Positions 1-64,000 of a stretch of 64,000 nucleotides of DNA are shown piece after piece. The stretch's first letter is position 1; each line of letters opens with the position of its first letter. A program made the position numbers and the translations under genes. The notes beneath the pieces are model-generated. The model was not told where the DNA came from. It was given only the letters and a program-made list of their open reading frames with translations, and did not search any database. The stretch is from Octopus sinensis. Taxonomy: Eukaryota. The stretch spans positions 434,001 through 498,000 of the forward strand of contig NC_043024.1 in assembly GCF_006345805.1 (NCBI RefSeq). The letters are read 5' to 3'.

Positions 1-1039
1 CATACAGGCAGACAGACAGACTTTTGATAAACAAAACTGTACTGTCTGAACTAAGGAAATACTGCAGAAACCTTGTAAAGTGTTATTCTCCACTCAAGAA
101 ACCTTGTAAAGTCTGATTCTTCATTCAAGACTATTGAAGCGTCTACACTTGACAAAAGTACCTATTATTTAGTTGCTGCCATTGAGAGTCTGGCAAAAAC
201 CTAGGCAATGATTCTTACACGGCTGAAAACAGAATTATCGTCCCCAATTTTATAAATATTTCAATGGAAATCTTCCAAAGAGATAGTTTTTTTTCTTGTA
301 ATTCTGTTCATTTTGGCATTAAATCCATTATCGTTTTTACTACAAAAATCAAATGGCTACATGCTAAAGTTAGCAACTGCTAAAGTTACAATGTAACCCA
401 TAATTTCTAGGCTAAAAATATCTGCCATAGCAAAAAACAGATGGAGTTAATTATATTTTCAACTGGCATAGGAATGGTATTTGGCCAGAAGAAACGTTCA
501 TATTTCATTGTTATATGTGGAAAACCAGTCCCCGAGACCCAAACCTGTGCATCAATGTCCTCTCTATCTCTCCTCCTCATTATCATCATCATCATTTAAT
601 GTCTGCCTTCCATGCTGGCATGGAATGAATAGTTTGACAGGAGCTGACCAGACAAGACTTCACCAGACTTCTGCATCTGTTCTGGCATGGTTTTTACAGC
701 TAGATGCCCTTCCTAACACCAACCACCCAGCAGAGAAGACCGAGTGCTTTTTATGTGGCACCAGCACAGGGGAGGTCAGTTTTAGCATGGTTTTTAAAGC
801 TGGATGCCCTCCCAAACACCAACCACTTTACGTGACTGAATGTTTTTTACCTGGCACCAGAACTGGTAGGGTCACCAAGTAACTTGCAAGACAAGGTATG
901 TTTGAGAGGAGAGCAGGACAATCTGCTGACAGCCACTGACCAGATCTGTGGATGGAGCAAAGTACCATCTCGACCCAGAGTAACATGGTGGTGGAACACT
1001 GTGGTTGACAGGGCTATTATGCCAGGACCCCTGGAGTGG

Positions 1040-1353
1040 TGGTACGTAAAAAGCACTATCTGACTCGTGGCCGATGCCAGCGCCGCCTCGACTGGCTTCC
1101 GTGCCGGTGGCACGTAAAATGCACCAATCCAACCGTGGCCGTTGCCAGCCTCGCCTGGCACCTGTGCAGGTGGCACATAAAAAGCACCCACTACACTCAC
1201 GGAGTGGTTGACGTTAGGAAGGGCATCCACCTGTAGAAACATTGCCAGATAAGACTGGAGCCTGGTGCAGCCTTCTGGCTTCCCAGATCCCCGGTCGAAC
1301 CGCCCAACCCATGCTAGCATGGAGAACGGACGTTAAACGATGATGATGATGAT
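1040..1353 (+). mobile_element. SINE-like repeat ending in a (GAT)n tail (representative copy)
   Basis: ...gtggcacataaaaagcacccactacactc..ggagtggttg.cgttaggaagggcatcc...gcatggagaacggacgttaaacgatgatgat; copies at 5805-5978, 31975-32216 and reversed at 57541-57730, 50020-50340. Confidence 0.75.
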
Positions 1354-1490
1354 GTGACTTGGTCAATGTTTCTAAATTTCCTCTTTCTCATCAATATCTT
1401 GTTTGCTATGGCCACATGTATTCTATTTCAGCCAGCCTCCCTTCTTTCTACAACAGGTACAAGGCCTGAAATTTGAGGAGAGGGGGGGAT

Positions 1491-2245
1491 AATCTCCCTC
1501 ACAACTGTCTCCCCACATGCCGCCAACTGCCGTACACTGACCGATGCTGTTGCTGCTCTGCCAACTGGTTCACTGCTGCGGATGACCTCATTGCTCATGC
1601 CTTCCGTGCTCACTCACGGGTTTTTTCCTTTTTCTTTCGCCTTCCTCGCTGCCAACCCCCAGCCTCAACTTGACGTCCCTTTCTGCCCAGTGCACCGCCT
1701 CCACAAGGCATTTGTGGGTGACGTCAGCACCTTGATATGGCAGGCAGCATGTACCTCGCACTCTTGCTGCCGCTGCCACCACCGACGCTGTCCCACTTTC
1801 ACTAGTCCTCCCATCCTCATCGTCTCCCATCCACTGATGTGTCACACCGCTACCCAAAACCGGCCCTCTTACTTTGACCTGCACCAGCACCTGTTCTTCC
1901 GCAGTGGCCCAGTGTGCAGTTGTCAGATTGTAAACCACTTTGCCCCTCAAACTCTTTGTTGTTTCTCCTCACCTCCACGCATCAGCAGTGGCGGCAGACA
2001 TGTATATGAACGGCCGTCGACTGGATGAGCCCCAAGCGCTTGCTGGCTGGCAGCGACTGATTCTGGTTCTTGCTCCTCATGTGGTGGTGGTGGTGGCAGT
2101 GGCAACTTCGTCATCGCGCAGCTACAGACACGTTGGTGTGACTCGCAGGGAAGAGGCTTTCCACCACACTGCTCATGACCATCCCATGCCACAGGCAGTG
2201 ATGCCCCGCTTGCTACCTCATTGTCAAACAATCAAATCATGATGA
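1491..2245 (+). other. GC-rich segment contiguous with the 18S 5' end, probable rDNA 5' external transcribed spacer copy
   Basis: Markedly more GC/CpG-rich than its surroundings and runs directly into the 18S start; no convincing ORF. ETS identity is inferred from position only. Confidence 0.55.
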
Positions 2246-2415
2246 TACCTGGTTGATCCTGACAGTAGTCATATGCTTATTTCAAAGCTTAAGCCATGCA
2301 AGTGTAAGTTCATGCTCTAAAAGAATGGTGAAACTGCGAATGGCTCAGGAATTGGACCTAATCCTCAGGAGGAGAATGGATAACTGTGGCAATTCTAGAG
2401 CTAATAAATGCAACC
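2246..2415 (+). pseudogene. 18S rRNA 5'-end fragment (diverged, orphan)
   Basis: Begins TACCTGGTTGATCCTGACAGTAGTCATATGCTT...AAGCCATGCA...GAAACTGCGAATGGCTCA...GGATAACTGTGGCAATTCTAGAGCTAATA, the universal 18S 5' end with substitutions; truncated after about 170 nt. Confidence 0.92.
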
Positions 2416-2449
2416 AAAGCCGCAATCTAGTCAAGTATCCCAACATTTA

Positions 2450-3260
2450 GGATGCTCGGCTGGTCTGTAGAACTCTACACCATGACATCAGCTGGAAACT
2501 GCCAAAGAAACAGTGATGTCTACAGGCTCCACTCATGAAGAGAGGAAGGGAATAGAAACTGAAATAAGTGTAGACAGTCTTTGCATAGAATCTCATAACA
2601 TCAGCAAAAACAAAATACATAAACTTATGAAGAGAACAACATCCCACATGTGAACTGTGAGCTCCTCTGAAAGCATTCTCTTCCTGATGACCTTTCACAA
2701 AACCCCCAAAGCAGCCGAGCTAACATACCTCAAAGAAGACCTAGATATGAAATGCTCAGCATACCAAAAAGAGACCATGTATGGCCGTTTCCTGAAGACT
2801 TGAAGAAGACAGTAATATCAACATGAATCAAAGCCTCTCTTGGACTCATGACAGTTTCATCACATCACACTTTGAAAGTTACGTATTTGCAATCCAAGAA
2901 CAGAAGATTGCTGTGAAATACCTCGTAAACAAGAGAGACAGTGAAGCCCTTGGAGTGCCAAGATACAACTGAAAATGTAGATTATATCATATTTCTGTGG
3001 AAGACATTACACATGGGATTAGCAGCTGCCCCAAAATGTTAAGATATTTCCTCCTATGCAACATGGCTTTGTCACTAAAACAGTACATAATGCCATTCAA
3101 AAAAGGCTCTCCTGGAAGATATGTAGCGAAGGCCCTGTTATTGAATACATACATAAAACATCAACACAAGGAATACTAGTGAGAGATTCCAATCAGATCT
3201 GGATATTATTGTTTGGGACAAAAGTATGTACTGTCATTAGGGTTTGATTGCCCTGCTGAT
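2450..3260 (+). mobile_element. Decayed R4/Dong-like (RLE-type) non-LTR retrotransposon 3' part
   Basis: Frameshifted motifs NSDVYRL..REEG, EDITHGISSCPK (zinc-knuckle region) and DIIVWD..CTVI...CPADVN (restriction-like endonuclease). Confidence 0.65.
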
Positions 3261-3712
3261 GTGAATGTCTCTTCCAAAATCAAAGATAAAGAGGATAACT
3301 ATGGACAACTGCACTGAAATCTCCTGCTGCTATATTCATATTATAAATTCATATATATGTTTGTTTGTTTGTAAATGCCTTAGTAAAAATCTGTGTACAT
3401 TAGGGTTTTAGGAGAAGAAATCAACCAGCTAACTCGCTCATTAAATACAATCTGTAAGAGGAACAGAAGCAACATGCAAGTCTTTTATCAAGTTTAACAT
3501 TTGTTTTTCGCTCTCTGTGTTCCAACAACGGAGCATTGTATCTCTGTTAGAAACTCTTTCTTTCTTTACAAGAAGATTTCAAATAATTAAGAATAGAACA
3601 GAACAAATATACATGTAAGTGATATGTGCCTCTAAGCATTGACTCCACATTGTGTCAGTGAATAGGAAAAAGCTCAGAGGAAGTGAGTATAAATGCATTT
3701 ATTTCTCTCTCT

Positions 3713-3759
<47 letters not shown>

Positions 3760-4124
3760 ATAGATAGATAGATAGATATGCACACACACACATAAACCTA
3801 CGTATATTTTAAAGCTCATAGGAAGTAAATATATATATATATATATATATATATAAGTATATAAATATATTTATTCACCGCATTCTAAACTTGATGCAGA
3901 TTTTAAAGAACAGAAATATTATCCTAACAAAACAACAACAGCAACATTCTCTGCTCAAACAGCTCTAAAATGTTCATTCATGTACATCTATCATGTGCAT
4001 ACAAACATGCACATACGCACACACATATGCATGAATAATTATATGTAGATGGATATGAGTACTTTCACACAGTTTTATGAATATGTATGTGTACATATAT
4101 GTGTATATGTAAGTATGTATGTTG

Positions 4125-4170
<46 letters not shown>

Positions 4171-4280
4171 TCATATGCATTATATTTGATTATTTATATA
4201 CACATATAATGGGAGAGAGAAATATAGATATATACCCATACAATTTTTGTAAATATTTATATGCATATATACATACTTGT

Positions 4281-4337
<57 letters not shown>

Positions 4338-5678
4338 AACACCTTCATACACACATAGCTCTCCTTGTTTTCCCCTCCCGTTCTTCTAGTTCTCTTGGGT
4401 GTGTTAGTTCCCCAACTGGAATAAATTGGCAGCTACAGAGAATGATTATTTCCAATTCTCTTTTCTGCCATTATTGTCTTGTCAAAAAACATTATCAGCA
4501 GAATGGATATTTTATTCTGCCACCATTGCTTGCCATTCCTGGGGAATATTCTACAAAAGACTGATTATACAATACAAATATGAAGTAGGAAAGTTGCAGA
4601 GAAATATATTGCATAAATTTGTAAAGTTTTTATTTATTTCAAAGAAAAAAAATCACCAAATGTAGAATTCCTGCATTTTTTTTTTACTGATTTTGCTGTT
4701 CTGTGCAGTGTCAGGCATTGTCCTTTTGAAAAGATAAACTAGTGAGTCTTATCTAAATATGTTGATATTTAGACAATGTGCATGTAAATATATAAACTTT
4801 CACTTGCTAGTGAACCTACCATGGTGCTTATTAATATGTGTCATGCGTTTGGGAATTGCAACAGAAGGATAGGTATGGACACATGTTTCTAACTTTACAG
4901 ACATCATCAGACAACAGTTGTCCTATATGGAAGCCAGAAGAGGAGATACTTAGACATATACAAAATGTGTAGAATACAATTATAACCCAAGGTAATTTGT
5001 ATAAGTTAAATGAAAATGAGCTAAGAGAAATAACTCATAGTTTGTGTGTGTAAGAGAGAGAGAGAGAGATTGATTGTATTTCACTGACTGAAAATCACCT
5101 GATGAAATGGAGTAGTAATACAACAATGTGAAATTATGTAATGCAATGTAGTGTACGTTTTTATTCTTTACCGAGTCAAGATAGACTCATAGACCCAGTA
5201 TCCAAAAGTTTTCAGCAGGTGTAAATGCACAGACAGGTTTCTTTCGGTGAATTGGAGGACACCACCAACTCCGGATTGAGCTGATGTTTTGCACACTTTG
5301 TCATATTTCATTATTATGTTCTATACCAGGTGTACTAACTGTAGCTTCTGCAATTAGGGACGATGGGGATTTTAGTTTCCTTAATTTCATTTCTTTCTTC
5401 TCATTCCATTTTTGCATCAATCTTCTTTGTGATTTTTCATGTTTTTTTCTTATTTTTTCACTGTCTAGTGTCCTTGTTTTTAAAGATGTATCTAACACAT
5501 AAACAGAGCCTGGAAGATTGTTGGGAGATAAATGGTGTATTTTATAAATGTCTTGTTAAAGTATCATAAAAGCATGAAACTATTACTAGCTCTTTTGGTT
5601 GTGTATTAAATTGATATTTATCTCACACTGGATGGAATACTTTTTTGTTGATTTTACCTCTAATGGATCTGTAAACTA

Positions 5679-5715
<37 letters not shown>

Positions 5716-5989
5716 GTCCGATGAACGGCAACAGGAAACTCAGAGTAACAGGTTTTGTTGAATTTTCTGCTGCTTTAAATAAAGTATATATATATATAAT
5801 CACTCCGTAAAAGCACCCACTACACTCTCGGAGTGGTTGGCGTTAGGAAGGGCATCCAGCTGTAGAAACTCGGCCAGATCAAGATTGGAGCATGTTGCAG
5901 CCATCTGGTTCACCAGCCCTCAGTCAAATCGTCGAACCCATGCTAGCATGGAAAGCGGACGTTAAACGATGATGATGATATAACATTAT

Positions 5990-6533
5990 TACCGAGTTAG
6001 AAAACAGAGAGATCTAATGGATACAAATTAATTTATTAATTAGTCAACACATTCACCTACGATTGTTTCATTTCATGAAAATAAAAATTCTGAAAGAAAT
6101 TAAAATATATAATTTTACATTTTAAATACTTTGTATGAAAATCATCAGGATGTACAAAGGACAATACAAGAATGTGTATGTATATGTGTGTGCACGCATG
6201 CATTAAAATTGAATTAAAAATAAAAGTAATAATTTTAATGCATGTATGCACACATATACATGCACACACACATATACATGCACACACATATACATGCATA
6301 ATAAACATGACTATATATGCTGAGTATTCCAAATGTATCCTAATGTAATCCTTGTATTGTCCTTTGTACACCTTGATTTTCCATATAGGGTATTTAAAAT
6401 GTAAAATTATATATTTATATATGGTTTGGAATTTTAATTTTGCTTGTGAAATGGAACAATTGTAGGTGAATATGTTAATTAATTAGTAAATTAATTTGTA
6501 TCCATTAGATCTCTCTGTTTTCTGACTCTATAA
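5990..6533. mobile_element. AT-rich MITE-like fold-back (about 180-bp arms)
   Basis: accgagttagaaaacagagagatctaatggatacaaattaattt... versus ...aaattaatttgtatccattagatctctctgttttctgactc; a further right-arm copy lies at about 44040-44112. Confidence 0.6.
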
Positions 6534-6756
6534 TATTTTACAATATATTATATAATATATTCATTGAAGAAATATCTCTTCAAAACATATTAAGCTAGTA
6601 TATCCCTATAAGAGGTTTAAATATTCTCATTGTGACTATATATATATATATATATATACCGGAGTAAACACATAAATGTGAAACAAGGTGGAAAAAAGAG
6701 TACTCAAATACCAGTGGTAGAGTAATATGCTTTATTTTAAGCAGCAGAAAATTCAA

Positions 6757-6804
6757 CAAAATCTGTTACTCTGAGTTTCTCGTTGCCGTTCATCAGACAG
6801 TTTT
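6757..6804 (-). ncRNA. Minimal hammerhead motif with canonical CUGAUGA core
   Basis: AAAACTGT-CTGATGA-A-CG(GCAA)CG-A-GAA-ACTC(A)GAGT-A-ACAGATTTT. An inverted copy at 5715-5752 carries a U4C change. Confidence 0.65.
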
Positions 6805-7204
6805 TGCTATATATATATATATATATATATATATGCATACATACATACATACATATATATGCCTACATATATATATCAATAGGTGAAGGTGCATGCATCA
6901 GCTATGAGTTTGAGGGGGAGGAGGAGGAAGAGGAGGGGGAGGCAGAGGAGGAGGGGGAGGCAGAGGAGGAGGAGCAGGAGTTATAGGTTGATCAGCTATC
7001 ATGAAATCTGTTCTTGAAATAAAGTGATTAGCCTTTTGCAGAAAGTCATCCATTATTTGAAGTCTCTGTTGTGGTTTAATGGAAATGACACTAATCTCTT
7101 TAATACTTGGCCAGGAAGAGAAGCTGGAAACGCACTTCAGTTTTGTTTCCCCAAACTGTTTCGTAGAATTGTAAGGAAAAACTTTGGATTACGTGCTTTT
7201 TGGG

Positions 7205-7500
7205 GTTGTGGTGGTGGTGGTGGTGAAGACAATGATGGTGATGGTGCTGATGGTGGTGGTAGTGGTGATGATGATGGTGGTAGTGGTGGTAATGGTGGTG
7301 ATGGTAGTGGTGGTAATGGTGGTGATGGTAGTGGTGGTAATGGTGGTGATGGTAGTGGTGGTAATGGTGGTGATGGTGGTGGTGATGTGTTTTGTTCTTT
7401 TTATAGTAATTGTTGGTGGCGTTGTTGTCGCTGTTACTGTTGTCGTTTTTGTTATTGTTGTTAGTGTTTTTGTAGTTGTTATTGTTGCTGTTGTTGTTTA
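7205..7500 (+). repeat. (GGT)/(GTT) low-complexity tract with 24-bp subunits
   Basis: ggtggtaatggtggtgatggtagt repeated about 4 times; explains the Gly- and Val-rich spurious ORFs. Confidence 0.85.
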
Positions 7501-7599
7501 ATCCTGATAAAGCAGATCAAAGACCAGAGGTGCTCCAGCTGGGCCAATATGCCTTATATCAGATAATATTGCACAGAGTCTGAAAGTTTTGCAATATTT

Positions 7600-8620
7600 T
7601 GGTAACTTCCTCAACTTACAACAAAATCAGCCTCGCATTCAAAGGAGGGGTCCTTCGTGTTTCCCCATCCGAAACCAGTTCTTTGATTCCATGCTGATAC
7701 CAGTTCTTGTCCTTCAGAATGGAGAAACCTGAAGCTTCCACCTCTTCTTGATTAATGAAACTTCACAAGAGAGTCCAAGTGGGTCAATAACAAAGTAACA
7801 AGATTTTGTGAGTTACAAAAGTTCCCAATGTTTGCAAATATGTTGGTGTGTTGGTTGAGCTATTGATGCACATACTTGGCCGTGTGCATCTTGAAAATTT
7901 CCACTGTCACTTATAGATTGGATTAGGAGAATCCACATCAGTTTCTTTTGCTCACTCTCTTTGAAAAACCTTCTATTTGTCAGTTTATGTATATCTCACT
8001 GTTGTCTCTAGCCTGTCGCATTCAATAATCCAATACTATTGCAAACAGGTATGGTGCAAGCGTATCTCCTTGTAGCATCCCAGTTAGTATTTAAAGGAAT
8101 TCTGTTTCTCTGTCAGATGACAACACATGAGCTCTGGTCTTCTCGTAGGTCTTTGCAATGGCAAGAACTAGTTCTTCTGAAATGCCCTATGCTCAAAGGA
8201 TCTTCATTTTGTAACGATGGGTAAGCAGTTCAGAAGCAGACGTCAAGATCAGGAAGGTACAAGCATAGAACCTGTCACAAACTAAAGAAGATCTGGAACT
8301 CCAAATTGCCCAGGCAAATCAAATCAAGCTGTTCATTGCAATTCTCAAATCAATGTTACTGTATGAGAGTGAAACTATCAAATGGGCTAAATCGATGCAA
8401 TACATGGATGCTATGAATGGCCCTAAATGTGAAATGGCAGCAACATATGACATATGAAAGTTTTTAAGGAGACCTGCCAAAAGTTAGCAAGAAGATCAGG
8501 CAAAGATGACTGTGACTATCGGGTCACTGTGTGCACTATCTTGATCAGGAAGCATCCAAAATAGTCTTGTGGAACCCACTTCATGGTGATGTAAGATGAG
8601 GAAAACATCATCACACATCG
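7600..8620. mobile_element. RTE-type LINE fragment with internal inversion
   Basis: Minus strand about 8220->7800 encodes ILTGMLQGDTLAPYLFAIVLDY; plus strand from about 8225 encodes SSEADVKIRK...KIWNSKLPRQIKIKLF...LLYESET. Confidence 0.65.
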
Positions 8621-9212
8621 ACAACTTGGTAGCAGACACTTAAAGTTAAATTCCTTTCTCAAGTCATCCTGACTCATAAGGGCCATTCACTGATTTCCAT
8701 GGTGTACATATTCTTCACCTGGATGGGATACCAGTCCTTTGCAGGATTACTCCTTTTTGCCAGCTGAGTGGACTGGAGCAATGTGAAATGGAGTGTTTTG
8801 CTCAAGAACACAATGTGTCGTCTGGTCCAGGAATCGAAACCACAATCTTACAATCATGAGACACTGGCCGGGAATATATCTAGGATATCAAGGCAGTGAT
8901 GATGAACCACGAAGTGTGGTGGATGGACTTTGTTGCTGCAACCTGGGTTGGAACCCGGCCATAATAAATAATGTGTAACTCTGTAGAAACATAGCTTGAT
9001 GCACCAAATACATGGAAAAGTGAATGTCAAATGATGATGATGACGGTGGTGGCAGTGGTGGTGCTTAAGTGGTAGAGCAGGATCCAACTGGAGAGAAGAT
9101 GAATAGATGGCCTGTGTTCCATCTAGGACTACATTAACCAATGTAGCTGAATATACATTGCCCAATGTGTCCTTCCTCATTGTTGTTTATATATATCATC
9201 ATCATATATGCA

Positions 9213-9630
9213 GACATGGCTGTGTGGTAAGAAGCTTGCTTACCAACCACATGGTTCTGGGTTCAGTCCCACTGCATGGCACCTTGGGTAAGTGTTTTCT
9301 ACTATAGCCTCAGGCCGACCAAAGCTTTGTGAGTGGATTTGGTAGACGGAAACTGAAAGAAGCCTGTTGTATATATAAAAATGTATATATTTATGTGTGT
9401 GTCTCTTTGTGCCTGTGTTTGTCCCCCACCAACCACCACTTGACAACCAATGTTGGTGTATTTACAGCTACATAACTTGGCAGTTTGGCAAAAGAGACTG
9501 ACAGAACAAATACGAGGATTACAGAGAATAAATCTTGGGGTCGATTTCTTCAACTAAATATTAAAACCCTTCAAGACAGTGCTCCAGCATGGCTGCAGTC
9601 CTATGACTGAAACAAGTAAAAGAACAAAAG
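9213..9630 (+). mobile_element. Abundant tRNA-headed SINE with internal microsatellite (representative copy)
   Basis: Head ggctgtgtggtaagaagcttgct..ccacatggttctgggttcagtcccactg, then TA/TG microsatellite, then ...gtgctccagcatggctgcagtc..gactgaaacaagtaaaag. Many other copies, e.g. 21823-22130, 44336-44700 and reversed at 12620-12785, 37700-37840, 56600-56725. Confidence 0.8.
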
Positions 9631-11469
9631 TATTTACATGTGTGTGTGTGTGTGTATAGTATTATAATGAAAACCACAGGTCTTGTGAAATAGAGCCACC
9701 CAAGATTTTGCGACTGAAACATTAATTTCTTTTGCTGTTTTTTCAAGTTTGAGACAAGACTGTTTGTCAGTTGGTTTTCAAGCAGATGACATCAACTTAC
9801 TACAACACTCTCTGGATCTCTGGCAAAGGAAGGACAATTTGATATAGAAGTAAGGGTTGAATGGAACAAAAAGGAAGAAATAAAATGAAGGAAGGAAGGA
9901 AGGAGGAGAAAGAAAAAGAGAGAGAAAGAAAAGGGTTGTCAGAATACAGGCACAGAATAAATTGGTGCATGCCAAAGTAATCAGGTTAAGATAACATCGG
10001 GTTATCTATAATTACATCAAAATTAAATTAGATACAACAGTTTAAGGATTAAATTAGATACACTAGTTAAGAAATGAATGATTGGTTGGTTACACAAGAA
10101 ATAATTCAAGTGGGATGTGAGAGAATTAATAGAGTAAAAATTCTACTGTTGCCATTAGCTGAATCAAGTTAGCTATGTGGAATTTTTATGTGAAAATTTT
10201 AAAGTTTTATTAAATATGTGGAAGCTGTGGATCAATAATGTATTATGTTAATTAATTAAATTAGAGCATACATTTGAGAATTTCCAATGCCTCTAATGAG
10301 CACAAATTATAGCTACCTCCACTCCTATGTACAGAAATGCACAACCATGAAATTCAGCAGTTGATCTTTTTCTCCTTGATTTCTCAGATGTTCTTAGCCA
10401 GTGAGGTTCTTTTCTTTTGTAGTTAAAGGATAATGGACTTTACTACATGTTTTAACAGAACAGTTTATATATTAAATTCTTCTTCAGACACGGGTTATTA
10501 TGAGGGCATTTATCATGATTCCTCCAGTTTCACATTCTATTAAGTTTGTTATCATAACAGACCTTATTTATTTTATTTGTGCTAATGTTATTGCTATGAC
10601 AAGATAGCACATAATTGTTATCATCATCATTTAACGTCTGTTTTCCATGCCAGCATGCGAACCGTCCAACTCATGCTAGCATGGAAAACAGACATTAAAC
10701 GATGATGATGATAAATTAATATTAGACAGAAATATATTACTTGTAGCTAACCTAAACTGGTATTTACTACCTGAATAATTAAAAGTACATTTGTTATTAC
10801 CAATAGTATTTAATTTCTTACTGTTAATTTCCACTATATTACCCACAAGATTAGGTAGAGCAAGACATGCAAACTCCATGGTATGTCAATTGAATATCTT
10901 ACTACACCTGAAGGAAAATGTTTATCCAATATCCAAAGCTACCTGAATTACTTAAGGAGTGTCAAACCATGGGAGATTTCTACTGCATAATTTAGTTCAA
11001 GTGGTTTTGTTGTCATTATTTACATCAGTTTGGTTGGTTCTATGTCTATTGATTTTCTTACAGTTATACAATGTGTAATGAATATTCTCAGGGTTAAATC
11101 TGTTATCACGTTTAGTCTACTTACTCATGCCTAACTGAATTCCAGTTTCCAAATTTTCAAGGTATGTGCCATCAATATCAGGGAAAATAGGAGTTTTTCA
11201 GGCAATTTGCTTCCTTAACTAAAAGGGGGCTTCAAGGATTACTCGCTATGTAGACAGTAATTTCTTTGTTTATTATACCACTATTATCTACATTGCAAGC
11301 ACTCCAAGTCTTTGCCTATTGTTACAATAATATTACCTTGATGTTCTTTAATATGCCTATGCCTACATGAGTCTAGTTTGCCATCCTGAGATATTTTCTC
11401 AGTTCTACCCTGAGGAATATGAATATGACAGGATCTTCTCTCTATAACCAACCCTCGCTAAAGCAGCAT

Positions 11470-11505
<36 letters not shown>

Positions 11506-11921
11506 ATATATACATATATATACATACATACACATGTATATACATATATATATACATATATATTCCACATCCTCGCGTTGTGTTTTTTTGTGTTTCCTTG
11601 TTTGGATTAACTATATATATATATAGTTAATCCAAACAAGAAAACACAACAATGCGAGGACGTGGAATATATATATGTATGTATATATATGTATATATAT
11701 ATATATACAGACACGTATATACATATATATATATATACATAATTGTAGCTACACACATACTTTGTTGATTTCTTTTCCTTTTTTTGAACCTTTCCCCTTC
11801 TCCTCTCCATCAAAGAGCTATACTTCAAATGTCAAACTCTCTTTTCTCCAAGTCAAGCTAATACATTCCTTGTGCTCATCCTCTTGTTGTCCATTAATTT
11901 TTATTCATTTATATTTGAATT

Positions 11922-11997
<76 letters not shown>

Positions 11998-12573
11998 CTT
12001 GTGCCCTGAGAGTATGCTGTATCACCCTGTCACCTCTGTCTCTAGCTTCCTTTCAGCTACTCTTACCCACCTCACATAATGTAGAGTAGCCATATATCTC
12101 CTCTACAACAAGACACCTGTGCTTATCCTTCTTTCACATAAAGCCACCTCTCTCTCTCTCTCTCTCTCTCACTTACACACACTAATACACCCCACACACC
12201 CGGCTAAGAGGCTTTTCCTTTTCTTTTCTCATCTTGCAAGTCACCTGGCAACCTCATTAGCACAGGTGGCATTAAAAAAAGAGCACCCAGTACACTCTGT
12301 AACATGGTTGGCCTTTCAGGGTGGCATTCAGCCACAGAAAAATATGCTAAAGCTGACACTGGAGCTTGATGCAGCTCTGTGGGTCATTGGATCCTACCAC
12401 ATCATCCAATCCACGCCAGAAGGGAAAATAGGCTTGGGCAGTGCTTGGAAAAATTTTAGTCAAACAAATCAACCTCAGGACCTTTGTTTAAAGCCTTATA
12501 CTTATTCCATCAGTCTCTTTTGACAAGCCATTAAGCTACAGGGATGTAAACAAACCAACATTAGTTATCAAGT

Positions 12574-12621
<48 letters not shown>

Positions 12622-12830
12622 TGACAGGCTTCTTTCAGTTTCCACTGTCCAAATCCCTGAGGATTTGGTCAACCCAAGGCTATAGTAGAAGACACTTACC
12701 CAAGGTGCCACGCAGTAGGACTGAACTCAAAATCATGTGGTTGAGAAGCAAACTTCTTACCACACAACCATACCTGCACCTACATATATAGACATATACA
12801 CATTTGCCTATGTGTATGTGTGTGTATGTA

Positions 12831-12874
<44 letters not shown>

Positions 12875-13483
12875 CATACATATTTATATGTACACACGCA
12901 CACATATATATGTATTTATGTATATGTGTGTGTGTGTTTTGCAAGAGGTGAAAATTATTGATCTTAAAACTAAACTAAATTAGAACTACTGAAACAAAGT
13001 TACCGTAATTGTCTGTTAATGCTAGCTAAACATGTACAGAAATATTCCATTCTGTTTGGCAAAACCATTTATATTTAGATTTGAACAAAACTCTTAATAA
13101 CACCTCAACTTCATTAATGACTTTCTGAATGTCCTCCAGGAATTACTTTGGTTTGTATTACTGCTTCTGTTTCTATAATCAAATTCTTTGATAACAGGTT
13201 CTTCACATCTCAAACAGCAGTTAGAGAAAGCTCAGTTTCATGAAACAAACAAAAGAAGCTTCTATGTGGTTACTTGACCTTTTAGAAATAAGCACAAAGT
13301 TCTCCCTACTCACAACTTATGTGCTGCCTTAAAAATATAATGAAAGACTGCAGTGGACAATGTAATTTTAAATCTGTGGTTCCCAACTCTTTTTCAACCT
13401 ATGGACCCCTTTCAATCCTGTTTTACTCAAATAGACCCCCATAGCCATTCAATGTTTTAAAAAATACTATTATATTCTCATAG

Positions 13484-13806
13484 CAAGTGATTTGATCTGA
13501 GATCGTGTGCTGGAACGCAAACAATTGCAGCGTGGAAGGTGTTTGTAAGCCATTTAAGAAACACACAAAAGCCGTTCGATTCACTTCAACAATTAAGTTT
13601 AATTTGTCAAAATATTTTCATCGCTAAAATCCGCGACCTGTTCACTGACAAAAATAATGATGCAGCACGGATTTTTGTCAGTGAATAGGTTGTGGTCTTA
13701 AAGCAATGAAAATATTTTGACAAATTAAACTTAATTGTTGAAGTGAATCGAACGGCTTTTGTGTGTTTCTTAAATGGCTTAGAAACACCTTCCACGCTGC
13801 AATTGT
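13484..13806. mobile_element. Fold-back element (about 135-bp arms, 13521-13806) with a 16-bp flanking direct repeat
   Basis: Near-perfect palindrome acaattgcagcgtggaagg...ccttccacgctgcaattgt, flanked by tattatattctcatag (13468-13483) and tattatattcttatag (13806-13821). Confidence 0.75.
13674..13724 (+). ncRNA. Minimal hammerhead motif, G3-U8 (G3-C8 in the partner arm)
   Basis: TTTGTCA-GTGAATA-G-GTTGT..GCAAT-GAA-AATATT-T-TGACAAA. The partner arm on the minus strand (13603-13653) has GTGAACA-G-GTCGC..GCGAT-GAA-AATATT-T-TGACAAA. Confidence 0.6.
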
Positions 13807-14938
13807 ATTATATTCTTATAGTTAGATATTATTAAGGACTAGCTGATAAGACGCACTCTGTGCAGAATTTTAAGGTCATGCCTACAGAGGGCTAATTGGG
13901 TTTGTGGCCCCAGACCATAGAGAGCTAAACAGCATGACTATAATACATCTATAATGACTATATGCCCTGGTGGTGTTTGATCAGAGGTTAAGGACAGATG
14001 AGAAGAATGAATTCTGTAATGTAATCAGTCTATTGTTCCAGTCCCAAGCTGAATTCCAACTGTTGGCCAATTTGTCCCAAAGTTCTTATCTCGACATAAA
14101 ATCAACAAAACGAAAGTCATTTATCTCTGATTTCTGAATTCATCTGACAAATGCCAACCAAAATGTTGTGAATTAGCCAAGTTTTACCTGCTAGAAATAG
14201 CAACCCAAATGCTTTTAAATTGGATCCCAAAGCTGGACATTCAAGAACCAAATAAAGGGTAGGTTTACAATCCCAGGATCATCCTGATTCCAAAAAAGTA
14301 TAATATGTCTCTGTAGAGCAAATGTAGGCTGAGCTATAGGGATCCCAGACAAACAGGTAGAATTTTGATTTTATTAATGTAGATTTTATTTTTAAAATGG
14401 CTAAGATATTTTGTGTATTATAAAAGTATAACCAATTCATTGCACATAAATTTTAACAAAAGATCTTATATGACCCCCAAGGGCCATATGGACCCTAGTT
14501 GAGAACCCCTGTTTTAGATGTACAGCTAATGGAATGGTCATGGCTGGAATGATTTTTAATCATTAAAATGGTTCACAATAAAAGAGGCAAAGCTTTCTAG
14601 TCAGCTCAGAGATGCCTGTCATGGTATCTGGTGCTGAAGAGAACTCAAATTTGACCAGTCTGATATAGAGTGCTCTCAGCTGACAAGGGTGTTTTACATC
14701 TTTTTTGTATCAAAGGAGAATTTCTTCCCCAAAACAAGCTGCAGTGAAAAGCCTTTCCATGTTCAAATATCTCCCAAACATATTTGAACTGCTCTTAAGT
14801 TTGCTCCCTGGCCCCATGTTTCAGGGTTCAGTCCCACTGTGTGGAACCTTAGGCATGAGTCTACTATTATAGCCTCAAGGCCAACCAAAGCATTGTGTGT
14901 GGACTTGGTAGACGGATACTGAGAGAAGCCTGTTGTAA

Positions 14939-14976
<38 letters not shown>

Positions 14977-15274
14977 CTGGTGGTCTTTGTCCCTCCCCCA
15001 CCACTGCTTGACAACCAGTATCAATGTGTTTACACCCCCATAACTTAGAGGTTCAGCAAAAGATAGTGATAGAATAAGTACCAGACTGAAAGAAAATAAG
15101 TACAGGGGCCAATTCATCCAACTTTGGTTGGCCTGGAGCTATCTACTATAGTCCTAGGCCAACCAAAGCTTTGTGAGAGGATTTGGTAGATGGAAACTGA
15201 AAGAAGCCCATTGTATGTATGACTCCCTACCTTATTCACTAAATATCTATACTTCTTTCAATGGTAATGATTTT

Positions 15275-15334
<60 letters not shown>

Positions 15335-16729
15335 CAATGTAAACACTTTTCCATATAACATTGCACTTCAATTTTGAAGTTTACATTTATATACATGCAG
15401 AGAAAAAGTATAAACTTATGTAGGAAATGAATTCAGGAGTTGGAAGGAGAGAAGCCCCTCTCAGAAGTGGAATAAAATTATTTTATTCCGCTTCTGGAAA
15501 TGAATGATTACCATCAGAAAAATGATTTGTCCTTCTTGAAAGTCCAATGGTAATGGAGGAATAGCAATACATACAGGTTTAACACACTGGAAGTATGTAG
15601 TTACAAACCTGCACATTAGCAGAGTCCAGTGTGTACAAGAATGTTGTTTCTGAAAGTCAAAGTAGTGACAGCAACTCAACAGCACACTTGATGTCTAAGC
15701 AGCCTGTTAAGGACAGCTCTGCTTGCTCATGATGTGAGAGGGAACTAGAAAACCTGTTCTAAACAAATGCCAAGCTCATTTCAAACTTATAAGCATGCTT
15801 TTTTGTTTTGGTTTTTGTAAATAATAAACCTAAATCTGACTGACAGGACACAGCATTTGTAATTTCATTGTATTATTATTTACTATTGCCTTGCCTTCCA
15901 TTCCTGTAACATAGCATCGGAATTTCAGCACTAACACTGACACGACACAGCATTTGTAATTTCATTTCACTATTACTTATTGATATTCCTAATTAAAAAA
16001 ATGTCTCCTAAAGAAAGACCATCAAAAAACAAACACCAAACAAACGCACGATGTGCAATGCTTTTTCTAATTGAACAGTGATGTTCCACTTGACCGGCAG
16101 CCTTTTCAGTGCCATCGCAGTCAACTGGATTCCCTAAAGCTATACTTCTACTATCTGATAAACCCATTTTTTTTCGAAACAGTAAAAGTAATTACCTGAT
16201 CAATGACCAGTGTTACTGCTAGTATACATATATATATTTACATACGTGTGTGTCTGTGTTTGTCCCCTCCCATAACACTTGAAAAGTGGTGTTGGTTTGT
16301 TTATGTCCCCATAACTTCATAACTAAGCGGTTTGGCAAAAGACTTTAATAGAAAACATGCCAGAATTAGAAAAAATAAGTACTGTCCAACTGAAATTCTT
16401 CAAGGCGGTGCCCCACCATGGCCAGAGACCAATGTCTGGAACAAGAAAACGATAAAAGATATCAAAAAGAAAAAAAATGGGGGGGGGGGTTTTGCTGCGG
16501 TGGAATTAGAAAACAGAAATAAAGAAATCTACAGCCGGACACGAGAAGGAGAGAAATAAGCGAAGAAGTTAATTCCGGTGTTCGGCCTTTCGTCGCTCCT
16601 CTATTAAACACACGCTGTGACAGTGTGTGTGTGTGTGTGTGGAAATAGCCATTTGCGTATTCATTGCTGTTTGCCTGCTTGTGCCATCCTAATTAAATCT
16701 TAGTGAAGCACCAGTGTATTTCGCTAACT

Positions 16730-17325
16730 CAATTTACTAACAAATTCTTCTAAATCCATAATTTACAAACTCCTGTTTAATTAAATGTTTTTTTTTTTCT
16801 CAACGACCACAATTGCCAGGTTTAGAGCTTATAGGACACCAGGACACCTACAGTTGTCTCCCTTACACCAAGTATTTTCCAGCCATCTCCTTTGTCTTAG
16901 AGTTTCGGTGGATCAGTACTTGTGTTTTCCATACACACACACACCGCCCCTTCTGCTTCTATACAGGCTTACACAGCAGACCCAAAATTGCTGCCCCTAT
17001 AAAAACATCACACGAAACAGACGATCCCAACTGATCCTTTCTATCTACTGGCTTTTGGATCTTACACAAATATTGTTACGACTTGCATTCAAATGTTTCA
17101 TTCGGTCTGCTAATCCTGATGAGGCCCATCTCTTCTTCAGAATACGAGAACCGCTTGGCACTGTACATGATAAACCTTCTCTTCGACTTACGCCCTAGGA
17201 AACTTACGATCATCCGCATTTACGACCACAATATATAAATATCTAAATAAATAAATAAAATCTATTTTCGGACGTTGGGCAGCTGCGCGTACGATAACTA
17301 CGGCAGCATCTGGCAACGTAGGCCC
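16730..17325 (+). mobile_element. Probable gypsy LTR end and primer-binding site
   Basis: LTR-like segment containing aataaa ends in CA (17307-17308), followed by TC and TGGCAACG (PBS-like), upstream of the integrase remnant. The 5' boundary is uncertain. Confidence 0.4.
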
Positions 17326-17639
17326 CTCCCCTCAAACCCAAGCATCCACTGCCTGCCACTGTCTTTCACTCAGTCACTTTGAAGCATCAGTTGAATTTGA
17401 ATAAAAATAGTGTTGAAAAACATAAATCTGACATACGACCAGTTAGTCGGAACGGAATTCGGTCGTAAGTCGAGAAATTGTATATAAGTTCCTCAGCTCA
17501 GAAATATAGAATTGTATTTATCCAATTAGAGCTAACATAAGACATCAATGGAGGTTTATAAGCCTTTAAAATCCACTGTCACTGCCCATAGGCATAGCGT
17601 AGTGGATAAAGGCGTTGGTTGCTGCAGTACAATCACCTG

Positions 17640-18300
17640 GGAGGAGGGGGGGGGAGAATGGTCCCAAAATTGCCTGAAGTACCATTAGGTACTTTTGCAA
17701 ATCCTGATGCCAGATTCCAACACATTCATCTTGACATAGTTGGACCATTACCTCCAGAAGGTAATATTTATTTGTTAACATGCATAGATTGTTTTTCACA
17801 ATGGCCAGAAGCTTATCCGATCAAAGACATATCAGCAGTAAATATAGCAAGACTTTTATTTACCAATTTGATGTCTAGATTCGGCAAACCCAACACCTTG
17901 ACGACAGATCGTGGAAGACAATTTGAGTCTACACTTTTCGCAGAATTCAACAAATTGTTGAGAATTCATAGAATTCGTACAATTTCATATCATCCACAAT
18001 CTAACGTCATGATAAAAAGGTTTCATAGGTAGTTGAAATCTTCGTTAAGGACTTATTCTTATTCTAGTAGTTGGTTAGAAGCTTTACCAGTGGTACAGGG
18101 TCGATAAATTAAGTACCAGTTACGCACTGGGGTCGATGTAATCGACTTAATACCTATGTCTCTCCTTGTTTGTCCCCTCTGTGTTTAGCCCCTTGTGGGC
18201 AATAAAGAAATAGGTATTGTTAAGAATTAGGAGTGCTGTTAAAGAAAGTTTACAAAATTCTCCTGCTGAACTTTTGTACGGAACAACATTAGCTCAAAGC
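17640..18300 (+). mobile_element. Ty3/gypsy integrase (rve) remnant
   Basis: ARFQHIHLDIVGPLP...LLTCIDCFSQWPEAYPI...LTTDRGRQFES...YHPQSN...FHR, then ...RSAVKESLQNSPAELLYGTTL; interrupted by a SINE fragment at 18096-18213. Confidence 0.85.
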
Positions 18301-18495
18301 TGGTCAAACGTTTGAAGAAACCAATTCGTTTAATGAAGATATCAACAATTATGTAATTATGTAACCCGGCTCAAGAGATTTCCTTCTGATGTTCCTTCTT
18401 TTACGAGTAAATTACAAAATATTAAAGGTTTCGTTCCTTCTGATATTAATTCTTGGACTCATGTAATGATGCCAGTCATCATTCACTGAATTATA

Positions 18496-19924
18496 TTGGG
18501 TTGGCAACTAAGTTACCGACGTTTTTTTTATTTTATTTTGGGAATCTTTTTTTTTTTTTTTCAAATCAATTTTAGTTTATTTTTGTTTACTTTCAGATCA
18601 TTAAAATGGAATGTCAAATTAGGAAAAACGAGCATTTTAGACACCTTTTTGCTTTTAATCAAGGTTCTAAGGCCTCAAAAGCTGCTCACGACCTTTGTGC
18701 TGTGTACGGAGAAGGTGCCATGGCAGAAAGAACCGTTCGTGATTGGTTTGCCAAGTTCAAAACTGGAAATTTTGACCTCAAAGACGCTCCTCGTTCTGGC
18801 CGTCCAGTTGAGTTCGATGAAGAAAGATTAAACCACCTTTTGCACGAAAATTCTCGTTAAACGACAAGGGAACTGGCAGAGAAAATGGAATGCTCCCACA
18901 CTGCTATAGAGAAGCATCTTCACTCGATGGGAAAGGTTCAGAAGTATGGAGCATGGGTTCCGCATGCTTTAAGTGACAACAACAAAAATCAACGAGTCAC
19001 AATCTCCGCTGGTTTGCTTACTCGTCACTGCTCAACTCATGGACACAAGCAACGATTTCTTTACCGAATCGTTACTGGCGACGAAAAATGGTGTCTGTAC
19101 ATCAAATATGAAGCAGCGTAAAGAATGGCTAAGCCCCGGTAAACAAGCGACAGCACGAGTGAAACAAGATCTTCAGCCGCGTAAAAAGATGTGGTGTGCA
19201 TGGTGGGACTGGGAAGGGATTATCCATTACGAATTGTTTGAACGGAACCAAACAGTCAACAACACGGAACTTTATGTTCAGCAGATGGAACGACTCAACA
19301 TGGCGACTCAAGAGAGAAGACCGAATCGTCAGCAAGGAGATCGTCTGCTGCTCAATATATTGGCGATATGAGAGCGGGTCCGCTACGAAAGGTTTACGAA
19401 AATAAAAATAAGAAAAAAGTGGAAATTTTACCGATGAATGTGTTAAATTATAAGGCACAAAAAGAAAATGTCTCTCCCCAGACACAACAGAAAATGCTTC
19501 AACAGACGAACTCGTATAAAGGATGTTGCAAACCAAATCCAAAAACGAAAAATAGTCATTTCCTTTCATTTCTTGACAGAAGCAAATAGGAAATAAAATT
19601 TATTGAGCAAAGACAAGTTTTGCTACCCAGTGTAGTCAATGAAATGTGTGTGAGTCACAAAACTACCGTAGAATGGATAATAAGCCATTTCCATCTCCTT
19701 CAAATGGTGTTTTGTTCAATAATGAATTGAGAGATTGGTTGGAGGAATTTTTCGAGTCGAAATTTTGGGTGACTTCTACCAACGAGGTATTGAAAAATCT
19801 TATTGAACGTTGGGAAGAAGTTGTAAACAACAAGGGTGAATACATTATTGATTAATTAGTTGTTATTTTTATATTAAACCTTTTAAAAAAATTAAAATGG
19901 AGGGAACTTCGTTGCCAACCCCAA
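18496..19924 (+). mobile_element. Mariner transposon, defective
   Basis: TA followed by TIR TTGGGTTGGCAACTAAGTT, right end AACTTCGTTGCCAACCCCAA. Transposase motifs PRSGRP, WVPHAL, TGDEKW and ERWEEVVNNKGEYIID are present, with a stop and frameshifts. The HDNA/YSPDL region is replaced by foreign DNA. Confidence 0.9.
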
Positions 19925-20124
19925 AAAATACAATTGTCAATTAAAGGTAAAAACTATGACTTGGGATATGCGTGGTAAAAAGGAAATTGTCAGTTTAGAC
20001 AGTCTTCATGTCATGAAAATAAAGATTTGAACAAAACATTTTTTTAAAAAACTTGAAACAAAACAATTCAGAAAACAGCGAAAATAGAGGAAAAGATCCA
20101 GAAATGAGTTTTAAAGTCACTTAC

Positions 20125-20551
20125 CAGCGAAAAGAAAGCCAAAAGTGGCAGAATTGCACATTTTCCCAAAATACTTTCTCACTTTCTTTCAATATATTCC
20201 TCATGAACTTTTATATTCCTGGAATTTTTTGTTAAAAAAAAGATTTGTAATTTTTTTCCAGAGAAATTAGAATTGAACAATTTGATAAACGTTGTTTGTT
20301 ATTGTAAAACCGTGACGAGCGGTTATTTTCGTGTCTTTAACATTGTAAATTTGTATATTTGACTTGCTAAAAGTATTAATTCAAACATTCGATTGAAATA
20401 TAAATGTATTATGGATTAATATTTGCCCTTTTTCCGCAAAATCGAGTCTTCTCTGGCGACCGTCTTCCAGTTTCTGCAATTCGTAAAAGGCGCCTACTGT
20501 GACGTCATGGTCGTCTGCTCGAAAGAGCGCAATTCTTGCTTTTCTCATTGG
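20125..20551 (-). promoter_or_regulatory. Candidate promoter and first exon of a third, minus-strand gene
   Basis: CCAAT (minus, 20547-20551), perfect CRE TGACGTCA (20500-20507), CpG enrichment and consensus donor CTG|GTAAGT at 20125/20124. Confidence 0.4.
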
Positions 20552-21375
20552 TGGAAAATGTCTGTCCAAATACGAATTCTCAACTTTTGCCAAAGAAATA
20601 TTTCACGAAATATGGTTCTTAGAATTTGGATATAAACAATTATAAAAACCTTCATTTTGGGGAAATTACTCAGTGGTCGTTCAATATTACTAATCTCCAC
20701 GACACTCACTCATTGAGACAATGGCTATTTTTTATGCCCTGTCTATGGCTTAAATCCAACAAGACTTATTTAAATTGTTATGAATTCTAATAGTTAGTAT
20801 GAAGGATTAGCTTAGTGTGAATTCTAAGTCGTAATTCTCTACGACAAAATTACTTTACTTTCCAATTGTACTACAAATGCTAAATGTACATAAATAAACT
20901 AATATAGTAATTATTTTCTTTTTCTTCAACTTGTTAATGAAATTTATTTCTGCAATTATGAAACTGTTGGGTTTTTTTTTTTTTTTGCGGTTTTATTTAT
21001 TTATCTTCATCATACATACGCACGCATGAAATTGTCCGTTAGTGTTTCGGAGTAAATATTTCTCGCTATGGCGTTTATGTATAATGATAACACTTATAAG
21101 TTATAAGTGGCGAGTTTAGCAATATATATTCCTACTTCAAATGTAAAATATATTTATTATCTATTTCCAAATAGGAAACATATAAAAGTGGTGTTACACA
21201 AACAGTAACCAAACCGGCTACAGAAATGGTATATCTATCCCCTGTACGGTATTTTTGTGACACACACACACACACACACATTTCATTGACTACATTGGGT
21301 AGCAAAACTTGTCTTTGCTCAATAAATTTTATTTCCTATTTGCTTCTGTCTAGAAATGAAAGGAAATGACTATTG

Positions 21376-21590
21376 TTTCCTTCAACTGATGCGGTTAGTT
21401 TATTCCATGCTTCAGTAATTCTGAACGTGAAAAACTGCTTCTGAAAGTCATGGGTGCTGTGTTGGTTTGTTGCTTTTGTAAGTCCAGAAGTATTCGACAC
21501 ATGGAATTCAAAAAGTTGCCCAAGGTTGTTGCTGTTGGAAGGATGGTGGGTTATCTTGTGGATGTCTATCAGGTCCGATGCCAAGCATCG
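21376..21590 (-). mobile_element. CR1-like LINE fragment
   Basis: ...HDFQKQFFTFRITEAWNKLTASV, same family as the 41-42 kb copies. Confidence 0.7.
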
Positions 21591-24234
21591 TATCTGTTAC
21601 CGTTTTTGTTTCACCTGTTTCAATCTTTTGGAATGTGGCTATGCTGGGGCACCACCTTGATGGCTTTGTCGAACAAATCAATCCCACTACTTATTCTTTT
21701 TAAGCCTGGTACTTATTCTATCAGTCTCTTTTGCTGAACTGCTACGTTGCAGGGATGTAAACAAACAAACTAGTTGTCAAAAAGATGGTGGGGGACCAAC
21801 ACACACACACACACACATATCAGGCGTAGCTGTTTGGTAAGAAATTTGCTTCCCAACCATATGGTTTTAGGTTCAGTCCCACTGCATGGCACTTTAGGTA
21901 AGTGTCTTCTACTGTAACCTCGGGCCAACTCAATCTTGTAAGTCGATTTAGTGAATGGTAACTGAAAGAAGCCTATCGTGTGTGTGTGTGTCTTTGTATC
22001 TGTGTTTGTCCTCTACCACTGCTTGGCAGCGGTATTGGTGTATTTACTTCCCTGTAACTTAGCATTTTGGCAAAAGAGACTGAGAGAATAAGCACCAGGC
22101 TTAAAAAAGAAAAGTATTGGATCGATTCATTCAATTAAAAATTCTATATATACATGATGGGCTTCTTTCAGTTTCCATCTACCAAATCCACTCACAAGGC
22201 TTTGCTCAGCCCAAGGCTATAGTAGGAGACACTTGCCCAAGGTGCCATGCAGTGGGACTGAACCTGGAGTCATGTGGTTGGGAAGCTAATTCTTACCACT
22301 CGGCCACGTATGTTTTTTACCTCCAGTTCAGTTCTTGCTTCATGCAATCCAACCATAACCACCTCATCATGCATGAATGATTACCTTATCCAATTCCTTA
22401 TCATTCCTTCTCCAAAACGATTAGGTGTGATTTGAAGGGAATTTAGCTGCAAATTTTAGCATGTCAAGAGATCACTTAGAGATTCAGTTCAAGAGTCTGT
22501 CTACTTCATATTAAAATCCCAAACCTCATAGCCATTAATTAATTACTAATTATACAGTCTGATACTAATTAATTATTGAATCATACAATCTCATAATTAA
22601 TTAGCTTAATATTTATTCATTGTTAATTAAGCAGACTGACAATTATTAATTATTAACTACAAAGTCCGGCAATTATTAATTATCAAAGTTAGAATTTCAA
22701 ATTTAATATTTATAAAAATATTTATTTCATTAAATTACAATTTTTTTTTTTTTATGATTCCTTGTGATTGTTTGTTGTCTGTCACAGCTTCCATACTGGC
22801 AACTGTGGCCACCTAAGTATTTATCCTTGGACATCCTTCACTGCTTCTGAAAGAAATAAAGAAAGTAAGAAATAAAGAAAACAAGAGAAAACAACAAAAA
22901 AAACATAAGAAAGAGAGAAAGAAAAGAAGTAGAGTAAGAAAGAAACAAAAAACAAAAACAGGAATGAAGAAAAAAGCCTTAATCAAAGGCCTCGTTCTTC
23001 AAGGCCTGCTTTGAGTTTGTCATTGATGGGGCCACAAACAGCAACAAAAGGAATCTGACAGAGAAAACTAACAGCCAAGTGATTCTTCAATCAATGCATT
23101 AAATAAATCACTGGATAGTTGGTTGGTGAAGTGGCATTGAACCAGTGTGTGTGTTTATTTTGAATTTTTATTGGTTAAATGACCCTCCCTAGACACAAGA
23201 TTTGGTTCATCATACAAATTCACACCAAGAATCTTGCAAACCAAATACAAGAATGGAGTATTTCAAGGTGGTGCTCCAGCATGGCAGCAGTCAAATGAGA
23301 GAGAGAGAGAGAAACAGAGACAGACAGACATGTATATATACATATGTATAGCTATCTATCTATCTATCTAAGAAGCAGAAAGAAAATACTCTGAGAAGTT
23401 TATCATGAATAAAAGAAAGAAAATATTTACATCTTTATCAAAATAAGCTACTGGTTCCATTCATTTTGAAGACATTTAGTCATGCTGTAAGAGAAGGGAA
23501 AATTATATATTTAGCATACACAAAGATATGATGAAGAGGTATTAAATAACAGAGTGAAGTAAAGAACATAGTAATATGAAAGTTCATATAGTACAGAGCC
23601 AAATAAAATAAAATATAAACATTAAATAAAAATAAAGCAAACCAAATTTATTGTAAAACATTAAAAATCATAAAGCAGGCCTCTGACAAAAAAGAAACAA
23701 CCGAAACATCACAATTAGTTAAATGAATTAAGAATAATGATCAGGAGTAAATAATACAGCATTCACCTAATTAAACCATTAGAATTATCAAAATCATTTT
23801 TAAATGTTTAAAACAAGTCATTTGATTTTTAAAATAATTTCAAAGTAACTTTAAAATCAGCTGATTCTATTATTTTATTCTTAATCCTGTTATTTACTGC
23901 AGCATCCTTTCTTTAATACTTGAATGTTGCAAGAATTTTATGATTACAATTCATTATTCTTTCATTTCACTTATTCTGGATACTTTAAGAATTCTGCCAA
24001 CTTATAGTCAGCCAATATATTCAGAATATCATATCTGTTATCCACCTCAGGTGTCTGAGTAGCACCAAATGAATAATGTGTAAATGCAGAAAGAAAATTT
24101 TTACTTTTTTATCAAAATAAGCTACCGGTTTCATTCATTTTTAAGAAATTTAGTCATGCTGTAAGAGAAGGGAAAATTTTTCACAAAAATATTAATAACA
24201 ATAATAATAACATATGCATGATTATACCTGTGTC

Positions 24235-24445
24235 TTATACAGGAGATTCTAATTGCTCAGCCATCTCGATATACACTGATTTAAGGTGAGTGTAGTAGTT
24301 CATGGTCACAGCAGCATTCTCATGACCGATTCCAGACATCTTAAAACCACCAAATGGTATACCAATAGTAACTACATTGTAATTGTTAACGTAGATACTG
24401 CCAGTTTGTAGATTACCAGCAACACGGTGAGCTTGCTGTAAGTCT
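24235..24445 (-). CDS. ALDH9A1: ALDH9A1-like coding exon 9 (terminal)
   Basis: DLQQAHRVAGNLQTGSIYVNNYNVVTIGIPFGGFKMSGIGHENAAVTMNYYTHLKSVYIEMAEQLESPV* with PFGGFKMSG motif. The nine exons sum to 1551 nt = 516 aa plus stop. Confidence 0.95.
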
Positions 24446-25814
24446 CTGAGGAGGGATACAGAAACAAAAAAAGACATAAAAGACTTCATTGTTGACTTCA
24501 TAAGAATTTATAAAACTTAATAACATTTTAATTACAAGAAAATTGCAGTAAAGCTGCATGAAAATTGTGTCAGACATGACATGTAGACCATCATACAACT
24601 TGTCTTATCCTTCTCTTCCATTTTGAGATGTGCATTGGACTTTTATTCTTCTCTTCTGTTTTACAAATTCAGTGTGCACATGCACATTGAGGGTTCATTC
24701 TTCTTTTTCATGTTCCTACTCAAAACTGTTTCCAGATCAAAACCTTCTGACAAACTGCATTCGTGAGGAGTGCTTCGTACTCTGATGGTTTTGAAATAAG
24801 CATTTTAGAGAGGAAAAAATTGTAGTTTTCCTGAATTTGAAGTAAAATTTCAAAAATATTTTCAGTGCAGCTTCCCAATCATATGGTTCTGAATTCAGTT
24901 CTGCTAGGTGGCACCTTAGGCAAGTGTCTTCTTCAACAGCCCTGGGTAAACCAAAGCTCATTACATGGAACTGGTAGATGGAAACTACAAGAAGCTTCTT
25001 ATATGTGTGTGTGTGTGTGGTTGTGTCTGTGTCCCATGATCACTTGACAACCAGTGTTGGTTTGTTTACAACACTGTAACTTATTGGTTCAGCAAAAGAG
25101 AGAACAATAAAAGAAGAACTTAATTGTTGAAGTCATAAGAATTTATAAACTTTCAAAAGATGGAATAATTCATTTTTGGAACAGGATCTCGAAGTACATA
25201 TAAAGCTATAAATAATAGCATTATGTGTGGATAAAAATATAATGATGCACAAATAATAATATAGTTGGCTCCATTATTATACACTTATTATTATGTGCAT
25301 CATCATCATTTAAAGCCCATCATCAATGCTGGCATGTGATGGACGGTTTGACCAGAGTTGGCAAACTGAGGAGCTGCACCAGACTCCAATCTGTTCTGGA
25401 ATGGTTTCTATGGCTGGATGCCGTTTCTAACGCTAACCACTTTACAGAGTGTGCTGGATGCTTGTACAGGGCACCACACAGATACTTTTATGTAGCACTG
25501 CACAGGTGTATGCCACACGGGCACTTTTACACGGCACTGCCATGGGTACTTTACACTACTGGCAGGATCAGTCTTAACACTTCTGCTGCAGGGTATGAGA
25601 TGGAAAAGAATGCCGCAATCAAGACAGAACTGGAAGTGCATTGTGACCAGCAGTGTATAACAGCATCTGATAGTCTGGTCAATACTGTGATGTGTGTGTG
25701 TTTTATTGTTGGAATACCTTTGATTAGAGGGTTGCTCAACCAACCGATACCCAAACATATTCCAACAACAGCAACTCTTCTTCATTAAAACAAAATTATG
25801 AACAACAAACATAC

Positions 25815-26044
25815 TTTGTAAAAATTCCTCCTGCAAGTCCAAAACAGCTATCGTTGGCTCGCCTGACAACTTCTTCTTCAGAGTCAAAGACCAATAATGA
25901 TAAAACGGCACCAAACACTTCTTCTTTGACTACAGTCATGTCGTCTTTGAGGTTTGTTAGTATGCAGGGTTTGATGAAGTTACCCTTTTGAAACTTTGGG
26001 TCCTCTAGAGTAATTCTGCCTCCACCATATGCTACCGTGGCACC
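25815..26044 (-). CDS. ALDH9A1: ALDH9A1-like coding exon 8
   Basis: GATVAYGGGRITLEDPKFQKGNFIKPCILTNLKDDMTVVKEEVFGAVLSLLVFDSEEEVVRRANDSCFGLAGGIFT(K) with an EEVFG motif; 230 nt; AA|GTATGT donor. Confidence 0.94.
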
Positions 26045-27276
26045 CTAGAAATAAAATACATTTATACAGACAGGTAAATAAATAGCAATATCAGTCTTTT
26101 TGAGTGTTGATTGTGGTCACAACTCATTAAAAAACTAAAACTGGCTCTTCATCGGTTATAACGATGAGAGTTCCAGTTAGTCCTATCAACAGCCTGCTTG
26201 TGAAATTAATGTGTAAGTGGCTGAGTATTCCATAGACATGTGTAGCCTTCACATAATTCTTAGAGAGATTTAGCATGACACAGAATGTGACAATTACAAA
26301 TACAACTCATTTTTGCCAGCCGACAGGACAGTAGCAACATGAAATAAAGAGTCTTGCTCAAGGAAACAAATGTACCATCAGGAATCAAACTCACGACCTT
26401 GTGATTGTCAGCTGAATACCCTAACCACTGAGCCATGCCCCTTCACTACTCATTAAATTAGAAATGTAACTAAATGAGACTTCCACTGAAATTTGTACTT
26501 ATAACATACAGTTGTAGCTAAAAGTTTGGGACATTTTTTTTAAAATTTAAAATGTTATAGCCACCATATTACAGTAAGTAGTAACAATATATTACAAATC
26601 AAATATAAAATTGGGCATTTAATATAAAAATTCTAAGTTTCAGACCTAAGTTCCAAACTTTTGGCCAAGTAACAATATATTCAGACTCAACATCATACTG
26701 TATATCAGTTGCTTTCAACCATTTTTTTTTTGCCTATTTCTGACAATTATATGGAATGGTCTTGACTGGATTGTCTTTGCTCAAGACAATCAATGTCTGC
26801 TCAAACAGAGCATGAAATCTCAAAGCTACAAGATAATGCATGGTTAATTTAAGACAATGGGAATAAATAAGGATTACATTTGAGAGAGTAATCTGAATGC
26901 TGGAGGGTTAAGGGGGAAGTAATAGATTATTAGAGATGTGGGTAAAAGTGAAAGTAGCAAGAGAGGAACAAGAGTGGAGGTGCAATTGATGGGGAATGCC
27001 AGTATGGAGAGTGGTGTAGTAAGGAGAGAGAGAGAGAGACAGAAGTGGTGCAGGAAGGAGAATAGATTGGAAAGTAGGGGGAATGACGTGGTAGGTGAAG
27101 AAGCAGGGCAGCAGGGCCCAGAGGTACATAAGGAGTAGGTTATGAATGGTGGAATGGGATGAGAGATATGAGAGTGTATTGAGAATGATATGAGCAGTGG
27201 ATCAGGAGGGGCTGGAAAGTGGGACAGTTTCTTAAGAGTGTGAGGGGAGAGTAAAAAAGACTAAATGAAGGCTCAC

Positions 27277-27465
27277 CTCTTTTTTGGCTATTTCTATAAA
27301 GTGTAAGGTTTTCTCAGCCTGTTCTTTGCTAATCGAGGCACCAATAGTTGTGTCTTCCCTCATGGGGTCTCCAGCTTTCATCTTACTTGTCTTTGCAATC
27401 AGCTCTTCCAAAAATTTCTCAGCAATCCGCTTTTCCACAAACACCCTGGTTCCATTGGAACAGAC
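27277..27465 (-). CDS. ALDH9A1: ALDH9A1-like coding exon 7
   Basis: VCSNGTRVFVEKRIAEKFLEELIAKTSKMKAGDPMREDTTIGASISKEQAEKTLHFIEIAKKE with the catalytic Cys (GQ|VCSNG); 189 nt. Confidence 0.95.
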
Positions 27466-27927
27466 CTAATTGGAGAGGATATTTCAAAACAGTTTTTTTA
27501 AGGAGGCCACAAAAAAAGTAAAACATAAGTCAGTTTGTCTTATTTATAGAAGGAATACTGTTGGGAGCCACTGGGGGGGGGGAACCTTCATGGCCAAGGA
27601 ATATAGAGGACACGTTTCTATGCATGCAAAGCAACAATCAAAATGAAGACGAATATAAACAATATACGTAACATAAATTCCTCATCTTACTCATACAGAA
27701 TTGCATGTTCTTCTTTCTCTGGTTACCAAAGCAATGGTTGGAATATTCCCATACAATCGTCACTTTGTAGAATATTGCTGCCAAGAAAAATTGAAACTGC
27801 ACAATGGAAGCATATGTATCTACCATCAAGATTCTTTCACAACTCTTATACCTGATTAAAACCATAAAGCCAAGACTCACGTAAACCAAATTCATATGAA
27901 CACAAACTCGCAAGTATCCTGAACTTA

Positions 27928-28104
<177 letters not shown>

Positions 28105-28168
28105 TTAGTTAGAAATAACATCAATAAATATCTATGACAAGGATTGAAACTATGATGTTTGCTCTTAC

Positions 28169-28276
28169 CTTTGCACAGGCCTCCATGATTTTCGTCCCAG
28201 TTGGTACACTGCCAGTAAAAGTCATCTTGTCAATGTTGCTATGGTTACTGAGTAACTGACCAGTTGCTGCTGCACC
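28169..28276 (-). CDS. ALDH9A1: ALDH9A1-like coding exon 5
   Basis: GAAATGQLLSNHSNIDKMTFTGSVPTGTKIMEACAK with the NAD-binding FTGS motif; 108 nt; AAG|GTAAGA donor. Confidence 0.94.
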
Positions 28277-30296
28277 CTGTTGAGGAAAAAAGACAGATAA
28301 GGGACGTTTTTCAGATCATCATCATCATCTGCATTATTAATGTCATCATGTGTATTTGTATATATGCATGTGTGTGTGAACATGTATGCGCATGTGTACA
28401 TACATCTGTGTGTGTGTGTATACACACACACACATACTGTGGTGGGCATGGTTCCACTAATCCGCTAACAGCTAATTAGTGAAGCTAACTTTTTGTTTAG
28501 TAGATTAGCATTTTCTCCAACTTTGGAAACTGTTAGCTGACCAATTGCTTCCATTAAATTTAGTTCCACTAACTTTAAGTCCGCAAACAAAATTCATACA
28601 TTTGTTCCTGTCTGTTGTGGGCGTGTCCCAAAGGGTCTGTCAGGCACACGATTGGCTGACCATGTGGACATGTGACAAAACGTGATTGGCTGACACAGCT
28701 GCAGCATTGTGTAATTCTGCAGTTTTGAGTTGTGTTCTCTTGCGACATCGTCACATAACAGACAGTTTTACAGCATCAGTGACAGCAGTGGACGTTATCG
28801 CTTATCATTACTGAAGGTGAAGACATTTTTGTTTGGCCTCAGGATGAAGGGCTTGTTGAAGAGTCTGCAACAGCTGTGGGTGATGAAGAGGTCATGTGTG
28901 TGTGTGTGTGTATATTATATATATATTATATATATATATATATGTATAAGGGTGAAAAGGAACACACGAGTTGATATATATGAAAAAACAAGTCAAAAAT
29001 AGAAAATGCTAAAATAATTTTATAGTGAACATTTCAGTACCGGTTTCGGTCATTTTGAGACCTTTTCAACTGTAACGATTAAATAATTAAATTTAGAAAA
29101 ATTAGAAGAAAAGTTTTCTTAAAAGAATATTTCTATAGTAGTGTTCAGATTTAAGTGGCATTCTGCCTTTCTCTGACTCCCTTGTTTGCACTTGTGTGTT
29201 CGAGGTAGTTGTGAGTTCTTGGTAGGGTAGTAGAGGGAATATAGAAAAACTCATAGAATTCCAGAAAATTTTAAACGGACTGGACGTAAACATCCAATTC
29301 ACGATGGAATATAGCCAACAACAACTCCCCTTCCTCGATATCCTCATTAAGAAAGCTAATAATATAATAGAAACAGACATATACTATAAGCCTACAGACT
29401 CTAAGCAATATCTTCCATTCAATTCATGCCACCCCAGACACACCAGGATGAATATCCCCTTCAATCTAGCAAAAAGGATATGCACTATAGTCTCTAACGC
29501 AAACACCAGAGACACACGACTACAAGAACTATAAGATACCCTAATCACCAGGAACTATCCACCTTCACTTATTGACAAGTGCATTCAACGTGCCCTTCAA
29601 CTTAACATCAAGGAACTGAGACATCCCAAATCAAAGAAAAACTTACATCTCCACACACAACCCTCTCAATAACGAAGCCTTCGACACTATCCTCCACAAC
29701 ATACCCCTCCTAAAAAAAGACCACAGAATGAACACAATCCTCCAAACACACACGATCATAAAAAGCAAAAGACAGCCTAGATCCATGAAAAGTCTCCTTA
29801 CACAAGCCCGAATTCACTCTTCAACACAGAAGCCGACAGTAAAAAAAATGTGGAAGACCCAATTGCGGGATATGCGACTATCTAATCGAGGGTTCTGAGT
29901 TCTCCTTCAAACAGGGACAACGGTTTACAGTGAAAAGCAACTTCACATGTGCTTCGGAGAACCTAATATACTCACTAACCTGCTCCGGTGTCAAGAGCAG
30001 TACATAGGCCAAACAAAAAATGGTTTGCGTAAACGAATGGCCCTGCACAGATCCCAGATAAAAATTCCCCAAAACAGAAAAATAGCTTTTAGCCAACACA
30101 TAGATACTTGCGCCAACAAAAAAACACCAAACTTCAGAATTTTCCCCCTCTACCAATTTAGGGACGATACAACCTCGAGACAAAGAATAAGTAAAGAAAA
30201 TCTCTTTATTACAAAATACAAGCCACTTCTTAACGGGTCTACGACAAACAATTAATATACCTCAACTTTAGAATAAAAGAAAAAAATATATATACA

Positions 30297-31046
30297 TTCG
30301 CGGGGTTCTCTTCCCCTTCTCTCCCCCTCTTTTTACATTGTCTGTCTGGACTCCTCTCTTCCTACTTCTCTCCATGGCTATGCATACTTAAGCTAGTAAC
30401 CTACCTCATTCTTGATTCCGAATTCCTTTTGCCAAGTCTGTCCGTAAACGAAGTGATCCCAAGATAAGAAATCTTTGAACTTTAATTCACCCCGTATCTC
30501 TATTTATTATTATTTATTATGTATCATTATTCTGAGCCCCCTAGTCGCCACTCTGTTTACTATTTCAGCCTCGCCTCGTTTTTGCATATTCTGTATAATT
30601 CATTAGTTATCGTTATAGATATTTAAGATCTATCTCCCTTACAGGCTGATCGAATTGGCCGCCGATTTCTTCGCGGGGTTCTCTTCCCCTTCTCTCCCCC
30701 TCTTTTTACATTGTCTGTCTGGACTCCTCTCTTCCTACTTCTCTCCATGGCTATGCATACTAAGCTAGTAACCTACCTCATTCTTGATTCCGAATTCCTT
30801 TTGCCAAGTCTGTCCGTAAACGAAGTGATCCCAAGATAAGAATCTTTGAACTTTAATCACCCCGTATCTCTATTTATTATTATTTATTATGTATCATTAT
30901 TCTGAGCCCCCTAGTCGCCACTCTGTTTACTATTTCAGCCTCGCCTCGTTTTTGCATATTCTGTATAATTCATTAGTTATCGTTATAGATATTTAAGATC
31001 TATCTCCCTTACAGGGCTGATCGAATTGGCCGCCGATTCTTCGCGG
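30297..31046 (+). repeat. About 373-bp tandem duplication within the Penelope 3' region
   Basis: Two copies starting ttcgcggggttctcttcccc, differing mainly by single-base indels, followed by an irregular (CCA)n tract at about 31055-31290. Confidence 0.85.
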
Positions 31047-31335
31047 CGCGCCCGCCCTACCCACCCCCTCCACCACCACCACCACCACCACCACCACACC
31101 ACCACCACCACCACCAACCACCACCACCACCACCACCACCACCACCACCACCAACCACCACCACCCACCACCACCACCACCACCACCACCACCACCCCCC
31201 CTCCACCACCCCCCCTCCACCACCACCACCACCACCACCACCACCACCACCACCACCACCACCACCACCCACCACCACCACCACCAATACCGGATATCTC
31301 TATTTTGCTCCAACTATACCGGATGTCGTTTCTCC

Positions 31336-31972
31336 CACCACCATTATAGGTGTCTACTCTTTGAACCCCCCTCTTCAATACGCTATTTCACCATGCATTA
31401 CCCCTCTCTCGATATCCTACGTTCTACTTGCCTAGAACCTGTCCTCTGAACCACCTCTCCCACTGGTGCTCCCCTATATTTCTGCCCCCCCACCACCACC
31501 ATTATAGGTGTCTACTCTTTGAACCCCCCTCTTCAATACGCTATTTCACCATGCATTACCCCTCTTTCGATATCCTACGTTCTACTTGCCTAGAACCTGT
31601 CCTCTGAACCACCCCTCCCACTGGTGCTCCCCTATATTTCTGCACCCCCCCCCCCCACCATTATAGGTGTCTACTCTTTGAACCCCCCTCTTCAATACGC
31701 TATTTCACCATGCATTACCCCTCTCTCGATATCCTACGTTCTACTTGCCTAGAACCTGTCCTCAGAACCACCCCTCCCACTGGTGCTCCGCTATATTTCT
31801 GCACCCCCCCCCACCACCATTATAGGTGTCTACTCTTTGAACCCCCCTCTTCAATACGCTATTTCACCATGCATTACCCCTCTCTCGATTTCCTACGTTC
31901 TACTTGCCTAGAACCTGTCCTCTGAACCACCCCTCCCACTGGTGCTCCCCTATATTTCTGCACCCCCCCCCA
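31336..31972 (+). repeat. Four-copy tandem array, 158-159-bp unit
   Basis: attataggtgtctactctttgaacccccc... recurs at 31343, 31501, 31660 and 31819. Confidence 0.9.
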
Positions 31973-32863
31973 TAAAAAGCACCATCCGAACGTGGCCGAT
32001 GCCAGACCCCTCTGGCACCTGTGCAGGTGGCACGTAAAAAACACCCACTACACTCGCGGAGTGGTTGGCGTTAGGAAGGGCATCCAGCTGTAGAAACACT
32101 GCCAGACTAGACTGGAGCCTGGGGCAGTCCCGAGCTCCCCAGACCCCGGTCGAAACCGTCCAACCCGTGCTAGCGCGGAAAACGGACGTTAAACGATGAT
32201 GATGATGATGATGATGACACAGAAATACTACACTCCATAGAATCCATTACTAATCAGCCCCTTCATAGCTATATTTACACCCATTCATATTCTCCCTTCT
32301 CCGTTTTTTTCTTCTTCTTCTTCTTCATCATCATCGTTATCATCATCATCGGCGTCATCATCATCGCCACCATCATCACCACCATCTTCTCCTTCTCCTC
32401 CTTCTTCTTCTTCATCATCATCGTTATCATCATCATCGTCGTCATAATCATCACCACCATCACCATCATCTTCTCCTTCTCCTTCTCCTTCTTCTTCTTC
32501 TTCTTCTTCTTCTCCACCCCCTACCCCTTAAGTTTGTCACTAATGTTTTTTAGTATAACACCTACGCTAATTCTATAAACAAGCCTGTCAATATAAATAT
32601 TCTCCTGAATTGAACTGAGACTGCCAGCCGCCACTGACCATTCAAAATACGACCATCAGGGCACTCCCAGATTCTCCCACCCCCCTTTCCTCACCAGCCT
32701 TCCCTCTACTACCCTACCAAGAACTCACAACTACCTCCAACACACAAGTGCAAACAAGGGAGTCAGAGAAAGGCAGAATGCCACTTAAATCTGAACACTA
32801 CTATAGAAATATTCTTTTAAGAAAACTTTTCTTCTAATTTTTCTAAATTTAATTATTTAATCG

Positions 32864-32907
32864 TTACAGTTGAAAAGGTCTCAAAATGACCGAAACCGGT
32901 ACTGAAA
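32864..32907 (+). ncRNA. Minimal type I hammerhead ribozyme motif, U3-A8 variant
   Basis: CAG-TTGAAAA-GGTC(TCAAAAT)GACC-GAA-ACCGGT-A-CTG: helix I CAG/CTG, helix II GGTC/GACC, palindromic helix III, GUA cleavage triplet. An identical antisense copy lies at 29032-29075. Confidence 0.7.
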
Positions 32908-33131
32908 TGTTCACTATAAAATTATTTTAGCATTTTCTATTTTTGACTTGTTTTTTCATATATATATATATACGTACATTGTACATACATTTGTGTATAC
33001 GCATGCGTGCGTGTGTCCACATGTCACCAACGCCATTTGGCCAGTGGTGACAATATGTCCTGCAGCACAATATGGAGTACCTTTGATGTTAGGCCACCTG
33101 GGTTGGTATTGAACCTACAACAACAAATTTA

Positions 33132-33446
<315 letters not shown>

Positions 33447-34142
33447 TCAAATTTTAGCACAAGGCCAGCAGTTGGGCGGGGTGGGGGGGGGGTTAAGTCG
33501 ATTACATCAACCCCAGTACTCAACTGGTACTTATTTTATCAACCCCAAAAGGATGAAAGGCAAAGTCAACCATGACTGAATTTAAACTCAGAACGTAAAG
33601 ACAGACAAAATGCCACTATCTGTTAATGATTCTGCCAGCCCACCATCTTCTATATATATATGTGTATATATATATGCAATAAGGGTAACGATAGAGAATA
33701 TGGAGACTGGTACATCCTGAAAATTTATTTCCTTTCCTTTTACTCTGTCATAAGAGCATATTTTCACGGTTACAACAACCCCCACACGTTTCTACTGCAC
33801 AGTGTATGAGCAGTTGCATTTGTAGCTTCACTCAGGGTCTTTCAACCAGATTGGTTTCAAAATGAACTGAATTCAGGTCACTTGTTTTTTACTTCTTTGG
33901 TCTCCATATTCTCTATCGTTATAATTATTACTAATATACACTCCAGAAAATGTGACCATCCAGTGAAGCAAATAGAGAATTACCCACGAGAGGAATTCAC
34001 AGTGTAAGTGACAACTCCTCGAAGTCAGAGACATTAAATACTAATCAATGCAGTGAGCCATAATACCTGGAAAATAACTGAGAGCTACCACAGTATCCTC
34101 CTGGATAATATAACCCTCTAAACTCATATTATTATGTGTATA

Positions 34143-34177
<35 letters not shown>

Positions 34178-34647
34178 CAAATTAAACACATGACTAAAAG
34201 AGCTACTAATAGTTTCATGCCATTATGATACTTAAACAGGTACATTTATACATATGCCATGTATCTTAAAGTAATCTTGTGTGTGTGTGTGTTTGTATGG
34301 TGCTCCAGCATAGCCACAGTCAATTGACTGAAACAAGTAAAAGAATATATAAGATGAGTTCCTTTCAATTTCAGTTTACCAAATTCACTCAAAGCTTTGG
34401 TTGACCTGAGATTATAGTAAAAGACGCTAGCTCAAGATGCCACACAGAGGGACTGAACCTGAAACCATGTGGTTGGGAAGCTAACTTCTTAATCACACAG
34501 CCATGTGCCTGCATCTCATACAAAAATATCAATTTGAAAACATTACTCAATGAATTTCACTGATGCAGACGACCATCACTCTCTTCAAACAGGTTTTATT
34601 GGATTATGTAATTCCCCTCTCGTTTTCTTCCTTGCATAAAGGCTTAC

Positions 34648-34777
34648 CTGCGAGGTTTGCTGCCAGACCCCCAAAATACTCCAGACAATCAATACAGCCA
34701 TCAACATCGGCACGTGCTTCCCATATAGGTTTACCAGAATCCAAAACTTCAATTTGAGAAAACTCCTCTCGTCTTTC
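34648..34777 (-). CDS. ALDH9A1: ALDH9A1-like coding exon 3
   Basis: ERREEFSQIEVLDSGKPIWEARADVDGCIDCLEYFGGLAANLA(G); CCAG acceptor; CAG|GTAAGC donor; 130 nt. Not in the ORF track because it is short. Confidence 0.92.
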
Positions 34778-36042
34778 CTGGTGAATATCAAAATAAAATG
34801 GAGAGTTTAGACTGAGGACATTTAGGGGTGGGTAAGGAAATAAAGGTAGGGAACTGTAGAGGGTATCTTTATTTGTTTGTTTCAGTCATTGGACTGTGGC
34901 CATGCAGGAGCACTGCCTTGAAGGTTTTTACTTGAACAAATTGACTCCAATACGTATTTTTTCAAAGCCTAGTACTTATTCTATAAGTCCCTTTTTCCAA
35001 ACCAGTGTTTCATGGATGTAGACAAACCAACACAGGTTTTCAAGTGGTAAAAACACATAAACACACACACACACACAATGGTCTTTTTGCAGTTTCTGTC
35101 AACCCAATCTGCTCAAAAGGCTTTGGTTAGCCCAGGGCTATAGTAGGAGGCACCTACCCAAGTTGCCACACAGTGGGACTGAACGCAGAACCATGTGGTT
35201 GGAGAGCAAACCACTTACTACACAGCCTCTCCTGCATCTATACACACACACACACACACCATCTTCATCTTTTAACGTCTGTTATTCCATGCTGGGCCTG
35301 ACAGGTTCAAGGACTGCATTGAGCATCAATGTATGATTTGCCTTGGTTCCTACAGCTGGACGAGGCCCTTCCTAATGCCAAACACTTTACAGAGTGTGGA
35401 CTGGGTGTTTTTAATTGACATTGCCTTCAAGCTTGCAAGACTGCAAAGCTCAAGAGAGGCAGCTTTACTCTAGGGAATGAGGGGTTAAAGTATGAGAAGG
35501 GGTCAGAGTAGAACAGGTGTTTTGCTATAGAGGTGCCACATAGTTACTCTCATTTCAGAAAATAGAGGGCAAGTGATCAGGGAAAGGATAAAATAGAAGC
35601 GATAAGACACCTGTTAAGGCAGTGAGCTGGTAGAATCATTAGCATGTCAGGTGAAATGTTTAACAATATTCTGTCTGTCATTACGTTATGAGTTCAAATT
35701 CAATCAAGGTTAACTTTGCTCTTCATCCTTTCAAGGTCAATAAAATAAATACCAGTTGAACTCTGGGGTTGATGTAATCAACTTAACTACTCTTGGGAAT
35801 GAGTATAAAAAGCTGCACCCCTCTGCCAAGCTATGGTGAGCCAGTGTGTCAGAGTAGGCTCATCAAACCAGTATGATCTCAAACTCAACTTCACAGCCTG
35901 CACATTAGGCCGTAGTTGGGTGAAGAGAACATGCTGTTGCCTTCATCCTGCAATAGACTGAACATAGGTAATCCAATCCAAGACATCCATTAAAAAAAAT
36001 GATAGAGTATGAAGAAAGGAAAATGCAAAAGACAAGGGTCAC

Positions 36043-36188
36043 CTTGAGCAACTGAGCAGCTTTGCGCAATATTTTTCCACGTTCAAAACCAGAAAGTTGA
36101 GACCAATGTTGAGCAGCAGACCTGGCACTGTTCACTGCATCATCCACATCTTTGGCACCAGATGAATGGAAAGTCCGTAGAACTTCAC
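36043..36188 (-). CDS. ALDH9A1: ALDH9A1-like coding exon 2
   Basis: TTTCTCTAG acceptor; (G)EVLRTFHSSGAKDVDDAVNSARSAAQHWSQLSGFERGKILRKAAQLLK; donor AAG|GTGACC; 146 nt, phase 1->0. Confidence 0.9.
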
Positions 36189-36241
36189 CTAGAGAAAGAA
36201 AATAAGAATCTTGATTACCAAATAATAAAAGAAACGTTTAA

Positions 36242-36462
36242 CCCTTCAGCATTTGAAGTGACCCCATCCAGCCCAAATATTCTACCAGTGTTATGTTCAA
36301 ACCTGCCAAATTTGGCCTCTCACACATACCCTAGAATGCCATTCTGAAAATAAATAATCGCATTATTGAAACCCTGAAGCAACAGGATAATGCAGGATTC
36401 AATTGAAAATGATGTAAATAAACAAGACTCATGTTTGACAGAATAATCTGAATGCAAAAGGG
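36242..36462. mobile_element. piggyBac-type MITE
   Basis: TTAA|CCCTTCAGC ... GCAAAAGGG|TTAA. Related copies at 56128-56350, about 36490-36670 and about 26750-26907. Confidence 0.6.
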
Positions 36463-38101
36463 TTAAACTGGTCGTAATTGACTCAAATATTCCACTAAAT
36501 ATTCTACATTGAAACCAATCAGAGCTGGCCTCTCACACCTACCCTACAATGCCATTCTAAAAATAAACAATCACATCATCAAAATCTCAAAGCTGAGAAA
36601 TAATCCAGGATTAATTCAAATCAATGTGAACGAGCATTATGTTTGACAGAGTAATTTGGATGCAGAAGGGTCAATAATCCCATTTCCTCACTTTTTACAA
36701 TTAAAGTACAGAAGTACAGACGTGGTTGTATGTGTGGCAGGTATGGCTGTGTGGTGATAATGTTCACTTTACAACGATGGGGTTTCAGGTTCAAACTCCG
36801 TGGGCGAGTCTTCTAATATGCACACATGCATGTGTTTGTGTGTGTGTAAAGGATGAGCAAAATTGGTGCAAAGAACAGAAATAAACACACTTGCAACCAA
36901 GTTATCTTTCTCTAGAGAGAAAGAGAGAGGCAGACACACAGACAGATTTACCATTCATCATTTGATAAGATAAGTACTAAACAAAGGTGAATCCCTTGAT
37001 TAGGGTCTCCCAGATGTAACTGCTGCCCTTTATCCTCTCAGGGTTTGATGACATAAAGAAAGTTATTTGCCTTTTTTTCTGATTCAGTTGTCATCGTCAT
37101 CGTCATCATCAACAACATCATTTTAATGTCTGCTTTATTATGCTTGCAAAGGCCAGGCAGAATCTGCTGAGGCAGATTTTATATGGTCAGTCATCTTTAC
37201 TGTCACCAGCCTTCGGTCCAGGGCTATAGTAGAAGACCCTTGCCTGAAGCATCACACAGTAGGACTGAACCTGAGACCAGAAACTTTGGAAATGAACTTC
37301 TCAAACAAGGGCCATGCCTGCACCTCTTTATTTCACCTGCAATCAGTTGCCATGACGACGCTGACTGTCCATGGTTTGGCTGGAGAAGCTGCCGACAGAC
37401 TGGTCAGTTTTTCAACAGAGTTTTCCACTATTATCTTTTAGCTTTTTCTTTTACCTGTTTGACTGCGACCATGCTGGGGCACCACCTTGACGGGTTTTTA
37501 GTCAAACAAGTCAACCCCAGGATTTATTCTTTGTAAGCCTAGTACTTATTCTATCAGTCTCTTTTGATGAACTGCTAAATTACAGGAACATAAATGCACC
37601 AGCATCAACTGTCAAGCGATAGCAGGGGTGGGGAGACAATCACAGATATATATATATATCTATCTATCTATCTATCTATATATATATATATATATATATA
37701 TGACAGGCTTCTTTCAGTTTCCATGTGCCAAATCCACTCTCAAGGTCATAGAAGACACTTGCCGAAGATGCCACACAATGGGACTGAACTCAGAACCATG
37801 TGGTTAAGAAGCAAGCTTCTTACCATGCAGCCATGCCTGCTCAAAAAATAAATACAAGTGAATCAGCATACAGAGTCACAATACCATGATACAGCTTCAT
37901 GGAAGGTCAAAGAAGGCAACTGCTTAATGGTTACACAATCGGCTAGAAATAGCAGCCAAATCTTCATTAAAAGCAAAACACAATACAATTGTAAATATAC
38001 AAAAAGACAGTATGGTCATGACTGGAATGACTTTGATCATATGTATTCTTGATTAGGGTTGACCTAGGGCTAAATAACAACAAGTTTAAAATGTGACCTA
38101 C

Positions 38102-38273
38102 CAGTTGAAGGGATGACCAATGGCAGAGTTTCTTTGTCTTGGCCTTTCGGCTCAACCCTGGCCCCATTCACAAAATTCAGGCTCTGTTGGACGGCAGCAC
38201 ACTGCTCCTGGGCATATGTAGAGAAGGTTTGGTGCCATTTCTTGGCCACCAACTGGACAACAGATCTTCTCAT
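38102..38273 (-). CDS. ALDH9A1: ALDH9A1-like (TMABA/betaine aldehyde dehydrogenase) coding exon 1 of 9
   Basis: ATG at 38273 encodes MRRSVVQLVAKKWHQTFST...QSLNFVNGARVEPKGQDKETLPLVIPST(G), resembling the ALDH9A1 N-terminal PLNYRGGARVEP motif. Acceptor TTCCAG lies upstream (exon starts 38294); donor G|GTAGGT, phase 1. Confidence 0.85.
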
Positions 38274-38900
38274 TTCAGGGTAGAGTAGACGTACCTGGAA
38301 ATAGGTAAGTTCTATGAGTAAGGTGGCAGTGGTGGTGATGTTTGTTGTGGAAGTGGTAGTAGTTAGTGGTGCTGATGGCGATGAAGATAGTGGTGTTGGT
38401 GGAGGAGATGGTGGGGTGGTCATGTCAACAGTGGTGGTGAAAGTGGTGGCTTTAGGGTTTGAATTCAAATTCTGCTGAGGTTGACAAATTAAGTACCAGT
38501 GAAACACTGGGGTGATGTAATCAACTAGTCCCCTCCCCCCAAAATTTCAGGCCTTCTGCCTATAGTAGAAAGGATCATTATTGTTATTATTATACAAGGC
38601 AGCAAACTGGCAGAATCGTTAGCACACCAGACAAAATGCTTAGCAGCATTTTGTCTATCTTTACATTCTGAGTTCAAATTCTGCCAAGGTTGACTTTGCC
38701 TTTCATCTTTTCATGGTCAATAAAATAAGTACCTGTTGAGCCATGGGTTCGATGTAATCGATTTACCCCTTCCTCGAAATTGTTGGCCTTCTGCTAAAAT
38801 ATGAAACTATTATTATTATTATTATAATTGACGGTGGCGGATGGGCAAAATCCTTTGTGCCTTGAATACAATTCCTTGGCGCATTTCGTTAAAGCCTCCT

Positions 38901-39033
38901 TAGAAATAGCGCACCCGAGTCGCCCACATTTGGGGCGATCGCAAAGGTCAACCCAACCGGAGTGCAATGGAAGGGCCTCACTCTGGGAGAACCACCTTGA
39001 TGATCATGGTTTACCCCTGTGCCAGGTAAGTAT
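38901..39033 (-). pseudogene. RNU1: U1 snRNA copy (nt 1 to about 133, to the Sm-site region; SL4 not recognisable)
   Basis: Minus strand reads ATACTTACCTGGCACAGGGGTAAACCATGATCATCAAGGTGGTTCTCCCAG...CCATTGCACTCCGG...GCGATCGCCCCAAATGTGGGCGACTCG. This includes the 5' splice-site recognition end, the U1A loop ATTGCAC and SL3 with compensatory changes. Confidence 0.9.
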
Positions 39034-41089
39034 ATGACAAGTTGTGGTGCACCTGAGCACTGCATACAATAATTTCATTATATATATATTATGTTCTCAG
39101 CTGAAATTCTGCCAAGTTCAACTTTGTCATTCTTCCGAAGATGCTAGAATAGATTACTTGTCAAGCATTGGGGTCACACCTCTTTCGAAATTGCTGACCT
39201 TGAGAACAAATTATAAACTAATGTCATAAGAATGGTGAATTAGTAAAACCGTTAGAACATGGAACAAAACGACTCGCTGCATTTGTTCTACCTCTATATT
39301 CTGAGTTCAAATCACGCCAAGTACTAAGTCTTCTCAGTAGCCTTCTGCCTAAATAAGAAACTATTACTGAAGAATGTCGAGCACAGAATGGGTCAAAGAA
39401 CTGATAAAATGAGTTGTGGTACATAGTTATGTCCCTTTAAATACTGAACTGAAATGCTGCCGAGGTCAACAGCCTCATTCATCTTTGCAAGTCTGCAATT
39501 CTGGCGCCGATTTAATTAACTGTTCCCAAACATTCCGTCGAGATCAACATTGCCTTTCATACTTTTGGGTTCGATAAACAAAATAAAGTATCAGTAATGT
39601 ACTGTAGTCCATGTGATCTACTTGCACCGGCCCTCGAAGCTACAAAAGCCAGAACCGTTGCAAAAAATGCTTAGCGGCATTTCTTACGGCTCTTTACGTT
39701 CTGAGTTGTAGGCCTTGTGCTGAGGTTAGAAAGTTATATAATTAGCTACCATTTCTGACAGGTCGAGTAACCACATGAAATTATCCCGTTGGATCGCAAA
39801 GTCCTTAATTTGTAGGGTTGGTGCATATTCGATTGAATCGCACCAGTCTATCCCTGGTACTAATCACCCATAAAAATAGGTGGCAATCCTTCGATATAAC
39901 TCGACAAAACTATAACGAACACTCGGCTGTTTCTGTAACAACTTGACAATTCACTTCTGATATCTTCCTGACCTCCGTGGCAGCTGCTGATTACCAAATA
40001 AGTAGAAGTATATACATTCTACCTACTTAAGTAGAGTGCACATGCACCCTACTTCAACTTCGCCTTTCATCTTTTCGGGGTTGATAAAATAAGGTGCCGG
40101 TTAATTACTGGAGTCGAAGTAATCGACTAACTTCTTCTCATTGAAATTGCCGGCCTTGTGTCTATAACAGAAAGCATTATTAATGTAAGCATTTAGTCTG
40201 GTGCCCTACCGACTAGGTTGACCCGAAGTTAAACACTCGAGGCAGAGCCCACAGACAAAAACTCGCGACCTGGTTTCGGATCCCGCTTGAGAACAATTTC
40301 ATTTCACTTTCAAGTCCAGTTTCATAAAAATCATTATACAAAAAAAAGTTTAAGCGAGTTAACAGTTTTTTACACCTCTAAGCCTATAGAATTATATTAT
40401 TTAAAACAAGGATTTGCAGTGGTGTACAGCATTTAGGGCACACGTACCGTCTTCTCATAAACGAGCACCGACCGCTCTTGTCAGCGACCGAAAGGGTCTC
40501 TTCGTCATTATTCAATCTGCTAGATATGGTAGGTAAATTGCCCTAACACTATACACCCTGCCTTCTTACAAAATAAATTTACATTACGTCGCTCTATCTA
40601 AAAAAAATGTCTACTGTCTTTAAAATAAACAAATAAAGACGGGACGGCCACGGTTCGAATGCTTTTTATAATAGGTTTACATGATATAGGTTGACCCGAA
40701 GTTAAACACTCGAGGCAACGGTCCTATATAACTACCGCACCAAAAGTAGATTTATAAATCTAATTATTATAACCATTATAGAGAAGTTGGAACCACAAAC
40801 CTCTTTAAAAAGTGTTCGAGTCGCAAATGCTGTCGGAATTATGTCAATAGTATGGGAGATAACCCGCAGCCAACTGTTGATAAAACATGGGAGTCGGCTT
40901 CTTGTAAATGTGTGTGTGTACTTATAGATGATTAAATGAATCTGTGTATCTGTAGAGGTATAGATACACAGTGTGAGTGTGTGTACGTGCGTACAGATGC
41001 ATATATGGGTGTATGTGCGAAAGGCAAAATAATCAACCTTGAAATTTAAACTCAGAACGTGACTAAAGATTCTACCACTTCCCGCCGTT

Positions 41090-41897
41090 ATATTATAATA
41101 TAATGAAATTATTGTATACAGTGCTCAGGTGCACCACAACTTGTCAAAAGTGCATATAAAGCATATGCAGTAATGTACAAATGTCTGGAAAGTGAACAGT
41201 GTATGAGTCAGATACATGCTTGTGTGTGTATGGAGGGGAGAAAGATCAGGTGTAGTGTTGGCGAATCTCAGGAAGCATGGAAGTTTTGAAGGATGCAGTG
41301 CTCCGGCAGTTTGTTCCATACTTCAGCAACTCTTAGCTTGAAAAATTGTTTCCGAAAGTCATGGGAGCTGTGCTGTTTTCTGACTTTGTAAATATGTCCA
41401 CGGGTGTTAGACAGGTGGAGTTTGAAAAGGTGCTCAGAGTTATTGTTTGTAAGATGGTTAATAATTTTATGGGTGTCTGCCAAGTCAGCTGCCAGACGTC
41501 GGAGTTTCAATGTACCCATGCCCAAGGAAGTAAGGCGTTCAGAATATGGCAAATGCCTGATGGAGGATATTCTCTTGGTTGCACGTCACTGAACGGCTTC
41601 CAGACAATTAATATCCTGGGCAACATAAGGGTTCCAGTGCGGTAATGCAAATTCCAGGTGAGGTCGCACCATAGCTATGAAAAGCCTCAGGTAGATAGCT
41701 GGAGAGTGGCTCACAAAGGACTTGGTGAGTGATGCCTAGACACCCTCAGCCTTCTTGGCAATTTTAGCAATGTGTTTTGTCCAACGCAAATCACTGTCAA
41801 CAATAATGCCCAGGTCATGTTCACAAGAAGACTTTTTGAGATTAGTGTTGGAGAGGGAGTAAGTAGTCACTGGGTTTTTCTTCCCAAAATGTAATAA
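41090..41897 (-). mobile_element. CR1-like LINE 3' fragment
   Basis: MPYSERLTSLGMGTLKLRRLAADLADTHKII...NTRGHIYKVRKQHSSHDFRKQFFKLRVAEVWNKLP; 3' tail gtgcacctgagcactgtatacaat. Confidence 0.85.
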
Positions 41898-41974
41898 TAA
41901 AAATGATAAATAATAATAATCCTTTCTACAAAAGGCATAAGGCTTGAAATTTTAGGTGAGGGAACTAAGTATAG

Positions 41975-42562
41975 ATAATAATAATAATAATAATAATAAT
42001 AATTGTGTACAGTGCTCAGGTGCACTACAACTCATCTAAAGTGTATATATAATCAGGTGTAGTTTCGGCGGATTTCGGAAAGCATGAGGGCCTTAAAAGA
42101 TGCAGTGTCATGGCAGTCAACAACTGACGCAGGCAGTTTATTCCATGCTTCAGCAACTCTGAGCGTGAAAAAATGTTTCCGAAAGTCATGGGAGCTGTAT
42201 TGTTTTCTGACTTTGTAGGCATGTCCACGTGTGTTAGACACATGGAGATCAAAAAGGTGTTCAGTGTTGTTGTTGGTGAGGTGGTTGATAACTTTGTGGG
42301 TGTTTACCAAGTCCGTCGCCAAACGCCGGAGCTTCAGTGAATCCATGCCCAGGGAAACAAGGCGCTCAGAATATGGTAGGTGTCTGATGGAGGGTATGCG
42401 TTTGGTTGCACGTCTCTGGACAGATTCCAGGAGGTCAATGTTCTGTGCAAGATAGGGGTTCCAAACTGATGATGCGAATTCCAAGTGTGGCCATACCATA
42501 GCTGTATACAGTTTTAAATAGATGGCTGGAGAGCGGCTAACAAAAGTTAAACCAGAGTTCAA
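41975..42562 (-). mobile_element. Second CR1-like LINE 3' fragment in tandem
   Basis: YTAMVWPHLEFASSVWNPYL...LESVQRRATKRIP...TRGHAYKVRKQ...WNKLPASVV; (ATT)n tail. Confidence 0.88.
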
Positions 42563-43265
42563 CTGGCACGTATTTTATTAGCCCTGAAAAGGTTGATAAA
42601 TTTGACCTCAGAACAAAAAGACAGAGGAAATACTGCTAAGCATTTTGCCTACCATGCAAATGATTCCCCCCACACCCCCTGCTTTCTGACCAAAGGCAGG
42701 GAGGACGTGAGGGACAGATCTTGACAATGGATTTGGTTGATAGACACAACACTTGAAAGTCAAGAAGCAAATCTGAGATAACAACAATGATAACATATCT
42801 AGAATTATAACAAATTTCTCATAATCAGAAGAAGAAAAACGAGTTCATGAGAATGTCTACACCTGTTTCAGTTTGGTTTATCAGTTTTTAGTTCCTCAAA
42901 TTGACAAGTTACAAATACATTTGTTGTTGTTTGTTGTTGCTGTATGTATGTCTGTCACTCTTCCTGACAAGTTGTGTGTAATGATAACTGTCTTTCTCAT
43001 TTACATACATGGGTGTATATATGCATGTGTGTGTAGGTATGTATGTATGTATATGTATGCGTGCATATATATATATATACATACACATGTATATATTATA
43101 TATATATATATATATGTACACATGTGCCTGCCTGTGTGTGTATATATATATATATGTATGTATGTATATGTATATACATATGTGTGTATATATATATATA
43201 TATATACACATGTATATGTATATACATATGTATGTATATATACATATATATATATATAATATATA

Positions 43266-43321
<56 letters not shown>

Positions 43322-43756
43322 TATATACATATATATATATATATGCATAAGGTCCAACTGATAGGAGATTTGTATACAAAGTGACAGGTATGTGCAAACA
43401 TTATAATTTGCTTTGAGAAAATAAGAGATCCCATGGTGAGAAATTGGTTACTGAATATTTTATTACAGGCATAAGATGGACCATTAATTGTTTCTTGTTT
43501 GAATGGGATATTACTGGTACAAGTGTGGGGCAGAGGAGTTGTTGATACTTGGTTTAGAAATAATGGCAGGGAGTTGCAAGTGTGTGTGTGTGTGTATGTG
43601 TGCGTGTGTGTATGTGTATGTGTGCGTGTGTATATGTGTGTGTGTGTGTGTGTGTAGTCACAATGAGGATATTTAAACCTCTTACAAGGATATTAATCCA
43701 AGATACATTGGTTTAGGATACATTTGGAATCTGCAGAATACATAGAATCTGAAGGT

Positions 43757-43965
43757 AGGGAGCTGGCAGAAATGTTAGCACACCAGGCGAAATGCTTAGT
43801 AGTGTTTCGTCTGTGTTTATAGTCTGAGTTCAAATTCCGCCGAGGTCAGCTTTGCCTTTCATCCTTCCAGGGTCAATAAATTAAGTACCAGTTGTGTACT
43901 GGGGTTGATCTAATCGACTGGGTCCCTCCCCCAAAATTTCGGGCCTTGTGCCTAGAGTAATAAAG
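43757..43965 (+). mobile_element. SINE with Meta-domain-like core (representative copy)
   Basis: ggagctggcagaaatgttagc...gagttcaaattccgccgagg...gcctttcatccttccagggtcaataaattaagtaccag; other copies at about 38594-38812, 60395-60590 (minus) and 18096-18213. Family assignment is from recall. Confidence 0.7.
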
Positions 43966-44729
43966 AATATATAGAATCTGAGGATTTGAAACATATCTTA
44001 ATGTTTTGTAATTCTAATTTTGTATGTCAAATAAAACATTTGTAGATGAATATGTTGATTAATTAATAAATTAATTTGTATCCATTAGATCACTTTGTTT
44101 TCTAACTCGATAAGAACGTTATATATATATATATATCACCATCATTGTCATTTTATATATAAAACACACACGTTAGTATAGATTCAGAAACAAATATAAT
44201 CTAATATGTTTATATCCATTCTTAAATTTGATCTTTGTAACCTAAACAAGCCCATATAATAAACTTGTCTCAATTCAGTGACAAACTGCAGACGTATACC
44301 AATACACTCTGAGCTTCAGTATTTTTCTTGAATAGGCGCAGGCATGGCAATGTGGTAAAAAACTTGGTTGGCAACCACATTGTTCCAGGTTCACTCCCAT
44401 ACATGGCACCTTGGGCAAGTATCTTCTACTACAACCTCAGGAAGACAAAACCTTGTGAGCAAATTTGGTAGGCAGAAACTAAAAGAAATCTATCATATGT
44501 GTGTGTGTTTGTCCCCCACCACTGCTTGGTAACTGGTGTTGGTTTGTCTATGTCTCTGTAACTGAACAGTTTGGGAAAAGAGACCGACAGAATAAGTACC
44601 AGGCTTTAAAAAAAGAACTGGGGGCGATTCATTCAACTAAACTTCTTCAAAATAGTGCTCTAGCATGGCCACAGTCTAATGAAACAAGTAAAAGATAAAA
44701 GATAAGACAGCACATCACTAATATTAGTC

Positions 44730-44791
<62 letters not shown>

Positions 44792-46073
44792 GTACATAGG
44801 TAGATAGACAGACAGACAGGCAGACACCATCATGATGATGATGACGATACACACACACAAACTTGCAGAGGATGAATTTCCAGAAAGTTAATTACTTAGT
44901 TTGTAAATCAATTAACAACTTAATTAGTATCACTATACCAGTAAAAATTTCTTTCTCTTCCTGGATAATTAATAAGGAAGCTTTCCTAATTACTTAAATT
45001 TAAAGGATGTAAATCAAACTTTGAAACACAGCTGTGCCCCCAACTCATTCCTCCTAATAAATTATTTTCTAAATAACTTTCCGGAAAACTGATATTTGTG
45101 AGATTTTCTCCAAATATCTTTCAGGCGGTGATTATATTGGAATTTAATGTAAAAATAAAAAAGAAATATTGGCTGTGCATACATACATAATGACACACAT
45201 CGCATATAATTATAAAACGAAACTGGAAATTTTGTAAAAAAAATATGTGATGTGTGTATGTACTAATTTCTTTTCTTTCGTTTTCCAGATTAAATTCCGA
45301 TATAATCGTCATCTACAGTAGCTTAGTAGAAAATTTCATTAAAATAAAAAAAAACATTTTTCTGACAGTTATAAAGAAACGAAATCGAAGGGGCCCACTT
45401 GTGTAGGTTTACCCCGTCATTTTTATAAGGTCCCATCTAAGACCAAACGGTAGCTTTGTAAATATGGGTCACAATTTAGTCCAATACAGAAGCAAAAATC
45501 GCTTCACATGTGACATGCAGTCATAATAGTTCCATACAATTACATAGAACTGGTGTCAGCTATTCTTAGATGATGTTATGTAATGTCTAAGTAATCGGTA
45601 AGTGTTTAATACTACGGAGATCCTAAATAACAGCATTATTCTGTCATCTGAGGTATGTAAATTATTATTTTTAATTATCATTTATTATTCTACCCTCTTC
45701 TGGGTGTATTTTTTCCGATTTAAAAGGTAACTTCCAATAAATTTAGGTGTCTCTCCTAGCAGCCGATCGTCATGTTTACAATGAAGGTCACTGTCTATTT
45801 TGGCGGAGTTATTTTCTTTGGCTGGCCTAATCAATCAGACATATGGTAGACGGTATTCCAGCCAGGACCATCATGTCTTGATGGAGAGGCGTAAACATTT
45901 TTGGATCTTGTTAGTTTGTGTCACAAAATCAGCCTCCTTTCATTTTGCTCAGGTTGTTTCCAAATTTGGGCTAAGGATGGAGTTCGGAATTTTGATTACA
46001 CTCAACTTTATCTCGTAAATTAAAGAATTTGATGTTATTTGGAATTAAAGTTGGAAAATTTGTGTAATTTTAG

Positions 46074-46119
46074 CCAATCAACAGACAGCAAGGCATTAAC
46101 AGCTAGTTACCATAGCAAC
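46074..46119. promoter_or_regulatory. CCAAT box plus RFX X-box-like palindrome
   Basis: agCCAATca at 46074-46078 and GTTACCATAGCAAC at 46106-46119, within a CpG-richer, non-repeat region between the two genes. Confidence 0.45.
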
Positions 46120-48479
46120 ATATGACTCGCCGTGTTGCGTCTTCTCGCCTGCACGCAATTTCTCTGTACATGTTTCGATTTTGTTGCCAACTTTATAAAT
46201 CGTCCATTACCTGTGCTTATATCAATTAGAATTTAAAAAGAGTGTTATCCCTAAAAAATAAAAAGTGTAATAAATCTAGGCACAATATAAGAAAGTGCTT
46301 CGTATGAATTTATACTAGTGGTGCACTCGCAATGAGTGTAGTGCACGTTTGTCAGTAAGATCAGGAGGAAAAAAAGAAAAACCTCGGTTTTTTCGCCTGC
46401 ATTCAACGTATCTAACCGCCAAACCCGTCGCAAGAAAGGGGGAGGGTGGTTATGGACCTCGAAGTTTTCCGGAACCCACAAAAGGAAAGATTTGGCTGCT
46501 ATTTCTCACAAACCCTGCTACCACGTAACAGCTATTTGCGATAGAGGACCCGCCGTTATCGCAAATAGTTGCTAATGTGAGTGCACTTGTACAAATTTAC
46601 CCAAACATATACAGACAAATACAGTAATATAACGAAAAATAAATAAATAAAAACATGACTTCATAAGGTATTTCTCTTTATTTAGAAACCTAGAATGAAC
46701 AGGTTAGAAAGGGTACAACCTTAGACAGGGTACAACCTTAAAGTTGACACCGTTCGCTACAGCCAGCAAAAGTTTATTTTGACTTAAAAATAGAAAATGT
46801 TTCGATTTTTAAACGTCTCTAACTTTTTCGTCAAATTTTTCTCAATAAATTCTTTGGTTCAAATGAATAAGAAATGAATATGTTTAATGTGACATATTTT
46901 CAGATTTTAAAAGGGGGCTGATTTTGTGACTCAAACTAAACCCACAACCTTTCTTGAGCACAAGTTCTGGTCATTTTTTGAAACTTAAAAATGACCAAAC
47001 GAGACATTAGTTTTGGAAAAAATGGATTGCAGTCCAACAGGGGAAAGAATATTGGATGATCTTTCGATATATTGGTTGTTAAACACCAACAATTATGAAG
47101 ATATTTTATTAGCAACCTCAATTACAATCGGGGTCAAAGTTTAGGGAAGATTTCTTGAAAAAGAGGACCTGACTATGCTTCGGACTCTCAACTTCAACAA
47201 CAGCAACAACTATGCTGACCAATTTTTATTCCCAAAGATCAAGTAACACTACTAAATAATGATGCAATGCTTGCAATATAATCATTTCAAATAAATAGGG
47301 AGAAATTTTTTTAATTTCGGAAGTTGCTCGTTTTGCCCCACCCCTATAGCTTTGTTCTTCGAGATCCAATCCCAAAGAAAGAACCATTCCACGTTCTATC
47401 GATAATTTATAAATTCGTATGACATCAACATTTTACATTTAGTTCTGTTTATCAAGTGTGTCCGCAATCAGCTGCGCTCATTATCTCGTTAAAACGTAAT
47501 TATTTTAGCAGCTGAGTCACTTCCTTTGTTGATTCAGTGTAAATTTAATCAGGCGTCGTTCGACTTCAGATGTAATCACTTCACAAACAGACACAACACG
47601 AAAATATTTACTGTTTCCTTCCGACATTGTCCAGGACAAAGAGATTAAAACAATCGGTTCATACATCGATTCTGTTTTAAGGTTTAATATTTATTTTACT
47701 TTGCATTTTCCTTCCTTTATGAACCCAACAAGATTAATCTCTAAATATCAATTATTTTATTTCATCAACCTCTAAATAATTTGGCTTTGATTTCTGCCTT
47801 TCAAATGAAATGTCCTTTTGCAATCGTAAATTATATGTTGTATGTTTTTATGTGTTCACACTGATTATATATGTGTTATATATTTTGCTTGTTTCAATCA
47901 TTTGACTGCGGCCAGGCTGGGGCACTGCCTTGAAGTGTTTTAGTTGAATAAATCGACCCCAGGATTTTTTTTCTTATTTTAGCGGTTTCCTTGACCCAAC
48001 CGCTAAACTACGGGGACGCAAACACACCAACACCATTTGTTAAGCTGTGGTGGGGGACAAACACAAAGACACATACACACACAGTTATAGAAACACACGC
48101 ACACACAGTTGTATACTGTTTACTTTCTGTATCTACCTTTCAAACACACAGAAACGTAAACATAGATCCGTGCATATATCTTACTACATATCTTTTGCTC
48201 GTTTTAGTCATTGCACTGCGGTCATGTTGGGGCAACGCCTTGAATACTGATATTCTAAGCCTGGTAATTAATCCATCAGTCTTTCGCTGGACTGCTAAGC
48301 TATGGGAACGAAAACAAACCAACACACATACACACCTATAAACGTAGTGACGGGGGTTAATTGTCACTAATTTCGCGCATGCGCATTGATTGTTTTTGTT
48401 TTCTTTTAGTTTGTCGACTACACAGTATGGTAGGGTCAGAGAGAGAGATGGTGGCAAGTGTCAGGGCATATCCTTGGGG

Positions 48480-49130
48480 TACATGGATCATAATGTAAGA
48501 ACTCGATTTTGCTGGAGTGGATGGGTCTTCTCAAGAATCACCAAATATCTCGATCCAGTGTCATTTCTTCTGTGATGCTCAATATCTTGAGATCAGTCTC
48601 CACTACTTCATCCCTTCCTCTTCCTAGGTCTCCCTCTTCTGCAAATTCCACCCATTTTAAAAATAATCAGTACTTCTTTATACTTCTTTCTTGAATCTAT
48701 ATATGTGTATCATCATCTTTATCATATAAATGACAATGCCAAGGGCCATACCAGGTCCCATAGTCTGTTAGGGCTTGGCTTCTATGGCAGGAAGCCCTGC
48801 TTAACACAAACGACTCCACAGAGTGTACTGGATGCTTTTTACATAGCACCAGCACCCACTTCTACTTGGCACCCTGATTTTAGGATCTCAGTTCTGTTGT
48901 GGTGGTCGTGTCAAGTACAGCAAAGCACCACATATCTCAGTCCTTTGTCATCTCCTTTGTAAGGTTCAACATTTTGAGATCAGCATTCAATATTTCATCC
49001 CATGTCTTCCTGAGTCTCCCACTTTCACAACTTCCCTACACTTTAAGTGACTGACACTTCTTCATGCAGCTGATCTCATCCATCCGCATCACACGACCAA
49101 ACCAGCTCAGTCTCCTTTCTTGCACTCTGC
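48480..49130 (-). mobile_element. Two RTE-type LINE 3'-end fragments
   Basis: Minus-strand GRPRKR.DEVVETDLKILSITEEMTLDRDIW and LSWFGRVMRMDE...RKTWDEILNADLKMLNLTKEMT. Confidence 0.55.
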
Positions 49131-49504
49131 ATATAATTCTTCTTATGCCCAACTTCTCTCTACATACAGCATCACATTACTCTCACCATATTCAACCTTT
49201 CCTTCTTCTTCTTTTCTTGTCTCTTCTTTTTATTTATTTATTTACAACTCTGATGAAGCTCCATGATTCAAATCAGTTTTATTACCAACTATGATAAATA
49301 TTCTCTTTGTATCATAATGGTAATTCTAAAGAACATCGGCAGCAGAAACAGCTGTAAGATGGAATGCAGTCTTTTTGTAAATTATTAATAAATAATAATG
49401 GATGCAAATGAATTGTTGTTCATCACTGTTATCTCCATTTTCTCTTTTCTTTCTATATAATTTATTCAGTTACTAAATTTCTTTTCTGTTGCAGTATTTC
49501 AACA

Positions 49505-49562
49505 ATGTTGCGAACTGTGATATTTATTTTGGCCGTCGTTTGCCTAAGTTCTGTTAATGCTG
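49505..49562 (+). CDS. GH18 chitinase-family gene, coding exon 1 (signal peptide)
   Basis: ttctgttgcag acceptor at 49494; ATG 49505 encodes MLRTVIFILAVVCLSSVNA, a hydrophobic signal peptide with V-N-A cleavage pattern; G|GTAAGT donor, phase 1 matches exon 2. Confidence 0.85.
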
Positions 49563-49990
49563 GTAAGTTTATGACTAATCTGTTTATCAACCTTATCCTT
49601 CCTGTTTTCCATATCTACATTATCTTTTAATCCACCTCATCAATTTCTGATTATTTCCAGTTACTTTTGTTTTCCTTTAACCTCCAAGCAGCTCTGATTG
49701 AACAGATGTAAGATTGACCTGCTAGAAATAGCTGTCAAATCTCCATCAATAACACCCTGCTGTCTTAAAAGAGAGGACACAGTGGAAAAAAAAGTAATCC
49801 TAGGTAGAGAAAAGCATAGATTAGATCAATATACATAACCAGTCTGACCACTGAGTTATAGTGGTCATTCAACCATGCCAGTAGCTCAGGTATTATACTG
49901 TCTGCCATTTCATACTAACTGACCACTGAGCCATCCTGACTTGTCAGTACTCCCTGCCTAACTGTTTCCAGTTCATTCCATATATGCTAC

Positions 49991-50023
<33 letters not shown>

Positions 50024-50789
50024 ATCGTCATCATCATTTAATATCTGTTGTCCATGCTGGCATGGTTTGACCTGGGCTGGTAAGCTGAGGGGCTATACCA
50101 GTCTGATTTGGCATGGTTTCTACAGCTGGATGCCCTTCCTACTGCCAACCACTCCGAGAGTGTAATGGGGGCTTTTACATGTCACTGGCACAGGTGCCAG
50201 TTGCGTGACACCAGTATCTGCCACAACTATGATTCCACTCGACTTGTTGGGTCTTCTTCTCAAGCACAGCATATTGCCAAAGGTCTCAGTCACTTGTCAT
50301 TGCCTCTGTGGGGCCCAACGCTCAAAAGGTGCTTTTTAACATGACACCAGTAAAACTGCTAGTTTTGTGACACCAGCATTGGCCATATTGCCTCCGTGAT
50401 GCCCAACGCTCAAAAGGTGCTTTACGCAAATTAATTATATAAAATACATTTATAAAATAAAATGAACACAGAATTTTGCTTCTCACAATATACAAACATT
50501 TTTCATGGCACCAGCAGACAAAATGGAAAAGGCGATGCCCTGGAGGATAGTAAGGGAGATGCACTGGAACAGCCACCCTGACTGATGGGGCTTGCACTTG
50601 AGGACAGCAGTCTCCACCCTGATAGCAACAATATGGTTCAAGGGACCAAGAATACTGAAGTTCCCAACTGTTTGACCGTGAACCTATCAGAGAGCGACCA
50701 ATACCTTGAGAATTTACTCCCCCTCTTCCTCCCTCCGTATTGTTTATTGACCCGTTTACCACCTGTTCTACCTTTTGGTTTCATTTCAG

Positions 50790-51069
50790 ACACAGCATCG
50801 TCCGAGAAAATTGTCTGTTATTATGCAACCGGTCTTTCAAATTACTCTACCCCTTTGCCACCCGGTCTCGACCCTACCTTATGTACTCATTTGATCTTAA
50901 TTGGATCCAGTATAATTGATGGACAGATCAAACCCCAAAAACCAACTGATCCACAGGTGTACTATGAGAAAATTCCTTTAATGAAAAAACTTAACCCACA
51001 GCTGAAAGTTTTATTATGCAATGGAGGAAATTTCAATGGGGTTCTTGCCACAAGTCAGAATCGATCCAG
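50790..51069 (+). CDS. GH18 chitinase coding exon 2
   Basis: (D)TASSEKIVCYYATG...LDPTLCTHLILIG...MKKLNPQLKVLLCNGG...NRS(R), showing the GH18 KxVCY, LCTH and KVLLxxGG motifs. Confidence 0.92.
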
Positions 51070-52229
51070 GTACAGTGCATCTTAGAGTATATGGATTAAT
51101 CAATTATATTATAAAAGAGAAGCTGATCTCCGTCTGTCCATCACAAAACATATGTGGGGGAGAGGAAGAGAAAAAGTTGTTGCTGTTGAGAGAGAAATAC
51201 AGTGAGATAGAGAGAGAGAATGTGTGTGTGTGCAAAAGATAGATAGATAGGTGGTGTTGTCACCATAGTAACTAAGAAGTTTTTATTAAAAATACAGGAA
51301 CTTTTAGTGCAAGTTTGTCAACACAACACATCACAGACTTCAAAACAAAAAAACAAAAGAGTTTCAATATATTACCATATTTTTTGGTTGTTTGTGTGTA
51401 TGTGTACTCTTTTACTCTTACTTGTTTCAGCCATGCATCTGTGGTCATGCTGGAGCACCACCATGTTTACTCTTGTACGTTCTAAGTTCAAATTCCCTCT
51501 AGGCTGTCTTTGCCTTTCATCCTTTCAGGTGTCAGTAAAATAGGTACCAGTTGAGCACCAGGGATGACTGATATTAGCTTAACTAAGCCTGAGTAAGTGT
51601 ATTAAAAACTGCACCCCTCTGCCAAGCCATGTTGAGCCAGTGTAGCAGAATAGACTCATCAAACCAGTGTGACCTGAGGGTCAAATTCATAGCCTCCATG
51701 TCAGACCATATATATGTTTGTATATATGTATGTATGTGTGATATGTGTATGCATGGTGTGCATGTGTGTGTGTGTGTATTATTGTTTGCTGAACTTAGTT
51801 CTGCATGATAGTTATAAACGAGGGGGACTGTCGTACAAGCAGTGATTTTTGTTCCTGTTTTGAGTCTTCCCTGAAGACATGTCTGATCATGAGAAATATT
51901 AGCTTAAATGGTAAAAGATCAGGCTTGGCAACAGGAAATACATCCTACCTCAACAAACTGCATCTGATCCATTGAGCATGGAAAACTGCACATTAAAAAT
52001 GATGAAGCAGTGATGCTGGTGGTGGTAGTGGTTATGGTGGTGGTGGTGGTGGTGGTGGTGGTGGTGGTGGTGGCAGTGATGATGATGGTTGTGGTCAGCC
52101 AGGAGCTATAATAAAAGACACTTGTCCAAGGTACTGTGCAGAACTGAACCTTGAGCCATGTGGTTGCAAAGCAAGCCTCTTCACCATATAACCATTTTTT
52201 AAAATAATTTTCAATTCTTCTTATTCCAG

Positions 52230-52356
52230 ATTTGCCAACAGTTCTTTGCCCATTCTCAGGAAATATGGTTTTGATGGGTTGGATCTTGATTTCGAATTCC
52301 CTGCTTGGAATGGTTTACCCAAGTATCAGAAACATTCCTTCAGTCTTTTATTGATG
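52230..52356 (+). CDS. GH18 chitinase coding exon 3 (catalytic DxxDxDxE)
   Basis: FANSSLPILRKYGFDGLDLDFEFPAWNGLPKYQKHSFSLLLM; the FDGLDLDFE motif is intact; ttccag acceptor, ATG|GTAATT donor. Confidence 0.95.
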
Positions 52357-55300
52357 GTAATTAACTTTGCTTCAAAACTTTACAAGTATTTAATCTGTTA
52401 TATTCGGTTTTTGATATCCATATTTTGTCAGCAATAACATCAGGAGTAATAGTGCCCCAGCTGGCCATTTGCTGATTGCCGGCATATTTGGTATTGTCAA
52501 GAAAGTGTCTATATATAAAAGATGCGTGCAGTATGTAAAGGACACATATAGATATATAAAGGTTATATACAAATATATAAAGGACACACACACACATACA
52601 GTTATAAAGGACAGCTACAGATGTAAAAGTCATATATGGATATATAGCATGTACACATAGAGGACAAATACAGACATATAGGCCATTTATAGATTTGAAC
52701 AACATAGGACATATATTGGTCATATACATAAAAGACATGCATCATCTCCATAACAGCAAGGTTCATTTCATCTGTCTTCCATGAGAAATATGTCTGGACA
52801 TGGAAAAATGTTATTTTGCTTGGAAACAGGTGAAGGTTGGTGACAGGAAGGGCATCCAGTCTAAAAATATGCCTAAACAAATCCCAGCTGACCCATGCAA
52901 GCATTGAAAAGTGGACATTAGATGATGATGATGATGGTGCAAGGTATCAGTGTTGATGTCTCAGGTAAATATATACTACTAGGCTCAAGGCTTTAATAGA
53001 AGACACTTGACCACAGTGCCATGCAGTGGGACTGAACCTCATCATCATCATATATATATCTTCTCTTTCTCTCTCTCTATCTCTCTCTTTCCCCTCCCAC
53101 TCCCATGTGACCCATTCTCCTCTCTCTGTCCTCTTCCTTTCTTCGCTTGGCCATTCATTCATTCAGTCTCCCTTCTCACAGGTTCTGCTTCCAACAGTCA
53201 GTTCGTTTCTTCACCTTTCATTCTCTCTTTCCGTCTCCACTTTCCGGTCCCAGTCCTTTCGGACATTTTCCTTGCATGACTCAGACACGTCTTGTCCTAT
53301 TCTCGAACTGTCCAACCTTTATTTTTATTTGTGTATTATCTTTTATATTTTACTTGTTGCGGCCATACTGGGGCATCGCCTTGAATGAATCAACCCCAGC
53401 ACTTTTTTTAAGCCTTGTACTCGTTCTATCAGTATCTTTTACTGAACTGTTAAGTTACAGGGATGTAAACACACCAACACCGGTTGTCAATCAGTGGTGA
53501 GAGAACAAACACAGACACAAAAACATGTACACACACACACACACATATATATAATCAAGTTTCCAAAATTTTCCAAATTTTGGTTGATGGGGATATATAA
53601 TCCAAGCCGGTACCAATATGAACTTCTACCAATTGATAATGCTGGTTAGCGTACAGGAGTTTATGTACTTTCAGTTGGTTGTTTACCTATTCTGTGTACT
53701 TTGTGATGCTGGACAATGCAGTTGTCTCTAAGGAGTCTGTTGGCTTTTTGGTAGACGAGAAATACTGAATCAGTTTCAGGAAAACAGAGATTTGAGAATA
53801 TCCAATTTTTTAAATTTATTTATGCAGTCTTTAAATTTCTTCGGAAAAATTGGATACTCTCTATCCTCTGTTTACCTTAAACTGATCTTTCAGCTACCAA
53901 ACTCTTTTACTACAAAAGTAACCTCAAAAAAAGGTTGAGGTGGGGTTTGCACAATTTTGAGGTTTCTTAACAAAGGGAGGCAACTCTGCCTGAACAAGCT
54001 TTACGTCTTAGAGAAGAAAATGTTTAAAATACAGAGTTTTACCAGGGAATGAAACTTCAAAGATACACCATGAACTTTATTATTATTATTATTATTTAAT
54101 AGATAATCTTTTAATGTAAAGAGTGTTTGTCTGTGTTTTGATTACAGCAGACCCATAGCATAGTTCTGTTTTGTTTTTCTTCCTGAAATACTGTAAATCT
54201 ATGTCTTTCTTTTGATAAAAGAGTGTTTTAAGAGAGATTTGGCTGCTATTTGTAGTATCTCAAGTTAGCACAGAGACATCTGTGTGTGTGTCTTTTCTCA
54301 GAATATTTTGCACAATAATTTTTGGACATCTTCCTGCTAACCATTCAACTTCAAATTACAATTGTTAATTGCTGGAAGTCAAGTGGACTGAGATGTACAT
54401 ATAGTGTTAATGTATAGAGTTGGCAGTTCAATATGAAATTAGCCCTGAGGCTAATCAAGAAACACATTGTACTAAATGTACAGTCCATAATATACTTCGG
54501 ATCTATGCAAGGGGCAGGTTCTGAGGAAGGTGAATGATAAATAAATAGCAACAGATGCATATGTCAATTCACTACAACTGTTTCCAACTAATTTTTAATT
54601 AATTGGTTAATGAAGACATTACATCATTAGAAAAAACTGTTTTCATTGTGTGAATACATGAACCACAACATTCAAAACCATTCGGAATTCAATGGGGTGG
54701 GCAGCTTCATGATTTTTGTGACTCTTGCTGGTCAAGATGAACAACCTGTTAGAGTTTGAATGTTGTGGTTCATGTATTGACACAATGAAAACAGTTTTTT
54801 CTAATGATGTAATGTCTCCATTAATTAATAATTTAAAAATTAGTTGGAAACAGCTGTAGTGAAATGACACATTATCCATCTGTTGTTATTTATTCATTTA
54901 TATATATATATATCATCATCATCATTGTTTAAAGTCTGCCTTCCATGCTACCATGGGTCGGACAGGTATATCACCTAATTGTTAAGGTGTTGCACTCACA
55001 ATCTAGCAATTGTGGGTTCAATTCCTGGGCTGGGCAATGTTTTGTGTTCTTGTGTAAAACACTTCATTCCACATTGCTCCAGTCCACTCAGCTGTAAATG
55101 AGTAACACTGCAAAGACCTCACTTTCCAGTTTGGGGGAATATTGGCCTGCTTGCCTAGCCTATAAGGTGGCATCATTCAAAAGCTAAAACAATGCAAATT
55201 GCATTGTGACTAGCGATGTATAACAACATTCGTTAGCCAGATCGATCATATGATATATATATATATATACATTTACCTTTGTTACTACTCTGGCTTTCAT

Positions 55301-55391
55301 ACACACATACTCACACATACATAAAAAATATAGAGGTATGTATATGTGTGGGAGATGTATATCAAAGTTTGTCTTTCACTTCATCTTACAG

Positions 55392-55516
55392 GAACTCTAT
55401 GCATTGTTTCAACAAGAAGCTGCCCTTACCAACAGACCACGCTTGATGCTGACTGCAGCTGTCGTTTCCACAAAGGAGATAACTGATGCCTCTTATGAAG
55501 TCCCTATTCTTGCTAA
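55392..55516 (+). CDS. GH18 chitinase coding exon 4
   Basis: ELYALFQQEAALTNRPRLMLTAAVVSTKEITDASYEVPILA(K), with the typical RLxLTAAV...YE motif; AA|GTAAGT donor. Confidence 0.93.
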
Positions 55517-55559
55517 GTAAGTAATTCCATATTTGTTCATCTCCTTTATGTGTATGTCC

Positions 55560-55835
55560 TATAAATGTTCTGACCATGTTGTTTATATCTGTAAATGGCC
55601 TTTATGTCTGTATGTGTCCTTTATGTGTATGTGCTATATATCTGTATATGTCTTTTACATCTGTATCTGTCCTGTGTAGCTGCATGTCTTCTTTATGTCT
55701 GCATGTGTCCTTTATAGTTGTATGCATCCTTTATATTTGTAAGTGTCCTTTATAGTTGTATGTGTCCTTTATATGTGTATGTGTCCTTTATATTTGTATG
55801 TGTCCTTTATAGTTGTATGTGTCCTTTATATATGT
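55560..55835 (+). repeat. About 19-bp minisatellite (tgtgtcctttatagttgta), with an inverted diverged homologue at about 52500-52750
   Basis: Visible 19-bp periodicity; about 95 bp align at roughly 85% identity to the reverse complement of the 52.6-kb segment. Confidence 0.75.
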
Positions 55836-57012
55836 ATGTAATCCCAGCATCCAACTGATAAAATGTCAAGACTGTGTTGGCACCATGAAGAATGCTTCGG
55901 TGCCATAGAAATGGATGTATTTTTTCCCCTTTCATCGTTCTGTATGTTTTTGTCTAAGAAGAAAGCTATCATAGAATCTCTGAGACTCTTAGGGGGCAAA
56001 GGGACAGAGAGAAGAGAAAATTATCCTCAGACTGGGGACCAAGATCAAGAAGCTTGCAACAGAGTGAAGTCTCTTCTGAAAACATCCAAGGTCCAAGGAG
56101 TTGTGTTAAAACCAGGCAATAATTTAACCCTTTAGTATTGAAACCAGCCATATCTAGCTCAAATATGCCTCCTGTTTTACATTTAAACTGGACAAATCAG
56201 ACCTCTCACACCTACCCTACAATGTCATTCTAAAGATAAACATTCACATCATTGAAATCTCAAAGCTACAAAATAATGCAGGATTAATTAAAAACAGTGT
56301 GAATAAACGAGCAGAACATTTGCCAGAGTAATGTGAATGCTAAAGGGGGGTTGAAACAATGTTGATAACCATTTAACTGTTTTAAGCATTTAGAATGTGG
56401 CCATGCTGGGGCACCATCTTCAAATACTTTTAATCAAATGAATCGACCCCAGTGCTTTTTTTTAAAGCCTGGTACTTATTTTATCAGTCACGTTTTGCCA
56501 CACTGCTTAGTTATGAGGACATAAACAAGCTAACACCAGTTGTCAAGTGGTGGTGAAAGACAAACACAGATAGAAAGAGACACAGACATACACATACAGA
56601 TATGACGGGCTTCTTTCAGTTTCCATCTGCAAAATCCACTCACAAGGCTTTGATCAGCCTGAGGCTATAGTAGAAGACACTTGCCCAAGGTGCCAAGCAG
56701 TGGGACTGAGCCTAGAACCATGTGATTTTAATGCTATTTTTAATGGCATTTAAATATTTGTATTTAATATTTTAATGACATTTCAAAGATAGTTGCATGT
56801 TTGTATTTTTAATGCATTTTAATGGCCTTTAAATATTTGTATTGAATGATATTTTAAGGCCATTTGCATATTGCATTTAATGATATTTTAAAGGCATTTG
56901 AGTATTTGTATTTAATGACATTCACTTTGTTTTCACCTCACCTCCCTGGCCTTTCCTTGCTCTCTTAACATTCTCTTAACATTTCCCTCTCATCTAACTT
57001 ACCTCTGAACAG

Positions 57013-57139
57013 AGTACTGGACTTCATCAACCTGATGTGTTACGACTACCATGCTTTTGCTTACTACGATCCCTTCACAGGATTTAACAGTCCACTCTAC
57101 CCTGAAAAGCATGATTCCATCTATGGCAACCGGTCCATT
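57013..57139 (+). CDS. GH18 chitinase coding exon 5
   Basis: VLDFINLMCYDYHAFAYYDPFTGFNSPLYPEKHDSIYGNRSI, with LDFINLMxYD and TGxNSPLY motifs; 127 nt, phase 2->0. Confidence 0.93.
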
Positions 57140-58193
57140 GTAAGTCTCAATTACCCTTCATTAGTCTTTTTTTCTATTTATAATTCTCTATTTAATTAGT
57201 TATATCATTCAATGAATAACCTTTTTATTTCACACGGTGGTCTTACAGGAATCTGTAAATACTGCAATAGAGTCAGAGGGGAAAAGAGATTTAAGCTCAG
57301 AGGAAGATAACCATTTCTAAACATGTCCATCGTTTATCTTTGGTGAAGAAATTTTTTTTTTCTCAAAGAGTGAAAAAGAGACAGAAGAACATACACCTTA
57401 TTGCATATAATTCTTTTATCATTATTATTATTATTATTATTATCATCATAGTAGCCATTTATGATATCATTTCATCCTTATTTGGAATCCTTTTATTTTA
57501 GTTACTTCTAGAATGCAGAAATATAAGAATAACTGAGTCATCATCATCATCATCATCGTTTAACGTCTGCTTTCCATGCTGGCATGGGTTGGACAGTTTG
57601 ACTGAGGACTGGCAAGCCAGAAGGCTGCACCAGGCTCCAATCTGATCTGAGAAGTTCTACAGCTGGATGCCCTTCCAAATGCCAACTTCGCTGAGAGTGT
57701 AGTGGGTGATTTTTACATGCCACCAACATGGGAGCCAGTCAGGCAGTCCAACAAACACACTCTGCCAACAAACAACATGAATCTACCAACTGCTACAAAC
57801 TTCAAAAGAAGACAGATGGATGGGATGGCCTTGAAGTCAAAGATTTTAAAACTAATGGCGACAACACTTGAATATCACCTGAGGAAACACAACTGGATCT
57901 CATTATGCAAACAAACAGTTGTGTAACCAAATACCTGTGTTTTTTGAGAACCATGTTGTATGGAAACAATTGTAGTGATTAAAAAATAACTGTCCAACCG
58001 TACTCCTTCTTGGTGACTCCAATTTCTTCAGTTTTATAATCACACACAATGAATATCCAAACATATATGTGGAAGTATATAATAATGCTACCGGATAGCA
58101 TTGGTGGACGATTCTGATGGTGGGCGAGCTTTATACTGTACTCTGCCAAGTTCCCTAATAGAATATACAATAACTAACTATAAAAATATATAT

Positions 58194-58613
58194 ATAATTT
58201 TCACATCAACACACACACACGTTTATGAGGGGAGGGGCTGCAAAGTTCCTGGCTTTCGATAAAAGAAAATAGAGGAGGATCAGTTAATTATGATTTTATT
58301 CAATATATTCCCCTCTCAGATTCACACATTTATTGCAGGAGTCCTTCAGTTTTTCTTAGTCATGTAAAAGAACTCAGAAGGTTGGGCCTCCAGCTAGGCC
58401 TTTCATGATAAAGACGTTTACAAACTCATAAGTGAATGTGAGAATTACTCAGAAGCAATTCAAACTCTGGGGAGACTCTACGTGAAACCTTTTAAACTTT
58501 GATATTTGAGTTTGGGTTTATAACACCCTTAAAGCCAGGAACTTTTCAGCAGCCCCTTGTACAAGCAAGAAAATTGCTGTTACCTTTATACTAAGGCTCT
58601 CTTCATCTTCATA
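58194..58613 (-). repeat. 420-bp inverted duplicate of 61067-61486
   Basis: Base-by-base reverse-complement comparison gives 419/420 identity; includes codons [10 protein letters not shown] and the exon 7 donor. Confidence 0.95.
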
Positions 58614-58672
58614 TTTTAATGTTCCATTTATATATATATATCTATATATATACATACACATACACACACACA

Positions 58673-58743
<71 letters not shown>

Positions 58744-59011
58744 ATGTGTATGTATATATATAGATATATATATAAATGGAACATTAAAATTAATCAAAGA
58801 TATATTAAGTATGTCTATTTGCTAGAAATAAGAGTTTTGACTGTTATTTCCAGCAGGTAGACATACTCAGTATGTCCTTTGATTAATTTAAATCTTTCAG
58901 CTACTTAATGCTTGGGGGGGGGGTTGCATTTAAATTATTACACTAGATAATAATAGAATCAATGATATCTTCATTGATTCTATTATTATTTCTCATGAAT
59001 TATTTGTTCCG

Positions 59012-59094
<83 letters not shown>

Positions 59095-59347
59095 ATATTA
59101 TGTGTGTGTGTGTGTCTTTTTGTTTGTGTTTGTCCTCCACCTCTGCTTGACAACTAGTGTGGGTGTGTGTATGTCCCAATAACTTAGCGGTTTGACAAAA
59201 AGACTGATAGAATAAATACCAGGCTTTAAAAGAATAAGTACTGGGGTCAATTTATTGAACTAAAAATTCTTCAAGGCGATGCTCCAGCATGGCCACAGTC
59301 TTCTGTCTGAAACAACTAAAAGTTAAGAGTTATATATCTGTTTTCAG

Positions 59348-59515
59348 GTTTTCTCCGCTAACTACTGGATTCTGAAGGGGATGCCAAAGTCTAAAGTTGT
59401 GGTTGGAATTCCTTTGTATGGCCACAGCTACAAGCTGGTGTTTAAGGGTTCGCATGGGGTCCATGCTCTCAGTTATGGACGAGGTGAAAATGGCGGCTTT
59501 GTCACTTATCCACAA
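59348..59515 (+). CDS. GH18 chitinase coding exon 6
   Basis: VFSANYWILKGMPKSKVVVGIPLYGHSYKLVFKGSHGVHALSYGRGENGGFVTYPQ, with the GxPxxKxVxGIPxYG motif; 168 nt. Confidence 0.93.
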
Positions 59516-59599
59516 GTAAGGGTTGCCTTCTTGCTTTTTCTGAACATTCTCTCTCTCTCTCTCTCTCTCTCTCTGACAATAGATTAGCATTGAGATCAT

Positions 59600-59880
59600 C
59601 ACTCACCAACATTATCATCACCAGTCACATCATCATCAATCACCATCATCATCAGTTACCATCATTGTCAGTCACCATAATCATCAGTCACCATCATCAT
59701 CAGTTACCATTATCAGTCACGATCATCATCATCAGTCACCATCATCATCAGTCACCATCATCATCAGTCACCATCAGCATCAGTCACCATCAGCATCAGT
59801 CACCATCATCATCATCAGTCACCATCATCATCAGTCACCATTATCAACAGTCACCATCATCATCATCATTACCATTACTA
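59600..59880 (+). repeat. (CAT)/(CAGTCACCAT) low-complexity tract
   Basis: Degenerate repeats just downstream of chitinase exon 6. Confidence 0.8.
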
Positions 59881-60976
59881 CTACCATTCCCACCATTTTC
59901 TTTGTTAGGATTCCTCACTTGACAATTTCTGCTCTTTGTTTAAGGACTTGATAAAGTTCAATGACCTAGTGGTTAGGGTGTTGCACTCACAACCTTACAG
60001 CTATGGTTTCAGTTCCTAGGTCAGGTGGTGTGTTGTGTTCTTGAACAAAACCCTTCGTTTCACATTGCTCCAGTCCACTCGGCTGTAAAACAAGTTCCAG
60101 TATTAACTGAGAAGTTAACCCTGTGAATGGCTGGAATCCCATCCAGGGGAGGATTATGATCTCAATCACTTATATTCTATGGAAACCAGGTTCGACTCCA
60201 GCCTTATGAGCCCTAGAGCTCATGACTGAGCTAAACTAAGATTAAGGACTTTAAGAGGAGCATTGTTGTCACTGGCACCACCGCTATCATCACCATTATC
60301 ATCACCATCACCACCACCACCATCACCATCATCATCATTGCAATCATCACCTCATTTTCATCATCACTGCCATCATTATCATCACTATTACCTATTTCTT
60401 TACTACCCACAAGGGGCTAAACACAGAGAGGACAAACGGATTAAGTCGATTACATCAACCCCAGTGCGTAACTAGTACTTAATTTATCGACCCCAAAAGG
60501 ATGAAAGGCAAAGTCGACCTCGACGGAATTTGAACTCAGAACGTAGCGGCTGACGAATACCGCTAAGCATTTCGCCCAGCTCACCGCCTATCATCACTAT
60601 TACCATTACGTTCTGAGTTCAAATTCTGCCCGGGTTGACTTTGCTTTTCATCCTTTCAGGGTTGATAAATTAGGTACAAGTCAAGTACTAGGATGATGGT
60701 GGTGGTGGTGGTGGTTGCTACTGTTGCTGTTGTTGTTGTTGTTTAGCCCAGGTAAGCTTTGACTGTGCAGAGAGCTATGATCAAAGATGTTCTAGCCTTG
60801 ACCATCCTTATCTTTTGTTAAGGCATAGTGTATCTTGGACTATATTACCTAATATTATCCTACTTGTTGTTGTTCTCAGATGATAGAGTTGGAATATCTT
60901 TGATCCTATGTGACCTGGGGTTAAAACAACACCCATCTCTGAATTTCTCTCCCCTCCACCTCTTTCTACTCCACAG

Positions 60977-61096
60977 GTGTGCAAATATCTCCAATCAAAC
61001 TTCACCAGGGTGTTCTATGAACAGTGTCAGGTCCCTTACATGTACAAGGATCATCTATGGATTAGTTATGAAGATGAAGAGAGCCTTAGTATAAAG
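60977..61096 (+). CDS. GH18 chitinase coding exon 7
   Basis: [40 protein letters not shown], with the VPY...WISYED motif; 120 nt; AAG|GTAACA donor. Confidence 0.93.
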
Positions 61097-61120
61097 GTAA
61101 CAGCAATTTTCTTGCTTATA

Positions 61121-61454
61121 CAAGGGGCTGCTGAAAAGTTCCTGGCTTTAAGGGTGTTATAAACCCAAACTCAAATATCAAAGTTTAAAAGGTTTCACGT
61201 AGAGTCTCCCCAGAGTTTGAATTGCTTCTGAGTAATTCTCACATTCACTTATGAGTTTGTAAACGTCTTTATCATGAAAGGCCTAGCTGGAGGCCCAACC
61301 TTCTGAGTTCTTTTACATGACTAAGAAAAACTGAAGGACTCCTGCAATAAATGTGTGAATCTGAGAGGGGAATATATTGAATAAAATCATAATTAACTGA
61401 TCCTCCTCTATTTTCTTTTATCGAAAGCCAGGAACTTTGCAGCCCCTCCCCTCA
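61121..61454. mobile_element. Tc1/mariner-type MITE in chitinase intron 7
   Basis: TA|caaggggctgctgaaaagttcctggcttt ... aaagccaggaactttgcagcccctcccctca|TA; duplicated in inverted form within 58194-58613. Confidence 0.6.
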
Positions 61455-61489
61455 TAAACGTGTGTGTGTGTTGATGTGAAAATTATTTG

Positions 61490-62170
61490 TGCTGGTCAGT
61501 ATCTGCCAGGTTTCCACATAAATGGCTCAGATCTCATCGAGCATCCAATCAAATACCCCATGTACACTTTTTCTTTCACTTTAATTTAAATTCTTCTTGA
61601 GAGAGTCCAAGCCAGTCGCTAATAAAGTGACAAGACATTTTGAGTTGAAGGAGTCCCCTGTGTCTGTAAATATGGAGTGGAGTTGGTAAGTTAGTTGAAC
61701 TGTCAATGCATACACTTGAGTGAGTGCATCTATTCAAATAAGAATCTCCGGTGAAGAATCTTTGGAATGTCTTACAGATCTTCATTGTGCCACTAATAGA
61801 TTGGATTTGGAGAATAGCTATCAGTTTCTGTTGCTCTTTCAATGAGACACTTAGAATTTCTAGATTTTTGAGTAAATCTGTAGGTACATTGCCTAATGCA
61901 CCTGTGTTGAGAAGTACAAATGAAAATTTCTAGTCAATGTGCAGGAGCTAAAAGTTCCTTCTTCCTGGACTTTCGATCAGACATTCACATCCATTGGGCA
62001 ACTGACCTCTACAACGGTGAGTTCCCTGTCCCACACAACAATATCAGATTTGTTATGTTTGCACTGAGTTTCTGTTTTTAAAGGTATGAATACATGCTGG
62101 TCCTGACATGCCTTTGGTGTCAGAGCAAACCTTCCTGTAGATAGTCTTTGCAACTGTATCATGGCTCAGA
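61490..62170 (-). mobile_element. Decayed R4/Dong-like RLE retrotransposon 3' fragment
   Basis: ORF ...KHNKSDIVVWDRELTVVEVSCPMDVNV (RLE PD-x-E motif) and ...QIQSISGTMKICKTFQRF; same type as 2450-3260. Confidence 0.65.
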
Positions 62171-62722
62171 GGCAAGTAGTATCTTGTAGATGTTTTGGGT
62201 CAGCTGCTGATGATGTGGATGATGTCTCCCACACATATATAGCGATATGTGCATGTATGTATGAATGAATGTATTCAGTTATATTTCTAGATTCCTCGTC
62301 AATAGAGAAAGAGCCAGTGTCAAACCTAAGACCCGAATCTCCTTCATTGAAAATTTAAATAACATCAACAGAGTATTTTTGCATTTGCGTGTGTATGTGT
62401 GCAATACTTTGACTCTGTGCTTGTGTAGAGTTATAGGTTTCATTTTATGTCTCTATTGTCTTGCTTATAGTTACATGTTTAGGCATGGACATATGTACTT
62501 AAATGCTAAACCTTTGGAAATGTTTACAAGAATTTGACAGTTCCATTAATGGCTTGTGTCTGTAATCTTATTAGCTTTCTCCCTTCTGGGAGATAATGTA
62601 TAGCTTAAATATACAATGCAACACTTCTTCCAGGGGATTTGAACCTAAGATGAACCCCAGACTGGTCGTTCAATACTCAACATCTTTTCCATTCAGCCAT
62701 CACATTTCCTTTTCTCTTCCAG

Positions 62723-62857
62723 GTGAACTGGATCAAGAGCCATGGTTATCCGGGTATTATGGTGTACTCAATGAACTATGATGATTACTTGGGTGTTTGT
62801 GATGGGGGCAAGACAAAGAACCCACTCCTGAAGATTATTAACAAGTTCCGGCTGTAA
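62723..62857 (+). CDS. GH18 chitinase coding exon 8 (terminal)
   Basis: VNWIKSHGYPGIMVYSMNYDDYLGVCDGGKTKNPLLKIINKFRL*. The eight exons sum to 1140 nt = 379 aa plus stop. No CBM14 tail. Confidence 0.92.
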   Translation: MNWIKSHGYPGIMVYSMNYDDYLGVCDGGKTKNPLLKIINKFRL

Positions 62858-64000
62858 GGCTCACATCCCACGTCCCTGCCTGCCCACTTTCGTTTCCTAA
62901 CCTCCCTCGCCCCCACCTGTTTTTATTATTCACATGGACCCTAATATTTTAAATGCTTGCAATAATCCTTCATTGTGCCTCTTTCCTCACCTCTCAATCT
63001 CTCAACTTTCTAGCCCTTAAGTTTACAAAGTCCAACCACACCCCTACTCTTTTCATCCTAACATTCGGTTTTACCCCCCACCAATCTTGATTGCGGATCT
63101 GCCCCTGGAGCCTAAAAAACATAGCCTTGCAGGATTTCATTATGTGTCTTTCAGTTGTAAGTTCAAATCCTACCCAATCCTTCTTTGTCTTTCATCCTTC
63201 TGGGGTGGGGGTCACTAAAATCAATAGCAACACAGTGGAACTCGGCCTGAAACCACATAGTTCAAAAGTAAACTTCAAAAGCCAGGGTATTCGAAGTTGT
63301 TATTTCCTAAGAAGTGAAGGATATGTTGTTTGAGTCTCATTAATACATCTCTCTCAAATATGGCACAGCTGTGTCGTAAGAGGTTTGCTTTGCAGCTACA
63401 TGGCTCTAAGTTCACTCCCACTGCATGGCATCTTCAACAGGTATCTTCAGCTATAGCCCTGGGCCATCCAGGGCCTTCTGAGTGGATGTAGTGAACAGAA
63501 GCCTTTTGTGTGTGTATCAATCAATGAGAGAGATGGAAGATGAAATGAGAATCTGTATAAATCCTTACAATCGTTTTGACCCATCTAGCACCAATCCCTT
63601 GCAGTGCGATTTATTAATTACTATGTATATATAATGTATGTATGTATGTATGTATGTGTTGTTGTCCAGTCCAGATCAGCACTTATCACACAAGTAAAGT
63701 GGTTGGCATAAGGAAAGGTGTCCAGCTGTGACAACCATGCTAAAACAGACAATGGAGCTTGGTGCAGTCCTCTGGCTTGTAAGCATGGAAGATGGACTTA
63801 AATGACGGTGATGAACACTGGGGTTGACGTAATTGACTTACTCTTGCCTCCAAAATTTCTTGCTTTGTGCCAAAATTTGAAACTAGTATTTTCCATAAGT
63901 TATTTTATATAAACATCATCATCCGCATCTTTTAAAAAGATGGCATGGATTGGAGAGTTTGACAGGTGCTGACCAAGCAGGAGCCTACACCAAGCTTCTG

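Follow-up and report, generated by a model that had tools for sequence, protein, structure and literature searches.

A near-perfect 420-nt inverted copy of an exon/intron boundary within a chitinase gene of Octopus sinensis: a recent templated insertion or an assembly error

Intron 5 of a chitinase gene of Octopus sinensis carries an almost perfect reverse-complement copy of the end of exon 7 and of its splice donor, which raises the questions of how such a sequence came to be there and of whether it could act on the transcript of the same gene. The sequence analysed, hereafter the window, is the whole stretch of 64,000 nucleotides, identical to the corresponding part of the O. sinensis PacBio+Hi-C assembly (GCA_006345805.1, CM016886.1), and all positions refer to it unless a different locus is named. 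The gene was located by tblastn with the O. bimaculoides ortholog, followed by spliced mapping of the RefSeq protein XP_029652780.1 (P0123), which matched exactly the eight coding exons listed in Table 1 and was assigned to GH18 (Pfam PF00704, E=2.8e-63). According to this mapping, intron 5 extends from 57140 to 59347 and the exon 7 donor (AAG/gtaaca) lies at 61097-61102, the normal donor being the one used in the RefSeq model. No family was matched by an Rfam scan of 49000-64000, so the repeat is not explained by a known RNA gene.

The coordinates and identity given for this repeat in a preliminary description of the DNA were supported by a repeat search and a base-by-base comparison: the two 420-nt arms lie 2453 nt apart in opposite orientations, they are identical in 419 of 420 positions after reverse complementation, and their complementarity ends abruptly on both sides. 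They form the longest inverted repeat within the window, and a repeat of this length cannot be attributed to chance. The earlier assignment of the arms to exons and introns also agrees with the exact eight-exon mapping. The right arm consists of the last 30 nt of exon 7 (61067-61096, 10 codons), the donor GTAACA and 384 nt more of intron 7, with intron 7 making up 390 of its 420 nt. The A·C mismatch that had been proposed at A61118 was found as the sole difference between the arms, with C58562 opposite, and in a four-way alignment an A occupied this site in the right arm and at the orthologous site of both O. vulgaris and O. bimaculoides, a G in the same sense being present in the left copy only.

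Table 1. Positions in the window of the chitinase gene, the inverted repeat and the parts of the insertion.
Feature	Position	Strand	Remarks
GH18 chitinase gene, O. sinensis XP_029652780.1	49505..62857	+	8 coding exons
Chitinase exons 1-4	49505-49562, 50790-51069, 52230-52356, 55392-55516	+	spliced protein mapping
Chitinase exons 5-8	57013-57139, 59348-59515, 60977-61096, 62723-62857	+	spliced protein mapping
Left arm, derived reverse-complement copy of 61067-61486	58194..58613	+	intron 5; 419/420
Right arm, ancestral source	61067..61486	+	exon 7 end, donor, intron 7 start
Sole arm mismatch	58562	+	C opposite A61118 (intron 7 position +22); copy holds derived state
Whole O. sinensis-specific insertion, about 494 bp	58197..58690		sits in (TA)n run
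P1, second derived block	58613..58701	+	reverse-complement copy of adjacent P2
P2, ancestral (TA)n(TG)n microsatellite and flank, P1 template	58702..58790	+	colinear with O. vulgaris L004 from 18524
Junction J1, 3-nt ATA microhomology	58194..58196		common to TA-repeat flank and start of copied block
Junction J2, 1-nt overlap (A)	58613		overlapping alignment ends
Junction J3, fold-back centre	58701/58702		within self-complementary (TA)n
TIR-bounded element, MITE-like (putative)	61124..61447		within right arm; copy at 58233-58556
Predicted loop, 2276 nt, closed by duplex and P1:P2 hairpin	58791..61066	+	gene model and fold

The polarity of the duplication was apparent from the comparison with related species. 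The O. vulgaris locus (L004) was obtained via the 421-aa chitinase isoform P0122 (the other isoform, P0121, has 379 aa) and belongs to an independent assembly based on ONT and 10X Chromium linked reads with Omni-C scaffolding. The right arm is ancestral, as it is colinear in O. vulgaris (L004 20862-21281) and also in O. bimaculoides, in the latter with a 114-bp internal indel. The sequence of the left arm, on the other hand, matched exon 7/intron 7 only, and never intron 5, in O. vulgaris, O. bimaculoides and Argonauta, and the insertion as a whole was confined to O. sinensis in this comparison. In O. vulgaris the empty site could be read directly, with the left flank passing into P2 via an unbroken (TA)n and without any loss of flanking sequence: window positions 57705-58196 align to L004 18050-18541 and positions 58691-64000 to L004 18524-23792, with no overlap of the two alignments outside the TA repeat, and the O. 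vulgaris match of P1 is in minus orientation only (L004 18627-18524, 98%). Absence from three relatives, together with a single difference in 420 nt between the arms, bears out the very young age that had been claimed for the duplication; the split between O. vulgaris and O. sinensis is dated to about 2.5 Mya.

The insertion is composite, and corresponds to the reverse complement of 58702-58790 joined to 61067-61486, that is, of two local downstream blocks. Directly after the left arm, P1 and P2 constitute a 178-bp palindrome with arms of 89 nt and no spacer, and this palindrome is part of one event together with the left arm. An ancestral C is kept in P1 and lost from P2, and 2 substitutions are found 9-11 nt from J1, close to the breakpoint, as occurs near error-prone replicative breakpoints. 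A 58-aa ORF crossing J1 had no candidate in a collection of 5.8 billion proteins, which apparently does not cover the non-coding ORFs of octopus contigs. The palindrome, the composite build (the 420-bp block joined to 89 bp copied in inverse orientation from next to the insertion site) and the (TA)n site were absent from the preliminary description; the composite insert and its location within the (TA)n provide clues to its mode of origin.

The insert is either a very recent DNA-repair accident or else an assembly error. The first reading is preferred, and a probability of about 0.6 is assigned to a real, young and lineage-specific insertion produced by snap-back or template-switch synthesis at a fragile TA repeat. 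The locus presents the features of a templated inverted insertion, namely a nearby reverse-complement source, an empty ancestral site, and junction microhomology along with a structure-forming repeat, and repeats that form secondary structures are known to promote snap-back templated repair (PMC5728401, PMC2943611). From the observed structure and polarity of the insert, its absence from the relatives and the overlaps at its junctions, we infer the following repair route. Repair of a break or a stalled fork in the hairpin-prone (TA)n microsatellite of intron 5 would have proceeded by snap-back or template-switching synthesis, as in MMBIR/FoSTeS or SD-MMEJ, with the nascent strand folding back within the TA repeat and copying 89 nt of the DNA just synthesised. 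A subsequent 2.3-kb jump on the same template would have allowed the copying of 420 nt over the exon 7/intron 7 boundary, after which a 3-nt overlap would have brought the strand back to its first template. This would leave an inverted templated insertion of ~494 bp in intact flanking sequence.

Several traits of the insert are shared with the products of MMBIR/FoSTeS and of SD-MMEJ/polymerase-theta repair, including local templates on the same chromosome, inverted orientation, two blocks, overlaps of 1-3 nt, a hairpin-forming insertion site, preserved flanks and point changes by the breakpoint (PMC5728401, PMC2943611). In contrast to SD-MMEJ/Pol-theta insertions, which measure tens of bases, the octopus insert reaches about 494 bp and involves a 2.3-kb jump, and its sequence does not identify the repair pathway. 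Two considerations count against the preferred reading: snap-back templated insertions usually measure tens of bases, in contrast to the ~500 bp of this case, and a perfect AT-rich palindrome of 178 bp is expected to be unstable in vivo. Separately, RNA-mediated copying was considered because of the A-to-G difference (in the sense of the source), and was rejected, as the join 58790/61067 does not fall at splice sites and one transition is insufficient as evidence.

The most serious competitor, clearly less probable than a real insertion and still carrying appreciable weight, is an artefact of the library or the assembly, the possibility of mis-assembly having been raised already in the preliminary description. 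The contig would in this case have been built on a chimeric molecule or read that outlived polishing, the true site being empty as in O. vulgaris. Such a molecule could have been made by fold-back or strand-switch synthesis while DNA was being repaired or end-repaired for the library, or the error could come from a chimeric long read. The insertion is known from one CLR-based PacBio assembly of one individual, and its centre lies inside (TA)n, where both polymerases and aligners err. It also resembles, in its inverted copy, intervening deletion and palindromic centre, a known class of long-read artefacts, the inverted chimeras with intervening deletion and the palindromes that appear after polymerase-based steps (PMC6218980). 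It departs from such fold-back chimeras in that amplification, absent from standard PacBio libraries, is not expected here, and in being non-contiguous and free of adapter and gap. A palindrome left by a missed adapter must be contiguous, whereas the arms match here over 89 nt and 2276 nt are then skipped, which excludes this simple form of the artefact. No SMRTbell adapter remnant was found in the window, nor any N gap in the sequence around the insertion, and the joins to the true flanks are seamless at both junctions and show microhomology. At typical coverage, moreover, correction and consensus normally purge insertions that come from a single read.

The small differences between copies and templates can be read in two ways. 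A simple chimera of reads from one haplotype would not be expected to produce them, and the copies do differ, the left arm by its derived base and P1 by the ancestral C. On the other hand, the heterozygosity of the octopus is about 1.2%, so these one or two differences could derive from the other haplotype, and as such would fit a chimeric molecule that carries its alleles. The divergence from O. vulgaris shows in addition a step ~250 bp upstream of J1, which may mark a haplotype switch or a join between reads or assembly pieces. Against the artefact, the high-divergence block is balanced between both lineages, and therefore does not correspond to a one-sided error.

If the insertion is real, as is preferred here, the copy, once transcribed, is expected to base-pair with the last codons of exon 7 and with its splice donor. 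Both arms lie within the annotated transcript, and folding predictions gave -783 kcal/mol for the arm-arm duplex compared with -117 and -109 for the single arms. The 420-bp duplex that had been proposed for the pre-mRNA was recovered in the minimum-energy fold of the 3.4-kb region 58150-61530, in the form of 419 in-register arm-arm pairs. For the donor region (61094-61102), the partition function of a 1.5-kb mini-construct, used in place of the full 3.4 kb that was folded by minimum energy, gave a mean unpaired probability of 0.0008 with the insertion versus 0.35 without it. The predicted loop would start in the last part of intron 5 and run through exon 6 and intron 6 into exon 7, of whose 120 nt it would include 90. 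The looped exons are flanked by reverse-complementary sequence in introns 5 and 7, which is the geometry of circular RNA formation and exon skipping; a transcript joining exon 5 to exon 8 would lose 96 aa in frame.

A pre-mRNA that retained intron 5 until intron 7 was transcribed could form this duplex and the adjoining P1:P2 hairpin, burying the exon 7 donor and the final 10 codons of the exon. The effects to be expected would be promiscuous hyper-editing by ADAR in the two arms, most of whose length is intronic, a low level of A-to-G change at up to 13 exonic adenosines (61068-61095), and a lowered use of the exon 7 donor in the fraction of transcripts in duplex form; all of these effects would be limited if intron 5 were spliced out during transcription. 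These RNA-level consequences are predicted from structures at equilibrium, from which ADAR recoding, splice blocking and the production of circular RNA or siRNAs may be conjectured, and the insertion is most likely neutral or mildly harmful.

The arrangement has parallels in known systems. As in inverted Alu pairs and the like, which are hyper-edited and favour exon skipping or back-splicing, near-identical inverted copies flank exons, here exons 6-7, within one transcript, and A-to-I editing in metazoans takes place mainly on dsRNA of young, nearby inverted repeats (PMC9989829). Unlike them, the arms copy an exon/intron boundary of the gene itself instead of transposons, so the donor that would be required for back-splicing lies inside one of the arms. 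There is also a likeness to hpRNA loci (PMC10317233) and to young plant MIRNA genes, which are born when their target gene is duplicated in inverted orientation: part of a gene, duplicated in this way, yields a long hairpin perfectly complementary to its parent, with the differences that the octopus hairpin lies inside the parent gene, has 30 exonic nt and is without known small RNAs.

The preliminary description had gone further and proposed the left arm as a possible newborn element for recoding. In this interpretation, which appears very improbable, the left arm would be a functional editing-site complementary sequence (ECS), its duplex having been retained to direct recoding at the end of exon 7 or the splicing of exons 6/7. 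The geometry is appropriate, since the left arm lies in an intron, complements an exon of the pre-mRNA to which it belongs and is predicted to form dsRNA, and 11 of the 13 adenosines in the 30 exonic nt would give a non-synonymous change if edited. The octopus also belongs to the heavily recoding cephalopods (PMC9989829).

Nevertheless, a perfect duplex of 420 bp is a substrate for promiscuous, non-selective hyper-editing and not for site-selective recoding, and the claim of a recoding element is not supported. Nor could the A·C mismatch, proposed as a favoured site, recode anything, as this only mismatch lies 22 nt into intron 7, and intron accounts for most of what the left arm pairs with (390/420 nt). 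The ECS duplexes known from other genes, such as those of GRIA2 Q/R and R/G and of Drosophila syt1 and para, are short, spanning tens of bp, as well as imperfect and conserved, and are usually formed with an adjacent intron. The left arm resembles them in being an intronic complement of an exon end and its donor within the same pre-mRNA, so that editing would have to precede splicing, and differs from them in its length of 420 bp, its perfect match, its position two introns upstream and its lack of conservation, being missing in O. vulgaris, O. bimaculoides and Argonauta. Regarding the site of expression, cephalopod recoding is densest in nervous tissue, and octopod chitinases have been reported mainly in salivary and digestive glands. 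Finally, a 1/420 difference leaves too little time for a trace of selection. A literature search combining editing complementary sequences and inverted duplication found no paper in the library searched, and the origin of an ECS by inverted duplication is perhaps, on weak grounds, previously undescribed. A further proposal, also unlikely, is that the locus records the real and datable birth of an exon-complementary sequence in O. sinensis and not in O. vulgaris, in which case carriers, and not O. vulgaris, would show measurable editing at some of the 13 adenosines in the final 10 codons of exon 7, altered splicing of exons 6/7, circular RNA or siRNAs.

An even smaller chance is given to an old inverted duplication that was homogenised by gene conversion and later lost in O. 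vulgaris via slippage of the flanking TA repeats. Mutual conversion is possible between inverted repeats, and the (TA)n on each side of the insert would permit its precise excision. However, O. bimaculoides and Argonauta also lack the insert, so at least two losses would be needed, and the arms of the palindrome are nearly identical as well.

The copied block includes an element of ~325 nt bounded by terminal inverted repeats of ~20-26 nt (GCTGAAAAGTTCCTGGCTTT / AAAGCCAGGAACTTTGCAGC), which was already present at the orthologous O. bimaculoides site. The label of MITE that it had received stands as far as the terminal inverted repeats are concerned, and not as regards dispersal, since no further copies beyond the two arms and the orthologous site were found in the 64 kb of the window or across about 90 kb from related loci. 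The view that the duplication was no transposition was correct, given that the copied block and the element have different ends, and an origin by MITE movement was rejected on this ground and for the lack of extra copies. The least probable reading of all, in which the fragment would have reached intron 5 through capture or movement by a transposon (Pack-MULE- or Helitron-style transduplication, or MITE transposition), can appeal to the element within the block and to TA as a frequent target site, and is already largely refuted, as the block extends past the element by 57 nt and 39 nt on its two sides and is joined to an inverted copy of the adjacent 89 nt, all bases of the insert are local, its ends show unique gene sequence and TA repeat instead of terminal repeats or a target-site duplication, and the element was found nowhere else in about 150 kb.

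Should the insertion be an artefact, it would serve as a warning that CLR assemblies may contain near-perfect short inverted duplications, next to TA repeats, that look like regulatory RNA structures. If it is real, it would represent an unusually clean case of a recent inverted templated insertion in an animal germline, in which both templates, the three junctions and the empty site can all be read, and in which an event at a TA microsatellite made a perfect palindrome and a long inverted repeat within a gene. The palindrome is a likely fragile site, and recombination between the 420-bp inverted arms could invert exon 6 together with most of exon 7. In an animal with very active ADARs, a new duplex complementary to an exon and its donor could lead to hyper-editing, recoding, a blocked donor, circular RNA or siRNAs, and the contrast between O. 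sinensis, which carries the insertion, and O. vulgaris, which does not, would offer a before/after comparison for the appearance of new editing substrates.

The repeat search of the window returned two arms of 420 nt each with 2453 nt between them, and a whole-window self-comparison ranked this pair as the longest inverted repeat of the window. When compared base by base, the arms were identical at 419 of 420 positions, the sole difference being C58562 opposite A61118 (position +22 of intron 7), and the complementarity stopped sharply at either end. The preliminary description had given this repeat with the same coordinates, identity and A/C opposition, together with the same exon/intron anatomy, and both were confirmed, the latter by exact protein mapping.

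Coordinates of the repeat arms and of the surrounding chitinase gene features
Feature	Position	Content	Basis
Left arm	58194-58613	within intron 5	gene model
Right arm	61067-61486	last 10 codons of exon 7, donor and 390 nt of intron 7	gene model
Intron 5	57140-59347		exact protein mapping
Exon 6	59348-59515		exact protein mapping
Exon 7	60977-61096		exact protein mapping
Exon 7 donor	61097-61102	AAG/gtaaca	exact protein mapping

The translated exons matched GH18 chitinases, the best match being that of O. bimaculoides (91%), and the O. vulgaris and O. sinensis proteins fell within the same 90% cluster. The O. sinensis protein XP_029652780.1 (Pfam PF00704) mapped exactly onto eight coding exons, and its locus (GCA_006345805.1, CM016886.1) was identical to the window across 20,496 nt; the window therefore represents the O. 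sinensis PacBio+Hi-C assembly, as GCA_006345805.1 is described through the citation of Li et al. (2020) in the O. vulgaris genome paper. In the O. sinensis annotation, an 837-aa TMTC/TPR-type gene on the + strand covers the entire chitinase locus (1-25353 of the locus record L003, window 43505 onward), so that the chitinase would sit within an intron of this gene. The upstream neighbour in the O. vulgaris and O. bimaculoides listings is instead an aldehyde dehydrogenase, and the latter listing also has a MIOS gene downstream. A 16-nt unit (ATCATCATCAGTCACC, ~15.6 copies) is tandemly repeated in intron 6, which also has ATC-rich repeats (59614-59865 and 60286-60384); O. bimaculoides and Argonauta have similar arrays at their loci.

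The orthologous loci of O. bimaculoides, Argonauta hians and O. vulgaris were compared, the last from an independent assembly (ONT plus 10X Chromium linked reads, Omni-C scaffolding). In the O. vulgaris locus (L004), window 57705-58196 aligned with 18050-18541 and window 58691-64000 with 18524-23792, the two alignments overlapping in a (TA)n run only. Read directly, the O. vulgaris sequence runs from '...AATAACTAAC' through an unbroken (TA)n to 'CATATATGTGTG...AAATGGAACATTAAAAT'. The left arm matched O. vulgaris solely where exon 7 meets intron 7, in minus orientation (99.3%), and in O. bimaculoides and Argonauta the arm sequence was likewise found at that site only. By these comparisons the right arm is ancestral and ~494 bp (58197-58690) are peculiar to O. 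sinensis, as an insert of two reverse-complement blocks: the 420-bp arm and an 89-nt segment, P1 (58613-58701), which copies P2 (58702-58790), immediately right of the insertion site. Window 58613-58714 correspondingly matched L004 18627-18524 in minus orientation. P1 directly adjoins P2 to give a spacerless 178-bp palindrome, and the whole insert is obtained by joining 58702-58790 to 61067-61486 and taking the reverse complement.

At the left outer junction (J1), 'ATA' (58194-58196) is common to the TA flank and the copied block; at the arm/P1 join (J2) one A (58613) is shared, and the fold-back centre (J3) falls within self-complementary (TA)n. The derived state of the arm difference is in the left copy, A being present in the right arm, O. 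vulgaris and O. bimaculoides. A C retained by P1, as in O. vulgaris, has been lost from P2. Close to J1, at a distance of 9-11 nt, there are two substitutions.

Two further features flank the insert. Some 450 bp of intron 5 to its left (57744-58193) are common to O. vulgaris and lack a counterpart in O. bimaculoides intron 5, where short repeated units are found instead. Directly right of the palindrome lies a small hairpin element (58777-58899) with ~28-nt terminal inverted repeats (TIRs; TTAATCAAAG...CTTTGATTAA), 79% self-complementary overall, and this element occurs in O. vulgaris too.

Judging from the sequence, the insertion is probably real (roughly 0.6-0.65). An assembly or library artefact is distinctly less probable, but it has points in its favour: the insertion is known from a single assembly based on PacBio CLR reads, and the known classes of artefact include inverted chimeras that lack an intervening stretch (PMC6218980). 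Against it, the window has no gaps and no adapter remnant, both outer junctions are seamless, and the fold-back is not contiguous, since 2276 nt are skipped. The copies also differ from their own templates, although heterozygosity of ~1.2% could account for these few differences. An ORF across J1 had no match in a protein collection from which noncoding ORFs of octopus contigs are apparently absent. At ~57,940, ~250 bp before J1, substitution divergence from O. vulgaris changes about five-fold, being 2-6% upstream and ~0.5% downstream (49000-57935 vs. 57936-64000). Polarised with O. bimaculoides, the differences were balanced between the two lineages in both blocks, so the step is not one-sided error; it might mark a switch between haplotypes, in line with an artefact, or an old boundary of recombination.

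For a real insertion, we infer that a single chain of events would account for every feature of the insert. A nascent strand would have entered the TA repeat and, by folding back, used 89 nt of itself as template; it would then have moved 2.3 kb along the same template, copied 420 nt there, and rejoined the original template through a 3-nt overlap. The pattern is the same as in template-switching or snap-back templated repair, which occurs at sequences forming secondary structure (PMC5728401, PMC2943611), although the insert is far longer than usual end-joining insertions; the event would belong to an already known kind, the templated inverted insertion making an intragenic inverted repeat. 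Transposition, already discounted in the preliminary description, was rejected because the copied block extends past the TIR-bounded element (61124-61447) at both ends and is fused to local non-element sequence, and because this element predates the O. bimaculoides split and had no further copy in the ~150 kb searched; for these last two reasons the element, first described as a MITE, only resembles one. A 114-bp stretch within it (61156-61269; copy 58411-58524) is found in O. sinensis and O. vulgaris and missing from O. bimaculoides, and represents an insertion or deletion inside an element that is itself old.

The arms diverge by 1/420 (0.24%), compared to 0.6% between O. sinensis and O. vulgaris in the block around the insertion and 2.3% across the whole 15 kb, these species having split ~2.5 Mya (O. 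vulgaris genome paper). With the 15-kb average as rate, the estimated age was 0.26 My (95% range 0.007-1.45 My); rescaled by hand to the 0.6% local rate it was ~1 My, with an upper bound older than the split. Both figures are compatible with an origin after the split, and the proposed youth of the repeat was upheld by this low divergence and its absence from relatives.

A second near-perfect inverted repeat was detected in the window (28974-29239 and 32700-32965; 266 nt, 99.6% identity, arms 3.46 kb apart), with tandem repeats between its arms at 30297-31046 (unit ~373 nt) and 31335-31972 (unit ~158 nt) and an ORF (29947-30255) with a weak GIY-YIG match below the cut-off (E=0.001). Possibly this is what remains of a Penelope-like retroelement that has inverted terminal repeats.

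ADARs edit long perfect dsRNA promiscuously and prefer A·C mismatches; a stem covering a 5' splice site inhibits U1 binding, complementary introns on either side favour exon skipping or back-splicing, and long hairpins may enter Dicer. RNA folding agreed with the pre-mRNA duplex predicted earlier, giving -783 kcal/mol for the arm-arm duplex vs. -117 and -109 for the arms alone, 419 in-register pairs in the minimum-energy fold of 58150-61530, and an adjoining P1:P2 hairpin of -112 kcal/mol. The donor (61094-61102), which is used normally in the RefSeq model, had a mean unpaired probability of only 0.0008 in a 1.5-kb mini-construct containing the insert, as opposed to 0.35 when the insert was left out. 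Joint skipping of exons 6 and 7 (288 nt) would be in frame but would cost core barrel sequence of the chitinase. Gene models with skipped exons already exist for this gene in a relative: in the isoform X2 annotated for the O. bimaculoides ortholog, exon 3 is followed straight by exon 6, and exons 4 and 5 are omitted.

The main targets of metazoan editing are dsRNAs from young, nearby inverted repeats (PMC9989829), and the exonic 30 nt contain 13 adenosines, 11 of them non-synonymous when edited. Selective recoding by ADAR through the duplex is nevertheless unlikely, given that 390 of the 420 paired nt and the A·C site are intronic, that the left arm in intron 5 must persist while Pol II covers another 1.7-2.1 kb, and that reports of octopod chitinases come mainly from the digestive and salivary glands. 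Within the searchable literature set, no paper was found linking the origin of an editing-site complementary sequence to inverted duplication. If the TMTC/TPR-type host gene is real, the inverted repeat would be transcribed in its intron too. The insertion, if confirmed by reads, would constitute a dated natural experiment.
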